Shown piece after piece: positions 1 through 64,000 of a DNA stretch of 64,000 nucleotides (positions are counted from its first letter, which is position 1; the number at the start of each line of letters is the position of its first letter). The position numbers and the translations under genes were made by a program. The notes under the pieces were generated by a model. It worked only from the letters and a program-made list of their open reading frames with translations, searched no databases and was not told where the DNA came from. The stretch comes from Candidatus Pacebacteria bacterium GW2011_GWA1_46_10. GTDB lineage: Bacteria; Patescibacteriota; Microgenomatia; UBA1400; PJMF01. The stretch covers positions 230,274 through 294,273 of the forward strand of contig LCLP01000001.1 of NCBI GenBank assembly GCA_001002135.1. The letters are read 5' to 3'.

Positions 1-25
1 GGTTTTCCTGTCGGTCGGCCTATTT

Positions 26-3000
26 TTGAAAAATCTTCACCCTGGTCAATATTTATTAGGCTGGGACAGTACCACGCCGGAGCTTAATTTTAGCTTGAAT
101 TTTTCCCGGATTATTTTCGGTGTCTGGCAAGAGTACCGGGGCTTGGGGACCTTGGATGGGATGGCTCACACAGCCAATATCGTTCATTGGTTGGTGACGT
201 TTTTATTGAGTAAAGTTTTACCGGTCACCAGTGTCAGATACATCTTTCAGCTTTTCGCTCACTTTATCGGCGGGGTGGGGGCGTACTTCCTACTGCGAGA
301 CTGGATTACCCCGTACTTACATCAAAAAAAACGAGCACCGATCTTTCCACAACTATTGTCACTGTTGGGGAGCGCTTTTTATCTGCTCAATTTCTACACC
401 ATCCAAATGTTTTATTTACCCTTAGAACTGTTCTCGGTGCACTACGCCCTGTTTCCGTGGGGCTTATGGAGTTTGCTGCGGTACTTTCATTCTGGTCAGC
501 GATCAGCTCTCTTAGTGCTGCTGGGGATTAACGTGCTTGGTATTTCTCAAGCTCATGTACCGACTGTTGTGATTCCGTACGCGGTAGTGTTAGTGATTTT
601 CTCACTCCATTTTTTATTAACTGGCCAAAAAACGAAAGACTCGGTGTTTCGAGTGGTTTTAGCCGGTCTGATTGTTTTTGCGGCCAATGCACTCTGGGTC
701 TTACCATATTTGTATTCCGTCCCAACTAAGTCAGCCGAGATCAGTTGGTCTAAGCAAAATAGACTTGGTACGGCTGGCATTTTCTCCCGCAACTACGCCA
801 GGAGTGACCTGTACTCGGTCACGACCTTGGGTGGGTTTAACTTAGATTACAACGATTGGGATTTAGAAAGCAAAGAATTTGTTTCGGTCATGGCGCCTTG
901 GCAGGAGTGGTATCGCTCGCCGATGTACGTGGCGCTTGCTCTAATATTTTTTGGTTTGTCCGTGTGGGGAGTGGTGGCTGCTTTCCAGCTGGCCGCGCGG
1001 GAAAAAGAAACGGTGTGGTGGCCATATCTGCTGGCTTGGTTTGTTGCTTTGATGATGGTGGGGACCAAAATTCCGCTGATTGGGGCTGCGTCAGCGGCCT
1101 TACGCCATCAATTCCCGCTCTTTGGCCAAATTTTCCGCTTCACTTTTACTAAGTTTTCGATTTTTTATGTCCTTTTTCAAAGTCTATTTGTGGTGGTTGG
1201 CGCTTATTTCTTACTCCGCCTCCTCTCACGCCGGCGCTGGCTGTTGCCCAAGTGGTGGCTCCAACGTTTGGTGTTGGTGTTGCTGATTGTCGGCACTGTG
1301 GTTTTAGCGCGGCCAGCTTTTCAGGGTCACTTCTTTTATCGCTCATTGTTTGTGACGGTGCCTGAGGAATATTTTTCACTATTTGTGTATTTAGAAAACA
1401 ATTTACCGAGCGCCAGACTGGTGGATTTTCCAATTAATTCTCTGTGGGGGTGGTTAACCAATACCCGTGAATGGGGATACCGGGGTTCTGGTTTTACTTG
1501 GCAGGCAATCCGCCAACCGGTGGTGAATCGCTCGTTTGACCCATGGAGCAAAACCAATGAAACGCTTTTTCTCCAGCTCAATCACGCGCTTTACAGCCAA
1601 GACACCGAACGGTTTATGAATACCTTACGCAAATTTCATGCCAATTATCTATTGATGGACCGCTCTATTTTCCATCCCGGCAACTATGATGAAGCCTTGT
1701 TTTACCAAGAAACAGATGCCTTTTTTACCCAAATACCTGAAATAAGAGAAACACAGCGCTTTGGACAGTTAGCACTATATGGTGTAGCTGGGGTCGGCGG
1801 CAAAGAGCTGGTGGCGCCAGCTGTCGCCATCGGGGTTGCCAATTATCCGGCCAGTTACACAACCAAAGATGCCGTCTTTCATTTGTATGGGCCATATTTT
1901 GCTGACGGAGATGGACTAGAGTTTCCATTTGCTGATCTTCAGCAGGAGAACCTGAGTGAACCTCGGTTGGAAAATGAAAGTTTGATTTTATCGTTTGCTG
2001 GGAGTGGCAGACGTTTAAGCTTCCCCGCTTTTAGCGAAACTCAACCAGTGGTGTCGGCCGTGATTTCACAGCATAAAAACGCTCTGCCGTTAACTTTACC
2101 TAGGGTGACTTTGACCGTGGCGATGCAGGTGCCGGAGGTGCGTTTGCAATCAGGAGTAGTATCGGCTCGGCAGACTGCTTGGGATTTGAGTTTGCCCAAT
2201 CAAGGACGGGATTACTTTGTCAGTGTCAATAATTGGGTGACAAAGACTGGTTTGTTTGGGAGTGAATTGCCCACTAAGCAACATATTTCTTTGAGTACCC
2301 GCACGGATAATAGTTTATTGGCGTTTGATAGCGAAGTGACCACGGTTAGAGACATAACAGAAACCTATCGCCAGCAAGCAGGGGAAGCGTGCGTAGTTAA
2401 CAAAGGCCCGTTTACTAAGTTTGTCTCTTTGCCTATCCCGACGCCAACCTCAGTGGGACTGAGTGAGGCCGAGCCGGCTTTATTGGCGATGGTAGCAGAC
2501 TATCAAGTGTTGGGAGATGGTGTGGCCAATGTCTGTATCCGTGATCTAACAACTGGTTTGTGTATCAATGAAACTTTGGAAAGGCTGGCGAGTAGTCGTG
2601 AAGGGTGGCAAACTATTTCCACGGCAGTCCCATTGCAACCTGATGGCAGTTATGCGGTTGATTTATTGGGTTGTGAGTATCAAGCAGGCGCTTGGCAGCA
2701 ATTTACCTATGATGCGGTTTGGTTTCAGTATTATCCCTTTGCCGGTGAGCGAACAATTCCTACTCGAGCGGTGTTTCAACAATTTGATCAAGATTTAGCA
2801 AGGGTTTCGGATCGGGAAGTGTTTCAGACTGAAACGGTGATCTCGATTCCGCTTGGAAAAGAGGCAGAATTTGTCATTAACCATGACGGTCAAAAACAAC
2901 GGTTGGTTGATACGGCAACCAACTGTGCGGTGGGTGAAAAAGGTGGTATTGAGAAGCGCGTTTTGGCAGACGGGGTGGAGTATTTGGCCGCCGATGGAGC

Positions 3001-3667
3001 GGTGATCTGCGATATGTATTTGTTGCCGGAAATTGATGAATCACTGCAATATCTTTTTCATGCTGGCGGTGAGAATAGCACTGGCTCAGGTCTGAAACTA
3101 TTTTTACTAAACCCCTCCAACAAACGATTTGACTTGGAAACTGTCTCTGGGACTGGTCAGTTTGAGTGGTGGCAGACAGTCTACCCCACCACTAATCGTT
3201 ACTTCCCGGATGAAGGCTTTTTTACTCTTTCAGTGAATGGAGAGACGTTTGGTCGAGAGCAAAATCGCACGTTGTTGAAGACCGTGGAATTTTACCCATT
3301 ACCGCTTGATTGGCTGACACAAGTAATGACTGGTGATGTTGATCAAGCCACTCGTCATTTTGAGACAGTAATACTGTCACAGCGGCAATGGAACCCAACT
3401 TTTTATACAGTCAGAGTTAGGGTGCAGTCGGAACAAGGTTTGTTGGTCTTGCCGCAGTCGTTTGATAAGGGATGGGTGGCACTAACTGCTTTTCGTCAGC
3501 CGCAACATACCTTGTATAACGGTTGGGCAAACGCCTGGCTGCTACCATCAGGAGAATATCGGGTGGTGTTACTGTATTGGCCGCAGCTTCTTAGTTTCTT
3601 GGGCTATGGGTTGTTGATCGGCGCTGCTGTTTGGCTTTTAAAGCAGCGTTTCTCAATGTTACATTAA
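26..3667 (+). CDS. Large polytopic membrane protein with GT-C/YfhO-like architecture: N-terminal multi-TM block, large extracytoplasmic domain and one C-terminal TM helix. It may extend upstream of the window.
   Basis: 1213-aa ORF. N-terminal 450 aa are strongly hydrophobic with many predicted TM helices, and the C-terminal segment LLSFLGYGLLIGAAVWLL is hydrophobic. The reading frame is open all the way to position 2. Confidence 0.4.
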   Translation: MKNLHPGQYLLGWDSTTPELNFSLNFSRIIFGVWQEYRGLGTLDGMAHTANIVHWLVTFLLSKVLPVTSVRYIFQLFAHFIGGVGAYFLLRDWITPYLHQKKRAPIFPQLLSLLGSAFYLLNFYTIQMFYLPLELFSVHYALFPWGLWSLLRYFHSGQRSALLVLLGINVLGISQAHVPTVVIPYAVVLVIFSLHFLLTGQKTKDSVFRVVLAGLIVFAANALWVLPYLYSVPTKSAEISWSKQNRLGTAGIFSRNYARSDLYSVTTLGGFNLDYNDWDLESKEFVSVMAPWQEWYRSPMYVALALIFFGLSVWGVVAAFQLAAREKETVWWPYLLAWFVALMMVGTKIPLIGAASAALRHQFPLFGQIFRFTFTKFSIFYVLFQSLFVVVGAYFLLRLLSRRRWLLPKWWLQRLVLVLLIVGTVVLARPAFQGHFFYRSLFVTVPEEYFSLFVYLENNLPSARLVDFPINSLWGWLTNTREWGYRGSGFTWQAIRQPVVNRSFDPWSKTNETLFLQLNHALYSQDTERFMNTLRKFHANYLLMDRSIFHPGNYDEALFYQETDAFFTQIPEIRETQRFGQLALYGVAGVGGKELVAPAVAIGVANYPASYTTKDAVFHLYGPYFADGDGLEFPFADLQQENLSEPRLENESLILSFAGSGRRLSFPAFSETQPVVSAVISQHKNALPLTLPRVTLTVAMQVPEVRLQSGVVSARQTAWDLSLPNQGRDYFVSVNNWVTKTGLFGSELPTKQHISLSTRTDNSLLAFDSEVTTVRDITETYRQQAGEACVVNKGPFTKFVSLPIPTPTSVGLSEAEPALLAMVADYQVLGDGVANVCIRDLTTGLCINETLERLASSREGWQTISTAVPLQPDGSYAVDLLGCEYQAGAWQQFTYDAVWFQYYPFAGERTIPTRAVFQQFDQDLARVSDREVFQTETVISIPLGKEAEFVINHDGQKQRLVDTATNCAVGEKGGIEKRVLADGVEYLAADGAVICDMYLLPEIDESLQYLFHAGGENSTGSGLKLFLLNPSNKRFDLETVSGTGQFEWWQTVYPTTNRYFPDEGFFTLSVNGETFGREQNRTLLKTVEFYPLPLDWLTQVMTGDVDQATRHFETVILSQRQWNPTFYTVRVRVQSEQGLLVLPQSFDKGWVALTAFRQPQHTLYNGWANAWLLPSGEYRVVLLYWPQLLSFLGYGLLIGAAVWLLKQRFSMLH

Positions 3668-3696
3668 CTGTTGGTTTTGGTCGTTGTAATGAAAGA

Positions 3697-5421
3697 GTGA
3701 AATATTTTACTCTCTTTTTGTTTTTCATTACCGCTTGGTTGACTTTTCCATCCCAAACCCAAGCCGCCACGGTGGAAAATTGGGTGATAAAGGGGAGTCA
3801 AAACGAACTTTGGACTCAGGCTATCGATGAGGTGACTGGCTACTCACAGCACTATTTTACTGAGTCATTTTTTGTGGCTGATCCAGTCTCTTTCATCGTG
3901 CCGGAGAACTTTGTTTTTCGTTTTAAACTGACTCCGATTCAGGGAGTGGATCACAACTTTGTCTGGAATTTTCAGGATACGGAGAATTATTACCAGGCGC
4001 ATTTCAACGGCGGGGCAGTCTGGGTCAGTCGATTTATCGATGGTGAGGAGATGTTGTCGGTAGGCAAGAACTTTATTACTTCTCTTGGTCAAACCTATGA
4101 AATACAGCTCAAGCAAGTCGGCAATCGCTTAACTCTAGTGATTGATGATCAGGCAATCGTCGCCTTTGATGATCTGACTCACAACGAGCAGAGTGAGGGT
4201 TTGGTTGGGTTCAAGCTCTCGCCGGGCGCGGTCATTCCGGTGGAAACAAAGTATGAGCACATCATGGCGTATGACGCTGCCGTGACGCTGTTGCCGGTTA
4301 GTTTATTGCAGCAAAACGATGAGCAGTGGGGGGAGATCGAATATGATACCGCCAGTCAGTGGAGTGACTGGGAGGCACCAACGATCAGCCGCTGGGGTTG
4401 TGCGCTGACTTCGTTGACCATGATTATGCGCTATCATGGTTTGACCACTATGCCGGATGGTCAGCCGGTTGATCCAGCGACCGTCAACCAATGGTTGTTG
4501 GATGAGGAAGATGGCTACGTGGGCCAGGGTTTAGTCAACTGGTTTGCGGCCACGCGCCTCATCCGTCAAATCAGTGAGCGGTACTCCGTGCCGGGCAGTC
4601 AGTTGCCGAAGCTGGAGTTTTCCTACCAAGGCTTGCCGTGGCTTGAAGTTGGTAAAAACGAGCTTTTGACGGGGCGGCCGTTGATTGCCCAAGTGCCAGG
4701 TCACTTTACTGTGGTGAACGGGTACGACGAACACAATAATGAATTTTTGATCAGTGATCCGTTGTATTCGTACCAATACTTGAGTCAACACCCAGCCACC
4801 CTGTCATTGCGACTTTTTCGACCCAGCCAAACAGATTTGAGCGCTTTGGTAGCCGTCCACCGTCCAGAGGTAGTAGTTGAGATCCTTAATGAATCAGGAG
4901 TGGTTGTTTCCCAAACCTGGCGGGAGGAGATTGTTGATTCGGTGAGCGGTGAATCAACTGAAGTTTGGCAATTTACAGTGGTCAATCAACCTGCCGCTGG
5001 GCGGTATCAGGTTAATGTTGTTGGGGCCAAAGAAGAAGGGGACGTGCTGATTTTTACCTATGACCAGTTAGCTAATGTTGAAACCTATCTACCTTTAAAA
5101 AGTGAATATATCAATTTTGAGATACTTTCTTTTTACCTAGCTTTTAATAAGGAAACTGGTGGTGAGATCCAACCGCTTGATTTAACAGAGCCAGCTGTTT
5201 TTAGTTGGGGAAATTTTCTGGCCAGGCTCAATCAATTGAAAAACGACCAACTGATCAACCAGTCAATTTATGAACGCCTGAATGCCTTGGCCAATTTAGC
5301 AGCCCAGGCGGATGAAACCACTTGGCCGAGGTATAAGCATTATCTAATTAATTTATTAGAGTTTTATAGTACTGAGATGGCGGGAAAAACAAGAAATGAC
5401 TTAAAAGAAATTTTAAAATGA
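3697..5421 (+). CDS. Secreted protein with a C39-like (papain-fold) cysteine peptidase domain
   Basis: GTG start at 3697 gives a classic signal peptide, MKYFTLFLFFITAWLTFPSQTQA. Cys motif WGCALTSLTMIM and His motif GHFTVVNGYDEHNNEFLISDP match C39-like peptidases. The longer TTG-started ORF at 3631 overlaps the upstream gene. Confidence 0.5.
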   Translation: MKYFTLFLFFITAWLTFPSQTQAATVENWVIKGSQNELWTQAIDEVTGYSQHYFTESFFVADPVSFIVPENFVFRFKLTPIQGVDHNFVWNFQDTENYYQAHFNGGAVWVSRFIDGEEMLSVGKNFITSLGQTYEIQLKQVGNRLTLVIDDQAIVAFDDLTHNEQSEGLVGFKLSPGAVIPVETKYEHIMAYDAAVTLLPVSLLQQNDEQWGEIEYDTASQWSDWEAPTISRWGCALTSLTMIMRYHGLTTMPDGQPVDPATVNQWLLDEEDGYVGQGLVNWFAATRLIRQISERYSVPGSQLPKLEFSYQGLPWLEVGKNELLTGRPLIAQVPGHFTVVNGYDEHNNEFLISDPLYSYQYLSQHPATLSLRLFRPSQTDLSALVAVHRPEVVVEILNESGVVVSQTWREEIVDSVSGESTEVWQFTVVNQPAAGRYQVNVVGAKEEGDVLIFTYDQLANVETYLPLKSEYINFEILSFYLAFNKETGGEIQPLDLTEPAVFSWGNFLARLNQLKNDQLINQSIYERLNALANLAAQADETTWPRYKHYLINLLEFYSTEMAGKTRNDLKEILK

Positions 5422-5428
5422 AAAATAA

Positions 5429-6286
5429 TTATTTTTTCGCTGGTAAGTTATTAATTCTGGCCCAGTCTTTTTTACCGAGGCCTTTTTTAACCGCTCGTTG
5501 ATATTGTTTTAGTACAGCTTCCAATAAGGGCAAATCGAGGTTTTTTGTAGATTGCTTAGCGTAAGTGAGATCTTTAGTAATCCACTCGATAGAAAAATTA
5601 ATAGGATTAGGTTCCGATTGATAATCTTGCCAAGCTAAGGCGGTGATGACTCCTCCTGGCCTGTCAATTAATGCCTCGCTGACTCTTTTTAGATTCATTT
5701 TGGCAGCCTGGGCTGTTCTAATGGCTTCACCAAAACCGACCATGTGAACGGCTTGCAGTGCGTTAAGAATTAATTTGTAGCGAATGCCATGGCCAGCAGG
5801 CCCGAAGTAAAAAACTTTGGCTGCTATGGCTTTTAGATCTGGTTTAATTTTGTCAAGCAATTTTTCATCACCACCAACTAGTAAAACTAGCTGGCCAGTT
5901 TCTGCGCCAACTCTACCACCAGTCATTGGCATGTCAAGAAATTGAAGTTCTCTTTTTTGACATTCTTGAATGAGTCTATCGATCCATTCAACGGAGAGAG
6001 TGGCATTTGCGATTAAAACAGTTTTTTTATTCGCTCCGGCTAAAATACCATTTTTTTCTAGCCAAACCTGTCGGGAAGATTGATCATGAGCAGTAACTTC
6101 AAAGACAATGTCTGCTCGTTCTGCTACTTCTCTGGGATTGCCTAAAGCAATGGCTCCCTTTTTTTGAAATCTTTCTCGTTGAGCAAGGGAACGGTTCCAA
6201 ACATACACGGTATAACCATTTTTAAGAAAATTATTGGCAATGCCGCTGCCCATAATACCTAAACCAACAATACCGATTGTTTTCAT
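5429..6286 (-). CDS. NAD(P)-dependent oxidoreductase (3-hydroxyisobutyrate/6-phosphogluconate dehydrogenase NAD-binding family)
   Basis: N-terminal Rossmann motif IGIVGLGIMGSGIANNFLKNGYTVYVWNRS. Length 285 aa is typical. Its start overlaps the stop of the upstream gene, indicating an operon. Confidence 0.7.
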   Translation of the reverse strand: MKTIGIVGLGIMGSGIANNFLKNGYTVYVWNRSLAQRERFQKKGAIALGNPREVAERADIVFEVTAHDQSSRQVWLEKNGILAGANKKTVLIANATLSVEWIDRLIQECQKRELQFLDMPMTGGRVGAETGQLVLLVGGDEKLLDKIKPDLKAIAAKVFYFGPAGHGIRYKLILNALQAVHMVGFGEAIRTAQAAKMNLKRVSEALIDRPGGVITALAWQDYQSEPNPINFSIEWITKDLTYAKQSTKNLDLPLLEAVLKQYQRAVKKGLGKKDWARINNLPAKK

Positions 6287-6906
6287 TATTTTCTCTGTTC
6301 AAGTAATTCTCTTAAAGTGGCGCTATCCGCATCACGCCGGCTGAGGATCATTTTCTCCCGCTCGATGGGCCACTGGATGTTCAGTTCTGGGTCAAACAGC
6401 GACAGTGCTTTGTCACCAGCCGGATCGCGCTCGTCGTAAAACGTGTCCACGGCGTAGTGATACAGTAGTGGGCCTTTGATCACCGCGATCGAGTTAGCGA
6501 CCCCCATCGGCACGTACAAGCTGACGTGAAATTCATCCGCCGGCTGTGGCTCGAACAAAAAGTATTCGACTTGTTTGAAGCTGGGGGAATCTGGACGAAT
6601 GTCCACCAGTGCTGACATCCCCTGACCAAACAGGACTGTCGTCAATTTATTCCACCCTTCGGCGTGCAGTCCTCGAACAACATTATTATTGGAATAGGCC
6701 AAATTGATTTGCTTGATCTCGATCCGTTTGCCGATCGCTTTTTCTAAAGCTTTCAAGTTTGTGATATTGGTGAAATAGCCGCGATCATCCAAGAATTTCT
6801 GGTGCTTGAAATACAGCAAGTCCTTGATCTTGGTACGAAAAACTCCAGGCGCCACTGCTTGATCAGCGGCGGGTTGATACATTGGTGGGAGATTCATAAT
6901 TTTCAA
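6286..6906 (-). CDS. dTDP-4-dehydrorhamnose 3,5-epimerase-like cupin (RmlC family)
   Basis: About 200 aa with an RGLH motif (VRGLHAEGW) and cupin-like hydrophobic pattern. Translationally coupled to the downstream oxidoreductase. Confidence 0.5.
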   Translation of the reverse strand: MKIMNLPPMYQPAADQAVAPGVFRTKIKDLLYFKHQKFLDDRGYFTNITNLKALEKAIGKRIEIKQINLAYSNNNVVRGLHAEGWNKLTTVLFGQGMSALVDIRPDSPSFKQVEYFLFEPQPADEFHVSLYVPMGVANSIAVIKGPLLYHYAVDTFYDERDPAGDKALSLFDPELNIQWPIEREKMILSRRDADSATLRELLEQRK

Positions 6907-6942
6907 TTATAGCGGAAGTGACATTATTGGCTAGTTCGCAAG

Positions 6943-6972
6943 TAAAAAGCAAAAGGCCCGCTTACGCGGGCC
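6943..6972 (-). terminator. Rho-independent terminator for the 6980..7336 gene
   Basis: GGCCCGC-TTAC-GCGGGCC hairpin. On the minus strand it is followed by a T-run (plus strand aaaagcaaaa precedes it). Confidence 0.6.
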
Positions 6973-6979
6973 TTGAGCC

Positions 6980-7336
6980 TTAACCTTCTTTTTCAAGAAT
7001 GTGATACCGCTTATACATCTCCTCCACTTGCCCGAGTATCAAATCTTTTGGCAAGTGTTCACCTGCCAGTGCCCTGAGGAGCCCAAGCATGTTAAACTCA
7101 GCGAGGTCATTCTCCTCAAGAGATGGCCTGCAAGGGATCAGCCATTCTGTCCAGCCTCGACTGTTGGCGATTTCTACAATAACTCTATCAATCGCCGGCA
7201 CGACAGTGATTAGAATGGAACGGGAAGTGCTAGAGATTTCTCGGAGGTATCCTTTATAGATACCTCTTTGCCTCTGTCGAGCCCTCTGATATTGAGGGTT
7301 CACGAGGATTTCTTGAACCTCCTTAGTCTTCCACAT
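6980..7336 (-). CDS. Hypothetical protein
   Basis: 118-aa ORF with a terminator directly downstream. No recognisable motif. Confidence 0.4.
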   Translation of the reverse strand: MWKTKEVQEILVNPQYQRARQRQRGIYKGYLREISSTSRSILITVVPAIDRVIVEIANSRGWTEWLIPCRPSLEENDLAEFNMLGLLRALAGEHLPKDLILGQVEEMYKRYHILEKEG

Positions 7337-7372
7337 GTTAAGGCTCTCCTTTCCCTGTTAGGGAAAAATCTA

Positions 7373-7419
7373 CTCGTTATATTCCAGTCAAGAGCGATTC
7401 TTGACCTTGATATAACGAG
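7373..7419. promoter_or_regulatory. Nested inverted repeat in a divergent intergenic region; candidate operator
   Basis: Outer arms ctcgttatat / atataacgag enclose an inner palindrome tcaaga-gcgat-tcttga. It lies between divergently oriented gene starts. Confidence 0.4.
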
Positions 7420-7495
7420 GCAAAAATTATATCAAAATGCATAAATAAGTCAATATTATAGGATATTTTCCTCTGGTCAAATTTCGCCTTGAGAT

Positions 7496-8728
7496 ATGTT
7501 ACAATTCACCCCTAAAGCTATGGTCAAACTTTATCAACCGTCACCAAAAACCCTCACCAAATACGCCGACGTCTTGGTCAACTTTGCCCTCAATTCCGGT
7601 CAAGGGGTGAAAAAGGGTGAGGTGGTGCGGATCGTGGTGCCGGACATCGCCAAACCCCTAGCACTTGAGCTGCAAAACACCGTGCTTCGTGCCAGCGCCC
7701 ACCCGGTACTGCGGCTTTTACCGACTGGTTTTGACCAGGATTACTACACCCTGGCCAACAAAAAACAGTTGGAGTTTTTTCCGCGCCAATACCACAAAGT
7801 TCAAGTAGACCTGATTGATCACACCATTGGCATTATTGCTGACCCGTACCCAGCAGAGCTGGCTCAGGTTGATCCACGTAAAATTCTCTTGGCTCGCGAC
7901 TCCAAAAAAGCCATCCGCGACTGGCTGGATAAGAAAGAAAATAAAGGCAAGTACACCTGGACGACCGCCCTGTGGGGTGTGGAGGCTAAAGCAGCAGAAG
8001 TTGGTTTGAGCTTGGAAGCCTATTGGCAGCAGATCATCAAGGCTTGTTTTTTGGATAAAGCCAAACCGGTCCATCAGTGGCGGCAAGTGCTAAAACTGCA
8101 AGAGAGCATCAAGGCCAAGTTAAATGCCTTGCAGATTGATTGGTTACTTATCAAAGGCAAGGATGTTGATCTGCGGATTAATCTTGGCAAGAAGCGCCAA
8201 TGGCGCGGCGGCGAAGGGCGCAACATCCCGAGCTTTGAGATCTTTACCTCACCCGATTGGCGGGGGACGGAAGGTTGGATTAAGTTTAATCAACCACTCT
8301 ATCGGTATGGTAACATTATTCGTGATATTTCCATGCGCTTTGAGCGCGGACACGTGGTGGAGGCTAAGGCCAAGGTTGGCAATCAATTTTTACAAGAAAT
8401 GGTTCGGCGCCACAACGCTGACAAGCTGGGCGAGGTGTCGCTGACCGATAAACGCACTTCTCGGATTTCCCATGTGATGGCCGAGACGCTGTTTGACGAG
8501 AACATCGGCGGCCCCTATGGCAACACTCATGTCGCGATCGGCAAAGCCTACCGCGATTGTTACTTGGAAGACCCCAGTAAGCTGAGCGACGCTGAGTGGC
8601 AGGAGCTTGGCTATAATGATTCAGCTGAACATACCGATATGGTCTCGACGACTGATCGGACGGTGACCGCAATCATGGTCGACAGGACCAAGAAAATCAT
8701 TTATCAAAACGGGATGTTTGTGGTCTAG
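7496..8728 (+). CDS. Aminopeptidase, M29 family (AmpS/PepS-like)
   Basis: 410 aa, the typical length. Segments such as LRINLGKKRQWRGGEGRNIPSFEIFTSPDW and NTHVAIG resemble thermophilic aminopeptidase T/PepS. Confidence 0.55.
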   Translation: MLQFTPKAMVKLYQPSPKTLTKYADVLVNFALNSGQGVKKGEVVRIVVPDIAKPLALELQNTVLRASAHPVLRLLPTGFDQDYYTLANKKQLEFFPRQYHKVQVDLIDHTIGIIADPYPAELAQVDPRKILLARDSKKAIRDWLDKKENKGKYTWTTALWGVEAKAAEVGLSLEAYWQQIIKACFLDKAKPVHQWRQVLKLQESIKAKLNALQIDWLLIKGKDVDLRINLGKKRQWRGGEGRNIPSFEIFTSPDWRGTEGWIKFNQPLYRYGNIIRDISMRFERGHVVEAKAKVGNQFLQEMVRRHNADKLGEVSLTDKRTSRISHVMAETLFDENIGGPYGNTHVAIGKAYRDCYLEDPSKLSDAEWQELGYNDSAEHTDMVSTTDRTVTAIMVDRTKKIIYQNGMFVV

Positions 8729-8746
8729 TGATGGCAGAGAGAATTC

Positions 8747-9523
8747 GTGATCATTTCCTCACCCCAACAACTCCGGCAATACCAGGCGGTGGCCAAAGTC
8801 TCGACCGAGATCTTGTGGCAGCTGCACCAGAAAACCCGTGCTGGGATAACTCCACTGGAGATTGACCGATTGGCCGACAAACTCTGTCGGCAGCACCAAG
8901 TCAAACCAAACTTCAAAGGAGTTGGTTCGCCGGACAATCCGTACCAGCATGCCACCTGTATTTCGGTCAACGACGTGGTGGTGCATGGTATTCCACAAGA
9001 TGTACCACTCAAAGAGGGAGACTTGGTCAAGGTTGATTTTGGGATCGAGCAAGATGGTTGGCAGACAGATCATTGTTTTACGGTGGGCGTTGGCACATTA
9101 ACTGATGAAGAACGGACACTGTTAAGGGTTGGTCGAGCTGCGGTGCTCAAAGCTGCCCGTGGCGCCAAGGTTGGCAAGACAGTGGGTGATCTTGGACACC
9201 TGATGGAGTCAACCGCGGGGAAATATGATTTCTCGGTCACGGAGCAGTATGTCGGGCATGGGATTGGTCACTTGCTACACGAAGAGCCACAAATTCCCGC
9301 TTGGGGGGAACCGAAGACTGGGATGAAATTGACTGAGGGGATGGTGTTGTGTGTGGAGGCGCAAGTGATTGCTGGTAACAGTGATGTCTATACGGCTGCT
9401 GATGGTTGGTCAGTGAAGACCCGTGATGGGAGTAAGGCGGTGATGTTTGAATACATGGTGGTGGTGGGGAAAAAACAGCCGATTTTCTTGACGCCGACCA
9501 CTGCTTGGCCACTGACTGTCTAA
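8747..9523 (+). CDS. map: Methionine aminopeptidase type I
   Basis: Canonical MetAP-I blocks: VCISVNDVVVHGIP, DLVKVDFG, GWQTDHCFTVGVG, HGIGHLLHEEPQIP, GMVLCVE. Confidence 0.9.
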   Translation: MIISSPQQLRQYQAVAKVSTEILWQLHQKTRAGITPLEIDRLADKLCRQHQVKPNFKGVGSPDNPYQHATCISVNDVVVHGIPQDVPLKEGDLVKVDFGIEQDGWQTDHCFTVGVGTLTDEERTLLRVGRAAVLKAARGAKVGKTVGDLGHLMESTAGKYDFSVTEQYVGHGIGHLLHEEPQIPAWGEPKTGMKLTEGMVLCVEAQVIAGNSDVYTAADGWSVKTRDGSKAVMFEYMVVVGKKQPIFLTPTTAWPLTV

Positions 9524-9550
9524 TATTCACCCTCTTTTCTTCTTGGGAAA

Positions 9551-10930
9551 GTGGTGTATAATTATACACCTCTCATGGTGAAGAAATCCCCACGTCAAAC
9601 TGCTTCCCGCAGGAGTGTAACCAGTAAAAAGCGACCGAAGAAATCGGTTCGTCAAACGTCATCTAAACGAAAAGCAGTCAAGAAAACTGTGAAAAAAGTT
9701 TCTCGGTCAACCAAGCAATCAGCCAAAAGACCAACTCAAAAAATGGTGAAAAAGACTGTCCGCAAACCTACCAAACCTACCAAACAAACCAAGCCAACCA
9801 AGGTTGAGCCGTTTATCATTCGTTCTCAGCAGGAGGAAAAACCCCTGCCAAAAATGACTGGCGAGCAGGTTGAGGCGCTTTTCAAAAAAGCCAAAAAGCA
9901 AGGCTTTGTGACTCAAGAGGAGATCTTGGATGTGTTTGTCGAGCCGGAGCTTTATTTGGAGCAGTTGGATGACTTTTATAGTCGAATTGTTGAGGCACAA
10001 ATTGACGTTTTTGAAGCTGTTTCAGAGGAGAAAGAAGAAGAGAGTGATGATGAGCTACAGCAGGAGTTAGATCTATTGGCCGGTCTGAAAAACACTGGTG
10101 TGGCTGACCCGGTCCGCATGTACCTCAAGGAGATTGGCCGGATTCCGCTTTTAACCCGTGAACAAGAAATTAGGTTGGCCCAAAGTGTGGAGGCCGGCGA
10201 CATGAAGGCGAAAAAGGGCTTGATCGATGCCAACCTCCGGTTGGTGGTGTCGATCGCCAAGAAATACATCGGTCGGGGTATGACCTTCCTGGATCTGATT
10301 CAAGAGGGCAACAAGGGTCTCATTCGCGCGGTCGAGAAATTCGACTGGACGAAGGGTTTTAAGTTCAGTACCTACGCCACTTGGTGGATCCGCCAAGCGA
10401 TTACCCGGAGTATTGCTGACCAAGCCCGCACCATTCGGATTCCGGTCCACATGGTCGAGACGATCAATAAACTAATGCGGACCAGCCGCCGGTTGATGCA
10501 AGACTTGGGTCGTGAGCCAACTCCTGAGGAAATTGGTAAACGGATGGAGAACATGGACCCGGATAAGGTTCGTGAAATTCTGAAAATTTCCCAAAATACC
10601 ACTTCACTGGAGACGCCGGTGGGCGATGGAGAAGATGACAGTATTCTCGGGGACTTTATTGCCGATGAAAAACAGGTTTCCCCGTATGAGGCTACCAGCA
10701 AACAGATGCTGCGGGAGAACATCGAAGAAGTCTTGGGTGCGCTTTCAGACCGTGAGGCCAGGGTACTGCGCATGCGGTTTGGGCTGCAGGGTAATAAAAC
10801 GATGACCTTGGAAGAGGTGGGTAAAAAATTCGGGGTCACCCGTGAGCGAATTCGTCAAATTGAGGCCAAGGCGCTGCGGAAGCTCAAACACCCTAGTCGA
10901 CGCAAAAAACTGCAGGATTTCCTCGAGTAA
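9551..10930 (+). CDS. rpoD: RNA polymerase primary sigma factor (sigma-70) with a Lys-rich N-terminal extension
   Basis: Regions 1.2, 2, 3 and 4 are recognisable: [87 protein letters not shown]. Start codon is ambiguous between GTG at 9551 and ATG at 9575. Confidence 0.9.
9553..9570. promoter_or_regulatory. Perfect 18-bp palindrome ggtgtataattatacacc overlapping a TATAAT hexamer at the rpoD 5' end
   Basis: The sequence equals its own reverse complement and contains tataat at 9558-9563. Confidence 0.45.
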
Positions 10931-10958
10931 TGGTCTGATAGTTCCCACCAAAATTTCA

Positions 10959-10990
10959 CTTGCCAATTTCATTTTCGGTTGTTACGCTTC
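10959..10990 (+). repeat. Conserved 5' leader element, copy 1 (cttgccaatttcattttcggttgttacg)
   Basis: About 30 bp nearly identical to 43748..43779. Looser similarity continues into the N-terminal coding region of the paralogous gene. Confidence 0.6.
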
Positions 10991-11019
10991 ATGTTAAGGC
11001 CGTCAGTGACACTATTAGT

Positions 11020-11421
11020 ATGATTACCAAACAAGATTCTCTCCAACTGCAAAAAGACTTTAAAAAAGTTTTTGTTACGAAAGCGGAAATGAATGCCCGA
11101 TTCGACAAGATGGACGTGCGATTTGACAAAATAGATACCCGTCTCGATAAGATGGACGCGCGGTTTGATAAAATTAACGCTCGGTTTGACAAGATGGATA
11201 AGGATAACGAGGAACAAACCCTGAGTTTAGCTCAGACGTTTAATCAAATAAATGACAGATTTATCGCCATTGAGAAGAGATTGGATATGATTGAAGAGAT
11301 TTTGCGAAGAATGGATGACCGGCAAAGCAAGATGGAGGAGTTTATGAAAGTCATGTCGCTTAAACTCCTCAATCATGATGGTCGGATTGTCACTCTGGAA
11401 TCAAAAATCCTCTTGAGTTAG
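11020..11421 (+). CDS. Small coiled-coil protein with five tandem heptad repeats (RFDKMDx); paralog of the 43809..44192 gene
   Basis: ATG at 11020 gives MITKQDSLQLQ, shared with the paralog. Repeat block RFDKMDVRFDKIDTRLDKMDARFDKINARFDKMDK. Confidence 0.55.
   Translation: MITKQDSLQLQKDFKKVFVTKAEMNARFDKMDVRFDKIDTRLDKMDARFDKINARFDKMDKDNEEQTLSLAQTFNQINDRFIAIEKRLDMIEEILRRMDDRQSKMEEFMKVMSLKLLNHDGRIVTLESKILLS
11098..11202 (+). repeat. Five tandem imperfect 21-bp repeats inside the coiled-coil gene
   Basis: The units read cgattcgacaagatggacgtg, cgatttgacaaaatagatacc, cgtctcgataagatggacgcg, cggtttgataaaattaacgct and cggtttgacaagatggataag. Confidence 0.8.
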
Positions 11422-11439
11422 GTATAATAGGGCATTCGA

Positions 11440-11514
11440 TCCCCTGTAGCTCAATGGCAGAGCAGGTCGCTGTTAACGACAAGGTTGGCGGTTCGAGTCC
11501 ACCCGGGGGAGCCA
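11440..11514 (+). tRNA. tRNA-Asn (anticodon GTT), CCA encoded
   Basis: Cloverleaf is recoverable: acceptor tcccctg/cggggga, D arm gctc-aatggca-gagc, anticodon loop cTGTTaa, T loop ttcgagt. There is one mismatch each in the anticodon and T stems. Confidence 0.75.
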
Positions 11515-12972
11515 AAGTTGATTATCGGTATGATTTAAGATTGTGTCGAATGGTTTTATCGCTTCATATCGCACTGTTTTACCCTCTACCCTAAGGTTCG
11601 ATAGTACGAGCTTGATTAACTGTCGTTTTTCCTCAACTTCCGAACTCTTGAACAAATCATAAGCTCGGTTTACTAGCTCCAGTAGGTATTTGCTCGAGAT
11701 GTAATAGTTATCCTCGGCTTCTTGAAGCATACCGAGTTGAGAGTCTAGCCCAGCTATTTGTTCACGGAATGATTGATAGAACTTGTCATACTCATCGTCA
11801 GTAATACGCCCCTTCAGTTTATCAAGGTAAAGATTGTCCATCATTTTAGTAACGCTTTTGTGTTCTGCTGTTAATTTATCGTATTGTTTGTTTTGAAAGT
11901 CCATTTTGTCTTGATGAACATTGTTTAGATTTACCACTACCTGCTCTAAAACCCAGTCGGGGATTTGTAATCGCTTAAATATACTTCCTATTTGCTCGGT
12001 TATATTTTCTTCCCGTAACCATTCAGCCCCGTGTTTGCCGTTATACTGCGTACAGTGGTAATAAACGTGTCCTTTGTGCTTTTCTGGGGTTACAGCGAGC
12101 CCACAATGACCGCATCGTAGTAAGCCCCGATAAGGGTAAGGCTTTCCAGCATATCTAGTTTTTTTCTTATTAAAACCTGCCTTGATTTGCTGTACCTGGT
12201 CATATAAAGTTTTTGCAATAATCGCTGGATACTTATGTTTATATTGCTTATTTTTCCAGGTCATTATTCCGTAATAGAAAGCGTTTTTGAGAATTTTATC
12301 TATCCAACCGTGGGACCACTCAACTGAATATTCGTTTTTTATTTTTGTGCGTAATAAATCCATCGAGAAACTACCAGTCGCATACCACTCATAAGCTTTT
12401 TGAACTACCCGTGATGCAAATTCATCTATAACTATTTCTGTTTTGTCCTTGTTTATTGGTTCTCTTTTGTAACCATAAGGTGGTCGGGCTGGATATGTGC
12501 CCATTCTAAGCATTTGTTCTTGAGCTCGTTTTACGTTATCGCTGATTGCGTCTGAGTAGTACTTGGCTAACCCAAGGCTGATACTGAAATTAAACTTTTC
12601 GACTGCGGATAGCTGGCTATTGATGACTTGTCCATCAGATACAAAATGTATTTCAATTTCATCTCTGAGAGCTTTTTCATAAAGGATGGAAACTCTTTTA
12701 TCAAATATGTTACGAGATAGGCGATCAACCTTATCAAATCCAATGGCTATTTTTTCTTTCTGTGAGAGGATGAAATCAAGAATACCATCAAAGTCATCCC
12801 TCTTATTCTTGTATGCACTTTCATCAAAACTGAACTCCTTTATAATTGGGTACCCTTTATTTTGAAAATATTTTCTTAGTCGCGCAGTTTGGGCTGGTAG
12901 AGAGTTACCAGCATCTTTTTGTTCTTCTGTGCTAACTCGTGAAGTTATAATTGCTTTCATGATTTTTGCCAA
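11473..12972 (-). CDS. Large serine recombinase (integrase)
   Basis: N-terminal resolvase catalytic domain (AIITSRVSTEEQ, GFDKVDRLSRN), a central recombinase domain, and a Cys-rich zinc ribbon (CGHCG...HC). The C-terminal codons run antisense into the tRNA-Asn. Confidence 0.8.
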   Translation of the reverse strand: MAKIMKAIITSRVSTEEQKDAGNSLPAQTARLRKYFQNKGYPIIKEFSFDESAYKNKRDDFDGILDFILSQKEKIAIGFDKVDRLSRNIFDKRVSILYEKALRDEIEIHFVSDGQVINSQLSAVEKFNFSISLGLAKYYSDAISDNVKRAQEQMLRMGTYPARPPYGYKREPINKDKTEIVIDEFASRVVQKAYEWYATGSFSMDLLRTKIKNEYSVEWSHGWIDKILKNAFYYGIMTWKNKQYKHKYPAIIAKTLYDQVQQIKAGFNKKKTRYAGKPYPYRGLLRCGHCGLAVTPEKHKGHVYYHCTQYNGKHGAEWLREENITEQIGSIFKRLQIPDWVLEQVVVNLNNVHQDKMDFQNKQYDKLTAEHKSVTKMMDNLYLDKLKGRITDDEYDKFYQSFREQIAGLDSQLGMLQEAEDNYYISSKYLLELVNRAYDLFKSSEVEEKRQLIKLVLSNLRVEGKTVRYEAIKPFDTILNHTDNQLWLPRVDSNRQPCR

Positions 12973-15900
12973 TGACTTTCAATATAGGATTGTGCCTCGC
13001 TCATGCTTAAAGAGCTAGTGTTATTGCCAGTTCTCACATATAGCTCTTCACTGCCTTGCGATTTTACATAGACTGGATTATCGGATTTTAGAACAGTAAT
13101 AAGACAAACATCTTTCCCTTCGATCATTTCGAAAATCGTACTGAAGTAACGCACTCGATCGGCGCCCATAGTTTCCTTTACAAGCTGAACTAAATGATTT
13201 TCAAACTCATCTCTATTTCCGTTACTCAAAGTCATATAATCTTGTTCTAGTCCAAAGATGCTCCCACCGTCCTCAACACCAATAATGAGTTGTCCACCTT
13301 CAGCATTCATGTATCCAGCAATCGTTTTAAGAATTACCTTTTCCAAGTCTTTGTTTGTTTTTCCTTGTCTAACATCCCATCTTAAAGTTGATTTAAATTC
13401 AAGTTTTTGGCTTTCACCTTTCTTGATGAGCTTGCCAATATCTTCATTTTCCAACTTTCGATAGATACGAGGCATAAGATACTGTTCAAGTTTGTCTCGG
13501 AGTTTTGGATCATTTATGAATTTCATGACCAACTCTTCATTGCGATCCATTCTTTCAACTAGAATATTGATAAGTTCTTCATTGAGCGGATATTTGAATG
13601 CGTCTTTTGGATTGACTTTGGCTTGATTCATTAAAGCCTCGTTGTTGTAAATGTCTTGCTCTATTTGGTCGATAAAAAGCTTATCTGCTTCTGTAAACTC
13701 AGTACCGAGTTTGTCATTGAGTATTTTGATAATTTCAGAAAGAATGGATTTGTCTTCGGTCTCGTAATCTATCGTGCCTGCGTCTTGCAGGGTAGCGAGC
13801 TCAACGGTACCTAGTTTCTCTGGGGTAATACTTCCTTCCTGAATTTTTTGCAGTTTGTAATATTGCAGAGCAATCTCGTCATTAAGATCAAACCGTTCGA
13901 CCGGGTCCTTGGGGAGAGCATTTCTCAGTAAACGTCCAAATACATACAGTTTTTCAAGATCTGAGTCGCTAAAAGGCATTACTTGTGAAAGAAATACATA
14001 CGCTCTAATAAAAGCGGTGAGTTGCTTCTTGAAATCTTCCTGTTTATCCTTTTCTTGCGTTTTGTATCGATCAATAGCTGGGGTGATAATGACATATAGT
14101 TTTTGTTGATCTGCTTTTGTTTGGTATCCAGAGAAGAAAACTTTTGCAAATGACTCTACTTCAGAGAGCCAGAAAACCTTGGAGTCGATCAGACTATTTT
14201 TAAGGTCGTATAAATGATTTGGATCGGTTGACTCATCGATTGAAGTATTCTCATAGTAAGGCTGAAACGCTTCAAGAATTTCACTTGGTTCATTTACAAA
14301 ATCCAAGATAAACGTATCTTCTTTGCCAGGGTGAGTGCGATTGAGTCGTGAAAGGGTTTGGACTGCTTTTACTCCAGATAACTTTTTATCTACAAACATA
14401 GTGTGGAGCAATGGTTCATCGTAACCAGTTTGGTATTTATCAGCTACAAGTAAGATACGATACTCATCAGTAGCAAACTTTTTTGGTAATTCCTTTTCAC
14501 CGAAACCATTTAGCTGAGGTTCAGTGACTTTTTCATCAGTGTCTGGGTCTTTAAGCGCCCCAGAAAAGGCAACCAGCACTCGAATATCGGTGTAGGCTTT
14601 TTCTTTCAAGTAGCGGTTAAATTCCTGATAGTAACGATAGGCGTGTAGGCGAGAGCTGGTCACAACCATTGCTTTTGCTTTACCACCAATTTTCTTCATT
14701 GTTATGTTGCGAAAATGCTCAGCAATAACCTCTGTTTTTTGAGCAAGATTGTGAGGATGCAGAGACAAGAATCTAGCTATGGCTTGATTGGCTTTTTTCT
14801 TATCAAGTTCTGGGTCGTCTTCGATTTTTTTAGTAATTCTGAAGTATGTTTTGTAAGTGGCGTAGCCTTTGAGCACATCAAGAATAAATCCTTCTTCAAT
14901 TGCTTGTCGCATGGAATACAGATGAAAGGGTACAGGCTTACCTTCTACATTTGAAACACCAAAGACTTCGAGCGTTTTGGCTTTGGGTGTGGCTGTGAAA
15001 GCGTAGAAGCTCAGGTTGTCTTGCTTGCCTCGTGCCGTCATGGATTGTCGAATATTATCTTCAACCGTTTCATCATCAGTAGTGTCTTCATTTTCTGCTT
15101 CCTCGAGAGTGTTAGCAGTCAACACTTGTTTCATCTGTTTGGCAGTTTCACCACCTTGTGAGCTGTGTGCTTCGTCAATAATTACCGCATACTTACTGGC
15201 TTGAAACTCACCGATTTGATCAAGCACAAAGGGAAATTTTTGTACCGTAGTGATTATGATCTTAACGCCTGCTCTTAGTGCATCTGCAAGCTGGTTAGAA
15301 TCTTTATCAATTCTCTTAACGACACCTTGCTTGTGATCAAATTGGTAGATAGTATCTTGTAACTGTTTATCCAAGACAATCCTATCGGTGACTACTATGA
15401 CTGACTTGAAAACTGGTTCGTTTTGATCGTCATGCAAACTTGAAAGGCGATACGCCAACCATGCAATGGAATTACTCTTGCCACTTCCTGCGCTATGCTG
15501 AATTAGGTAGTTCTTACCAACACCCTTTGCTTTGGTATCATGAGTAAGCTTGCGGACTACATCGAGTTGATGATAACGAGGGAAGATGATTGTTTCTTTT
15601 GTTTTGATTTTTCCACTAACTCGAATTTCTTGTTGCTCAAAGTGAATGAATTTTTGCAAAATATCCATCCAACTATCTTTGCTCCAAACTTCCTTCCATA
15701 AATAATCAGTTTTGTAACCTTGCTCATTAGGTGGATTGCCTGCTCCGTTTTGGTAGCCCTTATTAAAGGGTAAAAAGGATGTGTCCTCACCTTTTAAGTG
15801 AGTAGTCATGGAAACCTCATTTGGATCAACGGCAAAGTGGACTAAAGCTCTCTTCTTAAATTGAAACAACATTTCGTTGGTATCTCGTGTGTAGATGAAT

Positions 15901-16409
15901 TGTCTTTCAGCATTACTTTTATCTTGTCCTGTAAAAGGATTTTTCAGCTCTACTGTAGCTACAGGAAGTCCATTCAGAAAGAGCACTAAGTCAACTGCTA
16001 AATCTGGATTCTTGACACTAAAATGAACTTGGCGAGTTACGCTCAGGATGTTTTTTTGGTACAACTCAAGTGTTTCAGGGTTGAGATACGACTCAGGCTT
16101 GAAGTAAGCAAGATCTAGGTGAATACCATGATCATCAATACCTTCACGAAGCACTTTGAGCATACCCTTTTTCTCTAGCTCACGCACTAATCTAGAAATG
16201 ATTTTGTCTTCAAGCTGATCCTGATGAATATCAGAGAGCATTTGCCATTTTTCTGGCTGGGTATCGCATAGGAATGAGAGTAGGGTGGTTGTATCAAGAG
16301 CAAGTTGTGGGTCGAAATTATTAGCATTGCCTTGAACATATTCAGATTGGTTGATTAAGCTATCGACGATATTTGATTCGAATGTTTCTTCGTTATAAAT
16401 GTTGCTCAT
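12957..16409 (-). CDS. hsdR: Type I restriction enzyme R subunit fused to a C-terminal AlbA_2/Schlafen-like domain
   Basis: Helicase motif I QHSAGSGKS and DEAH box IIDEAHSS. The C-terminal 200 aa have AlbA_2 hallmarks: LEFKSTL, AGYMNAEGGQLIIGVEDGG and PVYVKSQGSEELYVRTGNNTSSLS. Confidence 0.8.
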   Translation of the reverse strand: MSNIYNEETFESNIVDSLINQSEYVQGNANNFDPQLALDTTTLLSFLCDTQPEKWQMLSDIHQDQLEDKIISRLVRELEKKGMLKVLREGIDDHGIHLDLAYFKPESYLNPETLELYQKNILSVTRQVHFSVKNPDLAVDLVLFLNGLPVATVELKNPFTGQDKSNAERQFIYTRDTNEMLFQFKKRALVHFAVDPNEVSMTTHLKGEDTSFLPFNKGYQNGAGNPPNEQGYKTDYLWKEVWSKDSWMDILQKFIHFEQQEIRVSGKIKTKETIIFPRYHQLDVVRKLTHDTKAKGVGKNYLIQHSAGSGKSNSIAWLAYRLSSLHDDQNEPVFKSVIVVTDRIVLDKQLQDTIYQFDHKQGVVKRIDKDSNQLADALRAGVKIIITTVQKFPFVLDQIGEFQASKYAVIIDEAHSSQGGETAKQMKQVLTANTLEEAENEDTTDDETVEDNIRQSMTARGKQDNLSFYAFTATPKAKTLEVFGVSNVEGKPVPFHLYSMRQAIEEGFILDVLKGYATYKTYFRITKKIEDDPELDKKKANQAIARFLSLHPHNLAQKTEVIAEHFRNITMKKIGGKAKAMVVTSSRLHAYRYYQEFNRYLKEKAYTDIRVLVAFSGALKDPDTDEKVTEPQLNGFGEKELPKKFATDEYRILLVADKYQTGYDEPLLHTMFVDKKLSGVKAVQTLSRLNRTHPGKEDTFILDFVNEPSEILEAFQPYYENTSIDESTDPNHLYDLKNSLIDSKVFWLSEVESFAKVFFSGYQTKADQQKLYVIITPAIDRYKTQEKDKQEDFKKQLTAFIRAYVFLSQVMPFSDSDLEKLYVFGRLLRNALPKDPVERFDLNDEIALQYYKLQKIQEGSITPEKLGTVELATLQDAGTIDYETEDKSILSEIIKILNDKLGTEFTEADKLFIDQIEQDIYNNEALMNQAKVNPKDAFKYPLNEELINILVERMDRNEELVMKFINDPKLRDKLEQYLMPRIYRKLENEDIGKLIKKGESQKLEFKSTLRWDVRQGKTNKDLEKVILKTIAGYMNAEGGQLIIGVEDGGSIFGLEQDYMTLSNGNRDEFENHLVQLVKETMGADRVRYFSTIFEMIEGKDVCLITVLKSDNPVYVKSQGSEELYVRTGNNTSSLSMSEAQSYIESHWQKS

Positions 16410-17761
16410 AGTATTTGATCCTTAATAAATTCTTCTGGGATTGGTTCATCACGAACATCGATTTTTCCAGTAACAGCACTTGAGATGAGTGTTTGGCGGT
16501 ATTCTCGAAGCAGGAGGTTTTGGGATATTAATGTATTTTTCTTGTTTTCAATTTTTTCTACATATCCATCTAGATATTGAGCTATTTTTACTAGCTCTTC
16601 TTCTGAAGGACTTAACAATGGTAGCCATTTTAATTCAGAGAAATTCAAGGTTTGCCTTACACCATTTCCAAGTCCATAAAGCACTTTACCTATATCATAA
16701 GAATGAAGTAGATAGTAATAGTATTGGGAATTAGATAGCTGATTTTTTGGGACAAGCCCAATATATGCTGAGGTTATAATTCCATGTTCTTTTGAAAGTC
16801 CAACTCTCAAACTTTTTTTATCATTTTGAAGGTCAGTTAGTCTTAAAATAATGTATCCCGAAGCTACTACTTGATAGCCCTGAAATGAACTTGGCAGTAA
16901 TCCAAAGTTATTTTCAACATTTCTTTTAATAATTCTTCCATAACTTAATGACAATACATTCTTTTCATTTTGGTTAATATTTTTGGTTTTGTTGTTTGAA
17001 AAGATTGCAAAAAGTGGTTTTATTTCCCAATGCTCAGGAACTTTCCCAATCCACTCAATGCCACTGTCTTTCATTTTGACCGTAGGATCGAGACCTTTAG
17101 TGACTACCTGATTGATGGTGGCTTGTTTTTTTTCTTCAAGGAGCTGGATGAGTTGTTTGTTTTTAGAGATGAGGTTGTCTATGAGGAAGATCTTATAGTT
17201 TAGGTATGAAGCAATTTTCTTCTGCATACTTGTATCGACTGAAATTGGAATGTATAAATTAGAAATAGTGTCTGAATTTAAATTTGCCAGCCCTGTGGTC
17301 GTATTTGAGAATATTTGATACTGCACTCTTGATATTTGTGAATTTAAATACCAATAACCAAATTGGCTGTTCATTTTAGTGTTTGGTCTTATTCTTTGCA
17401 TAAAGTTTGAGTAGCACGTTATTTCAGAGGTAATTCTCTTATCAACTACAGCGGTTTTTCCAATATGTAATTCGCTTCCGCTTGATTTAGTAATAATTAA
17501 ATCACCTATTTCTACTTTACTTTTTCTTATTTCAGCATCTGAGAGATCACGATAAGCAGAATCCTTCAAATTATTCCATTTACCATCGACGGATATTTCT
17601 GTAGACCTTAGTACTCTAGTTCCATTTTCCATGGGATCATTTCCCCATACTCCACCATCATTAGAAGTAATGAGCCACTTGAGTTTGCTTAGATACCAAT
17701 CTTGAGGGATTTCTCCAATCCAAGTTATGCCAGTTTGTTTGTATTTTGAATATGGCTTCAT
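16406..17761 (-). CDS. hsdS: Type I restriction-modification specificity subunit
   Basis: Two-TRD architecture with a central conserved spacer. 4-nt overlaps with both hsdM and hsdR. Confidence 0.75.
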   Translation of the reverse strand: MKPYSKYKQTGITWIGEIPQDWYLSKLKWLITSNDGGVWGNDPMENGTRVLRSTEISVDGKWNNLKDSAYRDLSDAEIRKSKVEIGDLIITKSSGSELHIGKTAVVDKRITSEITCYSNFMQRIRPNTKMNSQFGYWYLNSQISRVQYQIFSNTTTGLANLNSDTISNLYIPISVDTSMQKKIASYLNYKIFLIDNLISKNKQLIQLLEEKKQATINQVVTKGLDPTVKMKDSGIEWIGKVPEHWEIKPLFAIFSNNKTKNINQNEKNVLSLSYGRIIKRNVENNFGLLPSSFQGYQVVASGYIILRLTDLQNDKKSLRVGLSKEHGIITSAYIGLVPKNQLSNSQYYYYLLHSYDIGKVLYGLGNGVRQTLNFSELKWLPLLSPSEEELVKIAQYLDGYVEKIENKKNTLISQNLLLREYRQTLISSAVTGKIDVRDEPIPEEFIKDQIL

Positions 17762-19479
17762 GAGAGTATTTCTTTTAATAACCCATCACTTTCTTTTTCA
17801 AGTTCAAGAATGTCTTTCGTTATTTCCTCGAGTGAACGGAGGGGCTTATATTCATAAAAGTGTTTGGTGAAGTTTATTTCATACCCAACTTTGGTTTGGC
17901 TCTCATCAATCCAGGCATCTGGAACGTGGGGTTTTACCTCACGTTCAAAATACTCATGAATATCCTCTTTGAGTGGCACATTTTCTCTATCTCTCAGGCT
18001 AGTATCAGGCTTGGGGTTACCGCCCTTATCAGTGATTATTTTTCCATTTTTATCTATTTGAGGTCTTTCGATAGCAATCTGATTGTATCCAAAATCTTCA
18101 TTATCAAAAATCTTTGAGAATTTTCCTGACTTGATCTCACCATGCATTTCAACAATCTTGGCTATGTCTTCATCGGCAATTTCATGACGTTTGTTTCCCA
18201 AGCTCTTGCTCATCTTTTTGTAGAAATTAACTGCGTTAATTAGTTGAATTTTGCCTTTTCTTTCATTTGATTTACGATTGGTTAAGATCCAAATGTAGGT
18301 AGAGATTCCAGTGTTGTAAAAAAGTTGATCGGGAAGAGCAATGATCGCTTCTAAAAGGTCGTTTTCAATGATCCATTTACGAATGTCAGATGGACCACTT
18401 CCAGCACTTCCAGTAAACAGAGGTGAGCCGTTGAAGACGATTGATAATCTGCTCCCGCCATTAGACGGCTTCATCTTCGCAAGCATGGTTTGAAGGAATA
18501 AAAGAGAGCCATCGCTGATGCTTGGTAAGCCTGCTCCAAAACGTCCGCCATAACCAAGATCTTCATGTTCGGAAACAACTTCTTTTTGAGCTTTATTCCA
18601 CTTCACTCCAAAGGGAGGGTTGGAGAGCATATAGTCGAACTGTACATTAGATAGTTTATCATCACGCAGGGTATCTCCAAAACGGATATGCTCTGCATTG
18701 TGACCAGTAACCATCATGTCTGATTTACAAATAGCATAAGACTCGGGATTAATTTCTTGCCCGAATAATTCAAGCCGTGCATCTGGGTTTAACTCTTGGA
18801 GGTAATCTTCTGCAACGGTTAACATACCACCAGTTCCACAAGCTGGGTCGTAGATTGTTTTGACAATACTTTTCTTAGATAGAATTTCATTATCGTTTGT
18901 GAAAAGTAGGTTAACCATTAAACGAATGACTTCTCTTGGGGTAAAGTGTTCTCCTGCCGTCTCATTTGAGGATTCGGCGAACTTCCGAATTAACTCTTCA
19001 AAGATGTATCCCATTTCCAAATTAGTAACTTTTTTTGGGTTAAGATCAATTTCTTGGAATTTTTTAACTACTTGATAGAGCAAATCTGCCTTATCGAGCT
19101 TGATAATTTGTTTATCAAACTCAAAGTTTTCTATGATATCTCTAGCATCCTTTGAAAAACCATTTAGATAGTTGCGAAGATTTGGGGCGATATTGCTTGG
19201 GTCAGCAATTAGTTTATTGAAATCAAATTGACTATGATTGTGAAACTTTCTGCCTGCAATCTTGTTCAATAGAATATCTGGATCATCAATCTGTTTGTCC
19301 TTGATAGACCCGTACTGTTTTAGAACTATTTCTTTTGTATCCTCCAAGTCACAGTCAAGTCTACGAAGCACAGTAAGTGGCAAAATAACTTTGCCATAAT
19401 CTGATTGCTTATAATCACCACGGAGCAGATCAGCCACGCTCCAGATAAAGTTTGCGTATTGTGAGATATTAAGTTTCAT
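17758..19479 (-). CDS. hsdM: Type I restriction-modification N6-adenine DNA methyltransferase subunit
   Basis: HsdM N-terminal domain (NFIWSVADLLRGDYKQSDYGKVILPLTVLRRL) and catalytic motif LSNPPFG. Confidence 0.85.
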   Translation of the reverse strand: MKLNISQYANFIWSVADLLRGDYKQSDYGKVILPLTVLRRLDCDLEDTKEIVLKQYGSIKDKQIDDPDILLNKIAGRKFHNHSQFDFNKLIADPSNIAPNLRNYLNGFSKDARDIIENFEFDKQIIKLDKADLLYQVVKKFQEIDLNPKKVTNLEMGYIFEELIRKFAESSNETAGEHFTPREVIRLMVNLLFTNDNEILSKKSIVKTIYDPACGTGGMLTVAEDYLQELNPDARLELFGQEINPESYAICKSDMMVTGHNAEHIRFGDTLRDDKLSNVQFDYMLSNPPFGVKWNKAQKEVVSEHEDLGYGGRFGAGLPSISDGSLLFLQTMLAKMKPSNGGSRLSIVFNGSPLFTGSAGSGPSDIRKWIIENDLLEAIIALPDQLFYNTGISTYIWILTNRKSNERKGKIQLINAVNFYKKMSKSLGNKRHEIADEDIAKIVEMHGEIKSGKFSKIFDNEDFGYNQIAIERPQIDKNGKIITDKGGNPKPDTSLRDRENVPLKEDIHEYFEREVKPHVPDAWIDESQTKVGYEINFTKHFYEYKPLRSLEEITKDILELEKESDGLLKEILS

Positions 19480-19670
19480 TAATTTTTCCTTTCAGATAGA
19501 AAAGACTCTAAGTCGTGCTTGGATATTCGATGTTGTTTACCCGCCTTAACAGCGTGTAATTTTTTTGCCTGCACCCATCTATAAACAGTTAGATAGGCTA
19601 CTTTTAGCATTTTGGAGATTTCTTTAATGGAGTAATATTGCTCTTCTATCATATTAGTTATATTTATCAT
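19479..19670 (-). CDS. Excisionase-family / MerR-like HTH DNA-binding protein
   Basis: 63 aa with HTH segment IKEISKMLKVAYLTVYRWVQAKKLHAVKAGKQHRISKHDLESFL. It overlaps the hsdM start. Confidence 0.6.
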   Translation of the reverse strand: MINITNMIEEQYYSIKEISKMLKVAYLTVYRWVQAKKLHAVKAGKQHRISKHDLESFLSERKN

Positions 19671-20817
19671 TATTTAACATTGTATCTTGAAAATCAACTA
19701 GTTTTAGTGGTTCAAAATTGGTCAAATGCTCACGAATTACTTCAAGTGGGCTTTTGGAAGGGGGCAATTTGACGGTTTTTGCCTCTGCAATGAGTCTATA
19801 CCAACTCCTTTGACTGTATCCACTAAACATAGTTCTAAGCTCACGAGGCGTTATATCGTTGAAAATTTGTTTTAGTCCATAGAGCTGTACGGTTTTTTTT
19901 AGTCCAAGGCGAGAATTATTAATAATAAGGTCTGCCAATAAGGATTTTGGACTTGTTGGTTTGTAATCAAATAGCGGTAGTCGTTTACTTTCAACTTCAT
20001 CGAGATAATGTAGTAAGACTTGTTGAGAAATGCTTGGGCTAAAAAGGTTCTTATAAGTAAGCTCTGATTGAATGCCAAGCGTGCGGAATAACTGCTTTAT
20101 TTTCTGCCGTTTATTGAGCCGTACTTCCATTCGTAAGACCTCTAGCTGTTTTCTTTTCTCAAATGTATCAAAAAGGCTAAGTTGTAAGGCATTATCTCTT
20201 TCTACCGCTCGTTTCTCACTTTTCTTTGCCATTTCGAGGTCTTTTATCTTATCGTAAAAAGCTACTTCATATGAGTTGGCATGCCATTTGTAGCTGTGTC
20301 CATCATTGCGGTAGTCTGTTTGGTTTATATCGAGTGAAAGTTTTATATTTGCTTCATTAATCTTGCTAATAAGGTAATGAGGTGTAGACCCATCTGTTAG
20401 AGGTATATTTTTAGAATAATGAATAGCTGACACTGGTGCATTAAGTAAAAATTTTTCCCAAACCATCACGCCCATATCTTTAAGACGGGATTTTAATAGT
20501 TTGGTAACAGGATCAAAGTCGTCAATCGACAACTCGTCAAAATTATTGCCAAAAAGCAGTTTAGGCAGAGATAATTCTATTTTAAGTGTTGCTTCGCGCC
20601 TGCCTGTGTGGTTAAAACGGTTCGTTAAGGTAAGTCGTGGCTTATAGATACCACTTTGTAATTCTCGCTTAGTGGGGTTTTGTTTTGCAGGAATATATCC
20701 ACGACTACCCATAGATGAGTTTTCATCAAGTATTAGCCTAGCAGATGGTTCAAACCTATCTGGTTCTTTAATGTAATACATACCTTTACTTAGTGTTAAA
20801 ACTACTGTGTCTAGCAT
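19654..20817 (-). CDS. Hypothetical island protein (possible replication or mobilisation function, unproven)
   Basis: 387-aa ORF overlapping its neighbours within the same operon. No clear motif. Confidence 0.35.
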   Translation of the reverse strand: MLDTVVLTLSKGMYYIKEPDRFEPSARLILDENSSMGSRGYIPAKQNPTKRELQSGIYKPRLTLTNRFNHTGRREATLKIELSLPKLLFGNNFDELSIDDFDPVTKLLKSRLKDMGVMVWEKFLLNAPVSAIHYSKNIPLTDGSTPHYLISKINEANIKLSLDINQTDYRNDGHSYKWHANSYEVAFYDKIKDLEMAKKSEKRAVERDNALQLSLFDTFEKRKQLEVLRMEVRLNKRQKIKQLFRTLGIQSELTYKNLFSPSISQQVLLHYLDEVESKRLPLFDYKPTSPKSLLADLIINNSRLGLKKTVQLYGLKQIFNDITPRELRTMFSGYSQRSWYRLIAEAKTVKLPPSKSPLEVIREHLTNFEPLKLVDFQDTMLNNDKYN

Positions 20818-21082
20818 ACATTTTGGTTACATTTTCAAACTTTGAAATGATTACTTTTTCTATTTTTTCCGCAATATTTCGGTTAATGGGATGAAAGATA
20901 TTAAAATTACCGCTCGGACCCTTGCGAGTGGGGTAGGTCAATCGATACCCACCTTGCGGTCTGGTATAGATACCAATGGACCCAAAATAAAAGCTGTCGT
21001 TATAAACGAAGCTCGCAAAACCCACCAAGCCATCTCTTGCTTTGATTGGTGTTATTTGAACTTCGCTTAATATGTCTTTCAT
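20786..21082 (-). CDS. SpoVG-like nucleic-acid-binding protein
   Basis: Resembles SpoVG: N-terminal VQITPIKARDGLVGFASFVYNDSFYF, YPTRKGPSGNF and the HPIN motif. Confidence 0.5.
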   Translation of the reverse strand: MKDILSEVQITPIKARDGLVGFASFVYNDSFYFGSIGIYTRPQGGYRLTYPTRKGPSGNFNIFHPINRNIAEKIEKVIISKFENVTKMYARHSSFNTK

Positions 21083-21417
21083 ATTTTCCCCTTAGGTTGG
21101 TTTTCAATAGATAATCCATCGATGCATCGTTCCAACTCTTTATCACTCCAATTTTCAAGTGATTCCCAACCCATCATCAATAAATCCTCTAAAACCTCTG
21201 TATTTTGAGCGTGACAAATATCACAGACCTTGTCATTAATGATGATTTGGTATGCTCTATCACGGCTTACTTGTTTACCAAATGCTTGGATTTTTACACC
21301 CATCTTTTCTTTACGTGCTCGAATGCCTTCTTTTACCCTCTTACTAAATAGTCTGTGATAATCAGTTGTCAACAAATCCAGAAGTTGAGTCTGAAAACTC
21401 TTGTTTATTTTTTTCAT
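21079..21417 (-). CDS. Hypothetical protein; first gene of the minus-strand island operon
   Basis: 112-aa ORF with a palindrome and a conserved 5' motif upstream. Confidence 0.4.
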   Translation of the reverse strand: MKKINKSFQTQLLDLLTTDYHRLFSKRVKEGIRARKEKMGVKIQAFGKQVSRDRAYQIIINDKVCDICHAQNTEVLEDLLMMGWESLENWSDKELERCIDGLSIENQPKGKI

Positions 21418-21429
21418 TTGTTACTTTCT

Positions 21430-21444
21430 TTGACCGTTGGTCAA
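21430..21444. promoter_or_regulatory. 15-bp palindrome ttgaccgttggtcaa in the 5' UTR of the 21417 gene
   Basis: Perfect inverted repeat about 14 nt upstream of the start codon (minus orientation). Confidence 0.4.
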
Positions 21445-21617
21445 TACTTATTAGAATTGAGAAAAAATCAGTCAACCTTGCCATATCATCAACATCAAAG
21501 CCTTCCGTACTCCTTTCAGGGCTTTGCAACTTTTTGAGCTGGGAATTGGTAAAGCTCGACCGCATTAAGTCGAGGATATAAAAAGGAAGGTTGTCCCAAG
21601 TGGGTCAACTAGTTGTC

Positions 21618-23192
21618 CTACTTTTTGTGGAACAAGAAATCGGAGTTTATATTAACCGTCATCATCGAGTAAATAAAGAAGTTTTGCTTGCCAGTCTTGC
21701 TAGCAATTACAGCATTGAGGTCCCTACAAAGATAGTAAATTTTCCGTTGAGCTTGTTTGGTATCATAATCGTTTGAACCACTGATTGCTTCATAAAGTTC
21801 GACTGATTGCCATTCTTGTTTTGCGATGTTTTTGTTTTTTGACAATATTTTGAGTAATTCTGTGCGATTTGTGTTACTTTTCAACTTAATAGTCTTGTTT
21901 GCCACTGTTAATGTGTTGGTTCTAGTATCGAAACTCCAAGTATCACTAGAAGACTCCACTACTGTTGGTTGTTTTATTGTCGACTCATCAGGAACTTGTT
22001 TTCGTTCGTGTTCATCAAATTTGAGTAATAATTCTTTGGCATATAAATGAACACGCTCCATGTAATTTTTGTAAGTTTCGACATGGAACTCACGAATGTA
22101 GTGATTTGGGTCATGTGGTTTAGTTAGTATTGTATTCAACTCATCAGATAGCATTCCTGCCGATAATGCAGTAAGTGGTTTGCCACTCTCCATGTACTGC
22201 TTGTAAACACTCTCATGATCTATGTAGAGCCTATGAAATGTAAATAGCTTGTCCCAGCTGAACCACGGTCTTGTTTCCCGCAGACGTTCTTGCTTTAGTT
22301 TTTCTTGTTTGTGCCCCTCATAACTTGGTGAAAAAATATACTTCCTCACAAAGCCGTCAGGAGTTAGTTCAGCGTACTGTTGGGCAATTTTTAGGTGTTC
22401 GGTATTTTTTGTTGCCACTAATCCTCGAATAATATCCTCAACTTCACCAATTCGACCAGACAGTGGTCCCTCAGTGCTTTCTATTGTTCCTTTTTCGTAA
22501 GAGTGGTAGTTCTTTATTGCCCCAGTAATAATTGCATTTTTTATGCCTGCTTTTGAACAATATACAGAGAGTTTCTGAAATGCCTTGTCTATTTCAGAAT
22601 AAGCCAGCTTTTCGAGTTGTTTTAATTTAGTTGTTTCGGTGTTACCTAAATCGTTAAGAGCACGAACGACGCCCCTAAGCAAGCCCTCTCTAAAATAGCC
22701 ATCAACATATTCGAACAGGTTGCTAAAAAAGAACTTCGGTTCAGCTGTTTCTTTTACTCTTTTGTAAATTGCGTCGATTTGTTCTACTAATAAGGAGACT
22801 TCTGAAACTGGGTTATCTAATTGAGAAAACTCTGGTGGATTCTCTTTGCCCTCGTATATGTTCCTTTGGTACTCATTTAGATATGTAGTGACGTCGCATA
22901 TCTTTTGATACTTAGTGTAAACGGTCTCAAACGTAGAAGGGTAGATGTCAAGGTAGAGCACGTCGTTAGTACTAACTGGTGGTTCAAACGGGCTTTCTCG
23001 CACTCGTAGAGCACCTAATTCCTGCAACTTGAAAATGATACCCTCACGTCTGTCCCTTGGAATAATGCCTGCACCAGCAACGTGTGGCATTTTGTATTTC
23101 ACTGGCTTATCATTTTGAGTTGCGAGTGTTTCCTCTTTGATGTCTTGGAGTATTTCCCAAACCTGCTGATTAAACTTTTCTTCTGGCGTCAT
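21618..23192 (-). CDS. Hypothetical 524-aa protein with no recognisable domain
   Basis: Long uninterrupted AT-rich ORF, divergent from the AlbA_2/HD gene pair. Confidence 0.5.
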   Translation of the reverse strand: MTPEEKFNQQVWEILQDIKEETLATQNDKPVKYKMPHVAGAGIIPRDRREGIIFKLQELGALRVRESPFEPPVSTNDVLYLDIYPSTFETVYTKYQKICDVTTYLNEYQRNIYEGKENPPEFSQLDNPVSEVSLLVEQIDAIYKRVKETAEPKFFFSNLFEYVDGYFREGLLRGVVRALNDLGNTETTKLKQLEKLAYSEIDKAFQKLSVYCSKAGIKNAIITGAIKNYHSYEKGTIESTEGPLSGRIGEVEDIIRGLVATKNTEHLKIAQQYAELTPDGFVRKYIFSPSYEGHKQEKLKQERLRETRPWFSWDKLFTFHRLYIDHESVYKQYMESGKPLTALSAGMLSDELNTILTKPHDPNHYIREFHVETYKNYMERVHLYAKELLLKFDEHERKQVPDESTIKQPTVVESSSDTWSFDTRTNTLTVANKTIKLKSNTNRTELLKILSKNKNIAKQEWQSVELYEAISGSNDYDTKQAQRKIYYLCRDLNAVIASKTGKQNFFIYSMMTVNINSDFLFHKK

Positions 23193-23260
23193 AGTTCGTT
23201 ACATTTTCAAAACTTATGTTTGTTTATCATATTTTATCAGTTTAACGATAGAATAGTGTT

Positions 23261-24712
23261 ATGGGAGACAAGGCAAAAAAAGCTATAGAAACTCGAAGTA
23301 TTTCACTCGATGAAGTGATTGCCATCCTTTCGTCTAACAAACCTGAAGAATTGATTGGAGTAGAAGAAACGGCATATTTTGAGTGTAGAGGGGTTTCCTA
23401 TTTAACTTCTTTTGGTGAACAATCAGACATAGAAAGACATAAGTTTAATTTGGTTAAAGACGTGGTTTCGATTGCCAATTCTGGTGGTGGGGTTATCTGC
23501 ATCGGTGTCAAAACTTTAGAAAAGTCGAATGAAAAAACAGAGTATATTACCGAGATTGCACCAGTTCCTAAAGACCATATTCAAATGAAGAGTTGGGAAG
23601 ACATACTTTTTGGTTATAGTATTCCGAAATTTAAGAGACAGTGGCTTAAATATGGATACAGTGGCACAGATAAAAAAGTCTTTTGGATAAAGATTGCGGA
23701 CATTCGGGAGACTGCGGAATACCCAGTATTGGTGAGTTTATCTAAGAAATATGAGGAGGGTGTATCAACCGTTAAAGAGAACTTTGGTTTGTACTTTAGA
23801 GACCGTTCAGTCAATGTTCCATATTCTCCTGAAAAACTGCACACATTTATTCAGGCAGGGTTTAGAGGGAATGACAATGGTCAAGCGAGATACCTTAAAT
23901 CTATGCTAGAAGCGATTGACACAAAAATAGACCTACTTTCAAAAAAAGTGAGTAAAGAAGACGCAAAACAAATAAAACTTGAATTAAGAGAGGAGATTGC
24001 CAATTACGTTATTCAAAAGCTCGATAGCTCAAAAGGTCTTTTCTACCTTTTTGCTTTTCCTGTCAAAGATGCAGTAATCAAAGAGTTCTGGGAGCAAGGC
24101 GATAAATCTGTTTATCACCTTATCAAGAACACGCCACATTTAAGAGAGACGGGTTGGGATTTACGTGTAGCTCAGTCTGAGTATCCATATCCCAATAAAA
24201 ATAAATGGGAAATTACAAATGGTAATCGTAAGCTCACGAGCTTTGATATTCGAGGTAGATTGTTTAGTGCTGGTTCAATAGACGGGTTCTTAAATTGGGG
24301 GGTTAGAGATTATAAAACAGACGAAAAACACAACATAGTAAATGCATTTGCTCTAACAGAATATATTGATAGTTTTTTCCAAACCTTGGAAGTATTCAAA
24401 ACGGTTTTTGATATAAAAAGTGATTATGAGGTTGAAGCTGGGTTTTTGGAGGCTGGAAGCAACACTAAACTCTTATTTCCTCCTCATATTATAAGTATTT
24501 TCCACGCTTTGACAGAAACCATCAAACAGGAAAAATGGGATGTAGACGTTAGGCTGGAAGACGATAAGCACCCCTCTTATTTTGCTGGACAATTAATACA
24601 AGAAATTTATGTAAGTGGATTTGGTTATGTGAGCCATCCAGATTATCCTTATCTTACTAAAGATGATAAAGGGTATAAGGTTAATGAGGCTTTGTATATC
24701 AGACAAAAATAG
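23261..24712 (+). CDS. Protein with an N-terminal AlbA_2/Schlafen-like domain and an unknown C-terminal domain
   Basis: VKDVVSIANSGGGVICIGVKTLEKSNEK matches the AlbA_2 G-G-x-I-x-I-G-V block. Upstream an E/EF-rich segment (VEETAYFECRGVSY) is present. Confidence 0.5.
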   Translation: MGDKAKKAIETRSISLDEVIAILSSNKPEELIGVEETAYFECRGVSYLTSFGEQSDIERHKFNLVKDVVSIANSGGGVICIGVKTLEKSNEKTEYITEIAPVPKDHIQMKSWEDILFGYSIPKFKRQWLKYGYSGTDKKVFWIKIADIRETAEYPVLVSLSKKYEEGVSTVKENFGLYFRDRSVNVPYSPEKLHTFIQAGFRGNDNGQARYLKSMLEAIDTKIDLLSKKVSKEDAKQIKLELREEIANYVIQKLDSSKGLFYLFAFPVKDAVIKEFWEQGDKSVYHLIKNTPHLRETGWDLRVAQSEYPYPNKNKWEITNGNRKLTSFDIRGRLFSAGSIDGFLNWGVRDYKTDEKHNIVNAFALTEYIDSFFQTLEVFKTVFDIKSDYEVEAGFLEAGSNTKLLFPPHIISIFHALTETIKQEKWDVDVRLEDDKHPSYFAGQLIQEIYVSGFGYVSHPDYPYLTKDDKGYKVNEALYIRQK

Positions 24713-24843
24713 CTTTAGGTAATCGCAAGATTAAAGGTGTCGAATACTGTTTGGATATTTTGTAAACTAAATCCAAACTCTATCTCTCGGTTCTTAAATG
24801 CGTCAACCAGGGGGAGCTTAATATATTTTGATATAATTGATAA

Positions 24844-25467
24844 ATGGCATTTGATGAGGTTCTTTCTCCTGTTCTTCAGACAGATTTGAGGTCTAAGTAT
24901 CACCCCGTTCTTGTCGCTTATCAAAATAATGAGTGGATAAGAGAGCAAATGGCATTGCTCGAAAGTCACGGCGATCTAGATCATGCGGTACGGGTTGCTT
25001 TTTTGGCAGCTGAGTTAGCAAAGCATGTGGAAATGAACGATGATGAGATATTGATTATTGCCAAAGCAGGGTTGTTGCACGATCTAGGAAAATTACAAAT
25101 ACCGCCTGAAATTTTTAAAAAAGTACAACTTACAGAAAAAGAGAGAGCTTTAGTTGATGAGCACGTTCGAGCTGGCTTTGAGTTGGTGAAGGAGCGTTTC
25201 CCGTTTGTAGCAAAAATAATGGTTGCTCATCACGAGTTTCAAGCTAGAAGGTACCCGAGAAAAAATGACCGAGATCCTGTTGGCACGAGACTGAGGGAAT
25301 TGCAGAGATTATTAGCAATCGCCGACCAGACAGACGCTCTGTTGAGTGCCAGGTCATACAAAAAAAGATGGCCAATCTATAAAGTGAGAGAATACCTTAA
25401 TGATTTATTTGATGATCACCACTTAATCGATTTTTCTATTGCTAAAAGAATCAGCATAGTAGATTAA
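24844..25467 (+). CDS. HD-domain metal-dependent phosphohydrolase
   Basis: H...HD...H...D pattern in HAVRVAFLAAELAKH, GLLHDLGK, AHHE and DQTDAL. Confidence 0.65.
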   Translation: MAFDEVLSPVLQTDLRSKYHPVLVAYQNNEWIREQMALLESHGDLDHAVRVAFLAAELAKHVEMNDDEILIIAKAGLLHDLGKLQIPPEIFKKVQLTEKERALVDEHVRAGFELVKERFPFVAKIMVAHHEFQARRYPRKNDRDPVGTRLRELQRLLAIADQTDALLSARSYKKRWPIYKVREYLNDLFDDHHLIDFSIAKRISIVD

Positions 25468-25473
25468 ATTTTT

Positions 25474-25830
25474 TTAAATCTTTTTTCCGGCAATTTTTTG
25501 TCGGAGGATTTCAAATTCGGGTATTTCTGCGTCCAGATTCTGAGCGACCACAAGTAAGTTATCAATGGCGTTCTGAGCGTCTTCCCAGAGTCCGGCAGCT
25601 GCATAAGTTTGGGCAAGATGGTAGTTGAACCAGAGATCACGTTCTGGGCCGGCCCAGGCAGAGTCAGCTTCTTGTTGGAGTTGATGGATAAACTCATCTA
25701 GAGCTTGGCGAAGCTCGTTTTCAGGTTTTTGTTCACGCACTGTTTGGATGAATATCTCCCTGCTTGGTTTGGCCGTTGCCGTCTCGGCAATAACTGAGTC
25801 ATATGTGGCTGGCTTTGTCTCTTTGTCCAT
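25474..25830 (-). CDS. Hypothetical small helical protein
   Basis: 118-aa ORF convergent with the HD gene. Confidence 0.35.
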   Translation of the reverse strand: MDKETKPATYDSVIAETATAKPSREIFIQTVREQKPENELRQALDEFIHQLQQEADSAWAGPERDLWFNYHLAQTYAAAGLWEDAQNAIDNLLVVAQNLDAEIPEFEILRQKIAGKKI

Positions 25831-25943
25831 AGGTTTACTTTACAATAAAAGATTAAGAAATCATAGAAAAATAGTCAAATTCTAGCAATCGTTCTTAAAA
25901 ACGACTTGGATTTGTGATACTTAAGATGGTGTTCGGATAAAAT

Positions 25944-25965
25944 CCTCCTGGGGGGAGCCAAGGGT
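25944..25965 (+). repeat. Degenerate copy of the tRNA-Asn 3' end (tcctcctggggggagccaag); candidate attR
   Basis: The tRNA 3' end at 11496..11516 reads gagtccacccgggggagccaaag. The candidate at 25941..25970 reads aatcctcctggggggagccaagggttaaag. About 17 of 22 positions match, with one indel. Confidence 0.35.
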
Positions 25966-26012
25966 TAAAGTTTCCTTGTAGTCTGTATAAAACCTTCTTA
26001 TAATGTAACTAA

Positions 26013-26624
26013 ATGCCTAAAGAAACATCGAATGGTAATCCCACTGAGGAAGAAGTGTTGAAAAGGAATCCTACCGAAAAACTGGTTTTAGCCTCAATTG
26101 TTAATGAGGTTTGCGCAATTTATCCAGGGGACGAGTTTGACGAAGATCGTCTTTTAGAAAACGCCCGAAGGATTATAGATGCCCTTAATCAATTAGAGGT
26201 AAGTGGTACGCACGCATCTTTTTCAAAATATGGAAACTCTAAAACATTCAGTGGTTTAGCCTCTACTGGTAGCGGTACCGTTCAACATGATCTTTCAGAT
26301 CAAAAAACAGAAAAAACTACTAAGATTGGGAAGCGCGTGGAAGAGCGGATAGGTTTATATAAAGTTATAAAAAAAGACGACGGCAGTTATTTTACTTTAA
26401 CATTCAGTTACTTCTTGGAGCAGGTAAATACTGAAAAGGCAATTGTGTCGGTTGGGCCGTTGACCAATATTTCCTACGACAGAGAAGATCATTCTATTAA
26501 GGGGGTCTCCAAAGGTCTACCAAAATTGCTTGAGCTTTTTGGATACAAAATACTCTGGTTTAAAACCACCAGCTTGTGGGGTAAATATAAACCAGCATCA
26601 ATTGCTGTAGAAATACTTAGATAG
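26013..26624 (+). CDS. Hypothetical protein
   Basis: 203-aa ORF with no motif. Confidence 0.4.
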   Translation: MPKETSNGNPTEEEVLKRNPTEKLVLASIVNEVCAIYPGDEFDEDRLLENARRIIDALNQLEVSGTHASFSKYGNSKTFSGLASTGSGTVQHDLSDQKTEKTTKIGKRVEERIGLYKVIKKDDGSYFTLTFSYFLEQVNTEKAIVSVGPLTNISYDREDHSIKGVSKGLPKLLELFGYKILWFKTTSLWGKYKPASIAVEILR

Positions 26625-26860
26625 GAACACTCCATTCTACATATTCAACTAAACGGAACGGGTAATTCTCGAACAACTAGTATGAAACAAATTCGATAAG
26701 GGGGCAATCAATCCCAAAGAGATAAAAATTGGCGCGTTGATGAAAAAAGCAGTGATCTTAGAACCAAGCTCATCACTGTTCTCAACTTTCTCGATACCAG
26801 GAAGCTTAAATGAAGTCTTATAGTATATTCGAATTCCTTTCTTTGATATAATTTTTAACA

Positions 26861-27670
26861 ATGAATTTACCCTCGGAAGAAACTCCTATTTCGGTTTGGG
26901 AACAAGGAGATGAAGCAATAGCAGAACATTTACGTTCTGTGAGGAAAACGGTTGATTATAAATTACTAGTTTCTCAAGATTCTCAGATTACTTTCTTTGG
27001 AGAAAGGCACGGGAATACACTCATTGATAGAGAGATAGAGAGTAATGCTGCGCAGTTGAGAGAGTTGGGAGTGACTACTTTCTTGATAGAGGCTCCTGAT
27101 ACTGAAGAGCAAAGAGAACTATTTACTTTAATTAATCGAGGCGATTTTAGTAGGATAAAAGAAACTGATTTGGGTAAATTAGTCGAACCAGGTTCGGTGA
27201 GCTCATATACACGTATTACTCAAGCAAGCAAAATTAGCTTAGCCAAAGCTTTACACCAGGCGGGAATTGAGATGATACCTGTGGATCACATTGCGAGCAG
27301 ACAAGTTGCCTATCAGACGCGCCAACAGGCTTTAAGAGAGAACGTTGAGGCTATTATTGGCAGTGGGAGATCGGGGATTGTCAGTCTGATTGGGCAGTAT
27401 CACGCAATAAGAAGAGAGAGGACTAATGTGCTGATTAACATGTTGGAAAAAAGAGGCATTAGTTGTCATTCGGCGATTTTTGTTGGTGGGCTCGAGGAGA
27501 CTGAGAAAGTGACTGAGCCAGCCAAGTTGGCAAAGCTTGATCACGAAAGGTTTATGTTCGCAGGGGAGGGTAATTATCCGTTTGGAGGTAGAGTGGATTG
27601 GGTAGTGCATTTACCACAACAAAATTTGACGATGACTGAGAGATTAAAGTCTCTAGAAGAAGATGTTTAG
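26861..27670 (+). CDS. Hypothetical protein, possibly ChaN/TraB/Tiki-superfamily-like
   Basis: GERH motif near the N-terminus (FFGERHGNTLIDRE) and overall alpha/beta pattern. Weak support. Confidence 0.35.
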   Translation: MNLPSEETPISVWEQGDEAIAEHLRSVRKTVDYKLLVSQDSQITFFGERHGNTLIDREIESNAAQLRELGVTTFLIEAPDTEEQRELFTLINRGDFSRIKETDLGKLVEPGSVSSYTRITQASKISLAKALHQAGIEMIPVDHIASRQVAYQTRQQALRENVEAIIGSGRSGIVSLIGQYHAIRRERTNVLINMLEKRGISCHSAIFVGGLEETEKVTEPAKLAKLDHERFMFAGEGNYPFGGRVDWVVHLPQQNLTMTERLKSLEEDV

Positions 27671-27733
27671 AGTTCTTATTAATTCATGAAGATGAAGCTC
27701 TAGTTTTCCTTACAGATGATCTTCTTTGTCCAG

Positions 27734-28093
27734 CTAGGCGTCTTGCTTTGTTTGGTGAGTGATGCCGTCTTTATGATGAGGTGGGGAGTAAAGTGTATAA
27801 AGTTTGAGTGGTTTGTCTGGTGAAGTGTTAATGACATTGTGTTGAGTCCCAGCCGGAACAACAATGGCATCTCCGTCTTTGATCAAATGCTCCTCGCCGT
27901 TCATAATCAGTTTTCCCTCGCCGGCCTCGACCCGTAAAAACTGATCCACGATTTCGTGAACCTCCATCCCGATTTCTTCATTTGGCTTGAGTGACATGAG
28001 GACAAGTTGGGTATGTTGGCCGGTGTATAGTACCTGGCGGAAGAAGTCGTTTTGGAGGGTTAACTCTTCGATGTTTTGCAAAAAGCCAATCAT
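27734..28093 (-). CDS. Cupin-domain protein
   Basis: Cupin motifs: HEIVDQFLRVEAGEG and GDAIVVPAGTQHNVIN. Confidence 0.6.
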   Translation of the reverse strand: MIGFLQNIEELTLQNDFFRQVLYTGQHTQLVLMSLKPNEEIGMEVHEIVDQFLRVEAGEGKLIMNGEEHLIKDGDAIVVPAGTQHNVINTSPDKPLKLYTLYSPPHHKDGITHQTKQDA

Positions 28094-28385
28094 TTTTTCC
28101 TCCTTTAATTTTAATTAAGTAGTACGATGCCGGCATTCAGTAGCGTGGCAAAACTAACCCAAAGTAGATAAGGCACCAGTAAACACGCCGCCTAAAATGC
28201 CGACTAACTCACAGCCGATAATGGAGATGATAAGCTTGGGCAGGTTTTTCATCTCTTTTCAGAGTAAAGTAAGCTTGATAAGAAAACAATCAGTATCGCA
28301 GAAAGCGGTTGACCTCTTTTGTCATATTCGACTGTCAGGAACTTCTTGGTGTATTTCAACCATAGTCTTTGTTAAGATTAAGATT

Positions 28386-29054
28386 ATGGTTGTGCAGAAT
28401 TATGAGGATGAAGTTGTTCCGTCAAGGAAAATAGAGGTGCCTGTGAGAGGTTTGCCGGATGGAGTCTTTGACCTTAGTGATCCCAGCGACAAAGTTGTCG
28501 GACTGGTTACTGGGGCGCAGATCCTAAGACAAGTAGGACGAATACCTTTTTTAGCTCCTAACACTGACACGGCGATTTATTTGCATACAGAACTAGATGA
28601 GGATAAGGAAAAATTTGGCTTCCTGGTTGAAGTACAAGATGACACAGTGGAGTTTGATATTATTACGAGGATTGGGGGCAAACTGGGGAGAGATTTTTAT
28701 GCCAGAGATTTGATAGTGAGGTCTGTAGCAGATTTTAGAGCACAAGGGGTAAAGATAGATCATTACAAGTCAAAATGGGACAGAATTGAAGAAAACCAAA
28801 AGAGGAGTGTTAATTACGCGACTTTTTTTAAAAAATTAGGCATAGATATCAACAACGCCGTAGAGCAAATAGACGCAGAGCTTAAAGAAAAAGAACAGGC
28901 AGAAGTGAGTAAAGCAGCATTTAGTACCTGGACTGGTGAAATTGCAAAGAGCCTTGGTTTTGGCGAAATTGAGTCATTGAAACCAAGTGCTCATCAAGTG
29001 GAAGTTGTTTTCAAAAAAACAGAGGACGTTGAAATTGTAAAGAAAACAGCTTAG
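28386..29054 (+). CDS. Hypothetical protein
   Basis: Internal ATG preferred (MVVQNYEDE). The longer ORF starting at 28197 spans a promoter-like intergenic region. Confidence 0.4.
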   Translation: MVVQNYEDEVVPSRKIEVPVRGLPDGVFDLSDPSDKVVGLVTGAQILRQVGRIPFLAPNTDTAIYLHTELDEDKEKFGFLVEVQDDTVEFDIITRIGGKLGRDFYARDLIVRSVADFRAQGVKIDHYKSKWDRIEENQKRSVNYATFFKKLGIDINNAVEQIDAELKEKEQAEVSKAAFSTWTGEIAKSLGFGEIESLKPSAHQVEVVFKKTEDVEIVKKTA

Positions 29055-29082
29055 CCGATGCTTATTTTTATAAAATAAAACT

Positions 29083-29520
29083 ATGCCCAAAAAAAAGTTC
29101 CAGGGTTTTTCGGCTGAAGAGCGCACCGCGATGAGGGAGCGGGCTTTGGAACTGAAGGCGGCAGCGCGCCTGGGCAAAAACAAGGCGGTAGGGGAAAAAG
29201 CTTTGCTCGCCAAAATCAATGAGATGCCGGAACCGGATCGTTCAATGGCCCGGCGGCTTCATGTGTTGGTCATGAAAAACGCTCCGACGCTGATGCCCAA
29301 AACTTGGTATGGCATGCCAGCCTATGCTAACCAGGATGGCAAGGTAGTTTGCTTTTTCCAAGCTGCCTCGAAATTCCAAGTGAGATACGCGTTGTTCGGT
29401 TTTAACGACACTGCCAAGCTTGACGAGGGCGCCATGTGGCCGATCTTTTTTGCCTTGAAAAAGTTGACTCAAGCGGAAGAAACAAAAATCGCCGCGCTGG
29501 TGAAAAAAGCAGTTCGTTGA
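29083..29520 (+). CDS. DUF1801 (YdhG-like) family protein
   Basis: [13 protein letters not shown]...TWYGMPAY...VCFF pattern typical of DUF1801. Confidence 0.5.
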
Positions 29521-29528
29521 AGCGGTTT

Positions 29529-30107
29529 TTATTCACTCTCAAAAAACAGCGGCAAATTCCCCAACGCGATGATGTGTTGCCACTTGGCTGGGTCGTTGCC
29601 CTCGGTGAAAATGGCAGATTCGGCCACGACCGTCGCCCCAGCTTTTTCCATCACGGTTTTCATGCCTTGTTGGGTGGAGCCGGTGCTGACTACATCATCC
29701 ACCAATAACACCCGTTTGCCATCAATCAAGGCATGATCTTTCTCGTCCAAGAAAAGCGTTTGGGGCTGGTCAGTGGTGATCGAGTTAGTTTCCGCCCAAA
29801 CGGTTTTACCCATGTAAGGCTTGGCTGTTTTTCGCAGCACGACGTACGGCTTGTTGGTTCTCTCGGCCAGCTTGTGAGCCAGTGGAATAGATTTGGCTTC
29901 TGCGGTCACGATTACGTCAAATGCTTCAAGATCGAGTTTATCTGCCAGACCTTCAACGGCCGCATTGACAAACTCCACGTCACCAAGGATGTTCAAGAGG
30001 GCAATTTTTACTCCTGGGGCTACCTCTATTTTTGGTAATTTCCGCTCCACGCCACCGATTGTAACGTCATATGTTTCTCGATTATTTGTTTCTCGATCGC
30101 TCATCAC
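29529..30107 (-). CDS. Type I phosphoribosyltransferase (APRT/XPRT-like)
   Basis: PRPP-binding motif VLLVDDVVSTGST. Confidence 0.65.
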   Translation of the reverse strand: MMSDRETNNRETYDVTIGGVERKLPKIEVAPGVKIALLNILGDVEFVNAAVEGLADKLDLEAFDVIVTAEAKSIPLAHKLAERTNKPYVVLRKTAKPYMGKTVWAETNSITTDQPQTLFLDEKDHALIDGKRVLLVDDVVSTGSTQQGMKTVMEKAGATVVAESAIFTEGNDPAKWQHIIALGNLPLFFESE

Positions 30108-30229
30108 TTCCTTTTGGCAGGCTGAAAAATTACGTACCCAACGACTATATCATAAGAGTTCTCTTGCGGCCAAAAGTGATGGACTGCTTGGTTGTTTCGT
30201 TTTTGTTATTTTAGTATGATGAGGTAACA

Positions 30230-31120
30230 ATGCGCCGTAATTTCTTCTTATGGCTCTCGATCAGCACGTTTTTCATTTTTTTAGTTGGTTTTTTGATTGG
30301 TGTATCGTTTGGCCAACACCCCGATCTTCAAATCAATCGGCTGTTGACACTGATTAACCTTCAACAAGCAGATTCAGTGGAGGATGCCGAGCGACACCTA
30401 TCAGCTTGGAGCAAGAATCTTCAGCAATTCGGCCATTTATTAGACTCACCCTGTGACTCGGAAGTGATTAAGATTGTCAACGATGACCCGCGTTTTACCG
30501 CCTACGGCATGGTGGAACCTAATGGAGATGTCATTTGTACCAGTGAACTCTCAACGACTAATGTTAATTTGGCCGACCGGCCGTATTTCCAACAAGCGCT
30601 GGAAACCAAACAGCTGAGTATGAGCGGTTTTCAGGTCGGCCGGTTTACTGGTAAAAGCGTGATCGCCTATGCTCTGCCGGTACTCAACACTCAGGGAGAA
30701 GTGACCCAGGTGGCTTTCATCGGTATTGATTTAGCTTGGGTGAACCGACTATTCAACAACTTTAAACTGCCAAGCGGGATGGAGGTAGTGATGACTGATG
30801 CCAATGGGGTGATCGAACTGTATTATCCGACCGATGACACCAAGATCGGCCAGTCAGTGTTCGACCCCAAGATCTTTAGCATCGTGTTGTCTCAACAAAC
30901 GGGCAAAATCAGCGCCAAGGGGGTGGATGGTGTGACGAGAATGTATTACTACGGACCGATTTACCTGGATAAAGATGAGGAAGCAGACGCCTTTCTGCTG
31001 GTTGGTTTGCCTCGCCGGCCCATCATCGACTTTTCACCAATTATGCCGGTCATCTTGTTTGGCAGTGGGTTGGTCTTGATTGTTGTCCAATTCAAACTCC
31101 TCAGGAGGTTTGCTCATTAA
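30230..31120 (+). CDS. Membrane-anchored Cache-domain sensor protein with no output domain
   Basis: N-terminal and C-terminal TM helices flank an extracytoplasmic domain carrying the Cache hallmark DRPYFQQA. Confidence 0.55.
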   Translation: MRRNFFLWLSISTFFIFLVGFLIGVSFGQHPDLQINRLLTLINLQQADSVEDAERHLSAWSKNLQQFGHLLDSPCDSEVIKIVNDDPRFTAYGMVEPNGDVICTSELSTTNVNLADRPYFQQALETKQLSMSGFQVGRFTGKSVIAYALPVLNTQGEVTQVAFIGIDLAWVNRLFNNFKLPSGMEVVMTDANGVIELYYPTDDTKIGQSVFDPKIFSIVLSQQTGKISAKGVDGVTRMYYYGPIYLDKDEEADAFLLVGLPRRPIIDFSPIMPVILFGSGLVLIVVQFKLLRRFAH

Positions 31121-31295
31121 TCAAACAACCAGGTGATCTTAGAGTAAGAGCAAAACCAGAAAGAGTGCGACGAAGCTAAGGGTGATAATGACGTAATCGT
31201 AGATGACCCCCAACTGCTGTCGTTTCCTCAGTCGGATTAGTATGTAAACAAGAACGATGGCCGCGACCGCAGTCAACAACTGTGTCATCTTAATT

Positions 31296-32369
31296 TTAGC
31301 GCGTGAAAATACTTACTACTGAGTCAAGTACCGACAAAATAAAGTGATCAACAACACTCATAAAAGAGACAAATCCTTGACCGATTGTTGTCCAAAAAGA
31401 GGCAGGTGTTTGCGCCTCGTTTTCGGTTGCGCTGATAGATTTACCCAAGACCTTGGTCTGATCGGAAAAATCGAGTTTAGTGCCAGGATTAGTGAGAGTG
31501 TCTTTTCCTAAAACGCTGGCATCGATTTCCTCTGTTACCACTGGGACTTCAATCTCTTCAAGAGCCGAGGCTCTCTCAGGCATAATCAGGTAGTTCACGG
31601 AGGCAAATTCTTTGAGCACATTGGTGCCTCGGCCGTCGTTGGCCAAGACAATCGAACTGGGTAAAAATTCAACTTGAGTAGGGCCAGGTTTTTGGGTCTG
31701 AAAATAGACTGTGGCAAACTTGCCGGCTGGTTGAGTAAAACCAGGGTTTGGCAAACCGCCACTCAAACGTAGGTACCCAATGGTATTATTGACTTCCTCT
31801 TGAATAAAAATGGTGGCAAAAGAATCGGTTTTGTCAATTTTGACTACTTTTAAAAATTCAGGATCATATGAGAGATCCATTTGAATGGCGTTGATGGCGG
31901 TTTGAACGCCCGTCACCTCCAAGTTAAGCGGGAAAACCTCACCGAGTTTATGTTGTTTGTCGTTGGGGATCAGGACAGAGACGGTTTTTTTGGTCAGGGT
32001 GGTCGAGACCCCAAATTGATTGAGGACTGCCACTTCGACCGCCACCAGGCCTATCGAGGTGAGGGCTAAGATTGCTAAAGTGGCGGTGTTAAGTAGCAGT
32101 GAACGCAGACTACTGGGAGTGCGGTCATGGCGGTGGCTGATTTCTCGCTGGCAAAACTCACACCGCTGGCCTGGTTTGCCTGCCCGGCAAGCTAGGCAGA
32201 GCACTCGCTTGGGGGCAATGAGCCAAGCGATCGGGTAGCCGACAGCCACAAATACGCCGAACAAGGCGAAAAGATGAGCAGCTATCCAAGAAAAGACAAT
32301 AAATGTTCCTAGTTTGATCAGTGACCAAACCCCTTGGGTAGTTGATTTGATAAGGCGCAAGAATGACAT
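31296..32369 (-). CDS. Membrane protein with a cytoplasmic Cys4 zinc ribbon and an extracytoplasmic beta-rich, possibly cohesin-like, domain
   Basis: N-terminal TM helices, CLACRAGKPGQRCEFCQ, a third TM, then an extracellular domain (QMDLSYDPEFLKVVKI...TIGYLRLSGG). Confidence 0.45.
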   Translation of the reverse strand: MSFLRLIKSTTQGVWSLIKLGTFIVFSWIAAHLFALFGVFVAVGYPIAWLIAPKRVLCLACRAGKPGQRCEFCQREISHRHDRTPSSLRSLLLNTATLAILALTSIGLVAVEVAVLNQFGVSTTLTKKTVSVLIPNDKQHKLGEVFPLNLEVTGVQTAINAIQMDLSYDPEFLKVVKIDKTDSFATIFIQEEVNNTIGYLRLSGGLPNPGFTQPAGKFATVYFQTQKPGPTQVEFLPSSIVLANDGRGTNVLKEFASVNYLIMPERASALEEIEVPVVTEEIDASVLGKDTLTNPGTKLDFSDQTKVLGKSISATENEAQTPASFWTTIGQGFVSFMSVVDHFILSVLDSVVSIFTR

Positions 32370-32376
32370 AGTTTGC

Positions 32377-32962
32377 TCACTTTACATGATATAGCAAGAC
32401 GGATAAATCTACCAGATCACATGTATCATCCAGGTTGATGTCACAAACTTTTGTGTCCACTGATTTTGTTTGATCAGCGGTGGTCTGAGTCATAAAGTTT
32501 ACCCAAGTGGCAACCCAGTTGCCAACCGCAGTGCTCACCTCGCCGGCGGAGATGCGGCCGTCCTGGTTGTCGTCAAAGAAAGCGACCGTGGTGGGCAGTA
32601 GTGGAGTGGCCGTGACTATCTGCTGAGTAACGGTGGGCACCACAATGACACTAGGGGTAGTGGCGGTGCTGGTGGTACTGGTGGTATTTGAGGTACTACT
32701 GGTGGTAGTAGTTGAAGTGGGGGTGGGGGTAGGAGTAGGGGTGGGTGCTACGCCGTAACAGTCACTCTCATCAAACTCACAGGTGGTCGGATTGGCATTA
32801 CACTTCAAATCACCAGCAAAGTACCCCTGGGAGCGGCAGGGGGCACCATTCAAACGCCAGATCACCACAGACACTAATTCGTACTGTGGCCGTGACATCC
32901 TGAGCAGCCGCCGACACGGGGAGGGCTGAAAAAAGCAGCAAAAGGGCAGCCAAAATTATCAT
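32377..32962 (-). pseudogene. Dockerin-like Thr/Pro-rich secreted protein gene, frameshifted at a G5/C5 homopolymer
   Basis: A signal peptide (MIILAALLLLFSALPVSAAAQD) starts at 32962 and overlaps the upstream stop as ATGA. That frame terminates after about 50 codons. The long ORF 32377..32898 continues in another frame after the GGGGG run at 32839..32843. The C-terminus has two dockerin-like repeats (DDNQDGRISAGEV, DINLDDTCDLVDLSVL). Confidence 0.5.
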
Positions 32963-33654
32963 TTTTCATTGTCTGGTTTATCGGTTACCGACGGTTTTTG
33001 CTTGAGACTAACATTCAAGGAAATGAAGTTACGCGCCAGCCGCAGCAGCACTAAGATCCCCGCCGCGCCGATGATGATTGGCGGCCAGGGTTGATATTGA
33101 TTCCAGAGGGAAAGGCCGCGGTAGTAAAGGCCTTGCAGGACACTGGCTGGCGCCACCGTGAAATACAACTTGCTGGCTGCTGCCACGCCAATCGTCGCGC
33201 CCTCAGGGTTGTTGACGGTGGCGGTGGGCCTGGCTTCTAGATAAGCAAAGTAATCGCCTGGCACAGTCTTGATGGGCAAGGTGAGCATCACCTCAACAAT
33301 CTTTGCTTCGCCGGGCTCCAGGTTAAAGTTGGCCGGTTGAAAGGTAAACCAGGCACGATCAGGGCGCATTGCTGGTTGTTGTTCGTGATAGGTAACATCC
33401 AGGATGTATTCGCCGCCCTCGTCGCCGGTATTAACGACGGTCACTGACGGTAGTTGATAGAGAGTGCCAGGCTTGAGTGACTCGTCTAGCTGGATTTTGC
33501 CGGTACCTACTCCCACGCCGATTCTAGCTTGAATCAAAGGGGTAAAAATTAGGGAAAGAAAGGAGAACAGAACAACAAAAGAAAACAAAAGGTATGACTT
33601 CATGGCCTCGACTTTATCACCTGGTGGTAACAAACGCAAGTTATGCTGAAACAT
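32959..33654 (-). CDS. Cell-surface protein with N-terminal signal/TM and C-terminal TM anchor (CscA/DUF916-DUF3324-like)
   Basis: Hydrophobic N-terminus, beta-rich ectodomain, C-terminal TM IIIGAAGILVLL followed by basic RLARNF. Confidence 0.4.
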   Translation of the reverse strand: MFQHNLRLLPPGDKVEAMKSYLLFSFVVLFSFLSLIFTPLIQARIGVGVGTGKIQLDESLKPGTLYQLPSVTVVNTGDEGGEYILDVTYHEQQPAMRPDRAWFTFQPANFNLEPGEAKIVEVMLTLPIKTVPGDYFAYLEARPTATVNNPEGATIGVAAASKLYFTVAPASVLQGLYYRGLSLWNQYQPWPPIIIGAAGILVLLRLARNFISLNVSLKQKPSVTDKPDNEK

Positions 33655-33669
33655 CCAGCTTCCAGTCTT

Positions 33670-34194
33670 TTATGAAGCTGAAGCTTGGACAGTGACGGTC
33701 AATGATTCTTGAGCAGTTTGAGTGGTGGCGGTTGGAGCCAGAAACTGCAGATCAAAGACTTGGGTACCAGAGGTAGCGACGCTCGCAGCCAAAGTTTGAT
33801 TACTGGTAGTCAAGGCTGTCCAAGTGGGAGTGGTATCACAAGTGGTGATACAAAACTTGTGAGCATATTGTTCACTGCCGGCTGTCGCGGCCAGCGTCCA
33901 GCTAGTAGAGTCAGCGCCCCGAATATTGAGGTCTTCGGTCACATTACCATCATTGGTGGCAGTTTGACTGTCGTTTACTCCATTGGAAGTTGTATCAGCG
34001 TTACCACTGGTGCTCACCGTGGTGTAGGCGACCGATCCGTCAGTCACCGCGACCGAAACGTTTTGAATCGTGACTGTGGCGGTAACGTTGGCGGAACTGG
34101 CAGCGGAGGCTAAAGGAGAGAAGGCCAGTGCCGCTATCATTAGACTGAGGATGGCTTCTGACCAGGAAAACGTAAACAAGCGAGTAAGTCTCAT
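33670..34194 (-). CDS. Secreted Thr-rich surface protein, WxL-like
   Basis: Signal peptide ending ASAAS. STSWTLAATAG motif. Homologous to the C-terminal half of the next protein. Confidence 0.4.
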   Translation of the reverse strand: MRLTRLFTFSWSEAILSLMIAALAFSPLASAASSANVTATVTIQNVSVAVTDGSVAYTTVSTSGNADTTSNGVNDSQTATNDGNVTEDLNIRGADSTSWTLAATAGSEQYAHKFCITTCDTTPTWTALTTSNQTLAASVATSGTQVFDLQFLAPTATTQTAQESLTVTVQASAS

Positions 34195-34308
34195 ATTTCT
34201 CCTTTAACTGATGTTACCGATAAATACAGTGTATAGCGTAACAAGTTAAAAAAGTTGAAACAATAGCACTTAATATATCAAAGTGAGTAAATTCAAGTAC
34301 CAGGCCAG

Positions 34309-35391
34309 TTAAGGAGTTGAAGCCACTATAGTGACAGTCGTACTTTGTTGAGAAAGGGAGGCGGTGCTGGTGGGAGTAGTCAGTCTTAAAGACAAGTTTC
34401 TGGTGGCGCCTTGAGAGACATTCGTATCAAAAGTATACAGTGTATCCGCGGCCGCAAACGTGGTCCAGCCAGTGCCGTCGTTATTGGAAAACTCCCACAA
34501 GACCTGGTCAGCCCCATTGGCGGTATTGAGAGTCCAGGTGACACTACCATCTGAGAAAGTAGTGGATCTCACATCTAGGTTGGCCGGCCCGGTATCCACC
34601 GAAACTGTTTCTGGATCATTCAGCCCACTACTCGTAGTATCTTGGGTAGTGTTCGGTGCCTGGTAGCCAAAGGCCACCGCGCCGTCTGTACTCAGGGAAA
34701 TACTGACAGCGGGAGGAGGGGTGTAAGTAATGGTCAGGCTCACAGTGTCATGTCTCACGGTGACCGCAGCGTTGTTGTTATTGCCGGTGGCCAGGTCATT
34801 ACTGATTCTAAATAAAACAGTGCTGCTTGAAGCCTGAAGATTAGCAGGTACGCTGACGGCGGTACCGGTTTTTTGCGCCCAGTTGCTGGTAGCCGAGAAG
34901 CTTGTTCCGGATGAAAAAGTGCCAATTAAAGTTTCGCTACTATCACGGAAAGTAAAGGGACCGACCGTGCCGGCCGCGCCAGTGGCATATTCTGATACCC
35001 GCCAATAATAACTGTTACCGGTGCCCGAGCCGACCTCAGTCACGGTACTGTTAGCCGGGATGCCAAACAAACTTTCCCAAGTCCCACTAATGTCTCGCCG
35101 CCGGTCAGTGTTAGTTTTGTTTTTACCACTGATACGAAGTTGGAGCGACCCGTTGCTTGGACTCCCATCGGCTGATTGCCACGAGTCAGTGGTGTTATTA
35201 GCCCCTGCGGGATAGGTAAAAGCCCAACTCTCTGTATCACTATCAAAAGTCCAGGTTTTAGTGGCAGTATCTGCGTTGACTGTTGAGATGAGATGGAGAA
35301 ATTTCAGTTTTTGTGAAAAGGGGAATAAACCACTGAAAAGCCAGCCTAGCAGTAAACAAACAAAGCTTGTTTTGGCCAATAGTTTACGCAT
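34309..35391 (-). CDS. Secreted Thr/Ser-rich surface protein, WxL-like
   Basis: Signal peptide, then GSVTWTLNTANGADQVLWEF. Shares the DG(S/A)VA(Y/F) and WTL blocks with the 174-aa neighbour. Confidence 0.4.
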   Translation of the reverse strand: MRKLLAKTSFVCLLLGWLFSGLFPFSQKLKFLHLISTVNADTATKTWTFDSDTESWAFTYPAGANNTTDSWQSADGSPSNGSLQLRISGKNKTNTDRRRDISGTWESLFGIPANSTVTEVGSGTGNSYYWRVSEYATGAAGTVGPFTFRDSSETLIGTFSSGTSFSATSNWAQKTGTAVSVPANLQASSSTVLFRISNDLATGNNNNAAVTVRHDTVSLTITYTPPPAVSISLSTDGAVAFGYQAPNTTQDTTSSGLNDPETVSVDTGPANLDVRSTTFSDGSVTWTLNTANGADQVLWEFSNNDGTGWTTFAAADTLYTFDTNVSQGATRNLSLRLTTPTSTASLSQQSTTVTIVASTP

Positions 35392-35508
35392 GCTTGTGGC
35401 TGATTATAACGGCAATCACCCTCGCGGTCAGCAGCTTGCTTTTACCATTAAATTTACTCTATGATGAGTATCAGTAGTGGTGTATCAATTATTTGCTAAG
35501 GAGAAAAC

Positions 35509-35988
35509 ATGGCAAAACCCACAAAGACAACCACTGTCTCGACCGCCGCCAGTTTGGGTCAGCTCGAGAAAGTGTTGGAAGAGTATCTGGTGAAGAAAGC
35601 ACCCGCCCTGCCGACCAATCTCAAGGAGTTATTAGTGAAGTTCGCCCCGTATCTGGCCATTATCGGGGTGGTCCTGTCGGTACCAGCTTTATTTACGGCC
35701 TTGAGCGCCGGCGCTTGGCTTTCTCGTAATTATTACTGGGCCATGACCGGTGCCACACTCGGCTGGCAGTATTACTTGGCACTGGCTTTAAGTGCCGTCA
35801 CCGTGGCGCTGGAAGCCTTCGCTATTCCAGGACTCTTCGGTCGAAAAATGAGCGCTTGGAAGCTCTTGTTTTACGCCGTGCTGGTCAACACCGTGTACTC
35901 ACTGGTGTATTTCAACCTGGCGGGTTTAATTCTGGGCACGCTCTTGAGCCTGTACCTGTTGTTTCAAGTCAGATCCTACTATCACTAG
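35509..35988 (+). CDS. Small integral membrane protein
   Basis: Four hydrophobic helices. Confidence 0.5.
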   Translation: MAKPTKTTTVSTAASLGQLEKVLEEYLVKKAPALPTNLKELLVKFAPYLAIIGVVLSVPALFTALSAGAWLSRNYYWAMTGATLGWQYYLALALSAVTVALEAFAIPGLFGRKMSAWKLLFYAVLVNTVYSLVYFNLAGLILGTLLSLYLLFQVRSYYH

Positions 35989-36105
35989 GCTCACCCTAAA
36001 ATTGAGCTAGTTTGATATAGTTTAACCGATTGAGTGTGTTGGTGGTGTTTGTTACACTTTGTGTATCATGTTCGCGTGTAGAATTAATTGCCAAATGAAC
36101 AGGTA

Positions 36106-36130
36106 AACCAGCCAGGATGGCTGGTTTTTT
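36106..36130 (+). terminator. Rho-independent terminator
   Basis: aaccagcc-aggat-ggctggtt hairpin followed by tttttt. Confidence 0.6.
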
Positions 36131-36155
36131 AATTTTTGGCAAGCAAAGGAGAATA

Positions 36156-37031
36156 ATGAAAAAAATTATCAGGAAAAGTGTGGCGCTTTTGGTGGCCGCG
36201 CTCGGTGTGGTGTTTTTGGCTGCCGGTCGAATCCAAGCAGTCGACACTTATTTCAACGGTTTTGAAGTCGATACCGACGGCTGGTTGAGTAACGGGGGCA
36301 CAATCACCAGAGTGGCCAGTGGTACTAATAGTATTACTTCAGCTGATGGCGACTGGCACGCTGAAGCGCTGATTGGCGATGACTTCGACGGTGTCTTCAC
36401 TCGCTGGGGCGGGTACGAAAGTGCCTTTCCAGCTAACGGGTATGTCACTGAGCTTGATATTTATTTGGATATGGCTTTAAACACTGTGGTGGGAACCGAT
36501 CTGCGATTTGACTACTCATCGGCGATTAATGATCCCACCGGCACACACCGCCGAGACTTTATTTTTAGTGTCGGGACGGATCCAACTACCACTGGCCAGT
36601 TTGTGATGAGTGCCAGCAACAACGCGCCGGGGTGGCCAGCCAACCCAGGCAGAGATCCGTTTGTCATTGATACCACTGGTTGGTACACCTTCCGGCATAC
36701 TTTCCAGGATAATGGCGCTGGGGTATTAGCAGTAGTGATGGAGGTATTGGACAGCAGCGGCACAGTGCTGCACAGCTGGACCTTATCTGATCCGTCGGAT
36801 GTGATTGGTACCACGGTCGGTGGCAACCGCTATGGTTGGTTTGTGACCAGCGACTTTAGTTTCCTGGCGGTTGACAACTCCGAGAAAAATAATCTCGCAG
36901 GGCCAGTGCTCACTAAGGCTGAGCTGCTGATGGATAGCGGGATTACCGGCAAAGGGCTGGAAACCGCGCCGGGGCTGATGAAGCCGTTTAACCCAAATTC
37001 AAAGGCAGCTGACAACGCCGGCAAGAAATAA
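36156..37031 (+). CDS. Secreted protein of unknown function
   Basis: ATG at 36156 with aaggag RBS. Signal peptide MKKIIRKSVALLVAALGVVFLAAGRIQA. Confidence 0.5.
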   Translation: MKKIIRKSVALLVAALGVVFLAAGRIQAVDTYFNGFEVDTDGWLSNGGTITRVASGTNSITSADGDWHAEALIGDDFDGVFTRWGGYESAFPANGYVTELDIYLDMALNTVVGTDLRFDYSSAINDPTGTHRRDFIFSVGTDPTTTGQFVMSASNNAPGWPANPGRDPFVIDTTGWYTFRHTFQDNGAGVLAVVMEVLDSSGTVLHSWTLSDPSDVIGTTVGGNRYGWFVTSDFSFLAVDNSEKNNLAGPVLTKAELLMDSGITGKGLETAPGLMKPFNPNSKAADNAGKK

Positions 37032-37058
37032 TAAATTGTTAACTTCTGTGAAGTGAGT

Positions 37059-37089
37059 GACGCTCCGCCGCGGCGGAGCGTCATTTTTT
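37059..37089 (+). terminator. Rho-independent terminator
   Basis: Perfect 24-bp palindrome gacgctccgccgcggcggagcgtc followed by atttttt. Confidence 0.65.
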
Positions 37090-37375
37090 ACCCTGTAAGA
37101 ATTTTTTACCTTGTGCGTCTCTAAGTCAGCGGTATTTTTTCCTTTAACTACCTCTTATAAATAAAAGAAAGGAAACGATGAACGCCAACTATAACCGGGA
37201 CTATTTAAGGGAACACCCTCGTCACGTGATGGCTGATTTTGAGCGGTTGGAGGCGGAATTGAGGAGTATCAGCGCCGTCACTGATGACAGTGAGCAAATA
37301 AACGACGCCGGAGTGTACGGGTGGAGGGGGAACGGCGAAGATGACGATAATGAGGAGTAGTACAATGAGATCGGC

Positions 37376-37879
37376 ATGGACAAAAGGACGTTTGGCGCCT
37401 CCTATCTCAAGTACTCAGACGCCATTTTTCGGCATTGTTACTTTCGTGTCTATGACCGAGAGTTGGCCCGCGACCTGACCCAGCAGACTTTTACTCGGGC
37501 TTGGGAATATTTGAGCAAAGGAAAGATAATTAAAAATATGCGGGCTTTTTTGTATCAAACTGCCAGAAACCTAGTGGTCGATTACTTCAGGAGCAAACGG
37601 AGTATTTCACTGGATACTCTGTTGGAAAAAGGTTTTGAGCCCTCGGGTAATGCCGGCCGGGATCCGGAAAAACAGTTAGAAAGTCGGGAGGTTCAATTTT
37701 TATTACTCAAACTGCGCGCGGCTGATCGAGAGGTGATCGTGATGCGTTACATTGATGGCCTGAAACCGCGTGAGATCGCCTCGATCACGAAAGAAAACAC
37801 CAACGTGGTCTCAGTGCGGCTCTATCGCGCGTCGAGAGCATTTCGTAAAGTCTGTGAGGAACACGGCTATGACTCCTGA
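37376..37879 (+). CDS. ECF-type sigma-70 family sigma factor
   Basis: Region 2 (YFRVYDRELARDLTQQTFTRAWEY) and region 4 (REIASITKENTNVVSVRLYRASRAFRK). Confidence 0.8.
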   Translation: MDKRTFGASYLKYSDAIFRHCYFRVYDRELARDLTQQTFTRAWEYLSKGKIIKNMRAFLYQTARNLVVDYFRSKRSISLDTLLEKGFEPSGNAGRDPEKQLESREVQFLLLKLRAADREVIVMRYIDGLKPREIASITKENTNVVSVRLYRASRAFRKVCEEHGYDS

Positions 37880-38495
37880 AGAACAAAAACTCACACAATT
37901 ATTTGGCGCGGCGCGCCAAGTTAAGTTGACCCCAGTGGAAAAATGGTGGCTGAAAACCAAAATCGAGTTTCACCAGTTGGTCCGTTTTGAGATGCCTGCT
38001 CTTTCACTCACCAAGCCAGCGGCAATACTGTTGGCTTCATTTATTTTATTGGCGGCGGCCGGCGTAGTGGTGGCTGCCTCACACACTTCCCCTGGTGACC
38101 TGTTGTACCCACTGAAAGTGGCCAGCGAAAAAGTGAATGACAGTGTGCAGTCTTTTTTTGGTCAAACAGAGGTGGTAGAACAAGAATCAGTTGAGTTCCC
38201 CGATGAACAGCGTGAAGAATCAAGTGAAGAACCGTTGACAGCAGAGCCGGCAGAAACTGACCAGGAATCAGAGTTGGAGACGGCAGGACCCCTTGACCCA
38301 GTTGATTTGCCGGTAGAGAGAGAGGAACTGCCTGACGAGCTGCCCGGGATCAGCGGTGATGACCACCCCACTGGTGATCAGTCGGTGACGGTGGAAACGC
38401 CGGCTGTCAACCCTAATGTTCCTCCCACCCCTGACGGTACGCCGCCGCTCGAGCTCAAGGTCAATGCCAAGGCCCAGTTGGAGCTTGATTTGTAA
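37869..38495 (+). CDS. Putative anti-sigma factor: membrane protein with acidic, Pro-rich extracytoplasmic tail
   Basis: Start overlaps the sigma-factor stop. Single TM AAILLASFILLAAAGVVVAA. Position downstream of an ECF sigma. Confidence 0.5.
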   Translation: MTPEEQKLTQLFGAARQVKLTPVEKWWLKTKIEFHQLVRFEMPALSLTKPAAILLASFILLAAAGVVVAASHTSPGDLLYPLKVASEKVNDSVQSFFGQTEVVEQESVEFPDEQREESSEEPLTAEPAETDQESELETAGPLDPVDLPVEREELPDELPGISGDDHPTGDQSVTVETPAVNPNVPPTPDGTPPLELKVNAKAQLELDL

Positions 38496-38521
38496 ATTGA
38501 CTTCTAGATGGGAGCAGTCAG

Positions 38522-39592
38522 TTACTTGGTCAACTCAATTTTGAAACGCGGCTCGGTTGTTAAGTATCGCTGTTTCCAGCCGTAGCCGATTTGGAGGTAA
38601 TCGATTTTTTTCAGGCCCATAGCAAAGGCTTGATTGATCTCATGGTAGTTAATGAAGTTGCCGATCCCAGGGAAATTTGGGATGTCATTGCCGCCGCGCA
38701 TTGGGTAGACGACACCGTTGTGAAAAGCCAGCATGTCGATGGCGGCGGTTCGACCATTGATGGTGACGGTTTGGAGTTTGGCCTCAAACTGGCTGGAGCC
38801 GGCATGGAGTAGGTTATAAAAAGCGCCCTCAATAAAAGGGTCTTTTTCAACATCGGTTTCCTCACCTTTGTCATGGAAGCGCTTTTTGGTGATGGTGATC
38901 ATCTTTTCAAATTGATCAAAGTCATCAAAGGTGACAACGGGCTGAAGCTCCAGAATCTTGCGGTAATCGCGCCGGAAGTTGTAGCGCTTTTTTTTCGGTA
39001 GCGTAGAAAGGTAGTGGTCCATGGTCATCAGTCTGGTCAAATCAAGGGCAAAATTAGGTAAGTCCTGTTCGAGTTTGATAAACTCCGGCAGCAGGCGAGC
39101 ACTTTTTTGACTAATCCCCTCCAAGACCAACGGTTTAGGGGCAAAATACAGCAAGATTGGCAAGAAGTAGGGATCGGCGGTGAAAAAATTGATGTTTTCC
39201 ATCCAGTCCGAGCCAAACCAAGTATATTTTTTAATCGTGTTTTGGTAAAAGAGCGGCAGACAAGCCAGCAAGTGTGAATTTTTGGTCAAGGTCATGAAGT
39301 ACGGTTGACCACCATAACTCTGATGAAAGGCCAGCCGCACGTCCCACAAATCAAACAGGTTCTCGTTGGGCGACAGTTGTTGCCAGATTTTTTTGCAGGT
39401 TTTAAGATCGGTGACGATACTCAGCCGGAGATTTTTGAGATACTTAGTCAGTCCATTATTATAGTGGCGATGAAGGTTTCTTTTGATGGGAGCCAGGTTA
39501 AGAGATGGACTGTCAGTGAGTAAAGTGAGTCGGTGAGCGGTAATGTTAATATCGATATTGCCCCGGTAGACCGCGGGCAGAATGATATTCAT
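38522..39592 (-). CDS. Hypothetical protein (possible GNAT/FemAB-like fold, unverified)
   Basis: 356-aa ORF. Confidence 0.3.
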   Translation of the reverse strand: MNIILPAVYRGNIDINITAHRLTLLTDSPSLNLAPIKRNLHRHYNNGLTKYLKNLRLSIVTDLKTCKKIWQQLSPNENLFDLWDVRLAFHQSYGGQPYFMTLTKNSHLLACLPLFYQNTIKKYTWFGSDWMENINFFTADPYFLPILLYFAPKPLVLEGISQKSARLLPEFIKLEQDLPNFALDLTRLMTMDHYLSTLPKKKRYNFRRDYRKILELQPVVTFDDFDQFEKMITITKKRFHDKGEETDVEKDPFIEGAFYNLLHAGSSQFEAKLQTVTINGRTAAIDMLAFHNGVVYPMRGGNDIPNFPGIGNFINYHEINQAFAMGLKKIDYLQIGYGWKQRYLTTEPRFKIELTK

Positions 39593-39661
39593 TTGGATGA
39601 TTAGTATAGCTTTTATTTCACCAATGCAATACCCATAATTACCAGGGGTGTAAACGATAGA

Positions 39662-40468
39662 TTAGCGGCAAGCGATGACGAGGAAATGAGTGTCTTTTTC
39701 ACCCAATTTAATGGTCTGCGTTTGACCCATCAGCGACTGATCGTTGAAGCTCAAAGTCGTACCCGGATCCAACTCAAAGTTGATTTTTAAACTAAGGGCG
39801 GAGAGGGTAATTAGACCGGAAGGCTGGCTGGCGACAGTGACAGTGAGCGGTGGGAGTTCAGCCTGAACCGTTGCACCATCAGGGATTTCACCCTGAGGGA
39901 TGGTTAGTCCTGGGAGTGAGAGCGGGAGAGATTGATTGACGGTTAAGGAGTCACACCCTTGATTGGTGATCGTGACGGTCACACTGTTAGTTTTGAGAAA
40001 ACTCAATCCGGCGACAACAGCGACTGCGGCCACAGTGATTAAACCAAGTGGTCCTTTGGCGCCATGGAGAATCTTAGTGCCCAGTCGCAACTTGGCTGCC
40101 TTGGGAGTTGAGCCGCTTGATACTTGTTCATCGACCAGTTTCCGGACGCGTTTTACTTCGCTTTTGAATGACTTCCAGGTTGAAAGAAAAGCGAGCAGGG
40201 CTTTTTTGCGTTTCTTTTCTGCTTTGGTTTTTGCTGGTAAAGCCTCCACAGTGAGAGAAATAACGTCGCCTTCATAGATTTGTTCAAGTTTTTTGAGTTG
40301 TTTACCGACTTTGGTGAGCAGTTTGTCCAGTTGAGGATTGAAACCCTCAAGTAGTAGGCGAATTTTTTCGAATTTGGCTACTGAGATGGTCTTGTCAGTC
40401 AATAAATCCCAGGCCGCTTCAAATTTTTGCGAGCTTTTTTTATCAGTCTTTGTCGTCAGTTGAGTCAT
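39662..40468 (-). CDS. Hypothetical protein with one TM helix
   Basis: 268-aa ORF. N-terminal half is Lys-rich, TM GLITVAAVAVVAGLSFL, and the C-terminus is beta-rich. Confidence 0.4.
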   Translation of the reverse strand: MTQLTTKTDKKSSQKFEAAWDLLTDKTISVAKFEKIRLLLEGFNPQLDKLLTKVGKQLKKLEQIYEGDVISLTVEALPAKTKAEKKRKKALLAFLSTWKSFKSEVKRVRKLVDEQVSSGSTPKAAKLRLGTKILHGAKGPLGLITVAAVAVVAGLSFLKTNSVTVTITNQGCDSLTVNQSLPLSLPGLTIPQGEIPDGATVQAELPPLTVTVASQPSGLITLSALSLKINFELDPGTTLSFNDQSLMGQTQTIKLGEKDTHFLVIACR

Positions 40469-40475
40469 AGTGCAA

Positions 40476-41099
40476 TCATTTTTTGGTGAAAGAAGCTAGC
40501 ACGCCGTCCAGGATTACCGTTTGTTGACTAGTCGGGACCTGACTTGCCTCAATGCTGATATGGCCATACAAGGTAGGTGCATTCCAACCGTATTGGGTGA
40601 GTTGGCACAAACTATAACCGGTAAAAGGACCACTGTTCCAGACCCGTCGAAACCGGTCGTTGCTGTTGGTGGTGATCTCTTGGTAGTAGTCGTAGCGACC
40701 GCTCGGTCCTTCGAGGTCTGGGTCTCCTGGGAAGAGACAGATCGAGCCGCCAAAGCCGCCTTGTAAAATAGTGATGGTGAAAATGTCGCCGCTGATGGTG
40801 ATTTTTTCATCGTCGGTGGTTTGCGATTCACGGCTGAAAGTCCAATCAGCCGGGATCATCACTTCGTAACGGGGAAAAGAGAGAATGCCACCGCCAGTGA
40901 TAAGCTTAGTACTGTCGACGATTGGGCTGGGGGTAGTCACAATTTCTACTGGCTTGCTTCGTACTGCGGAAGTGGTGGAAGCTTGTTGAGAAATGGCGGG
41001 CTGACCGCTGTTGCGACCAACGAAGTAAGCCAGCGCCCCGGCCAGGGAGATGATAACGACTACCAATAAGGCAATCAAGTATTTCATCAAGAGCATCAT
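40476..41099 (-). CDS. Hypothetical membrane-anchored protein
   Basis: Start trimmed to MMLLMKYLIALLVVVIISLAG, which is signal/TM-like. The longer ORF would overlap the divergent neighbour. Confidence 0.4.
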   Translation of the reverse strand: MMLLMKYLIALLVVVIISLAGALAYFVGRNSGQPAISQQASTTSAVRSKPVEIVTTPSPIVDSTKLITGGGILSFPRYEVMIPADWTFSRESQTTDDEKITISGDIFTITILQGGFGGSICLFPGDPDLEGPSGRYDYYQEITTNSNDRFRRVWNSGPFTGYSLCQLTQYGWNAPTLYGHISIEASQVPTSQQTVILDGVLASFTKK

Positions 41100-41145
41100 A
41101 ACACTTTTGGCAAGCAAACGGGCTCTTTCTGCTATACTCAAAAGC

Positions 41146-41748
41146 ATGCTACATCCGAACTTTGCCATTCTTGGAGCGCTCCTCAACGGGGTTGGCGGCA
41201 CGCTGTATCTCATCGAAACCATCAAAGGCCGGGTGAAACCCAACCGGATGTCGTTTCTGTTGTGGGCGATCGTGCCAATGATTGCTTTCGCAGCTCAGCG
41301 CTCGCAGGGAGTGGGGATTGAGTCGATCATGACCTTTAGTGCGGGGTTTATTCCTTTCATTATTTTCTTGGCTTCGTTTGTCAATAAAAAGGCGGAGTGG
41401 CAACTGACGGCTTTTGATTTATGGTGCGGTTTTTTCTCCGTAGTCGGCATAACCTTATGGTTGACAACCAAAGTGGGTAACATGGCGATTTTCTTTAGTA
41501 TTGTGGCGGATGGCTTGGCGGCTTTGCCCACGGTGGTGAAAGCGTACCAAGCGCCGGAAACGGAAAATGCTTGGTTGTGGCTGACGGGTGTCTTGGGGGT
41601 GATCGTGACGTTGTTGACCTTGGATCGCCCGACCTTTGCCAACTCGGCTTTCATTATTTATATCTTGGTGGTTAACGCGTTGATCTTTTCGCTGGTCTAT
41701 TTTGAGCTTGGAAAGAAATTGAGCGGGGTCGTTGACAAACAGGTCTAG
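41146..41748 (+). CDS. Integral membrane protein
   Basis: ATG at 41146 preceded by tatact. Six hydrophobic helices. Confidence 0.5.
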   Translation: MLHPNFAILGALLNGVGGTLYLIETIKGRVKPNRMSFLLWAIVPMIAFAAQRSQGVGIESIMTFSAGFIPFIIFLASFVNKKAEWQLTAFDLWCGFFSVVGITLWLTTKVGNMAIFFSIVADGLAALPTVVKAYQAPETENAWLWLTGVLGVIVTLLTLDRPTFANSAFIIYILVVNALIFSLVYFELGKKLSGVVDKQV

Positions 41749-41823
41749 CTTGCTATACTCAGTGTTGTAGACAAAAGGTCTACTTGGCTTTGTTCAAAAC
41801 CCGCTTTGGCGGGTTTTTGATTT

Positions 41824-42432
41824 TTAAATTGTTTTTCTCCTCAAATTTAAACGATATTCGAAATCCTCGGCAAAAAGGATATTATTTATTATTCCATTTG
41901 ACTTTGCCTCTATTAATTCTTTGCCAATATGACCTCTTACGCAAAAAGCGTAAACTTCCTTACCCAGTTCATTGTGAATATATTCGAAAACGTATGCCAG
42001 ATCTCCATCGCCGGAAAATATAATTGCCCTATCATAATTATTAGCTTCTTTGATTAAATCAACAGACATCTCTATATCTAAGTTACATTTCTTGGTAAAC
42101 CCAGTGGCGTAATTATTATCGTGGATGTACTTAACCCGTTTGGAAATAATCTCAAATCCGCTATATTGAGCCTGGGCATGAATTGATTCTGACCAATAGG
42201 TTAAGTGAGTAGATGTGTCTTTTGGGCCATAATCAAGACCGTAATAAAACCGGCGCAGAAACTTTTTACCTGCGGAAAGATGTTTGGTCAGTTGTCCCAA
42301 TTTTCTCACTCCAATTGACCAACCAAGGGACTCTTGCCAACGATCAACATTAGCGAAATCAACAAGCACAATATTTCGTTCTTTTGTTTTTGCCAAGTGA
42401 TTTAGAAGATTGCTAATCTCATGTTTTTTCAT
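41824..42432 (-). CDS. NYN-domain (LabA-like, PIN-fold) protein
   Basis: N-terminal NIVLVDFANV and central IIFSGDGDLAYVFEYI motifs. Confidence 0.55.
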   Translation of the reverse strand: MKKHEISNLLNHLAKTKERNIVLVDFANVDRWQESLGWSIGVRKLGQLTKHLSAGKKFLRRFYYGLDYGPKDTSTHLTYWSESIHAQAQYSGFEIISKRVKYIHDNNYATGFTKKCNLDIEMSVDLIKEANNYDRAIIFSGDGDLAYVFEYIHNELGKEVYAFCVRGHIGKELIEAKSNGIINNILFAEDFEYRLNLRRKTI

Positions 42433-42758
42433 GTTTTTTTCTTAAAAGATGGTTGAGATTGTAATAGGTGAAAATTAAAATTCCAAACGGGAAAGCCCTC
42501 AAGACAATGGTCACCGACTAAAATTAACTTGAAACAAAGCTGTAAGAATTGTTATTTCTCATCGTCATCTAGGTAGTATGAAACATCAACTCACTCCCAT
42601 TCTGTTGTTGATTGTTTCGCCTGTCCTGGCGATGCTCACTACTCTTTCAGCCGGGATAAATCTCTTGGGCAGCGACAGCAACTAATTTTGTTTGGTGTCT
42701 TACAGCTTTCAGGTCTTACCGCTGGTAGACTCGGAATGTTGACAGTAAAAATTGGGAT

Positions 42759-43700
42759 ATGCAAGCAGTTCAAGCAGCTCAATACGGTGAGCCGTCGATT
42801 TTAGAGTTTAAGGAAGATGTTGCTGAACCCACCCCAAAACCGAATCAGGTTTTGGTAACGGTTTACGCGGCGGGACTTAATCCTTTTGATGCGATGGTGC
42901 TGGCTGGTGTTTATCGAGATTCAATGCCGCTGGCACTGCCGTTCACTGTCGGTGGTGACTTGGCTGGGGTAATTACTCAGCTTGGTGAAAAGGTGACTAA
43001 CTTCAAGGTTGGTGATGAGGTTTATGGTTCAGCGATTGCGATTAGTGGCGGTTCTGGCGCCTATGCGCGGTTGGCGACCATGAACGCTGAGAAGACTGCG
43101 CTTAAGCCAGTCAATGTCAACTTTGTCGAAGCAGCAGCCCTGCCAGTGGCTGGCATGACGGCGGTCGAAGCGATTGCCGACCACATCAAACTTCAACCAG
43201 GGCAAAGAATCTTGATCCACGGCGGCGCCGGCGGCGTGGGTCACGTGGCGGTGCAATATGCTAAATCAATTGGGGCGCAGGTTATCACTACTGTGGCGGG
43301 TAGGGATGTGGAATTTGTTAAACGCCTTGGTGCAGATGAAGTAGTTGATTATCAAACTCAACAGTTTGAAGAGATATTTAGCGATTTGGATGCAGTTTTT
43401 GACACCGTGGGTGGTGCAGTTTCAACCAAGTCTTACCAAGTCTTGAAGGCCGGCAGACCTTTGGTGTTAATTGTTTCTCGACCAGATGAAAAACTGGCCC
43501 AACGACACCACGTCAAAGTTATTCGCCAAAGCACTGACACCAGCGCGCCGAAACTACAGCGTTTGGCCCGACTAGTGGAAAAGGGTACTCTCAAGGTTCA
43601 TATCGACCGCACTTTTACTCTTGACCAGACTCGTGCTGCTTTCGACCACTTGGCCACCGGTCACCCACAAGGGAAGGTGGTGATTAAAATTAAGGACTAA
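42759..43700 (+). CDS. Zn-independent medium-chain dehydrogenase/reductase (NADPH:quinone oxidoreductase-like)
   Basis: Rossmann motif HGGAGGVGHVAVQYAK and the MDR N-terminal pattern. Confidence 0.75.
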   Translation: MQAVQAAQYGEPSILEFKEDVAEPTPKPNQVLVTVYAAGLNPFDAMVLAGVYRDSMPLALPFTVGGDLAGVITQLGEKVTNFKVGDEVYGSAIAISGGSGAYARLATMNAEKTALKPVNVNFVEAAALPVAGMTAVEAIADHIKLQPGQRILIHGGAGGVGHVAVQYAKSIGAQVITTVAGRDVEFVKRLGADEVVDYQTQQFEEIFSDLDAVFDTVGGAVSTKSYQVLKAGRPLVLIVSRPDEKLAQRHHVKVIRQSTDTSAPKLQRLARLVEKGTLKVHIDRTFTLDQTRAAFDHLATGHPQGKVVIKIKD

Positions 43701-43747
43701 CTTTTATTGACTTGAGTAAAACTCTGATTTATCCCTTTTATTTTTCG

Positions 43748-43779
43748 CTTGCCAATTTCATTTTCGGTCGTTACGGTAA
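43748..43779 (+). repeat. Conserved 5' leader element, copy 2
   Basis: cttgccaatttcattttcggtcgttacg is near-identical to 10959..10990. Confidence 0.6.
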
Positions 43780-43808
43780 GTGTTAGTGTCCATGGTGATA
43801 CTAACAAT

Positions 43809-44192
43809 ATGATTACTAAACAAGATTCTCTTCAGCTTCAGTTAGATTTTGGGAAGTTTTTTGCCACTAAACAAGATATCTTTCGTATGCAAAAGCATTT
43901 TGAGCTTGCCTTTGCGACCAAAAAAGATTTTATTGAGCTCAAAAAGGAAAATGTGGGAATAAAAAAAGACCTTCGCGAGATAAAAAGGAGCATTCTTGAA
44001 CTAGAGCAAAAGCTTGACATCTTTACTGCGGAAATAAAAGAAACTATTTACACCGCGCTTGATCAGGTTGTTGGTGTGACCAAGACTATTACTCAAGAGC
44101 ATGCGGCGCTTCACTATCGGGTCAAAGAACATAGTGATCAATTGGCGCTACACGATAAACGTCTTGATAAACTGGAGTCTAAGCCTGTCTAA
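43809..44192 (+). CDS. Small coiled-coil protein, paralog of the 11020..11421 gene
   Basis: Shares the MITKQDSLQLQ N-terminus and upstream leader. The remainder is coiled-coil-like but lacks the heptad repeats. Confidence 0.5.
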   Translation: MITKQDSLQLQLDFGKFFATKQDIFRMQKHFELAFATKKDFIELKKENVGIKKDLREIKRSILELEQKLDIFTAEIKETIYTALDQVVGVTKTITQEHAALHYRVKEHSDQLALHDKRLDKLESKPV

Positions 44193-44213
44193 AGTTTTTG
44201 CTATACTGCCCTT

Positions 44214-44675
44214 GTGAAAGCGCTGTTATTTGATTTTTCCCGCACCCTTTTATTCCCCAAGGATATGACTGATACTCGCACGCTGAACCAACAGCATCGG
44301 TTCTTCAGCCAGAGCAAGGAGTATCAGCTATTTGATCACTTTGAACTGAACCAGGAACTGCTGGATTTTCTTCACCAAATCAAGGACAAAGTAGCTCTCT
44401 ATATCTTCACTTCTGGTACCATGATCAGCAGCGCCCCAGAATTACAAGCCCACCTCACGGATTTTAAAAAAATCTATTCCGGCACAGAACTCAACTTGGA
44501 TAAACGCGATCCTATGGCCTATACTTGGGTCGCCGCCGACATTGGCCTCCCGCCAGAGGAAATATTATTTGTGGATGATAGTGAGGGAAATGTAGCAGCG
44601 GCAAGAGAGGCAGGGATGCGAGGGATGCATTATAAAAATAATGAGGAAGTGATAAAAAAAGTTAGCAGGATGTAA
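44214..44675 (+). CDS. HAD-like hydrolase with a degenerate motif I
   Basis: GTG start. LLFDFSRT (DxS in place of DxD) and VDDSEGNVAAAREAGM (motif IV). Confidence 0.45.
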   Translation: MKALLFDFSRTLLFPKDMTDTRTLNQQHRFFSQSKEYQLFDHFELNQELLDFLHQIKDKVALYIFTSGTMISSAPELQAHLTDFKKIYSGTELNLDKRDPMAYTWVAADIGLPPEEILFVDDSEGNVAAAREAGMRGMHYKNNEEVIKKVSRM

Positions 44676-46435
44676 TGCAAAAAAGAAATTATAAAGGATC
44701 ATTGCGATTGGATTGGATAAACAAAGGCCTTTCACTTTACTACGAAATTGACGAAAAGGAAGGCAAAGGCGTCCGGCCGGTTTGGGTTTCAAAAAACGAC
44801 ATTCGCGTCGCCGAACCGCGCATTTTGCGTTTTGTGAAAGATTATGGCGACAAGACAAGCGACAATATGCTTATCAAAGGCGATAATCTTTTAGTTTTGC
44901 GAAGTTTAGTTGAGATGTTTAAGGGTAGGCCGAACAAAGAGAAAGTGAAATGCATTTATATCGATCCGCCTTTCAATACGGGAAATGCTTTTAAGTATTA
45001 CGACGACAATTTGCAACACTCTGAGTGGCTTACGATGATGCGAGACAGGTTATGGTTGTTAAAGAAAATTTTACGAAAAGGCGGATTCTTAGCCGTTCAT
45101 ATAAACAATGATGAAATGCCGTATTTAAGAGTGATTCTCGACGAAATTTTTAGTCGCGAGGGTTATGTAACGCAGATTTGTTGGGAAAGATCGCAACGCA
45201 CAGCACTTGGACAAGGTGCGAGTTCCATCAATGATACGGTTGAATATGTTCTCATATACACCAACGACCCGCTGGCAAAATTGAATAAATTACAAAAGTT
45301 TTACGAGATTGAGGAAAGAACAATCCGACAATACAGCAAACGTATTGTATCTTTTGGAAAAAGAAAGATTTTTAAAGAGTCAAAAGACAGCGACGGCAAC
45401 CCGATAACTATTTTTGAACTTGAAGAATTTAAAATCAAAAGCGTGTCTATGCGCGACTTTGAGAAACGCTACGTTGAAATTTACAAAGAATTACTAGACA
45501 ATTTTGATTCTGCTGTTCGTTTGTCAAACCAACAAAAGGAAAGCACTTTTCAACAAAAGGTACTTTCTGATTTTAAGGCAAACAAGACTTACGTCGTTGA
45601 GTACATTCCAAAACGAGGTAAAAATAAGGGCAAGAAAACCGAAGTGTTCTATCACGGAAAAGATGTGGTTCTTTTCCTCAAGAATTACGCAAGGAAGGAA
45701 CAGGGTGTTATCTGGAAGTTAGATGATATGAATAATTTCTGGACACGAAAAGAAATTTCTATGGCTGGCGTTGCCTCCGAGGGCAAGGTTGATTTTAGAA
45801 GGAGCAAAAAGCCGGAAAAACTTATTCAAAGGGTGATTGAACTTTGTAGTGGTGAAAACGATTTTGTTTTTGACTCCTTTGCCGGTTCGGGAACTACAGG
45901 GGCAGTAGCTCATAAAATGAATAGGCGTTGGATAATGGTTGAATTTGGGCGTAACGCAGATGAATTGATAATTCCTCGTATGCAAAGAGTGATAACCGGA
46001 AAAGACCAAACAGGAATAAGCAAGGATGTTAATTGGCAAGGCGGTGGTGGCTTCAAATATTACCAACTCGGCGAGAGCGTGATATACGAACAAGATATGA
46101 ATTGGAAGTTAAAAGCCGAGGAAATGGCTGAAGCCGTATTTTTGCATTTTCAATATCGTCCGACCGATGCGAAATGGCTGGAAAAGGAAAGCATGTATCT
46201 TGGCCGGCACCAATCCGCCCGTTACCATTTCGCCATTTCTTTTGCTTCCAGAGAAATAAAAACATTAACGGCAGACTTATACGAAAAGATCGTTGCAGAA
46301 CTTGAAAGGGAAAAATTTAAACACTTAACAATTTTTACCAATGTTGCCGTTTCTGTGCCGCCGGAATCGCTGAATGATCGCGTTCTAGTAAAAAAGATAC
46401 CGGCGGCAATTTTAAGAGAATATAATTTGCTATGA
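44675..46435 (+). CDS. mod: Type III R-M DNA methyltransferase (Mod), beta-class N6A/N4C MTase
   Basis: Motif IV IYIDPPFNTGNAF precedes motif I FVFDSFAGSGTTG. Confidence 0.8.
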   Translation: MQKRNYKGSLRLDWINKGLSLYYEIDEKEGKGVRPVWVSKNDIRVAEPRILRFVKDYGDKTSDNMLIKGDNLLVLRSLVEMFKGRPNKEKVKCIYIDPPFNTGNAFKYYDDNLQHSEWLTMMRDRLWLLKKILRKGGFLAVHINNDEMPYLRVILDEIFSREGYVTQICWERSQRTALGQGASSINDTVEYVLIYTNDPLAKLNKLQKFYEIEERTIRQYSKRIVSFGKRKIFKESKDSDGNPITIFELEEFKIKSVSMRDFEKRYVEIYKELLDNFDSAVRLSNQQKESTFQQKVLSDFKANKTYVVEYIPKRGKNKGKKTEVFYHGKDVVLFLKNYARKEQGVIWKLDDMNNFWTRKEISMAGVASEGKVDFRRSKKPEKLIQRVIELCSGENDFVFDSFAGSGTTGAVAHKMNRRWIMVEFGRNADELIIPRMQRVITGKDQTGISKDVNWQGGGGFKYYQLGESVIYEQDMNWKLKAEEMAEAVFLHFQYRPTDAKWLEKESMYLGRHQSARYHFAISFASREIKTLTADLYEKIVAELEREKFKHLTIFTNVAVSVPPESLNDRVLVKKIPAAILREYNLL

Positions 46436-49161
46436 GAACAAGACCACAAACATTTTACGATTTGGTAAGCCAAGACCAGCAATACAAAACTGCCGTCGGT
46501 TTGCCATCGCCAAAAACTATTGAGAATTATGATAAGATACAACACTTGCTGAAATTTGCGTTGCGCCCTTATCAAATAGAGGCATTAAATGCGTTTCAGC
46601 TTTTTTGGAAAGATGGTTTTGATAGCCGGAGCTTAAAACAAAAAACACTTCAACAAAGCAGCGACGACAACGGAAAAGTCGTTGAGTGGCACAAAGTCGG
46701 TTTTGAGATGGCGACCGGTTCCGGTAAAACGCTACTAATGGGCGCGACGATCTTGGATTTATACCAACGCGGTTTCAAGGATTTTCTTATTCTTACGCCG
46801 AACACCATTTTATTTGATAAAACAATTGAGAACTTTACGCCGCGCGCGGTAAAAAGCATTTTTGGCGATGGCTGGAATTTAACCTACAATTTGGTTACTG
46901 GAAATTCCTATCGAGATAAGACCTGTAACTACGAAGAAGGGCGCGATATCTCCTTCTATGTTTTCAATATGCAAAAGTTTTACGATAAAGCCGCCTCGTC
47001 AAATCAAAAAGACGGAGAGGACACGATGAAAGGCACGCCGTATGTTCGGCGACCGCTAGAGGAATCTTTGTGGCGAGATAAAAGTGGAAACAACACTATT
47101 TCATTCGTGGAATTTTTGCGGGAACGCCGACCGGTCATTGTTTCAGATGAGGCACATCACTATCAACGAAAGAAAACAACTGAGGCAATTTTTGAGCTTT
47201 TGCCGAGAATTGTTCTTGAATTTACCGCAACATCACTTGAAAAAGGCGGAAGTGAAAGTTTTGGTCAGGATAATTTATATAAATATCCAATGCAGAGATA
47301 CATTGGCGAAGGATATGGCAAAAGAATTTTTGCCGTCGGTTGCGGAACAAGCGACGAGAAAATATCCAATGAAGTAACTGATAGCGACAAGCAAAAATTG
47401 GTATGGGGAATGTTGATTCATCTTCTAAAAACTGAGTCGCTTGCTACCACCAATGCTCCAGTTAAGAAAGCGATGTTGCTCACGAAAGCACGAACAATTA
47501 AACATGCTGACGCTATTGATACCTATCTCAGAAATTGGCCCGATTCAGTTTCGGGCGAGCTTGATGATGTATTAGAACAAGTTAACCGTGAGGGAACAGA
47601 TATTGCGAAAATTGTCCGAAAGAATGTACTAAAGAGTAAGTCAGAATTGATTAACAAATTATCGCGTGTTGCCAAATCGGTTTTTACTATCCATAGCGAG
47701 AATAAAAGTGAGGAGGAGGTATGGACGGATTATCAGTCGCTCGACGATAACAAGGCGGAGATTGTCAATCAGGTTCGCATATTCACTGAGGGGGTTGATT
47801 ACGATAATTTTTATACAATCGTTGTTTTGGGCGATACAGTTGAAAAAGTTGGCCTAGCGGCGGCCCAACTTATTGGGCGCGGCCTTCGTCTTTATAAAGA
47901 GAAGCGTGAGTTTGATATTTTGGGTGACGAACTAAAAGAGCAAAGCGAGATTTTACACATCATTTGCGAGCGAGGCCACCGCTTTGACCAAATCGTCGAG
48001 GAAATCAGACAGAAACTTGCTTTGTCGCAGGCAAGTGTTGAAATACCGACCGAGGAGGAAGATCGCGAGAATAAAGTAAACAGAAAAATTATTGATGACT
48101 ACGAAATTCCGATTTTGCAGATCAAGTCGGTCGCAACTGGAAAAAGTTTTGAGGACACTCTTAAAGATAAGTCATTAAGTATAAAATCATTTATTGATGA
48201 GGTTTGTGGACTTTCAAAAGGTGATAAAGTGTTGAAGCCGGAAGTTTTGGCGATGGTGGATTATGCTGAAATTACAACCGACGAAATTACCTTACAAACA
48301 GATAAACCGGCAACTACTCGCAGGACGATAAACTTATCCAAAAATGAAACGGCGCGTTGGGCTTTGGATTTTATAGAGCAAACAGGCTCATTTATTGGAA
48401 ATAACTCATTTGATACGGCGAAAAAATTGATTGAGAATATTATCAACGCCGGAATACAAGTTGATACTGCCTATGCAGTAGATTATAAGCGCGCACTGAA
48501 AGCTCTAAAGAAAAGCATCATTGAGTTTTACGGAAGTGGAGCGTTTGAGCTTATGTTTGATGGGCAATTCATGTTCCGAAAGAAAAATGTCAAAGAAGTT
48601 TTTGTGGACGGAAAAGTAACTGTGCGAAAACGCAATGGATTGACGCTAAATTTGATTTCTGCCCATCAACCGATGTCCTCTCACTTACAACAAAAAGGAA
48701 TTATTATTGAGGGCTACAATTTTTCTGCTCGGCCATTCGTAAAGTTTGATTCGCCACCAGAAAAATGGGTTGCTGATGCGCTGGAGCATCTTTGTTCGTT
48801 AGACGAAAAGAAGAAAAGCTTTTGGGTTAGGAATGACCCGTTCGAGTATCCTGTTGAGGTTAAACCAGCTCCGTTTTATCCAGACTTTCTTGCGTTCATT
48901 GAAGACAAGTGGATTATTGTTGATGTGAAAGGGAAACATCTTGCGGAAACTAAACAAATTGATGACCGCAAGAAAGCCTTAAAACTTTTGGAAAAAGAAA
49001 GTGGAGTCCAAACTTTTTTTCTAGTCGATAAGGTCATGGAGTCAAGAGGGTTTAATGGAGTTGAAATCACAAACATAAGTGATTTGGAAGGTTTTGATGA
49101 ATTACGTCATCAGGAGTTGGAATTTGAAGAATTAAATAATGGCCAAAATCCCCTTCTTTGA
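46432..49161 (+). CDS. res: Type III restriction enzyme Res subunit (SF2 helicase plus C-terminal PD-(D/E)xK nuclease)
   Basis: Walker A MATGSGKT and DEAH VSDEAHH. C-terminal YPDFLAF...IIVDVKGK. 4-nt overlap with mod. Confidence 0.8.
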   Translation: MRTRPQTFYDLVSQDQQYKTAVGLPSPKTIENYDKIQHLLKFALRPYQIEALNAFQLFWKDGFDSRSLKQKTLQQSSDDNGKVVEWHKVGFEMATGSGKTLLMGATILDLYQRGFKDFLILTPNTILFDKTIENFTPRAVKSIFGDGWNLTYNLVTGNSYRDKTCNYEEGRDISFYVFNMQKFYDKAASSNQKDGEDTMKGTPYVRRPLEESLWRDKSGNNTISFVEFLRERRPVIVSDEAHHYQRKKTTEAIFELLPRIVLEFTATSLEKGGSESFGQDNLYKYPMQRYIGEGYGKRIFAVGCGTSDEKISNEVTDSDKQKLVWGMLIHLLKTESLATTNAPVKKAMLLTKARTIKHADAIDTYLRNWPDSVSGELDDVLEQVNREGTDIAKIVRKNVLKSKSELINKLSRVAKSVFTIHSENKSEEEVWTDYQSLDDNKAEIVNQVRIFTEGVDYDNFYTIVVLGDTVEKVGLAAAQLIGRGLRLYKEKREFDILGDELKEQSEILHIICERGHRFDQIVEEIRQKLALSQASVEIPTEEEDRENKVNRKIIDDYEIPILQIKSVATGKSFEDTLKDKSLSIKSFIDEVCGLSKGDKVLKPEVLAMVDYAEITTDEITLQTDKPATTRRTINLSKNETARWALDFIEQTGSFIGNNSFDTAKKLIENIINAGIQVDTAYAVDYKRALKALKKSIIEFYGSGAFELMFDGQFMFRKKNVKEVFVDGKVTVRKRNGLTLNLISAHQPMSSHLQQKGIIIEGYNFSARPFVKFDSPPEKWVADALEHLCSLDEKKKSFWVRNDPFEYPVEVKPAPFYPDFLAFIEDKWIIVDVKGKHLAETKQIDDRKKALKLLEKESGVQTFFLVDKVMESRGFNGVEITNISDLEGFDELRHQELEFEELNNGQNPLL

Positions 49162-49422
49162 CAACTGAGTCTTAAACTATTGTTTGTGTTGCCTTAACCC
49201 TTCTTTTCTATAGATCCTTATCTCAGTGACAAATTTTAATAAAATCTGGAAAATGTCAATCAAACCGAAAGAGCTTGCCTCCAAGCCATTGTGATGCCGG
49301 TCATGATTATGATTGTTGCTATGAAAGACTTAATGGATATCAATGGTATGACGATTGGGGATGTTATCCTGGTTAGGTTATTTCCTCCCCTTCTTGATCA
49401 AGTTTGATATAATTCCCTTTTT

Positions 49423-49818
49423 ATGAGTAAACAAGAGCAAAGACCAGGTGAGGGAGAGTCGCCGAAGATCGACATTAACCAATATAGTCCCACTAATCCT
49501 AATGAGGTGGTGTGGTTAGACAGTAGTGAGTTTCCTCCCTTGACGATAGCGCAAATTCCGGAAGAAGAGCATGTATTGTGGCGAGATCATATAAACAGCC
49601 ACCAGACCATGATAGTGGTAAACGTCCTCCACAGAGACTTCCCTGACAGCCCCTTTCAGGTGCAAGTGTTTTTTGGGAATGGTTTGAAGGTTTACTTTAT
49701 TATTCGTTTGGAAGTGGAGAACAAAGAAGTCATTCCTTTCGAATTAACCGAACGAATCACCGGCAACACGGTCATCCCGGCCTTGACAGACAAATACGCC
49801 GAGCTATTTGAATGGTAG
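49423..49818 (+). CDS. Hypothetical protein
   Basis: 131-aa ORF. Confidence 0.35.
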   Translation: MSKQEQRPGEGESPKIDINQYSPTNPNEVVWLDSSEFPPLTIAQIPEEEHVLWRDHINSHQTMIVVNVLHRDFPDSPFQVQVFFGNGLKVYFIIRLEVENKEVIPFELTERITGNTVIPALTDKYAELFEW

Positions 49819-49826
49819 CGCGGATC

Positions 49827-49857
49827 TTAACTAGTGCGCCACTTCTCCAGCTTCATC
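49827..49857 (+). repeat. 31-bp direct repeat, copy A (ttaactagtgcgccacttctccagcttcatc); duplicate of the 3' end of the 50241..50717 gene
   Basis: 30 of 31 positions identical to 50241..50271. Confidence 0.8.
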
Positions 49858-49923
49858 CTGATTGACTTCCAATTACATGCATGATGTCAGTTTAATGTTA
49901 GGGTAACTCTTCATGCTGACTGA

Positions 49924-50238
49924 GTGGCAGTTCAAAGACTAAGGCAACTAAGAAAATCACTTAACTTAGTATCAACCGGGAAGTTACCGGGTGGAATGAG
50001 GCAGGGTGTGATTACTTCTTTTTATTTGGGAGTTGTTGATAAAAAAGATCAAAAGTATCTGCAGAGATTAAAAAACACCTCCGAAGAAGTGTTTTCTGGA
50101 GATTCTGGAGGGGCGGGTTTTCCCTCATCTGACATGCTTTCGCAAGTGCCCGGAACATGGTCCCGACTTCCCAGGTCCTCAGAATCTGAACCTAGTTTAA
50201 TCAAGTCACTTAAAAAGTCAAGTGACGCAAAGAGATAG
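49924..50238 (+). CDS. Doubtful ORF between the direct repeats, with a low-complexity product
   Basis: 104-aa ORF but Ser/Lys-rich and non-globular. It could be non-coding. Confidence 0.2.
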   Translation: MAVQRLRQLRKSLNLVSTGKLPGGMRQGVITSFYLGVVDKKDQKYLQRLKNTSEEVFSGDSGGAGFPSSDMLSQVPGTWSRLPRSSESEPSLIKSLKKSSDAKR

Positions 50239-50240
50239 TT

Positions 50241-50271
50241 TTAACTGGTGCGCCACTTCTCCAGCTTCATC
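50241..50271 (+). repeat. 31-bp direct repeat, copy B
   Basis: Covers the stop codon and last 9 codons (MKLEKWRTS*) of the minus-strand membrane gene. Confidence 0.8.
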
Positions 50272-50717
50272 ATGGCCAAACCTTGAACAAAGTCCAAGGC
50301 CAGCGCCAAGACGGCGACCACCACCCAAGAGGTGACCCCCAAACCGAAGATATCCGCGAAGCGGGTGACCAGCCACAGCCCGACAAAGTTGACTACAAAG
50401 TAACCAGCCATCCAGTCCATACTGGACAAAGCCTGGCCGCGGCGATGCTCCCACTCGGTGAAGAACGGAATAGCCAAGGTATTAATCAAGGCCAGCTTAC
50501 CCATGGACAGCCACAACGCCCAAGTCGCGGTCAAAGACATCGTGCCCAACACCAGATATTGGGGGAACCACATTTGAGCCAGATACAAGACGATCACGTT
50601 GGTTATCAGTAACGTCACGTACGAGATGACCAACATCATCCCCGGATTGTGTTCAAATCGAGACATTTTCTTTGCCATAGCCCTCCTTTTATTACTACTC
50701 ATACAAATGTAATACAT
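50241..50717 (-). CDS. Small integral membrane protein
   Basis: Four hydrophobic helices. True start probably internal (MAKKMSRF). Confidence 0.5.
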   Translation of the reverse strand: MYYICMSSNKRRAMAKKMSRFEHNPGMMLVISYVTLLITNVIVLYLAQMWFPQYLVLGTMSLTATWALWLSMGKLALINTLAIPFFTEWEHRRGQALSSMDWMAGYFVVNFVGLWLVTRFADIFGLGVTSWVVVAVLALALDFVQGLAMMKLEKWRTS

Positions 50718-50763
50718 TTATAAGCGCCGATCAAGTCTAGGCCAAATGCTATAATAGACTGAC

Positions 50764-51102
50764 ATGGTAAACGTCAACGCCCACGAAACCCTAACCGACT
50801 CACCCAACTGGCAGGAACCCATCGCTAAAGCTGAAAACTGCTCGATCGATGATTGGTTGGAATTGATGAGAAATGTCAGTGAGGTAGCCATTGATCTAGT
50901 GGCAGAGAAGGCCGGTCCAGTGACCAATGAAGTAGTGTTCATTAGAAATCAAGCGATACTCAGTTTTGAAGACTCTGGTGGGATGAACCAAGACGCCAAA
51001 TTTATTGCGATCGCCCTGTCAGTCAGTGACAGAGCTAAACGCGTGTTGCGTCGCGCCATGGCGAAACGAGACATACTCTATAAAGAGCTTCCGCAAACTT
51101 GA
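50764..51102 (+). CDS. Hypothetical protein
   Basis: 112-aa ORF. Confidence 0.35.
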   Translation: MVNVNAHETLTDSPNWQEPIAKAENCSIDDWLELMRNVSEVAIDLVAEKAGPVTNEVVFIRNQAILSFEDSGGMNQDAKFIAIALSVSDRAKRVLRRAMAKRDILYKELPQT

Positions 51103-51135
51103 ATTTTGACAGCGTTCGTGTTTGAATACTCTCCA

Positions 51136-51285
51136 TAAACATCAAGAGTGGGAAGGAGGGACTCGGCCCGCTGATCTCCCCGGCAACCTGTGTGCCCCGT
51201 GCAGATAAGGTGCTCCATCCGACCTGAGAGGAAAGATGTCATAATACGTATCCGCCTCTCGATACACCAAATAAAGGAGAGGCAG
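51136..51285 (+). promoter_or_regulatory. SAM-I (S-box) riboswitch with an RBS-sequestering expression platform
   Basis: Aptamer core atcAAGAGtGGgaaGGAGGGActcGGCCCgcTGAtctCCCcGGCAACC ... GGTGCTccatCC ... gAGAGGAAAGATGtc. Downstream, CCTCTC at 51255..51260 is complementary both to the aptamer 3' GAGAGG and to the RBS GGAGAGG at 51276..51282. Confidence 0.85.
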
Positions 51286-52392
51286 ATGCTCACCCCACAT
51301 ATTTTTACTTCCGAATCAGTCTGTGCCGGCCACCCGGATAAGATTTGCGATCAAACTTCTGACGCTATTTTGGACGCCGCGCTGGCGCAAGACCCTCTGA
51401 GCCGCGTGGCCGTCGAGACGCTGGTCACCAAAAATCACATGGTCATTGCCGGTGAAATCACCACCAAAGCCGAGCTGGACATCGAAAAAATCGCCCGTGC
51501 TGAAATTAAACGGTTGGGCTACACCAAACCCGAGTGGGGCTTTTCCGATCAATCTAAAATCGAAGTATTAGTCCACAAACAATCGCCAGAAATCGCCCAA
51601 GGTGTCAATCAAGAAGGCGCTGGTGATCAAGGAATGATGTTCGGCTTTGCTTGCCGGGAGACCCCGGAACTAATGCCGCTGCCGATTATGTTGGCCCACG
51701 CCCTGGTCATGGGTATTGACCGACTGCGGGAGAGTAAAGTGATCCCGTACCTGCGGCCTGATGGTAAATCACAAGTGACCGTGAATTACGAAGACAACCG
51801 GCCGGTGTCAGTCGAGGCCGTAGTGCTGGCTGTGCCGCATGATGAAGAGGTGCAGTTGGAGGAGGTGAAAAAGGATTTGTATGAAAAATTGGTCCAGCCG
51901 GTGCTGATGGGCTATGGCTATGAAGTCTCGCCCGAGAAATTGATCGTCAATGGCACTGGTGTCTGGCACCTGGGCGGACCGGCCTCAGACACCGGGGTGA
52001 CTGGCCGCAAGATTATCGTCGACAGCTATGGGGGTTACGCTCGAGTGGGGGGTGGCTGTTTTAGCGGTAAAGACCCGACGAAAGTGGATCGGTCCGGAGC
52101 CTACGCCGCCCGGTACTTGTCCAAACGAATCGTGGCCGAGGGCCTGGCCGAGCACGCCGAAGTGGCACTGGCCTACGCCATTGGCCAAGCACAACCAGTG
52201 ATGAAAGACGTGGAAACTTTTGGCACCAGGACAAAGAGTCCCAAGGTGATTCGCGACTTTGTTGATGGTTTGCTGGATACATCGGTCAAGGGGATTATCG
52301 AAGGCCTGGAGCTGCGACGCCCGATTTTCAAAGAAACTGCTGTCTATGGTCACTTTGGCCGCGACCGTTTCCCGTGGGAAAAACTGGGCTGA
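51286..52392 (+). CDS. metK: S-adenosylmethionine synthetase
   Basis: MLTPHIFTSESVCAGHPDKICDQ... and GGGAFSGKDPTKVDRS-like blocks. ATG at 51286 follows the riboswitch and RBS. Confidence 0.9.
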   Translation: MLTPHIFTSESVCAGHPDKICDQTSDAILDAALAQDPLSRVAVETLVTKNHMVIAGEITTKAELDIEKIARAEIKRLGYTKPEWGFSDQSKIEVLVHKQSPEIAQGVNQEGAGDQGMMFGFACRETPELMPLPIMLAHALVMGIDRLRESKVIPYLRPDGKSQVTVNYEDNRPVSVEAVVLAVPHDEEVQLEEVKKDLYEKLVQPVLMGYGYEVSPEKLIVNGTGVWHLGGPASDTGVTGRKIIVDSYGGYARVGGGCFSGKDPTKVDRSGAYAARYLSKRIVAEGLAEHAEVALAYAIGQAQPVMKDVETFGTRTKSPKVIRDFVDGLLDTSVKGIIEGLELRRPIFKETAVYGHFGRDRFPWEKLG

Positions 52393-52482
52393 GAAGGAGT
52401 CATTTCCCACGACAGATATCTCTTTTGCTGACAACAACCCCTCATATTTGCCTTGCATTTGCAGTGCAAATTTAAGGAGTCA

Positions 52483-53112
52483 TTACTGGTGAGAAGTGAT
52501 CAGTGGCACGAACTCCACTAAGCCGTGATTTGTCAAGTGGAGAGCACCGTTCAGCTTAGTGCCGGCCATCAGCCGATTGCCCAGCGGCACCACCAGGCGA
52601 CCATTTTCTTTGAGTTGTTCAATCAGAGGTTGCGGCACTTGCGGGGTAGTGGCCGTAATGATTATGGCATCAAAAGGCGCTTTGCTCTGATAACCTTTCG
52701 CCCCATCGCCGACTATCACCACCACGTTCGTAATATTAAGTTGTTTAAAGCGTTCACGGGCCTGCTGAGCTAATACATCGAGCCGTTCAATGGAATAGAC
52801 TTGCTTGGCCAGGTGCGACAGAATCGCCGCTTGATAACCGGAGCCGGTGCCGATTTCCAGCACCGTTTCAGTGCCGGTCAGCTGCAGTAGTTCGGTCATT
52901 TGGGCGACCAGCGATGGTTGACTGATGGTTTGCCCGGCACCGATTGGCAAGGCGCGGTCCTGGTAAGCTGCCGACTGAAATTCGGCCGGTACAAAGATTT
53001 CTCGGGGGATTGTTTGGAAAGCCGTGACGACCCGACTATCAGTCACCATGGGGGCGATATATGTTTGAACAAACTGTTGGCGTAATTGTTCGGTGGAAGA
53101 AAACTCTGCCAT
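52483..53112 (-). CDS. pcm: Protein-L-isoaspartate O-methyltransferase
   Basis: SAM motif VLEIGTGSGYQAAILSHL. Length 209 aa. Confidence 0.85.
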   Translation of the reverse strand: MAEFSSTEQLRQQFVQTYIAPMVTDSRVVTAFQTIPREIFVPAEFQSAAYQDRALPIGAGQTISQPSLVAQMTELLQLTGTETVLEIGTGSGYQAAILSHLAKQVYSIERLDVLAQQARERFKQLNITNVVVIVGDGAKGYQSKAPFDAIIITATTPQVPQPLIEQLKENGRLVVPLGNRLMAGTKLNGALHLTNHGLVEFVPLITSHQ

Positions 53113-53166
53113 GGGTCAACCCCATTGTACCAGCACCAGCTTGCCAGTCGTTGTACACTAAGATGA

Positions 53167-54516
53167 ATGAAGAAACGGTCACCAGTGATACTGATTATTA
53201 TTGGGATTACTGGTGATTTGGCGAGAAGAAAACTACTGCCTGCCATTGAACAAATTGCTGCGGCTGGTGAGTTGCCCAAACACTTCCAGGTATTGGGTAT
53301 TACTCGCCGGCAAATTACGGCTGAGGCCGTGCTCAAAGAGGTAATTAACCTGAAACCAGGCAGTTACAGCTATCTCAAAAAACACCTGTCGTTGTATCGG
53401 ATGGACCTGACCAAGAGTAAAGCCTATGCCAAACTCAAACAAGATTTGTATAAATTAAGTAAACCCTTTGGCCAACCTAGCCAACAGTTGTTTTACTTAG
53501 CGATTCCCCCTCAAGTTTCACCCTCAGTGGTGGAGCAGTTGGGTAAGGCTGGTTTGGCTGCCCAGCCGGGCACGAAGCTGTTGATGGAAAAACCGTTTGG
53601 TACCGATCTGACTTCGGCCAGAGATTTGATTACAAGGATCCAACAGTATTTTAACGAGGATCAAATTTACCGGATTGATCACTATTTGGCCAAGGAAATG
53701 GCTCAAAACCTGCTGGTTTTCCGCAGCGGCAACTCGCTTTTTAAAAACACTTGGAACAACCAATTTATTGAAAAAATCGAGGTCATTAACAGTGAAAAGA
53801 TTGGAGTCGAGGGTCGAGCCGCTTTTTATGAACAAACCGGGGCGCTGCGCGACATGGTCCAAAGCCACTTACTGCAGTTGGCGGCCTTAGTGCTGATGAG
53901 ACTGCCGGCGGCCGATGACCTCAGCCAAATTCAATCACTGCGTTATGAGGCCTTAGCCGCGCTGCGACCACCGACTGCTGAAGAAGTTAAAAGCCGAGTG
54001 AGCCGCGCTCAGTACGAGGGGTATGGCGCAGCCGTTGGGAATCAAAAGAGTACGGTCGAGACTTTTGTTTCACTGACCTTGTACTCGGACGAGTACCGCT
54101 GGAACGGGGTGCCGATTGTTTTAACGGTTGGCAAGGCCTTGGATCAACAAGTGATCGAGATCAGAATGAGTTACAAAAAACAGACCGCCGAGGAAGCCAA
54201 CCAACTCACCTTGCGCTTGCAGCCGTATGAAGGGATTGAGTTTGATTTTTGGAGCAAACGGCCTGGCTACGACCGGCAGTTGGAGAATGTCCCACTCTCT
54301 TTTGCCTATCGCGATCACTTTGAAACATTACCGGAGGCCTATGAAAAAGTGCTGTTGGACGCGATTCACTCCGATCACAGTCTTTTTCCCTCCAGCGCCG
54401 AGGTTTTGGCATCTTGGAAAATCCTTGAGCCGATTCAGCGCGTGTGGGCCCGGGAGAAAAAACCACTCAAGGTGTATAAGCCAGGCAGTTCGATTGAGGA
54501 AGTGATGTCATTGTAG
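53167..54516 (+). CDS. zwf: Glucose-6-phosphate 1-dehydrogenase
   Basis: N-terminal NADP motif IIIGITGDLARRKLLPAI and active-site RIDHYLAKE. Confidence 0.9.
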   Translation: MKKRSPVILIIIGITGDLARRKLLPAIEQIAAAGELPKHFQVLGITRRQITAEAVLKEVINLKPGSYSYLKKHLSLYRMDLTKSKAYAKLKQDLYKLSKPFGQPSQQLFYLAIPPQVSPSVVEQLGKAGLAAQPGTKLLMEKPFGTDLTSARDLITRIQQYFNEDQIYRIDHYLAKEMAQNLLVFRSGNSLFKNTWNNQFIEKIEVINSEKIGVEGRAAFYEQTGALRDMVQSHLLQLAALVLMRLPAADDLSQIQSLRYEALAALRPPTAEEVKSRVSRAQYEGYGAAVGNQKSTVETFVSLTLYSDEYRWNGVPIVLTVGKALDQQVIEIRMSYKKQTAEEANQLTLRLQPYEGIEFDFWSKRPGYDRQLENVPLSFAYRDHFETLPEAYEKVLLDAIHSDHSLFPSSAEVLASWKILEPIQRVWAREKKPLKVYKPGSSIEEVMSL

Positions 54517-54664
54517 GGGTGATACCGACTCGTCCCGCATGGGTGACGATAAAATCATTCGAATCAGCAAAGATGTGTTCTTCCAGTGATGCCGGGTAGG
54601 CAAGCTGGAAAAAAGTAAGTACGGCTACAAAAAATTTTCCTCATCATCGTTTAGAATAAAGGAC

Positions 54665-56392
54665 ATGGCAATCTTGATTTTTTTCGCTTTTCTAGCTGGG
54701 ATCGTCACTATTCTTTCGCCCTGTATTTTGCCGGTCTTACCGATCGTGCTGGCTGGCTCAGTGGGAGAAGGCAAAAAAAGGCCGCTGGGGATTGTGGCCG
54801 GCTTTGTCTTGAGCTTCACTTTTTTTACCCTGTTTTTAACCATCCTCATTAGTCGGCTAGGGGTTTCCGCTGATGCCCTGAGAAATGTGGCCGTAGTGGT
54901 GATTTTGTTTTTTGGCGCTAGTTTACTGCTCCCTCAACTCCAAGTTTGGTTGGAAAAGCTATTCAGCCGCTTCAGTCAGTTAGCCCCTCGTGAACAAAAA
55001 GATGGTTTTGGTGGTGGCTTTTTGTTGGGCATTTCACTGGGATTATTGTGGACGCCGTGCGTGGGGCCGATCCTGGCCTCAGTTATTTCCTTGGCTCTCA
55101 TCGGTTCGGTGACCAGCACCGCCCTTTTGATTACCTTGGCGTATGCGCTGGGCACCGGTTTGCCGATGCTGGCTATTACGTATGGTGGTCGGCGGCTGTT
55201 GGATAAAACGCCCTGGATCACGAAGAATCTCAAACGCATTCAACAACTGTTTGGTGTGGTGATGATCCTGACGGCGCTGGCCATTTACTTGCAGTGGGAC
55301 CGTCGTTTCCAGACTTGGATCTTGACAGTTTTTCCTAATTATGGCGTTGGCCTGACCCAGCTAGAAAATATTGATGCTGTTAAAGCGCGGCTCCAGCGCT
55401 TGAACGGTGTCACCGACGAAGACATGGGTCGGCCACTGTTTGAGATGAAAGAAGAAAAAGTTTACCCAGTCGCTCCTGAGCTGGCGGGAGGGACGCAATG
55501 GATTAACTCCGTGCCACTGCGGTTTGATGACAACTTGCAAGGCAAAGTAGTGTTGGTCGATTTCTGGACCTATTCGTGCATTAACTGTATTCGCACTTTT
55601 CCACATCTGATCAGCTGGTATGAAAAATACCAAGATCAAGGCTTGGTGATCGTGGGGGTTCACTCGCCAGAGTTTGAGTTTGAAAAGAGTCAGGCCAACG
55701 TGATGGCGGCCATGGAAGATTATGGCATTACCTATCCGGTGGTGATGGATAATGATTTCCGCATTTGGCGTGCCTACCACAACCGCTATTGGCCGGCTCA
55801 TTACTTGGTGGATAAAGAAGGTCGCATCCGTTACACCCATTTTGGTGAAGGGAAATATGAAGAGACCGAAAATAAAATTCGTGAGCTCTTGGGTGAAGAG
55901 GCACTGCCGGCAAACGGGGTCGTGGCTGATACTACCCCGACTCGACCGCAAACCCCGGAAACCTACCTCGGATATACCCGGGCAGCAGCGTATACCCTGG
56001 AAAATCGCTTGAGCCGTAATCAGGTGGCTGAGTATGATTTTACTGCCAGTTTGCCGGCAGACGCAGTTGGCCTGAAAGGCAATTGGCTGGTGAGTGAGGA
56101 ATATATTTCGGCTCAAGCAACTGGCGCCAGCGTCAGTCTTAACTTTTTGGCTCAAACCGTCCACTTAGTGTTGGCTCCTGAAGGAAGTGAGGGCAAGATT
56201 GAGGTGTTACTGGATGGTCGGCCGCTCCCTCGACAATACTGGACGGACGACATCAATGAAAGTGGTTTTATCTTGGTTGATGAATCGCGCAAATATGACA
56301 TTCTCGATTTGGGCGGTGATTATGGTCGTCACACTCTGGAATTAAAATTCGACGCTGGCGTGGCGGCCTATGCCTTTACCTTTGGCTCGTAG
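54665..56392 (+). CDS. CcdA/DsbD-type membrane thiol-disulfide transporter fused to a TlpA/ResA-like thioredoxin domain and a C-terminal domain
   Basis: TM Cys pair (LSPCILPV, WTPCVGPIL), thioredoxin CxxC (FWTYSCINCIRTFP), and about 150 aa more at the C-terminus. Confidence 0.75.
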   Translation: MAILIFFAFLAGIVTILSPCILPVLPIVLAGSVGEGKKRPLGIVAGFVLSFTFFTLFLTILISRLGVSADALRNVAVVVILFFGASLLLPQLQVWLEKLFSRFSQLAPREQKDGFGGGFLLGISLGLLWTPCVGPILASVISLALIGSVTSTALLITLAYALGTGLPMLAITYGGRRLLDKTPWITKNLKRIQQLFGVVMILTALAIYLQWDRRFQTWILTVFPNYGVGLTQLENIDAVKARLQRLNGVTDEDMGRPLFEMKEEKVYPVAPELAGGTQWINSVPLRFDDNLQGKVVLVDFWTYSCINCIRTFPHLISWYEKYQDQGLVIVGVHSPEFEFEKSQANVMAAMEDYGITYPVVMDNDFRIWRAYHNRYWPAHYLVDKEGRIRYTHFGEGKYEETENKIRELLGEEALPANGVVADTTPTRPQTPETYLGYTRAAAYTLENRLSRNQVAEYDFTASLPADAVGLKGNWLVSEEYISAQATGASVSLNFLAQTVHLVLAPEGSEGKIEVLLDGRPLPRQYWTDDINESGFILVDESRKYDILDLGGDYGRHTLELKFDAGVAAYAFTFGS

Positions 56393-56433
56393 CTTTTGGG
56401 CGGTGATTCTCAAAACACTGTGTTAAGCGACGT

Positions 56434-57177
56434 TTACGCTGGATGTGGCACCAATTGAGTGGCCACCAGCATCACCAGTACCCCCATCATCAGAGCAATC
56501 ACGGCTTTTTTATAAGGGGAGTTTTTGCTGGGTTTTGGTAAAAAATCGCTGGCTGCTAAATATAAAAACATCCCACTGGAGACAGCCAAGAGTGGTCCGA
56601 CTATGGATAGAGTTTGTGCCGCGGTCAGCACCACCAAAGCGCCTAAAAACGAGGCCAGCGCCGAGAGAGTGTTGACCCAAATAATTTTTAGCCTTCGCCA
56701 GCCAGCAGCCAGCAGCACCCCAATATCACCCATTTCATGCGGTACTTCGTGTAAAAACGTAGAGAGAGCGGTCACGACGCCGAGTGAGGGGGTGGCCAGG
56801 TAGGCCGCGGCAATGGCGGCGCCGTCAATCAAGTTATGAATGGTGTCGCCGAAGATGATCAGTGGCACGACAGTGGTGTGAGCGGCGTGGTGGTGTTGGT
56901 CAGGGTGATGATGAAGGGTGAAAAGGTAGTTTTCAAAAATATAGGTTGCTAAAAATGAAAACAAGACCCAGAAAAAAGCTGTCTCGCCCATTTCATGAAC
57001 GGCCTCTGGTATCAGGTCTAACAAAGTGACGGTTAACAGCACACCGGAGGCAAACGAAGTGCCATAGCGGGTAAACAACCGAGTAAGTGGCTTGATTCTC
57101 AGACTCGCCAGTGCTGCACCTAAGGCAACCAGACTACCGAATAAAACCAACAAGTTGATGGCTAGGAAATTTTCCAT
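56434..57177 (-). CDS. ZIP-family divalent metal transporter (ZupT-like)
   Basis: HNLIDGAAIAAAYL and HEVPHEMGD motifs. Confidence 0.8.
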   Translation of the reverse strand: MENFLAINLLVLFGSLVALGAALASLRIKPLTRLFTRYGTSFASGVLLTVTLLDLIPEAVHEMGETAFFWVLFSFLATYIFENYLFTLHHHPDQHHHAAHTTVVPLIIFGDTIHNLIDGAAIAAAYLATPSLGVVTALSTFLHEVPHEMGDIGVLLAAGWRRLKIIWVNTLSALASFLGALVVLTAAQTLSIVGPLLAVSSGMFLYLAASDFLPKPSKNSPYKKAVIALMMGVLVMLVATQLVPHPA

Positions 57178-57240
57178 ACAGACTATTGTATAGAAGTTGA
57201 CAAGAGGCTGATAGAATGTACCCGTCTGAAATAAGTCAGC

Positions 57241-57313
57241 GCGCTCGTAGTTTAGTGGATAAAATGTCGGTTTCCGGAACCGAAGACCGTGGGTTCGACT
57301 CCCACCGAGCGCA
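57241..57313 (+). tRNA. tRNA-Arg (anticodon CCG), CCA not encoded
   Basis: Acceptor gcgctcg/cgagcgc, anticodon stem tcggt/accga with loop ttCCGga, T arm gtggg-ttcgact-cccac. Confidence 0.85.
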
Positions 57314-57364
57314 CTTTCAACAGCCAGTTGTTACGGTTATTGTTCAATTGGCTATAATACACTT

Positions 57365-57667
57365 ATGAAAACAGTGAGAGTCCAATTTAGACTACCAGTT
57401 TCTGTGATAAAAGAAGGCAAGAGTTTTGTGGCTTATTCGCCTGCACTTGATTTGTCTTCTGTTGGACAGACTGCCAAACAAGCTCGAGCGAATTTGGTAG
57501 AAGCGGCAGAACTTTTTTTTGAGGAAATCATTGAAAAAGGAACCTTTGAAGAAGTGTTGATTGAACTTGGTTGGCGGAAGGTTGATAAACGTCTGGTTCC
57601 TCCGGAAGTAATTTCTCAACGCATTCAACAATTTTCTGTCCAAGGTCCCGCGGCCTTGTATGCCTAG
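57365..57667 (+). CDS. hicB: HicB-family antitoxin
   Basis: 100 aa. KSFVAYSPALDLSSVGQTAKQARANLVEAAELFFE matches the HicB/UPF0150 fold. Confidence 0.6.
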   Translation: MKTVRVQFRLPVSVIKEGKSFVAYSPALDLSSVGQTAKQARANLVEAAELFFEEIIEKGTFEEVLIELGWRKVDKRLVPPEVISQRIQQFSVQGPAALYA

Positions 57668-57890
57668 AATTACTCCCATACGTTGGCAGAAATTTGAAAA
57701 GTTTCTATTGAGAAGTGGCTGTGCTTTTATCCGTCAAAAAGGTGACCATCGAGTCTATTGGCGAAAAGGCTTGAAGAGACCAATTATTTTGCCTATGTCC
57801 AAGGATTTACCAATTTTTATCATTAGAAATAATTTAAGAACGTTGAGGATTGAGCTGAGTGAGTATCTGAAAATATTACAGCAACTCTAA
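57660..57890 (+). CDS. hicA: HicA-family mRNA interferase toxin
   Basis: 76 aa. FEKFLLRSGCAFIRQKGDHRVYWRK matches the HicA/YcfA pattern. 8-nt overlap with hicB. Confidence 0.6.
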   Translation: MPRITPIRWQKFEKFLLRSGCAFIRQKGDHRVYWRKGLKRPIILPMSKDLPIFIIRNNLRTLRIELSEYLKILQQL

Positions 57891-57935
57891 TCGGAGCTTA
57901 CTTGCTAAACTCCTTGTTTCAGCACAAAATAAAGT

Positions 57936-59402
57936 TTGATGGCGAAGAAAAAAACTCAGCAATCGAGCTTGTTTAAATGGATGATTGGTTTAGTGGTAGG
58001 AGCGGTTTTTATCGGTCTGCGGATTTTTTCTCTTCAACAAAGTTTTTGGTTTTGGGGCGACATGGGGCGAGATTTTTTTGTCCTGCAAAATTGGGCGCAG
58101 CAGCCTTTTCATCCACCACTGTTAGGTCCGCAGACCAGTGTTTTTAGTTTTAACCACAGCGCGTGGTATTACTATTTATTATTTCCGTTTTTTATCCTCA
58201 CTGGTCATTCGCCCTACGCGACGTACATCGCTATCTTAACCAGCTATGCGGCTATTTTTATCGGTGGTCTGATGGTTTTCAAAAAGAAACGTCATTGGTT
58301 ACCATTTATTGCTCTGTTTTATTTACTAGCCATCCATCCGCAGTTCGTCATGCAACACCGCTATATTTGGAATCCGTCATTAATCACACCCTTTCTGTTG
58401 CTTGGTTTTTGGGCTTGGTGGCGATATCAATGGCAAAAAAATTGGCGGTGGCTGGCGGTTTTTGCTGGCAGTACCGCTGTGGCAGCAGGACTCAACCTCT
58501 CGATCGCACCCACGGCGTTGGTGATGGGGGCGTTATTTTTGTGGGAACAGCGGCGCAGTAAGGCTGGTTTTTGGCAATTTATTGGTTTAAGTGCGTTGGC
58601 CAATTTGATCGTGCATTTGCCGACGCTGGTCTTTGAATTACGTCATCGGTTTTTGCTCTGGCAAAACTTACCCGCTGAGAGGCTGCAACAGCTGGAACCG
58701 AATTTTGACCAGAAATTAACCCAATTCTTTGCCAATATCTTTTTACCCAACCAACCAGTTAACTGGAGTCTCAACCTGGGTTTAGCAGTCATCGTGTTGT
58801 TATTGTTTGTTTATTTGCGGTCTATGAAACTGCGAAATAATTGGGTCTTTACTCGCTCGCTTTCAATCGCTTTTTTCACCGCGGTATTAATCATGCTCTT
58901 TCCCATTCAGATGCAGGCTCACTTCCTATTTGGTGTCTTGACGTTTTTGCTCGTCGCTCTGGCTCGGCTGCCAAGAAAGTTACTGTGGGCAGTACTGATC
59001 GTGTTGAGCGTGCTGTATCTTCAACCAGCATATTTTCAGCTCTATCAGGAACGCGCGCCGCACACAGTCGATGAACAACGCCAGTGTATGCAGATCACTT
59101 GCCAAACCATCAAAACACAAGGTTTAGAACCAATTTTTGTGAACACGCAAACGGCGTCATACAACCATCAAGCGCGCGAATATGTGTTTTGGCTCAAGGA
59201 ACTAGGTTGTCAAGCGATTGACACTCAGCAGTTTTTACAAACACCAACCGATTACATGGCGGTAGTGGCGGATCGGGCTGAGTTTACTAATGGGCAGACA
59301 GGGTACTATGAACTCAGTCAATTTGGTCCGGCGGAAGAACTGCAAAAGATTGCCTGTAAAGAGGATTTGACCATTCATTTACTGAAAAGAACAGCGCGTT
59401 GA
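57936..59402 (+). CDS. Polytopic membrane glycosyltransferase, GT-C fold (PMT/ArnT-like)
   Basis: 488 aa with 11-13 TM helices. Aromatic-rich loops typical of GT39/GT83-like enzymes. Confidence 0.4.
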   Translation: MMAKKKTQQSSLFKWMIGLVVGAVFIGLRIFSLQQSFWFWGDMGRDFFVLQNWAQQPFHPPLLGPQTSVFSFNHSAWYYYLLFPFFILTGHSPYATYIAILTSYAAIFIGGLMVFKKKRHWLPFIALFYLLAIHPQFVMQHRYIWNPSLITPFLLLGFWAWWRYQWQKNWRWLAVFAGSTAVAAGLNLSIAPTALVMGALFLWEQRRSKAGFWQFIGLSALANLIVHLPTLVFELRHRFLLWQNLPAERLQQLEPNFDQKLTQFFANIFLPNQPVNWSLNLGLAVIVLLLFVYLRSMKLRNNWVFTRSLSIAFFTAVLIMLFPIQMQAHFLFGVLTFLLVALARLPRKLLWAVLIVLSVLYLQPAYFQLYQERAPHTVDEQRQCMQITCQTIKTQGLEPIFVNTQTASYNHQAREYVFWLKELGCQAIDTQQFLQTPTDYMAVVADRAEFTNGQTGYYELSQFGPAEELQKIACKEDLTIHLLKRTAR

Positions 59403-59460
59403 ACTCCAGTTGGTTGTCTTTTCCTGATTGACTTCTTAATGAACTCGAGTGGGATAAGCC

Positions 59461-59480
59461 CGAGAGATATCTCTCTTTTT
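59461..59480 (+). terminator. Rho-independent terminator
   Basis: gagagatatctctc palindrome followed by ttttt. Confidence 0.55.
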
Positions 59481-59613
59481 GTGAAAATTCAGACGATATA
59501 ATAATTCTATGTTATTCATATAATTGTTATATGGGTGGCAAAACTGTTTAGAGGCAAGGTGTTGGCGAGCGCAATTGTACAACCACTCTCGTCTAAGCCA
59601 GGCACTTAGAACT

Positions 59614-60720
59614 TTATAGTTGATTTTGAATATATTGATGCACCGCTTCCCAGGAATCTTTTGGTTGCACGATTGAAGCGCCGCCATTAGAAGTCCCGCT
59701 AGTTAACACATTCTCGGTCGATAAGTTGATGCGCATAAATTGGTAATTTTTACTGCCCTTGAGTGCTGGCCAGAGAAACTCAGCGAGCTTGGCATTAAGA
59801 TCGGTCTGAGTGTGGGCCGCAAACTGTTCAAAGACTTTCGGAATATTTCCGACACCCTCCAGGGTGAAAAGCTTGTTGCGGATAGCTACCAGTACTTCTT
59901 GCTGTCTGACCCCACGGGCAAAATCCCCACCCGGCGTGCCGTGCCGAGAGCGGACATATTTCAGGGCATCACCACCTTCCATGTGGATCATACCGGCCGG
60001 GTACCGAATAGTCTCAAAACGGCAAGGAAATTGTTTTTCTAGTTCGAAGCCAGAGTAATTGGCATGCGCTGCTTCAATTTCTGCTGGACTTAAACCGCAC
60101 AGATTTAGTTCCTCGCCCTTAATGGGGTACCATTCGTCAACCATGGTTTGGGCCACCTCAACGTCAATGCCCCCTAGCTCTTGACCGACAAGGCGCTGAA
60201 AGCCAACAAAGTCGGTGGCGATGTAGTAGTCGATCGGCAAACCAGTGACCACTTGAGCCATTTGCTTGGCGATGGTGGCGCTTTGATCGCTGTTTTGCAG
60301 ATCGAGGCTAAAAGCGGCATTGATTTTGTTTTGTGTGCCGTTGGGCAGCGCCACCCAGAGGTCGCGGGGGATAGAAATCAGGGCAATCGTGCCGCGCTCA
60401 AAATTAATATTGGCTACTTGAATGACATCGGACAGGGTGCCGCCGGAGTGACCGGCGCCGCCGTAGCCCAGTAAAAGGACAGTTAAGGTTTTGAGCTCTT
60501 CGGGGTTGGTTGGTAAAGTTTGGGCACTTTGTAAAGCCGGAGGGCGCAGGGTGAGCGAGGAAACCAAGCCTTGTTTGCTCCCGGCCGAGTACGTCACCAG
60601 TGCGGTGGAGACGATCACTCCGAAAACCACTCCCCACAACCACCGGTGAGTGCGAAACGCTTCTCCCAGGGGGTGGATCACTGGCTCACACTGTTCTTTG
60701 AGTAAACGGAATATTCTCAT
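59614..60720 (-). CDS. LytR-CpsA-Psr (LCP) family cell-wall glycopolymer transferase
   Basis: N-terminal TM, then LLLGYGGAGHSGGTLSDVIQVANINFERGTIALISIPRDLWV. Confidence 0.8.
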   Translation of the reverse strand: MRIFRLLKEQCEPVIHPLGEAFRTHRWLWGVVFGVIVSTALVTYSAGSKQGLVSSLTLRPPALQSAQTLPTNPEELKTLTVLLLGYGGAGHSGGTLSDVIQVANINFERGTIALISIPRDLWVALPNGTQNKINAAFSLDLQNSDQSATIAKQMAQVVTGLPIDYYIATDFVGFQRLVGQELGGIDVEVAQTMVDEWYPIKGEELNLCGLSPAEIEAAHANYSGFELEKQFPCRFETIRYPAGMIHMEGGDALKYVRSRHGTPGGDFARGVRQQEVLVAIRNKLFTLEGVGNIPKVFEQFAAHTQTDLNAKLAEFLWPALKGSKNYQFMRINLSTENVLTSGTSNGGASIVQPKDSWEAVHQYIQNQL

Positions 60721-60760
60721 CGCGTTGAAACTACTGTACTATAAGTTTTTATCGCAAACC

Positions 60761-61489
60761 ATGTTGCATTATTTCACTCATCATTACGACAGTTTAGCGA
60801 TCATTCTGCCCAAGTCTTACTGGTACCGTCGGGCCTTACTGACGGTTCGTTCTTGGGTATCAGTTATTTTCCAACGCTTGGTAGTCTGCGCGCTGCTGTT
60901 TTTTGACTTTTTTCCTTTCAAGGTGGAGTTTGAGAATAAAAAATTGGTGGATGCAGCTATCAGGCAAGGCGCTGTTTTACTGACAGTTCACTCAGGCCCC
61001 TACCCAGTTTTCAGTAAAGTGTTTGAGCGTTTTTACCCTGATAAAGAATTGGCAGTGACGTTTTATCATGCTCGCAAGGTCTCGTTTTTTCCGCTCTTTC
61101 GCCGCTTTTTCAGACGAATGGGGGTGACCGTGATTGCCTTGGGGGGAGCGATGAGGGAGATCGACCCGGTGCTCACCAATGGCGGTTCGATGGTCTTGTT
61201 TTTGGATGCGAAACTGCCGATTAGCCGGACGGAAAGAGTCTGGCTGTTTGGCAAAGAGCGGCAGTTATCGACCGGACCCTATTTTTTGGCTAAAAAATAT
61301 GGTTTAAAAGTCTTGCCACTGTATGTCAGCAGAAAAGGTCTCACTTTATCGATTCACACCCTCCCAGCCATTCCGCACGCCCGCCAAACTCAACAACGAT
61401 TTATGCAGCAGGTGGCGATGGCAGTCGAACAGATGATTATCAACACCCTGCCTTCCTGGCAGGCGTTTGATCGGTTCTTGCTGGATTAA
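60761..61489 (+). CDS. Acyltransferase-like protein (HtrB/LPLAT superfamily-like, weak)
   Basis: Start trimmed to MLHYFTHH. The longer ORF overlaps the LCP start. No clear HxxxxD. Confidence 0.3.
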   Translation: MLHYFTHHYDSLAIILPKSYWYRRALLTVRSWVSVIFQRLVVCALLFFDFFPFKVEFENKKLVDAAIRQGAVLLTVHSGPYPVFSKVFERFYPDKELAVTFYHARKVSFFPLFRRFFRRMGVTVIALGGAMREIDPVLTNGGSMVLFLDAKLPISRTERVWLFGKERQLSTGPYFLAKKYGLKVLPLYVSRKGLTLSIHTLPAIPHARQTQQRFMQQVAMAVEQMIINTLPSWQAFDRFLLD

Positions 61490-61576
61490 AGTGTGCCAGC
61501 CAAACGGTTGGCGACTTTTGGTTTTTACCGCCAGCTTTTTAGGCCTGGCTTTTTCAGATTTTTTTGAAAGTGTTTT

Positions 61577-62191
61577 TTAGGTTGGACTGACTGGTGGACT
61601 GGAGACTTTGTGCCAGATTAGTGAAAATAACTCCAGGGCAGCCATGATCAGTGTGATAAAAGTTTTCCAACCGAGGTTGCTTTGGAGAGCCAAATGAAGG
61701 AAAAGCAGCCAAATAACGATGTAAACCAATGCGTGGAGGGTGCGCCACCAGCGGCCAAGCATCCTGACTGACCAGTCGTTGGAAGTGATAAAGACTGGGG
61801 TGAGAAGGATAAAAGCCGACAACCCAATGATCTCGAAAGGACTAAACAGCCAGATGTTGCCACCAATCTTAAAAATCGGCAGGAAGCGTGACCACAGCAA
61901 ATGGGTCAGGGCAAAAACATACATGGTAATACCCATTTGTCGTCGATACAGCACCATCAGCGTGCGGATCGGAATCAGCCGGCCGCCAAGCTGGAAACGC
62001 TTCAAGATGCCGGGGATGAGCGTGAGCCAAAAAAAGATGAGGGCCGCTGTCGCTGATTGCCGACCCCACCAAGTCCACTCACCAATCCCGAGCGTTTTGA
62101 GAGAAATTAGGAAAAAAACCAGCCAGCCGCCAAGCAGGGTATACCAGATTCTGATCAACTTCAGTTTATTGACGACAAGCCAGCGCTGCAT
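61577..62191 (-). CDS. Six-TM ferric-reductase-like (MsrQ/YedZ-like) membrane protein
   Basis: Six hydrophobic helices with conserved His positions (FALTHLLW, HALVYIVIW). Confidence 0.4.
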   Translation of the reverse strand: MQRWLVVNKLKLIRIWYTLLGGWLVFFLISLKTLGIGEWTWWGRQSATAALIFFWLTLIPGILKRFQLGGRLIPIRTLMVLYRRQMGITMYVFALTHLLWSRFLPIFKIGGNIWLFSPFEIIGLSAFILLTPVFITSNDWSVRMLGRWWRTLHALVYIVIWLLFLHLALQSNLGWKTFITLIMAALELFSLIWHKVSSPPVSPT

Positions 62192-62211
62192 TGAGTTTGT
62201 TTATACGCTTT

Positions 62212-63465
62212 TTAGACGGTAGGCTCAAGTTTTTCTGCAATTCGAGTCAGTTCGTTGTATTTGGCGGTGCGCTCAGAGCGGCTGGGTGCGCCGGTCTTGA
62301 TTTGGCCGCAGCCGGTGCCGACAGCCAAGTGAGCAATCGTCACATCTTCGGTCTCGCCACTGCGATGAGAGACAACATTGGTCCAACCTGCGTTCTGGGC
62401 CAGCTTCATCGCTTGAAGCGTTTCGGTCAGGGTCCCGATTTGATTGAGTTTCACCAGCAGGGAGTTGCAGGCTTTTTGAGTGATGGCCTGTTTGATCAGT
62501 TTGGTATTAGTGGTCAAAAGGTCGTCGCCCACAATTTGAGTGGTGCCGCCCAGTTGTTCAGTTAAGCTCGTCCAACCGGCCCAGTCGTCTTCCGCCAGCA
62601 TATCTTCCAATGAAATCAGTGGGTATTTTTGGGTGAGGTCCACGGTCCAGCGCACCATTTGCTCACTGGTTAAGGTTTTTTGGTCGCGCTTGAGTTGGTA
62701 TCGTTTGGTCTCCGAGTTGTAAAATTCGGAGGCCGCCGGATCCAGGCCAATTGCTACTTCGGTCGCTACGGCGTACCCGGCGGTGGTGATGGCTTGAATC
62801 ATCAGTTCGAGTGCTTCTTCGTTGGATTCAAGCTGTGGGGCAAACCCACCTTCATAGCCGACGTTGGTCGAGTATTTTTTTGTTTTAAGCAGTTTATAAA
62901 GCGCGTGATAGATCTCCACCCCCACCCGTTGCTTCTCCGCCCAAGTGGCGGCCTTGATGGGAATAACCATGTACTCCTGAATGTCAGTGGCCCAGTTGGC
63001 GTGTTTGCCGCCATTCATGATATTAAACATGGGGCGAGGAAGCACAAATTTGGCGTTACCGTAGAGGTCGCCGATGTAGTGGTAGAGCGGTTTACTTTCT
63101 GCTCGGCTCGCGGCCCAGGCGAAAGCGAGTGAGACAGACAAAATAGCGTTGGCTCCGAGCCGCCCTTTATTATCAGTGCCGTCCAGTTCAATCAGCGTTT
63201 GGTCCAAAGTAGTTTGGTCAAATTCTTTGCCAATCAGCGCTTGGGCCAGGGTGGTCTTGACATTATTGACCGCCTTGGTAACGGCTTGGCCAAAGTACGC
63301 TTCGCCCTCATCGCGCAGTTCCACTGCCTCGTGCCGGCCGGCTGAAGTGCCGCCGGGAATAGCGGCGCGACCAGCAGTCTCATTTGATAAGGTAAGTTCT
63401 GCTTCCAGTGTGGGGTAACCGCGGGAATCAAGAATTTGACGAGCAATCAACTGAGTAATTTTCAT
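62212..63465 (-). CDS. eno: Enolase
   Basis: MKITQLIARQILDSRGYPTLEAELTL N-terminus. 417 aa. Confidence 0.95.
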   Translation of the reverse strand: MKITQLIARQILDSRGYPTLEAELTLSNETAGRAAIPGGTSAGRHEAVELRDEGEAYFGQAVTKAVNNVKTTLAQALIGKEFDQTTLDQTLIELDGTDNKGRLGANAILSVSLAFAWAASRAESKPLYHYIGDLYGNAKFVLPRPMFNIMNGGKHANWATDIQEYMVIPIKAATWAEKQRVGVEIYHALYKLLKTKKYSTNVGYEGGFAPQLESNEEALELMIQAITTAGYAVATEVAIGLDPAASEFYNSETKRYQLKRDQKTLTSEQMVRWTVDLTQKYPLISLEDMLAEDDWAGWTSLTEQLGGTTQIVGDDLLTTNTKLIKQAITQKACNSLLVKLNQIGTLTETLQAMKLAQNAGWTNVVSHRSGETEDVTIAHLAVGTGCGQIKTGAPSRSERTAKYNELTRIAEKLEPTV

Positions 63466-63554
63466 AGTGGTTTAAATACTCGTTTTCATCATAGCAGAAA
63501 AACTGTGAGCTTTTTCACTTTACTTTGTTATGCCAAGACCTAAAATCAAGGTGA

Positions 63555-63929
63555 ATGCATAACTGGTATCAATCGGCGATTCAACGGGGTGATCAAACTG
63601 GTTCCAAACATGTTTATCCGACCATCAACCTTGACCCCAGTGTTTTGCCAAGTGATACCCAGCGGGGGGTTTGGGCCAGTCGGGTGAAATGGGGTAAGGC
63701 GGTGTACCAAGGAGCGTTGTATTTTGGTCCGCGGGTGGTCAAGGGTGAAACCAATGATGTGCTGGAGATTTATCTCTTGGATTTTACTGGTCACACTGCG
63801 GACAAAACGGTAGAGTTTACTTTGGCAAAGTTTTTGCGCGGAGTGATGGATTTCCCGGATTTAACCAATCTGCGCCAACAAGTGACCAAAGATATTAAAA
63901 ATGTCAGAAAGGTTTTCGATGAAAAATAA
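63555..63929 (+). CDS. Monofunctional riboflavin kinase
   Basis: PTINL, VYQGALYFGPR and EIYLLDFTGHTADKTVEF match the riboflavin kinase (RibF C-terminal domain) signature. Confidence 0.7.
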   Translation: MHNWYQSAIQRGDQTGSKHVYPTINLDPSVLPSDTQRGVWASRVKWGKAVYQGALYFGPRVVKGETNDVLEIYLLDFTGHTADKTVEFTLAKFLRGVMDFPDLTNLRQQVTKDIKNVRKVFDEK

Positions 63930-64000
63930 ACAGGTAATGGGTCCCATGCTGATTGCGGCCGCGGCGGCTTTGTGGGCCTTTGATGGCATTATTCGCCGCA
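63919..64000 (+). CDS. 5' end of a membrane protein gene, truncated by the window
   Basis: MKNKQVMGPMLIAAAAALWAFDGIIRR, open to the window end. Confidence 0.3.
   Translation, partial: MKNKQVMGPMLIAAAAALWAFDGIIRR

Follow-up and report, generated by a model that had tools for sequence, protein, structure and literature searches.

Two diverged coiled-coil paralogs in a Pacebacteria genome share a putative promoter region and a structural N-terminal motif

Introduction

In a 64,000-nt stretch of the genome of Candidatus Pacebacteria bacterium GW2011_GWA1_46_10, referred to herein as the window, two small coiled-coil genes that are far apart, A and B, are preceded by closely similar DNA and open with the same residues, and each stands at the left edge of a block of restriction-modification (R-M) genes. 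What keeps the 5' ends of these two genes alike when the remainder of their products has diverged, and is their position beside R-M genes more than a coincidence? An earlier note on this DNA had suggested that the conserved leader reflects common regulation or an RNA element, and that the repeated position next to R-M cargo may not be accidental. It had placed tRNA-Asn and a Type I R-M system after A and a HAD gene and a Type III R-M system after B, and the neighbours of both genes are as it described (Table 1). Here we examine the extent of the shared segment, the family to which the two proteins belong, the possible nature of the leader, and the history of both loci.

Results

The similarity of the two loci extends beyond the leader

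The window contains the core of the shared upstream DNA, CTTGCCAATTTCATTTTCGGT(T/C)GTTACG, exactly two times, on the + strand at 10959-10986 and at 43748-43775; from 100 shuffles none was expected. A repeat search of the window placed the two occurrences within a direct repeat of 166 nt with 71% identity (10917-11082 and 43706-43871; spacing 32,789 nt), and within this repeat lies a 29-nt block in which A and B differ at only 2 of the 29 positions. Both ORFs start with ATG, and their first 11 codons specify the same residues, MITKQDSLQLQ. The near-identical stretch of approximately 30 bp and the common N-terminus reported in the earlier note were thus confirmed. Pairwise alignment nevertheless showed the similarity to be wider than that estimate, as the gap-free homology of both loci runs from a CT(C/T)GAGTAA sequence, approximately 98 nt 5' of the ATG, to about codon 20. 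The remaining parts of the proteins have diverged, as had been claimed: a BLASTP alignment of A and B is limited to the first 24 residues, 17 of which are identical.

When the window was searched with a leader profile using nhmmer, no third copy of the leader was found. Pattern scans of contig collections gave little beyond these loci. The leader pattern had no match in a viral contig collection, and a 19-base pattern returned nine loci from metagenome contigs, of which only L140, the A locus of a sister strain, is real. A 17-base pattern, which is too short, returned 119 loci from a genome contig collection, all of them chance matches.

Table 1. Features of the two loci in the window.
Feature	Position	Strand	Evidence and remarks
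rpoD last codons and stop (CTCGAGTAA)	10922..10930	+	RpoD domains in ORF 9551-10930; 5' edge of the homology; 9-mer at the same offset in four leaders
Copy A conserved block, read as putative P1: TTGCCA 10960-10965, 17-nt spacer, TACGCT 10983-10988	10960..10988	+	2/29 differences to B; TACnnT invariant in 7 loci from 5 genomes; below consensus-scan threshold
Copy A putative P2, second -10-like hexamer GACACT	11008..11013	+	Ends 6 nt 5' of ATG; leaderless-type geometry; xAxAxT invariant in 7 loci
Gene A, 133 aa	11020..11421	+	N-terminal MITKQD, FVTKAE motif, five RFDKMD-type heptads, C-terminal NHDGRIVTLESK
tRNA-Asn (GTT)	11440..11514	+	ARAGORN and Rfam; integration site of the Type I R-M island; sequence past the 3' end differs from the sister strain
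Low-GC island with serine recombinase and Type I hsdR/S/M	11515..29050 (right end approximate)	.	Pfam, GC; absent from the sister strain; outside the paralog pair
rpoD-end relic (CTTGAGTAA), non-coding	43711..43719	+	11 nt past the ADH stop (43698-43700); gap-free alignment of A, B, C and D; ADH ORF 42759-43700
Copy B conserved block, read as putative P1: TTGCCA 43749-43754, 17-nt spacer, TACGGT 43772-43777	43749..43777	+	Not listed by consensus scan
Copy B putative P2, second -10-like hexamer GATACT	43797..43802	+	Ends 6 nt 5' of ATG
Gene B, 127 aa	43809..44192	+	MITKQD, two FATKxD motifs, one long helix, C-terminal HSDQLALHDKRLDKLESK
HAD hydrolase gene	44214..44675	+	Pfam; conserved neighbour of B; 65% identical and syntenic in L145
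Type III R-M (mod 44675-46435, res 46432-49161)	44675..49161	+	Pfam, PADLOC; variable cargo after HAD; GC 0.40-0.42

A and B are diverged members of a small coiled-coil family

Comparison of A with a profile of the B family using hhalign gave a probability of 97.3% (E = 1.7e-11) over residues 1-132, the full length of the protein. This upholds the paralogy proposed earlier, and we conclude that A and B are diverged paralogs within a family of small coiled-coil proteins of approximately 60-135 aa that has no name. The family was collected with a phmmer search with B against 1.84 billion representatives, which yielded 22 members, and a profile search, which yielded 150. Its members open with M[IL]TKxD, contain between one and four copies of FATKxD[LI] together with a long helix, and share a conserved C-terminal block, VMGELKAIREE...HSDQLENHExRLxKLE. 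Those with a source name come from candidate-phyla-radiation (CPR) bacteria, namely Gottesmanbacteria and Levyibacteriota. In the window there are no members other than A and B, and neither protein could be assigned to a family with Pfam, NCBIfam, PADLOC or PHROGs.

Gene A contains a 21-nt tandem repeat at 11098-11198, which encodes its five RFDKMD-type heptads. A homolog search with A was swamped by unrelated proteins with RFDKMD heptad repeats, and the only true orthologs in it were P0004 and P0005. P0004 is the A ortholog of the sister strain, where we refer to its gene as C; it has 101 aa, is 52% identical to A and starts at an ATG. A shared-word search with B recovered B alone, and the family surfaced only with the exhaustive phmmer search. 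Two candidate relatives were rejected. P0109 has a C-terminus like that of A but lies in a SpoVS/YmdB/RecA neighbourhood, an unrelated context. The HicB-like gene at 57365 is preceded by a leader-like sequence, GTTACGGTTATTGTT, but its protein is unrelated and it is followed by a HicA toxin gene.

The common N-terminus fits a capping motif of coiled coils

The consensus of the beta-layer, a structural element of trimeric alpha/beta coiled coils, is [aliphatic]-A-T-K-[polar]-[D/E], and this motif can cap the extreme N-terminus of a coiled coil and is stable there (Hartmann et al. 2016, eLife, PMC4786415). Matching motifs are present in both proteins, as MITKQD and FVTKAE in A and as MITKQD, FATKQD and FATKKD in B, with a family consensus of FATKxD/E and with I or V in place of A in some of the copies. 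Judged by its sequence, the opening M-I-T-K-Q-D fits the N-capping form of the motif; it is no signal or regulatory peptide. Proteins P0122, P0123 and P0124 from other genomes also open with MITKQDSL(Q/R)L, and since the motif recurs across the family in this way, the N-terminus common to A and B can be regarded as a structural family trait.

An AF2 monomer model of B (pLDDT 87.7) contains helices at residues 4-17, 21-34 and 38-124. The helix breaks exactly at M1-T3, F18-T20 and F35-T37 and resumes at the K of each motif. The motif and this monomer model together suggest that the proteins of the A/B family form trimeric alpha/beta coiled coils. A Foldseek search of the PDB with the B model gave no match, and the best PDB sequence match of the family profile, the Tcar0761 construct 5apz, was weak (E = 0.031). 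Like Tcar0761 of Thermosinus carboxydivorans, A and B carry repeated [aliphatic]-A/V/I-T-K-[polar]-[D/E] motifs within a long coiled-coil sequence, and they too are stand-alone coiled coils without an enzymatic domain. They differ from proteins of the Tcar0761 type in that their motifs are spaced by 17 residues and are not arranged in nonad arrays, and in that their family has a conserved C-terminal block of its own.

Other families of coiled-coil proteins were also considered. DUF16 (PF01519), whose Mycoplasma pneumoniae member MPN010 is cited as having a beta-layer at the N-terminal end of its coiled coil (PMC4786415), is likewise a family of small coiled-coil proteins, with numerous paralogs in each genome. 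Among the Pfam matches of A, DUF16 ranks first, with 26.8 bits where the gathering score is 40, and it is matched at E<=0.01 by only 2 of the 22 family members. As A lies below the gathering score and B has no DUF16 match, neither is a DUF16 member by the Pfam criterion. DUF3782 and the CCDC90-like family DUF1640 (PF07798) match neither A nor B; a single one of the 22 family members matches PF07798 (1.7e-5), and none matches DUF3782.

The leader has promoter-like features

To place the conserved positions of the leader we aligned seven loci from five genomes: A and B of the window, C and D of the sister strain, and the distant L145, L156 and L157. All seven align without gaps from -60 to +36. 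Invariant among them are the T, A, C and final T of a TACnnT hexamer, whose intervening bases vary; a TGT four bases past this hexamer; and, in a second hexamer whose end lies 6 nt 5' of the start codon, the A, A and T. In A-D, a TTGCNA hexamer is found exactly 17 nt 5' of TACGNT, the variable base being the fifth of each hexamer. These elements could be read as two promoters. The first, P1, would be of the sigma-70 type (TTGCCA, 17 nt, TACGNT) and would lie approximately 33 nt 5' of the ATG. Its upstream hexamer, TTGCCA, matches the consensus at five of six positions, and its downstream hexamer, TACGCT or TACGGT, at three of six, with T1, A2 and T6 kept. P1 was not listed by our consensus scanner, whose threshold is four of six per hexamer and against which TACGCT, with three matches to TATAAT, falls short. 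The second, P2 (GAYACT), would yield a leaderless or nearly leaderless mRNA. The P2 hexamers of A-D begin with G and lack a TG extension.

Similar arrangements occur elsewhere. The distant family members L160 and L169 have TTGACA-17-TAnnGT 8 nt 5' of a start codon that yields the M-L-T N-terminus of the family, and ATTTCA-like spacer motifs recur in the promoters of distant family members. Across the window, a TAnnnT that ends 5-9 nt 5' of the start codon is present at 21 ORF starts, and Shine-Dalgarno sites are few. From these sequence features, leaderless-type promoters appear to be common in this genome.

Part of the leader is also more alike between A and B than the adjoining sites would lead one to expect. 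The 29-nt block differs at 2 of 29 positions versus 13 of 24 third codon positions in the first 24 codons (Fisher p = 1.8e-4) and 14 of the 31 remaining leader positions (p = 0.001); the full leader is carried by two strains only, and these statistics represent few independent lineages. Within the first 13 codons, six codon differences between A and B are synonymous and one is non-synonymous. On this comparison the upstream DNA of A and B appears to be under purifying selection, being more alike than the adjacent synonymous sites. Since the shared upstream DNA would be under constraint, common transcriptional control of A and B is plausible, and that part of the proposal for common regulation stands. 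We infer that the shared leader is the promoter region of the family, through P1 or P2.

The 17-nt spacer of P1 (ATTTCATTTTC) is as conserved as its hexamers. The contacts of RNA polymerase do not by themselves account for this conservation, and the spacer may contain a regulator site or have been homogenised recently. A stronger version, in which a dedicated regulator with the 29-nt block as its operator, or a specialised sigma factor that recognises this block, co-controls a trimeric coiled-coil family across the CPR, with N-terminal modules swapped by recombination as a source of variation, strikes us as improbable. L145 has no T-rich/-35 part of the block.

The leader shows little sign of being an RNA element or coding sequence

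A different function for the leader would be that of a cis-regulatory RNA, such as a riboswitch, an attenuator, a thermosensor or an sRNA target, that co-regulates A and B. Some structure is available for this: in B, a 9-bp hairpin (GUUAGUGUC-N6-GAUACUAAC) lies just 5' of the AUG, similar stems can be drawn, of 9 bp in C and of 6 bp in D, and all three would cover a Shine-Dalgarno-like GGUGAU/AGUGAU site. The hairpin cannot form in copy A, however, and the aligned loci give it no excess pairing or covariation: its positions pair in 68.3% of cells, and in 68.2% once shuffled, while covariation scores 0.185 compared to 0.195. RNAalifold found 0 pairs on the seven homologous loci, and single-sequence folds of the leaders did not differ significantly from shuffles (z of -0.8 to +1.6). 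In Rfam, only the two tRNAs of the window were matched at the gathering score; the leader had no such match, and at E<=10 there were two chance matches on the opposite strand. The best-conserved block, furthermore, lies upstream of the predicted transcription start. The RNA-element half of the earlier proposal is therefore not borne out, and we consider it very unlikely and already close to refuted.

The conserved block might instead be coding, if translation of both genes started at the TTG at 10960 and at 43749, in which case the block would encode MPISFSVVT. The frame from the TTG to the ATG is open in A, B and C, and the database entries P0001 and P0121 use a TTG start, giving proteins of 153 and 147 aa. 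The pattern of substitution is nevertheless not that of a coding sequence. Variable columns between TTG and ATG are spread 8/8/6 across the codon positions, and the codon changes comprise 8-10 non-synonymous and 0-2 synonymous, as opposed to the 6 synonymous and 1 non-synonymous changes in the real coding sequence. Inspection of both copies revealed neither a Shine-Dalgarno-like nor a -10-like signal 5' of the TTG, and the ortholog P0004 and most family members begin at M[IL]TKxD. A coding role of the block is, in our judgement, hardly credible.

Copy B derives from the rpoD locus and the 5' ends have probably recombined

The CT(C/T)GAGTAA sequence at the 5' edge of the homology is found at the same offset in all four leaders of the two strains. 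At A and C it belongs to the stop region of rpoD, and at B and D it is non-coding and lies past the stop of the ADH gene. As the ADH locus retains a relic of the end of rpoD, its copy arose by segmental duplication of the copy at the rpoD locus. The segment that was duplicated stretched from the last codons of rpoD across the intergenic region and through the gene.

The two strains differ in what follows the leader at this locus. In the sister strain, the leader is followed by gene D, a family member of 117 aa, and after a 9-nt gap by the B ortholog, gene E (P0123); in the window, the leader is fused to B itself. Nine aligned sites within codons 3-11 group the genes by genome (AB|CD) and none groups them by locus. 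We infer that, in one lineage, paralogs exchanged their N-terminal variant at least once. Both N-terminal variants are widespread in the family, and both are old in it.

Exchange of this kind could in principle account for most of the similarity, in that recent gene conversion or recombination of the paralogs' 5' ends, as concerted evolution or as shuffling of an N-terminal cassette, would require no special constraint on DNA that is not coding. The N-terminal variants of A and of its ortholog C do differ, and each matches that of the other leader-linked gene in its own genome. The leaders of A, B and C are, moreover, about equidistant over 119 nt, with patchy shared sites (15/14/16), and a deletion between similar 5' ends would convert the tandem D-E arrangement of the sister strain into the single B on the leader of the window. 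A recent conversion tract should not, however, look as these loci do. Where A and B have identical N-terminal codons, 5 of 11 third positions differ, as do the 14 of 31 positions between P1 and the ATG, against the 2 of 29 in the block, and such an alternation of conserved and diverged segments is unlike a conversion tract. The same hexamer positions are also kept in three further genomes, and the wide occurrence of both N-terminal variants counts against this reading as well. We consider it unlikely that conversion is the main source of the similarity, and favour an inherited promoter region to which some 5' recombination has been added.

The R-M blocks occupy two independent variable slots

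Downstream of A, a large serine recombinase and Type I hsdR/S/M are encoded at 11473-19479 on the - strand (Pfam), within a 17.5-kb island with a GC content of 0.35-0.40, compared to 0.46-0.51 in its flanks. The sister strain keeps the order rpoD, A ortholog and tRNA-Asn but is missing the Type I island; its tRNA-Asn is followed directly by a 150-aa gene, which is the ortholog of window 29083-29520 (72% aa identity). Absent from the sister strain, low in GC and opening with the serine recombinase, the 17.5 kb are an island inserted at tRNA-Asn.

Downstream of B, the comparison with L145 is informative, as this syntenic relative has six genes, including B and HAD, in the same order. Past HAD, L145 encodes a 1076-aa Type ISP/IIG enzyme in place of the Type III mod/res genes. 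As the R-M type differs, the slot after HAD is variable. That B and HAD are followed by R-M genes in two genomes could still reflect something beyond a hotspot.

If the position beside R-M genes were meaningful, the paralogs or their repeats would be functionally tied to this cargo, either as att or recombination sites or as an accessory or regulatory protein of R-M. Both copies do adjoin R-M blocks, a serine recombinase is encoded near copy A, and the B ortholog of L145 is again two genes upstream of R-M genes, albeit of another type. There are also several sub-threshold matches to DUF16, whose solved member MPN010 is cited for its N-terminal beta-layer. The att-site version was rejected, since the 32.8 kb between the repeats contains core genes that have core GC and are syntenic with L145, and since the sister strain, which has no Type I island at tRNA-Asn, retains both leaders. 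The boundary of the island, furthermore, is the tRNA and not the repeat. With PADLOC, A and B gave weak coiled-coil noise alone, and HAD gave nothing.

The neighbours of other family members were checked as well. Apart from L145, with R-M genes nearby, six more distant members (L156, L157, L160-162, L163, L166-168 and L169) have no called neighbour with an R-M Pfam family, albeit in a small sample. The genes beside them are of the kind of rpsO/pnp, methyltransferase/TspO, pentose-phosphate and sortase genes. Across the family, copies thus lie for the most part at unrelated loci without defence genes, and structural conservation is largely lacking. With A present in the sister strain without the island, a different type of R-M in L145 and called neighbours free of R-M in six distant members, the suggestion that the position is more than coincidence is not supported, and we think there is very little chance that such a tie exists. 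Nothing ties the R-M blocks functionally to the coiled-coil genes. The comparisons indicate that the two blocks are foreign cargo, independent of each other, and that each fills a variable slot, one on the 3' side of tRNA-Asn and the other downstream of HAD. The presence of two such slots beside core genes explains the association of the coiled-coil genes and their leader with R-M islands.

Discussion

Some families of paralogs retain one promoter and one 5' end in common once a segmental duplication has taken place. They are similar to A and B in that the upstream DNA, the start codon and the first codons are shared and the rest has diverged, and, as in such multigene families of reduced genomes, there is evidence here of exchange between 5' ends. 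Those families differ from the present pair, of which there are only two copies in 64 kb, with no signal peptide, invertible element or recombinase site at the repeats. Specific families with which the pair may be compared include the variable surface-protein genes of mycoplasmas.

The neighbourhood of A resembles tRNA-linked islands, in that a low-GC block with a recombinase and Type I R-M extends from the 3' end of tRNA-Asn and is missing in the sister strain. The difference is that the integrase is here a large serine recombinase, and that the window repeat search found no flanking direct repeat of the tRNA. The slot past HAD, which holds different types of R-M in two syntenic genomes, is similar to hotspots of defence genes. 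Islands and hotspots of this kind account for the neighbourhood of the paralogs but not for the pair itself.

Taken together, we consider it probable that A and B are diverged paralogs that have inherited a promoter region and a structural N-terminal motif, that some recombination has taken place at their 5' ends, and that their adjacency to R-M genes results from independent slots. A search of the literature on the sequence motifs and on leaderless transcription in the CPR returned nothing usable. The finding alters neither the understanding of defence systems nor that of RNA regulation, and is real but ordinary.

It does have consequences for annotation and for the biology of these bacteria. 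In the public gene calls, the starts of A and B are probably placed 20 codons too far upstream, within the putative promoter. In many genes a -10 box lies 5-9 nt 5' of the start codon, which suggests that leaderless transcripts are common in this lineage. Finally, the work delimits a small but fairly widespread family of CPR proteins, nameless so far, whose sequence fits a beta-layer coiled coil.

Family genes and their upstream DNA

In the public protein entries, gene A (P0001, 153 aa) begins with the TTG at 10960 and gene B (P0121, 147 aa) with the TTG at 43749. Both codons lie within the putative promoter block (P1) of the leader, the upstream DNA common to these two paralogous small coiled-coil genes. 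Because of the substitution pattern, which indicates that translation begins further downstream, we judged both gene calls to be about 20 codons too long. Within gene A, we found a 21-nt tandem repeat at 11098–11198 (4.8 copies, 66% matches) whose product is a series of RFDKMD-type heptads. As the sister-strain ortholog P0004 carries a single copy and is 101 aa long, versus 4.8 copies and 133 aa for gene A, the length of the coiled coil differs between strains.

The ADH locus differs as well. In the sister strain, ADH is followed by the leader and then by two tandem family genes, D and E, whereas in the window the leader is joined to B only. The difference suggests that DNA lying between the family genes' similar 5' ends was either deleted or inserted.

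Leader-like DNA was also seen elsewhere. Upstream of a HicB-like ORF, which had no Pfam match, the sequence (GTTACGGTTATTGTT...TATAAT, 6 nt, ATG) is similar to the P1/-10 region of the leader. At the putative promoters of distant family members, we noticed post hoc a spacer motif that L160 and L169 share in the arrangement TTGACA-N5-CATTTCAC-N4-TAnnGT, that is present in L163 as CCATTACAC, and that is reminiscent of ATTTCAT in the window block.

Restriction-modification cargo and the tRNA-Asn island

Directly downstream of the conserved HAD hydrolase gene, the window carries a Type III restriction-modification (R-M) system (HAD and R-M genes together, 44214–49161), and in a syntenic relative the same slot is occupied by a Type ISP/IIG enzyme (region 10905–14643 of L145). 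Since the HAD stop and the mod start overlap by one base in the window, HAD and the R-M genes may share a transcript.

The low-GC island at tRNA-Asn was missing in the one sister strain compared. A serine recombinase ORF on the opposite strand overlaps the 3' part of this tRNA, and the island's Type I HsdR (12957–16409, - strand) has a Schlafen AlbA_2 domain at its C-terminus. The large island ORFs 19654–20817, 21618–23192 and 23261–24712 had no Pfam or PADLOC match. A 37-nt stretch within the island (26717–26753), 84% identical to the 3' end (29477–29513) of a 145-aa gene at 29083–29520, may be the relic of an earlier junction.

Start-proximal -10-like hexamers

Using a permissive scan of the window, we found TAnnnT hexamers, often TATAAT, ending 5–9 nt before the start codon at about 20 ORF starts, few of which have a Shine-Dalgarno site. 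This pattern suggests frequent use of leaderless mRNAs by this Pacebacteria genome.

Coordinates of features, in the window unless a locus of another genome is named
Feature	Position	Details
Example starts with TAnnnT	23261, 24844, 44214, 54665, 57365; 56434–57177 (- strand)	
tRNA-Arg (CCG), HicB-like ORF, HicA toxin gene	57241–57890	In this order; HicB-like 57365–57667, HicA 57660–57890 (PF07927)
Sister-strain genes D and E	L146, 291–1120	D, 117 aa; 9-nt gap; E, 135 aa, ortholog of B
Low-GC island	11473–29050	GC 0.35–0.40; at 3' end of tRNA-Asn
Putative promoters, distant members	L160, 6950–7013; L169, 1990–2065; L163, 7940–8000

What the first reader, a model, noticed from the sequence alone, without database searches (positions are those of the whole stretch)
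11440..25970. AT-rich integrative island at tRNA-Asn carrying a serine recombinase and a Type I R-M system
The large serine recombinase ORF runs antisense into the 3' half of tRNA-Asn(GTT), the classic geometry of a tRNA-targeting integrative element. From there the DNA becomes visibly AT-richer, and an overlapping minus-strand operon follows (unknown proteins, SpoVG-like, unknown 387-aa protein, excisionase-HTH, hsdM, hsdS, hsdR, int). A degenerate copy of the tRNA 3' end, tcctcctggggggagcca, lies in an intergenic gap at 25944..25965 and is a candidate decayed attR.
Basis: partly seen in the sequence, partly recalled or inferred. Interest (0 to 1): 0.55.

Follow-up and report, generated by a model that had tools for sequence, protein, structure and literature searches.

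The report
Mobile restriction island at tRNA-Asn
A 13.3-kb mobile DNA element carrying a restriction-modification system sits at the end of a tRNA-Asn gene in a groundwater Patescibacteria genome. It belongs to a widespread family I could not find described, whose serine integrase gene is cut by its own insertion site, so the enzyme's tail changes when the element integrates.

Summary
tRNA-Asn(GTT) lies at 11440-11514. A large serine recombinase (LSR) gene (11473-12960, minus strand) ends inside the tRNA's 3' half. GC falls from about 0.48 to 0.375. An overlapping minus-strand operon carries a complete Type I R-M system.

The proposed right end at 25944-25965 is wrong. Comparison with 23 homologous element ends places the junction at 24817. 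There a roughly 90-nt conserved block ends in GGGGAGC, the same core as the tRNA acceptor 3' strand, and similarity then stops. The element spans 11513-24817 (13.3 kb) and looks intact.

It is one member of a Patescibacteria-wide family. The shared backbone is SpoVG-like protein, a 387-aa protein, HTH_17 and the LSR. Tandem arrays also occur at tRNA-Asn.

Joining the two ends (attP) extends the LSR reading frame by about 31 conserved codons, encoded at 24718-24816. Variation there falls mainly on third codon positions (45:27:123). A 61%-identical LSR carries this tail contiguously on a circular 12.6-kb element. Integration therefore swaps the LSR C-terminus. Tyrosine integrases (Mx8, SSV) are known to do this, but I found no report for serine integrases. 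tRNA targeting by an LSR is also unusual.

The parts
11440..11514 (+). tRNA-Asn(GTT), the integration target. Host-derived up to GGGGGAGC (11505-11512). The terminal CA (11513-11514) is supplied by the element.
   Evidence: ARAGORN, Rfam RF00005 at 55.8 bits, comparison with 21 relatives' tRNA-Asn genes.
11505..11560 (.). attL: core GGGGGAGC (11505-11512) followed by the element's P' arm (CAAAGTTGATTATCGGTATGATTTAAGATTGTGTCGAA).
   Evidence: The P' arm is conserved next to tRNA-Asn in the window, L025, L027, L054, L107, L110 and L111.
11473..12960 (-). Large serine recombinase, integrated (short) form, 495 aa. The catalytic-serine motif RVST is at residues 8-11. The last 13 codons and the stop are antisense to the tRNA.
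   Evidence: Pfam Resolvase, Recombinase and Zn_ribbon_recom. NCBIfam XisF and CcrA/B hits fall below their cut-offs. Translation. 2016 homologs at E<=1e-30.
12957..16409 (-). hsdR (1150 aa), a Type I restriction subunit with a C-terminal Schlafen/AlbA_2 domain. Its stop overlaps the LSR start (ATGA).
   Evidence: Pfam, PADLOC REase_I at 3e-40, sequence.
16406..17761 (-). hsdS (451 aa), specificity subunit.
   Evidence: Pfam Methylase_S, PADLOC Specificity_I at 1e-87.
17758..19479 (-). hsdM (573 aa), methyltransferase subunit.
   Evidence: Pfam HsdM_N and N6_Mtase, PADLOC MTase_I at 3e-273.
19479..19670 (-). HTH_17 (excisionase-type helix-turn-helix) small protein. This backbone gene marks the inner edge of the cargo slot.
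   Evidence: Pfam PF12728 at 5e-14, PHROG 'excisionase and transcriptional regulator'. It holds the same position in L107, L110, L111, L117 and L135.
19654..20817 (-). 387-aa backbone protein of unknown function.
   Evidence: 2041 homologs, all listed ones unnamed or 'hypothetical', none with a precomputed Pfam domain, and every source name that gives a taxon except one is Patescibacteria. AF2 model pLDDT 82.5. No PDB match. BFVD matches to unnamed viral proteins at E about 1e-7.
20786..21082 (-). SpoVG-like protein (98 aa), a backbone gene.
   Evidence: Pfam PF04026 at 1.8e-8. Conserved next to the 387-aa gene in all related elements.
21079..21417 (-). 112-aa protein. Its C-terminal ~70 residues are 64-71% identical to a small protein encoded just upstream of the SpoVG-like gene in three related elements.
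   Evidence: tblastn hits at 64-71% in L117, L121 and L126. No family match.
21618..23192 (-). 524-aa protein in the distal, variable part. First gene of the minus-strand operon.
   Evidence: Weak homologs in the same slot of L107, L117, L121 and L126, and on the circular element L112. No family match.
23261..24712 (+). 483-aa protein (weak AlbA_2/Schlafen match). It occupies the attR-proximal divergent slot that holds Mrr or other genes in related elements.
   Evidence: Pfam AlbA_2 at 3.5e-4, below the cut-off. Slot comparison.
24715..24816 (-). Detached 3' end of the LSR gene (33 codons plus stop). After the LP codons of the shared core it adds the 31-residue tail LVDAFKNREIEFGFSLQNIQTVFDTFNLAIT, which joins the LSR only in the excised circle (516-aa long form).
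   Evidence: ORF reconstruction across attP in 4 elements. tblastn. 19 unique sequences with variation 45:27:123 by codon position. Homologous tail contiguous with the LSR on circular L112-L114.
24730..24817 (.). attR: conserved P arm ending in the core GGGGGAGC (24810-24817). Host DNA starts at 24818.
   Evidence: Conserved in 24 element ends, with similarity lost immediately after GGGGAGC, or after GGGGAGCCA in several ends.
25941..25965 (+). It lies outside the element and may be a relic of an older insertion.
   Evidence: Best non-tRNA match in the window to the relatives' tRNA-Asn 3' end, p about 0.013. The adjacent match to the attR block is not significant, p about 0.22.

Best explanation
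Window 11513-24817 is an intact 13.3-kb integrative element. It was inserted by its own large serine recombinase (LSR) at the extreme 3' end of tRNA-Asn(GTT). The crossover lies within the 7-8-bp block GGGGAGC of the acceptor 3' strand, so the tRNA stays whole and the element supplies the encoded CA of the CCA end.

The element belongs to a Patescibacteria-wide family. The fixed backbone is small ORFs, SpoVG-like protein, 387-aa protein, HTH_17 and the LSR. A cargo slot between HTH_17 and the LSR is co-transcribed with the LSR and often overlaps its start. In this window the slot holds Type I hsdMSR. A second, distal variable slot here holds the 524-aa and 483-aa genes.

The attP core lies inside the LSR gene. 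In the excised circle the LSR is 516 aa and carries a conserved 31-residue tail. Integration leaves that tail at the far end of the element (24718-24816) and replaces it with a short, host-dependent peptide read from the tRNA antisense strand.

Shown: the ends, the family, the cargo pattern, reading-frame continuity across attP, coding-type conservation of the tail, and a related circular element carrying the contiguous long form. Inferred: that the long form is the integration-proficient enzyme, that the swap helps set directionality or expression, and that the R-M cargo both defends the host and stabilises the element.
For: Geometry and domains.

Same element at tRNA-Asn in other genomes. 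L025 has an LSR at 58% identity, the 387-aa protein at 54% and the SpoVG-like protein at 56%. L027, L107-L109, L111 and L135 also carry it. The site is LSR-free in the closest relatives L021-L023, where synteny upstream of the tRNA breaks exactly at the tRNA.

Right junction: 24 ends are conserved up to GGGGAGC and then diverge.

Cargo slot contents: Type I here; C5 methyltransferase plus SacI-like enzyme in L107; an Eco57I-like type IIG enzyme plus a HARE-HTH/PDDEXK protein in L111; HNH nuclease plus Dam plus Dcm in L025; Type III beside an internally deleted LSR in L054.

attP lies inside the LSR gene. The frame stays open across the reconstructed junction in 4 of 4 elements and encodes a conserved tail. 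Across 19 unique tails, variation by codon position is 45:27:123. The tRNA-encoded replacement tails are not conserved: R, G, D, RVDSNRQPCR, RVDSNHGPFA.

P0229, a 516-aa LSR, carries the tail contiguously on a 12,648-bp molecule. Three independent assemblies recovered it as permuted or terminally overlapping contigs.

Tandem arrays at the same tRNA appear in L135, L122 and L126.

Composition.
Against: No empty site or excised circle of this particular element was found. All 24 or more same-species contigs carry it. The attP form of this subfamily was absent from the one JGI metagenome scan and from IMG/VR.

The exact crossover dinucleotide cannot be read from sequence, and the two inverted-repeat pairs in attP give dyad centres 4 nt apart (my reading).

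AF2 gives the tail pLDDT below 50, so there is no structural support for a role.

L025 and L027, the more distant LSRs, showed no tail within the DNA held.

The functions of the 387-aa, 112-aa, 524-aa and 483-aa proteins are unknown.
Confidence: 0.8

Rival explanations
1. One reading: the island runs to 25965, and the degenerate tRNA 3' copy there is the decayed attR of this element.
For: 25941-25960 is the best match in the window to the relatives' tRNA-Asn 3' end, p about 0.013, and it is intergenic. Low GC continues past it.
Against: In 24 homologous ends, conservation stops at the position equivalent to 24817, not 1.1 kb further on. The HD-domain gene and the 118-aa ORF between 24818 and 25965 have no counterpart in any related element. 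The neighbouring similarity to the attR block is at chance level.
Confidence: 0.07
2. The conserved ~90-nt distal block is conserved as DNA (a recombinase-binding P arm or regulatory site) or as an independent small gene. On this view it is not the C-terminus of the LSR, and the open frame across attP is incidental.
For: LSR P arms are expected to be conserved. In the integrated state gene callers sometimes call small ORFs over the block, such as the 84-aa ORF 24715-24969 here and proteins P0241-P0249. AF2 does not fold the tail.
Against: The three-nucleotide periodicity of variation (45:27:123) fits coding constraint in exactly the LSR frame. The small ORFs have unrelated N-termini taken from host flanks. 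About 90 nt is longer than one arm of the <50-bp sites reported for LSRs such as Bxb1 (PMC1470463). A natural circular relative encodes the LSR and the tail as one protein.
Confidence: 0.12
3. A domesticated, immobile chromosomal R-M locus. On this view the LSR is a remnant or serves another role, such as inverting hsdS, rather than moving the element.
For: The island is fixed in every contig of this species across many samples. Decayed versions exist elsewhere, in L054, L119 and L127.
Against: The LSR is full length with its catalytic motif, and the tail ORF is open. There is only one hsdS, and no inverted repeats longer than chance. The same backbone carries different cargo at the same site in many genomes, which implies recent mobility.
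Confidence: 0.1
4. A prophage or phage satellite.
For: The layout is integrase next to a tRNA, with an HTH_17 excisionase-like gene. The 387-aa model matches unnamed viral proteins in BFVD.
Against: No capsid, terminase, portal or tail family appears in PHROGs or Pfam for any gene. There were no hits in the phage records or in IMG/VR. The elements are only 7-13 kb.
Confidence: 0.05

Closest known systems
Large serine recombinase integrases of phages and mobile elements (phiC31, Bxb1, A118/LI, TP901-1; TnpX; CcrAB of SCC elements; XisF)
   Same: The domain architecture is Resolvase, Recombinase and zinc ribbon with a coiled-coil. There are weak NCBIfam matches to XisF and CcrA/B. The identity block between the att sites is short. 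The enzyme is encoded at one end of the element.
   Different: The target is a tRNA gene. [quoted passage not shown] The attP core lies inside the recombinase's own coding sequence. The hosts are Patescibacteria.
tRNA-targeting genomic islands with tyrosine integrases (P4-type, as catalogued by Islander)
   Same: The integrase gene abuts the 3' end of a tRNA gene, the tRNA is kept functional, tandem arrays form at the site, and the cargo includes defence genes.
   Different: The enzyme family is serine, not tyrosine. Only 7-8 bp of the tRNA is repeated at the far end, rather than a displaced tRNA fragment.
Mx8 IntP and SSV-type ('suicidal') integrases, whose attP lies within the int gene
   Same: The integrase ORF extends across attP, so integration alters the gene product. 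In Mx8 this is a C-terminal change; in SSV the gene is split (PMC4383910, refs 24 and 25; PMC7253208).
   Different: Those are tyrosine recombinases. Here about 94% of the LSR stays intact and only a 31-residue tail, lying beyond the canonical fold, is exchanged.
Integration-dependent immunity of mycobacteriophages (attP inside the repressor gene)
   Same: Integration changes the C-terminus of a regulatory protein and so acts as a genetic switch. This rests on my knowledge of Broussard et al. 2013; the system is mentioned in PMC4929511.
   Different: There the protein affected is the repressor and the integrase is a tyrosine recombinase. Here the recombinase itself is remodelled. No degradation tag has been shown.
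Mobile R-M systems and SCC-type cassettes that carry hsd genes
   Same: An R-M system rides as cargo on a recombinase-mobilised cassette. Post-segregational stabilisation is plausible (established idea, from my own knowledge).
   Different: In this family a dedicated slot directly upstream of the recombinase, in the same operon, holds a different R-M type in different members.

Membership tests
Large serine recombinase (LSR) integrase | N-terminal resolvase catalytic domain with the catalytic serine | tested here: met
   PF00239 at 6.9e-16, residues 8-158. The motif RVSTEEQ has Ser10 invariant in 36 homologs.
Large serine recombinase (LSR) integrase | Recombinase domain and zinc-ribbon domain with a coiled-coil insert | tested here: met
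   PF07508 and PF13408. The AF2 model of homolog P0229 shows long helices at 335-452 after the zinc ribbon.
Large serine recombinase (LSR) integrase | Short att sites with a 2-bp crossover and no long direct repeat | tested here: inconclusive
   attL and attR share only GGGGAGC, 7-8 bp. The crossover dinucleotide cannot be determined from sequence.
Large serine recombinase (LSR) integrase | Catalyses attP x attB integration | not testable with these tools
   Support is only indirect: the same backbone at the same site in many genomes, and a circular relative.
Type I restriction-modification system | HsdR, HsdM and HsdS all present and full length | tested here: met
   Pfam. PADLOC REase_I at 3e-40, MTase_I at 3e-273, Specificity_I at 1e-87. 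The ORFs are contiguous and overlapping.
tRNA-gene genomic island (Islander definition) | Intact tDNA at one end and a displaced tDNA fragment at the other | tested here: not met
   Only the 7-8-bp core recurs at the true end, 24810-24817. Related elements show no tRNA 3' repeat. The 25.95-kb tRNA-like piece lies outside the element.
tRNA-gene genomic island (Islander definition) | Tyrosine-family integrase | tested here: not met
   The integrase is a serine recombinase. No tyrosine recombinase lies in 11.4-29 kb.
Prophage or phage satellite | Virion, packaging or hijacking genes | tested here: not met
   PHROGs gave only HTH/excisionase hits. No phage-record or IMG/VR match.
Integrative conjugative or mobilisable element | Relaxase, with or without a type IV secretion system or coupling protein | tested here: inconclusive
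   No relaxase or T4SS family was found. The 387-aa protein has motifs that resemble HUH motifs I-III by eye, but hhalign against microvirus Vp4 was negative, and there were no PDB or Pfam hits.
Integrases whose gene spans attP (Mx8 and SSV type) | The int ORF crosses the attP core, so integration alters the product | tested here: met
   This is a functional analogy only, because those enzymes are tyrosine recombinases.

The most novel reading that the evidence does not exclude
The C-terminal swap may be a built-in directionality or commitment switch for a serine integrase. On this reading, only the excised circle encodes the full 516-aa enzyme, whose conserved 31-residue tail is needed for integration or for its control. 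The chromosomal copy makes a tail-less enzyme with different activity: excision-only with a partner such as the HTH_17 protein, or largely inert. That would be a serine-recombinase counterpart of the Mx8 IntP/IntX and SSV 'suicidal' integrases, operating at a tRNA gene in ultra-small CPR bacteria. It would also offer a natural design for state-dependent LSR tools.
Probability: 0.35. Interest if true: 0.78.

Novelty: new variant of a known kind. Interest (0 to 1): 0.62.

Why it matters
LSRs are widely used in genome engineering, and their directionality control is an active question. A natural LSR lineage whose gene is remodelled by its own integration would be a new regulatory layout to test.

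The lineage also targets a tRNA gene, a target class said in 2014 to be unknown for serine integrases (PMC4383910).

For CPR/Patescibacteria biology, the family is a concrete and abundant vehicle. The 387-aa backbone protein has about 2000 homologs at E<=1e-5 and the LSR about 2000 at E<=1e-30. The vehicle shuttles interchangeable R-M systems between genomes and builds tandem arrays at a single tRNA-Asn locus. Little is known about gene flow and defence turnover in these organisms.

The precisely defined attL, attR, attP and attB sequences make the system directly testable.

Tried and rejected
- **Direct repeats of the tRNA 3' end.** In the window the only matches were chance-level 11-mers. 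Related elements had no repeat either.
- **Inverted copy of the attL zone at the far end.** Nothing above chance.
- **Empty site in the same species.** Exact look-ups of the LSR, the 133-aa neighbour and the cupin returned only island-bearing contigs.
- **Downstream synteny with the closest relatives.** There is none beyond the tRNA, so the right end could not be set this way.
- **The 25.87-25.96-kb stretch as a second attR.** The match to the attR block is not significant, p about 0.22. No attR relic lies beside the window's cupin gene.
- **attP form of this subfamily.** Not in the 20 JGI hits. No IMG/VR hits. The tail-only protein search found only small flank-derived ORFs.
- **AF2 model of a natural long-form LSR.** The tail has pLDDT below 50, which is uninformative.
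- **hsdS shufflon idea.** There is one hsdS and there are no meaningful inverted repeats.


Full report
**Observation check**

ARAGORN and Rfam both place tRNA-Asn(GTT) at 11440-11514. The ORF 11473-12972 on the minus strand most plausibly starts at the ATG at 12960, giving 495 aa beginning MKAIITSRVSTEEQ. It carries Resolvase, Recombinase and Zn_ribbon_recom domains, so it is a large serine recombinase, or LSR. Its last 13 codons (WLPRVDSNRQPCR) and its TAA stop are the antisense of the tRNA 3' half. The stop is the antisense of the anticodon loop.

Upstream, on the same strand and with overlapping stops and starts, lie hsdR, hsdS, hsdM, an HTH_17 protein, a 387-aa protein, a SpoVG-like protein, a 112-aa protein and a 524-aa protein. 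hsdR is 1150 aa with a C-terminal Schlafen/AlbA_2 domain, and its stop overlaps the LSR start as ATGA. PADLOC confirms a complete Type I system.

GC is 0.375 over 11513-24817 against 0.47-0.49 in the flanks. The tetranucleotide distance to the rest of the window is about threefold higher.

**Host and relatives**

Exact-protein look-ups show that the window belongs to a groundwater Patescibacteria population, named by one source as Candidatus Pacebacteria bacterium GW2011_GWB1_47_8. Every contig of that population carries the island, so no empty site exists in the same species.

A scan of species-representative genomes with RpoD found relatives with RpoD identity of 72-90% in which rpoD followed by tRNA-Asn is conserved. 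In the three closest (L021-L023), about 9 kb upstream is syntenic with the window. That synteny ends exactly at the tRNA, and no LSR follows.

In L025 and L027 an LSR (58% and 50% identical) again ends inside tRNA-Asn. Homologs of the 387-aa and SpoVG-like proteins follow it. More distant LSRs (22-29% identical) overlap tRNA-Asn in L024, L032 and L055. The site is a hot spot for several LSR lineages.

**The real right end**

No tRNA 3' repeat marks the far end, either here or in relatives. This is expected for serine recombinases.

I collected contexts of close homologs of the 387-aa protein: L107-L109, L110 and L111. Four complete elements share a block of about 90 nt at their distal end:

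...AATCCAAACTCTATCTCTCGGTTCTTAAATGCGT(C/T)(A/T)ACCA(G/A)GGGGAGC

After it the sequences are unrelated. In the window this block is 24730-24817, in the gap between the 483-aa gene (which ends at 24712) and the HD-domain gene (which starts at 24844). A pattern scan of JGI metagenomes added 20 more ends with the same behaviour.

The terminal GGGGAGC equals the acceptor 3' strand of tRNA-Asn at attL (11506-12). That is the only sequence shared by the two ends, so the crossover lies in it.

The element is therefore 11513-24817, or 13,305 bp. The reconstructed sites are:
- attB: ...GGTTCGAGTCCACCCGGGGGAGC|TTAATATATTTTG...
- attP: ...GCGTCAACCAGGGGGAGC|CAAAGTTGATTATCGG...

About half of the tRNA-Asn genes without an adjacent LSR lack an encoded CCA, whereas every tRNA beside an intact LSR of this close family ends in GCCA followed by the conserved P' arm. 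This fits the element supplying the CA.

25941-25960 (AATCCTCCTGGGGGGAGCCA) is the best non-tRNA match in the window to the relatives' tRNA-Asn 3' end, and it matches that better than the window's own tRNA. Shuffling gives p about 0.013 over 17.6 kb.

However, it lies 1.1 kb outside the family-defined junction. The adjacent similarity to the attR block is at chance level, p about 0.22. The two genes in between have no counterpart in related elements. It may be debris of an earlier insertion:
- Tandem arrays do occur at this tRNA (L135, L122, L126).
- Low GC persists to about 29.05 kb.
- The cupin (27734-28093) has homologs at 72% identity inside a related element next to its attR in L119/L124.
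- The 145-aa protein (29083-29520) has homologs at 67-75% inside related elements in L115 and L133/L134.

This remains unproven, and no attR relic lies beside the window's cupin gene.

**Family architecture**

Across the window, L025, L027, L107, L110, L111, L117 and L135 the gene order is:

attR, an attR-proximal gene convergent with the LSR tail, variable distal genes, small ORFs, SpoVG-like, 387-aa, HTH_17, cargo slot, LSR, attL/tRNA-Asn.

The cargo slot holds:
- Type I hsdMSR in the window.
- A C5 methyltransferase plus a SacI-like enzyme in L107.
- An Eco57I-like type IIG enzyme plus a HARE-HTH/PDDEXK protein in L111.
- An HNH nuclease plus Dam plus Dcm in L025.
- An unknown 328-aa protein in L110.
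- Type III Mod and Res next to an internally deleted LSR in L054.

The cargo's last gene usually overlaps the LSR start. The distal slot holds Mrr plus DUF3800 (L110), a Hypoth_Ymh protein (L111), and here the 524-aa and AlbA_2-like 483-aa proteins. No virion, conjugation or recognised replication gene is present.

**The LSR gene spans attP**

Joining each element's distal block to its attL-proximal sequence keeps the LSR frame open in all four complete elements. It adds a conserved tail, LV(D/N)AFKNREIEFGFSLQNIQTVF(D/E)TF..., which gives 516 aa in the window. The tail is encoded at 24718-24816 on the minus strand, and its stop lies 2 nt from the convergent 483-aa gene.

Among 19 unique distal blocks, variation by codon position in that frame is 45:27:123. 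Eighteen of the 19 stay open for at least 26 codons. This is the signature of protein-coding constraint, not of a DNA site.

The peptides that replace the tail after integration depend on the host tRNA and are not conserved: R, G, D, RVDSNRQPCR, RVDSNHGPFA. Small ORFs that gene callers place over the block take unrelated N-termini from host flanks.

A natural long form exists. P0229 (516 aa, 61% identical) ends ...WSPLVDAFRNGKVEFTISLSHIQSTF.... It is encoded on a 12,648-bp molecule recovered as permuted or terminally overlapping contigs in three independent assemblies (a 141-bp overlap, a 30-bp overlap, and a 100%-identical permutation). No tRNA is present on it.

In tandem arrays the upstream LSR reads into the next element's distal block. 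This creates hybrid tails, as in P0122/P0157 and P0243. It also shows that a second LSR lineage, the 525-aa enzyme of L135, keeps a conserved tail at its distal end.

**Mechanism**

Shown: the ends, the core, the family, the cargo pattern and the split reading frame.

Inferred:
- (a) The circle expresses the 516-aa enzyme, which integrates at the tRNA-Asn 3' end.
- (b) Integration detaches the tail, so the chromosomal copy makes a tail-less enzyme.
- (c) This difference contributes to directionality or commitment, possibly together with the conserved HTH_17 protein.
- (d) The R-M cargo is expressed with the LSR. It protects the host and penalises loss of the element.

AF2 places the tail beyond the last confidently folded elements (strands 453-467, helix 471-482) but models it at pLDDT below 50. 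Structure therefore neither supports nor contradicts a role.

**Comparison with known systems**

The enzyme is a bona fide LSR by domains. [quoted passage not shown] SSV-type "suicidal" integrases are reviewed in PMC7253208.

Full-text searches found no paper combining Patescibacteria, serine recombinases and integrative elements. They also found no serine integrase with attP inside its gene. The searched library is incomplete, so this is absence of evidence only.

I therefore rate the element a new variant of a known kind. It is an LSR integrative element with an unusual target class, a self-spanning attP and a dedicated R-M cargo slot, in an under-studied phylum.

**Unknowns**

- The 387-aa backbone protein gives a confident model (pLDDT 82.5, pTM 0.83). 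It has no PDB match and only unnamed viral matches in BFVD.
- By eye, its conserved RLTLT, IHYSK and FYDK segments resemble HUH motifs I-III. A profile comparison with a microvirus Vp4 was negative.
- No excision product of this particular element was seen.

Noticed in passing
window 44675-49161 (low-GC patch, about 42-50 kb): A second compositionally atypical region (GC 0.415) encodes a Type III R-M pair: Mod of 586 aa (N6_N4_Mtase) and Res of 909 aa (ResIII). A NYN-domain gene lies nearby at 41824-42432. No integrase was looked for there.
   Followed up: partly
L111 16798-17025: The tRNA-Asn targeted by the related element in GCA_018830045.1 is interrupted in its anticodon loop by a group I intron (Rfam RF00028, 89.7 bits). 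ARAGORN therefore missed the tRNA. Some LSR homologs (P0123, P0140, P0180) have long read-through tails that may reflect such tRNAs.
   Followed up: partly
window 24818-29520: The stretch after the element stays at GC about 0.40-0.41 up to ~29.05 kb. It contains a cupin (27734-28093), and a 145-aa gene (29083-29520) follows just beyond, where GC has already risen to ~0.51. Homologs of both, at 67-75% identity, lie inside related elements next to their attR (L119/L124, L115, L133/L134). The cupin also lies downstream of decayed LSR remnants in L046. This may be debris of older tandem insertions, but no att relic was found beside the cupin.
   Followed up: partly
window 11487-11503 (tRNA-Asn T arm): The window's T stem, GGCGG/CCACC, has a central C-A mismatch. 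All relatives examined have perfectly paired T stems. Because CCACC lacks the TAG found in the relatives' antisense T stem, the LSR short form here reads 9 codons further than in L025 or L027.
   Followed up: no
window 11020-11421: A low-GC 133-aa coiled-coil ORF sits between rpoD and tRNA-Asn. It is absent from the closest relatives, where the tRNA follows rpoD within about 30 nt.
   Followed up: no
window 20823-20839 and 23195-23211: A 17-nt repeat (TTGGTTACATTTTCAAA and TTCGTTACATTTTCAAA, 16 of 17 identical) lies just upstream of the starts of the 387-aa and 524-aa genes. It could be a shared regulatory site or a chance match.
   Followed up: no
L054 5424-5715: An LSR reduced to its last ~85 and first ~12 codons is fused next to a Type III R-M beside tRNA-Asn. 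This is an immobilised relic of the same element family. L119/L124 and L127 are further decayed examples.
   Followed up: partly
L005 (same species), equivalent to window ~22098-22140, with scattered differences over 11434-22098: One Rifle-sample contig differs from the window by 30 mismatches and 6 gaps, and its hsdM and hsdS are called as 853 aa plus 182 aa. This could be strain variation or assembly error in the R-M genes. It was not resolved.
   Followed up: no
window 12957-16409 (C-terminal residues 999-1133 of HsdR): HsdR carries a C-terminal Schlafen/AlbA_2 domain. The attR-proximal 483-aa protein has a weak match to the same domain.
   Followed up: no

Follow-up and report, generated by a model that had tools for sequence, protein, structure and literature searches.

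The window, a stretch of 64,000 nucleotides from Candidatus Pacebacteria bacterium GW2011_GWA1_46_10, encodes a Type I restriction subunit (HsdR) that carries a Schlafen/AlbA_2 domain at its C-terminus. The fusion is genuine. It recurs across many homologues, and the signature of the Schlafen active site is kept in it. We lean towards reading this single-lobe pSlfn/AlbA_2 domain of ~160 aa as a second effector, a probable metal-dependent RNase that acts on tRNA and is gated by the restriction complex.

A Type I operon with a fused HsdR

The locus is a complete Type I restriction-modification (R-M) system, hsdM-hsdS-hsdR. ORFs, Pfam and PADLOC place the three genes on one strand with 4-nt overlaps. 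Its host is a CPR bacterium (Pacebacteria). The position upstream of hsdM is occupied by an HTH_17 gene in the related locus L001, and also in L004, and by an HTH_3-type gene in L003.

12957..16409, minus strand: hsdR::Slfn, open reading frame of 1150 aa plus stop codon (ORF list and translation, Pfam, PADLOC REase_I at E=3.2e-40)
16406..17761, minus strand: hsdS, specificity subunit, 451 aa (Pfam Methylase_S; PADLOC Specificity_I, E=1.3e-87)
17758..19479, minus strand: hsdM, methyltransferase subunit, 573 aa (Pfam HsdM_N and N6_Mtase; PADLOC MTase_I, E=3e-273)
19479..19670, minus strand: HTH_17 protein, 63 aa, immediately upstream of hsdM (ORF; Pfam HTH_17, E=4.9e-14)

The earlier note, made from the sequence alone, had called the 12957-16409 reading frame an HsdR with a C-terminal AlbA_2/Schlafen-like domain, and Pfam, AlphaFold2 (AF2) and Foldseek all agree with it. 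The protein is made up of four parts.

15786..16397, minus strand: N-terminal PD-(D/E)xK endonuclease domain, residues 5-208 (Pfam HSDR_N, E=1.3e-11)
14235..15581, minus strand: SF2 translocase motor, residues ~277-725, DEAH and T1R_D3-like (Pfam; TIGR00348)
13455..14234, minus strand: HsdR C-terminal helical region, residues ~726-985 (non-fused homologues stop here)
12960..13442, minus strand: single-lobe Schlafen/AlbA_2 (pSlfn-type) domain, residues ~990-1150 (Pfam PF04326, AF2, Foldseek, profile)

The motif residues of the HsdR nuclease can be read in the sequence as D140, E154, K156 and Q170xxxY174, and the motif DLVLFLNGLPVATVELK is kept among the fused homologues. Pfam matches in the motor are SWI2_SNF2 (84.8 bits), ResIII, DEAD and T1R_D3-like; SWI2_SNF2/ResIII span residues 277-433, T1R_D3-like spans 640-704, and the DEAH box is at residue 412. 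Fused HsdRs retain D140/E154/K156 and DEAH, leaving the DNA-nuclease and motor motifs intact. Against NCBIfam TIGR00348 the window's HsdR scores 189.3 bits (E=1.2e-55, residues 64-721) and does not reach the cut-off of 284.55, and EcoR124I HsdR is only a distant relative (E~1e-11). Judged on these comparisons, the protein belongs to a divergent HsdR lineage.

Identity and fold of the C-terminal domain

The added C-terminal module is a Schlafen/AlbA_2 domain. SLFN_AlbA_2 (PF04326) matches residues 999-1133 over profile positions 1-116 of 118 with 57.9 bits (E=1.9e-15), more than double the curated (gathering) cut-off of 25.3 bits. The AF2 model of the isolated domain shows a Schlafen fold with a pLDDT of 90.9, and Foldseek matches this model with probability 1.0 to 3LMM, the SAMD9 tRNase/DBD and SLFN13/5/11/14/12, at query-normalised TM-scores of 0.36-0.61. 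A profile of the domain aligns with the C-lobe of the SLFN11/13/14 nuclease (E=5e-10 to 1e-7), whereas the N-lobe gives weak secondary matches only. The protein has no second lobe; it carries one lobe of ~160 aa, unlike the bilobal Schlafen core of mammalian type.

The peptides that had been quoted as evidence for the domain are all present: GESQKLEFK at 998, IAGYMNAEGG at 1030, GVEDGG at 1044 and VRTGNNT at 1125. Its placement at the C-terminus also stands, but its size had been given as 200 aa and is in fact ~160 aa, covering residues ~990-1150, with non-fused proteins ending at ~985. The Schlafen domain ends the protein, and Pfam finds no GHKL/HATPase domain anywhere in the 1150 aa at E<=0.01. 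Nor does Pfam match in HsdR::Slfn the ABC-type ATPase and HEPN nuclease domain of PrrC type. None of the PADLOC (2023) models recognises the Schlafen portion.

Active site and constraint

Two stretches of the domain carry the predicted active site.

13392..13415, minus strand: predicted catalytic Ex4ExK motif, E999-S-Q-K-L-E1004-F-K1006 (invariant columns; aligned with SLFN11/13/14)
13269..13271, minus strand: D1047 in GVED, predicted third acidic active-site residue (alignment to the GVDD stretch)

In the profile alignment the Ex4ExK of the window is in register with ES..IEFK of SLFN11/13/14, and D1047 and the Schlafen box, N1035-x2-G1038-G1039, fall within the stretch aligned to SAFAN..GG...GVDD of the same proteins. 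In SLFN13, E205 and E210 are essential for activity, as is D248, the third acidic residue, which sits in the GVDD stretch (PMC5862951). Conservation was assessed across the 148 closest representatives of the domain subfamily, in two alignments of 86 and 63. Both glutamates, the lysine, the Asn of the Schlafen box and the first Gly pair are invariant across these representatives, and the Asp of GVxD is nearly invariant (>=90%) in both alignments. Every one of these residues, the first Gly pair included, is found in 21/21 clusters of fused HsdR.

Purifying selection acts on the Schlafen domain with the same strength as on the remainder of HsdR. Its non-synonymous difference is 0.13-0.23 against a synonymous difference of ~0.8, and this constraint equals that of the N-terminal nuclease and C-terminal helical regions. 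We give pN and pS rather than dN/dS because synonymous sites are saturated (pS ~0.8). An intact signature neither guarantees activity nor fixes the substrate, and some mammalian SLFNs keep the residues and behave differently.

Recurrence and loss of the fusion

A survey of homologues found the HsdR::Slfn architecture in 21 protein clusters, at 60-100% identity and 1139-1153 aa, from independent assemblies and sources. Many ordinary relatives are ~995 aa long (992-1014) and end at the junction, window residue ~985; their ends, ...KKVYNRLQ or ...IYKKLEKESHAK, align with window residues ~980-990. These ordinary HsdRs (e.g. P0017, P0022, P0026) are 58-70% identical to the window's protein over residues 1-985 and agree with it in Pfam domains and in the hsdM-hsdS-hsdR operon, but lack its last ~160 aa. 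Two of them, P0017 and P0022, branch from within the fused clade, which indicates that the module was lost at least twice in this clade while HsdR was kept. The Schlafen module is thus accessory and not essential for the system.

With the domain alone, a word-indexed search yielded only 12 proteins, all short, and failed to pick up the fused HsdRs; an exhaustive HMMER search took its place. Patterns from the junction region, which were too specific, found only two loci in the GTDB species genomes, both stand-alone Schlafen-domain genes in CPR bacteria. A tblastn search with the domain against 72,556 plasmids matched 16 records, with 0 under an HsdR gene.

As a C-terminal module the domain subfamily is promiscuous, and it is joined to partners such as bPH_2, SBP_bac_3, GmrSD/DUF262, REC, TIR and AbiTii, as well as Lon/BrxL, an Eco57I-type methylase and TPR. 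The GmrSD_N::Slfn proteins count among the nearest relatives of the window's Schlafen domain. In the relatives L001 and L006, an extra MTase/TRD-like::Slfn gene lies between hsdM and hsdS.

Proposed function and alternatives

We favour the Schlafen domain as effector, with HsdR or the whole R-M complex as sensor, because the active site is conserved, the domain aligns with the catalytic lobe of SLFN11/13/14, and there are bacterial precedents. In the proposed mechanism, the nuclease domain is joined directly after the normal HsdR C-terminus and would be a second, catalytically active effector, a metal-dependent RNase on tRNA as in characterised bacterial and mammalian Schlafens. Being a single lobe, the domain would become an active, bilobal nuclease only by pairing, as single-lobe Schlafen domains of bacteria do. 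At rest, the R2M2S complex would hold it apart, or occlude it near the interface of HsdR and the methylase. Activation might follow either engagement of unmethylated DNA with translocating or colliding motors, or the disabling of the complex. Restriction of DNA would then be joined by translation shutdown, a built-in abortive-infection back-up. The motif kept intact in this HsdR is that of tRNA-cutting enzymes which serve antiviral defence in humans and bacteria, so a single protein may target foreign DNA and also the translation apparatus of the cell.

A more specific version of this proposal is speculative. HsdR::Slfn could be a cis-fused functional analogue of PrrC-EcoprrI, in which the two Schlafen lobes of R2M2S are silent while apart. 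They would assemble into a bilobal tRNase in response to motors that collide or stall at unmethylated phage DNA, or to phage anti-restriction proteins that disable the complex, be they DNA mimics (e.g. Ocr/ArdA) or Stp-like peptides. Restriction that fails or is still under way would thereby turn into an arrest of translation, and one polypeptide would provide both restriction and abortive infection.

The domain might instead be a non-catalytic module that binds nucleic acid, senses or regulates; by binding DNA or RNA (e.g. ssDNA, structured RNA or a DNA mimic) it would tune the loading, translocation or cleavage of HsdR. The C-terminal region of EcoR124I HsdR has a role in complex assembly and DNA binding, and it is after this region of HsdR that the Schlafen domain is placed. 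A SAMD9 domain of the same fold was crystallised with DNA as a DNA-binding domain (7KSP), SLFN5 entries carry the description of DNA/RNA-binding proteins, and NCBI annotates the homologue P0008 as a "putative DNA binding domain-containing protein". We nevertheless consider a binding role unlikely: a catalytic site, rather than a pure binding surface, would predict that Ex4ExK, the Asn of the Schlafen box and the Asp of GVxD are kept so strictly in the subfamily and in all fused HsdRs, and the bacterial Schlafen domains characterised so far are all nucleases that require the motif. The earlier note was right about an HsdR with a C-terminal AlbA_2/Schlafen domain, but the sensing or regulatory role it suggested seems the less likely reading, given the conserved active site, the alignment to the catalytic lobe and the effector precedents. 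If the domain does cut, its target could be DNA, for example ssDNA or the flaps left by translocation, which would strengthen or diversify DNA degradation and leave host RNA untouched. As a metal-dependent phosphodiesterase site an acidic triad is generic, the tether to a DNA translocase makes DNA the nearest substrate, and close relatives of the domain are fused to the DNA restriction enzymes GmrSD and Eco57I-type methylase. This seems less likely still. RorSlfn5 is reported to act on tRNA and not on DNA (PMC13056530), the Schlafen domains of CbCash and RzAgo also cleave tRNA, and a second DNA nuclease is less obviously useful because HsdR keeps its own PD-(D/E)xK nuclease.

A purely structural role, in which the domain dimerises HsdR or docks a partner such as the island's separate Slfn proteins, would fit the pairing or oligomerisation of single-lobe Schlafen domains in RzAgo, CbCash and RorSlfn5 and the further Schlafen-domain genes found in the same loci. 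Docking would not need conserved catalytic residues, however, and the extra Slfn genes are missing from the window's operon and from L003 and L004, so we regard this role as very unlikely. Last, two adjacent genes could have been joined by an error of sequencing or assembly, or the Pfam match could be due to chance, which is a general possibility in metagenome-assembled genomes. The uninterrupted architecture in independent assemblies, in-frame purifying selection on the domain, a Pfam score over twice the cut-off and the confirmed fold leave next to no room for an artefact, and the 21 independent clusters together with that selection rule out an artefactual gene fusion.

Relation to known systems

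To our knowledge, Type I restriction enzymes are thought to defend by cutting foreign DNA only, and the sole classical link from Type I systems to tRNA cleavage is PrrC with EcoprrI, where the tRNase is a separate, unrelated protein. The PrrC anticodon nuclease is encoded within the EcoprrI Type Ic hsd locus as a latent tRNase coupled to Type I R-M, and is a precedent for combining restriction with a translational suicide back-up for when restriction is countered. The likeness to the window lies in the physical and genetic coupling of a tRNase (in the window, putative) to a Type I R-M enzyme. PrrC is however a separate protein with an ABC-type ATPase, HEPN and an unrelated fold, whereas in the window a Schlafen fold is covalently fused to HsdR. 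PrrC is released by a phage anti-restriction factor; for the window's fusion such activation is a hypothesis. The PrrC-EcoprrI pair is cited in PMC5862951 and PMC3710099.

Among the bacterial Schlafen proteins characterised so far, sensing falls to the fused partner, and the Schlafen domain acts as the tRNase effector (PMC13056530, PMC13462974, bioRxiv 10.64898/2026.05.29.728809). In pSlfn proteins the tRNase effector domain is joined to a sensor, and defence requires its Ex4(E/D)xK (PMC13056530). Among them, RorSlfn5 (Slfn and an Ig-like sensor) and EcoSlfn7 (DUF262/GmrSD_N and Slfn) resemble the window's protein in having a single lobe, Ex4(E/D)xK and a variable partner (PMC13056530), and both such pSlfn proteins and the window's system lie in defence islands. 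The window's protein differs in its partner, a complete HsdR (1-985) with its own DNA nuclease and motor that is part of a three-subunit R-M complex. In RorSlfn5 the Slfn domain is N-terminal, and in the window's protein it is C-terminal.

Links between Schlafens and R-M have also been described. One Schlafen, activated by cA4, is a tRNA-cleaving enzyme, and the same study ties Schlafen clusters to R-M systems (PMC13462974). Single-lobe SLFN domains dimerise into a bilobal nuclease that cleaves tRNA on target recognition, and a Schlafen-ATPase module fused to HsdS has been found (bioRxiv 10.64898/2026.05.29.728809). In Schlatpase modules and SLFN-pAgo (bioRxiv 10.64898/2026.05.29.728809) and in the R-M-associated clusters 3, 4 and 7 (PMC13462974), as in the window, a Schlafen is fused to or embedded in R-M. 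In Schlatpase and SLFN-pAgo single lobes pair into an active tRNase, and target recognition by the partner licenses tRNA cleavage; by analogy, the same may hold for the window's protein. Unlike Schlatpase, the window's protein has no GHKL ATPase, and its partner is HsdR, with motor and nuclease, not HsdS or a methyltransferase. Prokaryotic Schlafen tRNases with diverse sensors and R-M links are thus already known from the 2026 papers; we found no description of an HsdR fusion in a comparison that did not take in the 55 catalogued pSlfn architectures. That the fusion is unusual, as first suggested, holds.

SLFN11, SLFN13 and SLFN14 share with the window's domain a homologous nuclease fold and the catalytic E-E-D residues. 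SLFN11 combines a nucleic-acid-dependent helicase-type domain and a Schlafen tRNase in one polypeptide, where DNA sensing activates tRNA cleavage (PMC13056530). Mammalian SLFNs have an N-terminal bilobal Schlafen domain and a C-terminal SF1-type helicase, whereas in the window a single lobe lies C-terminal to an SF2 translocase with a PD-(D/E)xK DNA nuclease. The window's fusion would extend the parallel with human SLFN11, as a nucleic-acid-dependent motor joined to a Schlafen domain that is a predicted tRNase. A Schlafen nuclease with an intact site on the motor subunit suggests a direct coupling of restriction to translational arrest, by which the Type I R subunit would join the list of sensors wired to the ancient Schlafen effector. 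If the same is true of GmrSD::Slfn, Eco57I-type::Slfn and MTase/TRD-like::Slfn, then adding a tRNase to a restriction enzyme would be a general design.

The island and a second Schlafen-fold protein

The R-M system with the fused HsdR is cargo of a serine-recombinase island that adjoins a tRNA-Asn gene.

11440..11514, plus strand: tRNA-Asn(GTT), island edge (ARAGORN)
11473..12972, minus strand: large serine recombinase (integrase) (Pfam Resolvase, Recombinase, Zn_ribbon_recom; PHROG 95 integrase, E=7e-70)
23261..24712, plus strand: 483-aa protein with a divergent N-terminal Schlafen-fold domain, residues ~20-205 (hhalign, Foldseek)

The recombinase gene overlaps the stop codon of hsdR, and its 3' end overlaps the tRNA-Asn(GTT), which is the probable integration target of the island. 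Recombinase and hsdR are arranged likewise in L001, L003 and L004, and in relatives the 3' end of the recombinase is overlapped by tRNA-Asn or tRNA-His. A search for direct repeats marking the island ends gave only short repeats at chance level, as expected for a serine recombinase. For the right-hand end there were only two guides, GC content (~28000) and the point where similarity to L001 stops (~23212). HsdR::Slfn is mobile defence cargo, since it is carried on serine-recombinase islands that target tRNA genes, including those in reduced CPR genomes.

The second AlbA_2 protein that the earlier note placed 7 kb away is found in the same low-GC island, and its assignment is upheld by relatives, hhalign and Foldseek; it is divergent, and in Pfam alone it falls below threshold, with a partial match to PF04326 of 21.5 bits, under the cut-off of 25.3. 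Relatives at 31-36% identity carry PF04326 matches, and over 161 columns hhalign aligns the profile of its family with that of the Schlafens (probability 74%, E=2.9e-5). The AF2 model of the protein has a pLDDT of 78, and Foldseek matches it with probability 1.0 to SAMD9 and SLFN structures. It also has a C-terminal domain without an assigned function. In this family the GVxD Asp is absent, and Ex4Ex(R/K) and SIANSGGG are invariant.

A Type I restriction subunit that ends in a Schlafen domain

The protein encoded at 12957-16409 is a Type I HsdR whose DNA-nuclease and motor motifs are intact; its C-terminus adds a single Schlafen lobe that is under constraint and looks catalytically competent. 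The earlier note had read an AlbA_2/Schlafen-like domain at its end, and an HMM search bore this out: PF04326 matches over profile positions 1-116 of 118 (E=1.9e-15), and the score of 57.9 bits exceeds the curated cut-off, which is 25.3 bits. The module is present but spans ~160 aa, not the 200 aa that had been claimed. Pfam finds the HsdR domain set complete in the same protein, and the gene belongs to a complete, tightly packed hsdMSR operon, all on the minus strand.

Features of the operon and of the fused HsdR
11473-12972, minus strand: large serine recombinase, overlapping the hsdR stop codon
12957-16409, minus strand: hsdR::Slfn ORF, 1150 aa
hsdR residues 5-208: HSDR_N (Pfam)
hsdR residues 277-479: SWI2_SNF2/ResIII/DEAD (Pfam)
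hsdR residues 640-704: T1R_D3-like (Pfam)
hsdR residues 999-1133: SLFN_AlbA_2 (PF04326, Pfam), very C-terminal
16406-17761, minus strand: hsdS
17758-19479, minus strand: hsdM
19479-19670, minus strand: HTH_17 gene, 63 aa

PADLOC classes this HsdR as a Type I REase (E=3.2e-40). The NCBIfam model TIGR00348 covers residues 64-721 with 189 bits, under its 284.55-bit cut-off, and the only sequence relative with a solved structure is the EcoR124I HsdR at E~1e-11, so this is a divergent HsdR lineage. Besides the Schlafen domain, HsdR still has its D140/E154/K156 nuclease motif and its DEAH box; judged from the sequence, the Schlafen domain is an addition to HsdR and replaces nothing.

Fold and active-site signature

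AF2 was used to predict the structure of the last 175 HsdR residues, and the model was confident (pLDDT 90.9, pTM 0.87). This was the structure prediction that the earlier note had proposed as a check, and it agreed with the AlbA_2/Schlafen assignment. Foldseek matched the model in the PDB, each time with probability 1.0, to the bacterial AlbA_2-ATPase protein 3LMM, to the tRNase/DNA-binding domain of SAMD9 (7KSP, 9O0D), and to the nuclease domains of SLFN13, SLFN5, SLFN11, SLFN14 and SLFN12; its matches in BFVD were Schlafen-like proteins of poxviruses and giant viruses. A profile of the domain's subfamily also matched SLFN11, SLFN14 and SLFN13 (E=5e-10 to 1e-7) as well as CbCash, a bacterial CRISPR-associated Schlafen. 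The strong part of the SLFN profile alignment is the catalytic C-lobe. Its register pairs SLFN ES..IEFK with E999-SQKL-E1004-F-K1006, SAFAN..GG with A1031-GYM-N1035-AE-GG, and GVDD with G1044-V-E-D1047, and the SLFN13 catalytic residues E205, E210 and D248 are counterparts of the aligned residues (PMC5862951). The HsdR domain is a single lobe, whereas the mammalian core is bilobal.

The 148 closest subfamily representatives show no variation in Ex4ExK, the Schlafen-box Asn or the glycines, and their GVxD Asp is near-invariant at 90% or more; all of these residues are retained in 21 of 21 fused HsdRs. The window gene was also compared with those of four homologous loci with fused HsdRs (L001, L003, L004 and L006). 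Saturation has been reached at synonymous sites (pS ~0.8); pN in the Schlafen part is 0.13-0.23, comparable to the N-terminal nuclease (0.05-0.26) and the C-terminal helical region (0.06-0.32) of HsdR. Because the signature is conserved and pN is comparable to that of HsdR's other regions, these comparisons indicate that selection maintains the domain with its active-site signature intact.

Spread of the fusion

The earlier note had also proposed a survey of HsdR homologues for the fusion. Among 5.8 billion proteins searched, 21 clusters have the same architecture, at 60-100% identity and 1139-1153 aa, all with the same Pfam set including PF04326. Among the matches listed, the remaining relatives are 57-70% identical, ~980-1035 aa long and without PF04326. 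These unfused relatives terminate in ...KKVYNRLQ or ...IYKKLEKESHAK, at the position of residue ~985 in the window's HsdR, and the linker between this HsdR end and the Schlafen domain is a few residues only. In a 50%-identity clustered library the entire fused clade is one representative, P0007. The window HsdR is >90% identical to a GenBank entry from a Candidatus Pacebacteria genome set, and near-identical proteins from Candidatus Pacebacteria and Microgenomates (CPR) have been in GenBank since 2015 as 'DEAD/DEAH box helicase'. We regard the fusion and its Schlafen fold as practically certain; that an artefact joined the two parts is scarcely credible beside 21 clusters of one architecture.

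When residues 1-985, the HsdR body, are placed in a neighbour-joining tree, which is without bootstrap support and indicative only, the fused proteins cluster together, and the unfused homologues P0017 (999 aa) and P0022 (996 aa) are nested in the fused group. Because these two sit inside it, the tree suggests one gain of the Schlafen module and at least two losses. P0017 (L005 10001-13000) and P0022 stop precisely at the junction, with ...LEKEDGLRAINK and ...LEKESHAK. The module seems to have been lost cleanly and independently in each, and P0017 is encoded in a plain hsdMSR operon.

Fusion partners of the domain subfamily

When the 50%-identity library was searched exhaustively, 451 subfamily representatives scored E<1e-30, and the looser limit of E<1e-10 admitted 4121. 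Of the 150 best, nearly all carry the domain at the C-terminus of a protein of 180-800 aa whose N-terminal part varies. Partners at that end, among 86 proteins, include bPH_2 (22), SBP_bac_3 (8), GmrSD_N/DUF262 (three, two also with GmrSD_C), receiver domains (three) and TIR (two); AbiTii, Lon/BrxL, an Eco57I-type methylase, TPR, WD40 and AAA_22 also occur. By its domain architectures, the subfamily shows the pattern of a portable effector placed on many sensors, several of them restriction enzymes themselves.

L001 and L006, whose fused HsdRs are 89% and 65% identical to the window's, have an extra gene of ~550 aa between hsdM and hsdS (L001 6976-8634, plus strand; L006 3867-5510, plus strand). 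Its product resembles N6_Mtase/Methylase_S in the N-terminal part and ends in a Schlafen domain of its own, which has the Ex4ExK motif, so this R-M family has recruited Schlafen domains repeatedly. The extra Schlafen is 31% identical to that of HsdR, and the L001 and L006 copies of the gene are 43% identical to each other. The position recalls that of prrC inside the EcoprrI locus. The window operon is without this gene.

Prokaryotic Schlafens (pSlfns) act against viruses as tRNase effectors; they are joined to sensors of many kinds, with 55 domain compositions described, their Ex4(E/D)xK motif is required for defence, and a DUF262-Slfn fusion gives broad defence (Nat Microbiol 2026, PMC13056530). 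A cA4-activated Schlafen cleaves tRNA, and R-M-associated Schlafen clusters, including direct methyltransferase fusions, have been catalogued (Nat Commun 2026, PMC13462974). In SLFN-pAgo, single-lobe SLFN domains dimerise to rebuild a bilobal nuclease, which cuts tRNA after target recognition by the Argonaute part, and the same preprint describes HsdS fused to a Schlafen-ATPase module (2026 preprint, 10.64898/2026.05.29.728809). No description of an HsdR-Schlafen/AlbA_2 fusion was found in full-text literature searches, though the supplementary architecture tables may list it. Effectors of the pSlfn kind on diverse sensors are already known; the Type I R subunit as partner is, as far as these searches go, new.

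Possible role of the Schlafen domain

The domain probably acts as a catalytic effector in some form. By analogy with characterised family members it would be an RNase that depends on metal and most likely cuts tRNA, and we lean, a little less firmly, towards such a second effector. The earlier note was right about the domain's identity and rarity; the sensing or regulatory module that it proposed is less likely than an effector. Pure nucleic-acid binding or regulation would suit the annotation of another fused-clade member, from a Deltaproteobacteria MAG, as a 'putative DNA binding domain-containing protein', and is rather unlikely for a domain that keeps its signature, Ex4(E/D)xK being needed for pSlfn defence (PMC13056530). 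A second DNA nuclease would be in keeping with a catalytic lobe, and is less likely again in a protein whose own nuclease motif is intact. The pairing of single-lobe Schlafen domains might fit a module for assembly, which is very improbable given the same conserved active site.

If the domain is an effector, the R-M complex would be the sensor. Single lobes would have to pair, and the assembled complex (R2M2S) holds two HsdRs, so activation may consist of bringing two Schlafen domains together, for example when motors collide or stall on unmethylated DNA. Alternatively, a disabled complex might release the domain, as is the case for PrrC when EcoprrI is disabled. Either specific gating model is doubtful. 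The effector reading lends itself to direct testing.

The island and the wider window

The recombinase gene meets a tRNA gene at its 3' end.

11440-11514, plus strand: tRNA-Asn(GTT), overlapping the recombinase gene 3' end

Orthologues of the recombinase overlap tRNA-Asn or tRNA-His in L001 (14890-14964), L003 (14906-14982) and L004 (15099-15175), and these loci share the gene order HTH-hsdM-(variable insert)-hsdS-hsdR::Slfn-recombinase. Because both features recur, the loci appear to be tRNA-gene-targeting serine-recombinase islands that carry the Type I system as cargo. L006 carries the fused HsdR but lacks the recombinase, and no flanking direct repeat was found at the island.

The slot between hsdM and hsdS accepts varied inserts, DUF3800 in L004. 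L004 contains tandem recombinase-ended units, one with a ResIII gene and a resolvase (1-3559) and one with HTH_17-hsdM-DUF3800-hsdS-hsdR::Slfn-resolvase beside tRNA-His (5997-15120); such islands seem to pile up at a single site. The window's island backbone (19654-23192, minus strand) encodes 387-aa, SpoVG-like 98-aa (20786-21082), 112-aa and 524-aa proteins, whose orthologues are in the same order in L001 at 66-73% DNA identity. Apart from the weak SpoVG match, these proteins had no match in Pfam, NCBIfam, PHROG or PADLOC.

A second AlbA_2 protein had been claimed for the island, and it holds up in a divergent form.

23261-24712, plus strand: 483-aa protein with a divergent N-terminal Schlafen fold

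The protein matches GenBank KKU18417.1, from Candidatus Pacebacteria, at 100% identity. Alone it is sub-cut-off for PF04326 in Pfam. The divergent fold is supported because seven of its homologues match PF04326 (six at 31-36% identity), its family profile aligns with Schlafen in hhalign (probability 74%, E=2.9e-5), and Foldseek matches its model to SAMD9 and SLFN with probability 1.0. In the family Ex4Ex(R/K) and SIANSGGG are invariant and the GVxD Asp is not conserved. The ~280-aa C-terminal domain that follows has only weak TBP-like fold matches (probability ~0.1). The gene starts just past the segment shared with L001, where similarity stops at ~23212, and still lies within the low-GC stretch 12000-28000 (GC 0.35-0.40 vs 0.45-0.50 in the flanks). 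It adjoins a gene for an HD-domain (HD_5/HD) protein (24844-25467, plus strand) with weak PADLOC matches to Cas3 HD domains.

A second low-GC patch (GC 0.40-0.43) at 44675-49161 (plus strand) encodes a 586-aa N6_N4_Mtase (Mod) and then a 909-aa ResIII protein (Res), a pair that looks like a Type III R-M system. Within these 64 kb of a very small CPR genome there are two or more R-M systems and two or more Schlafen-fold proteins.
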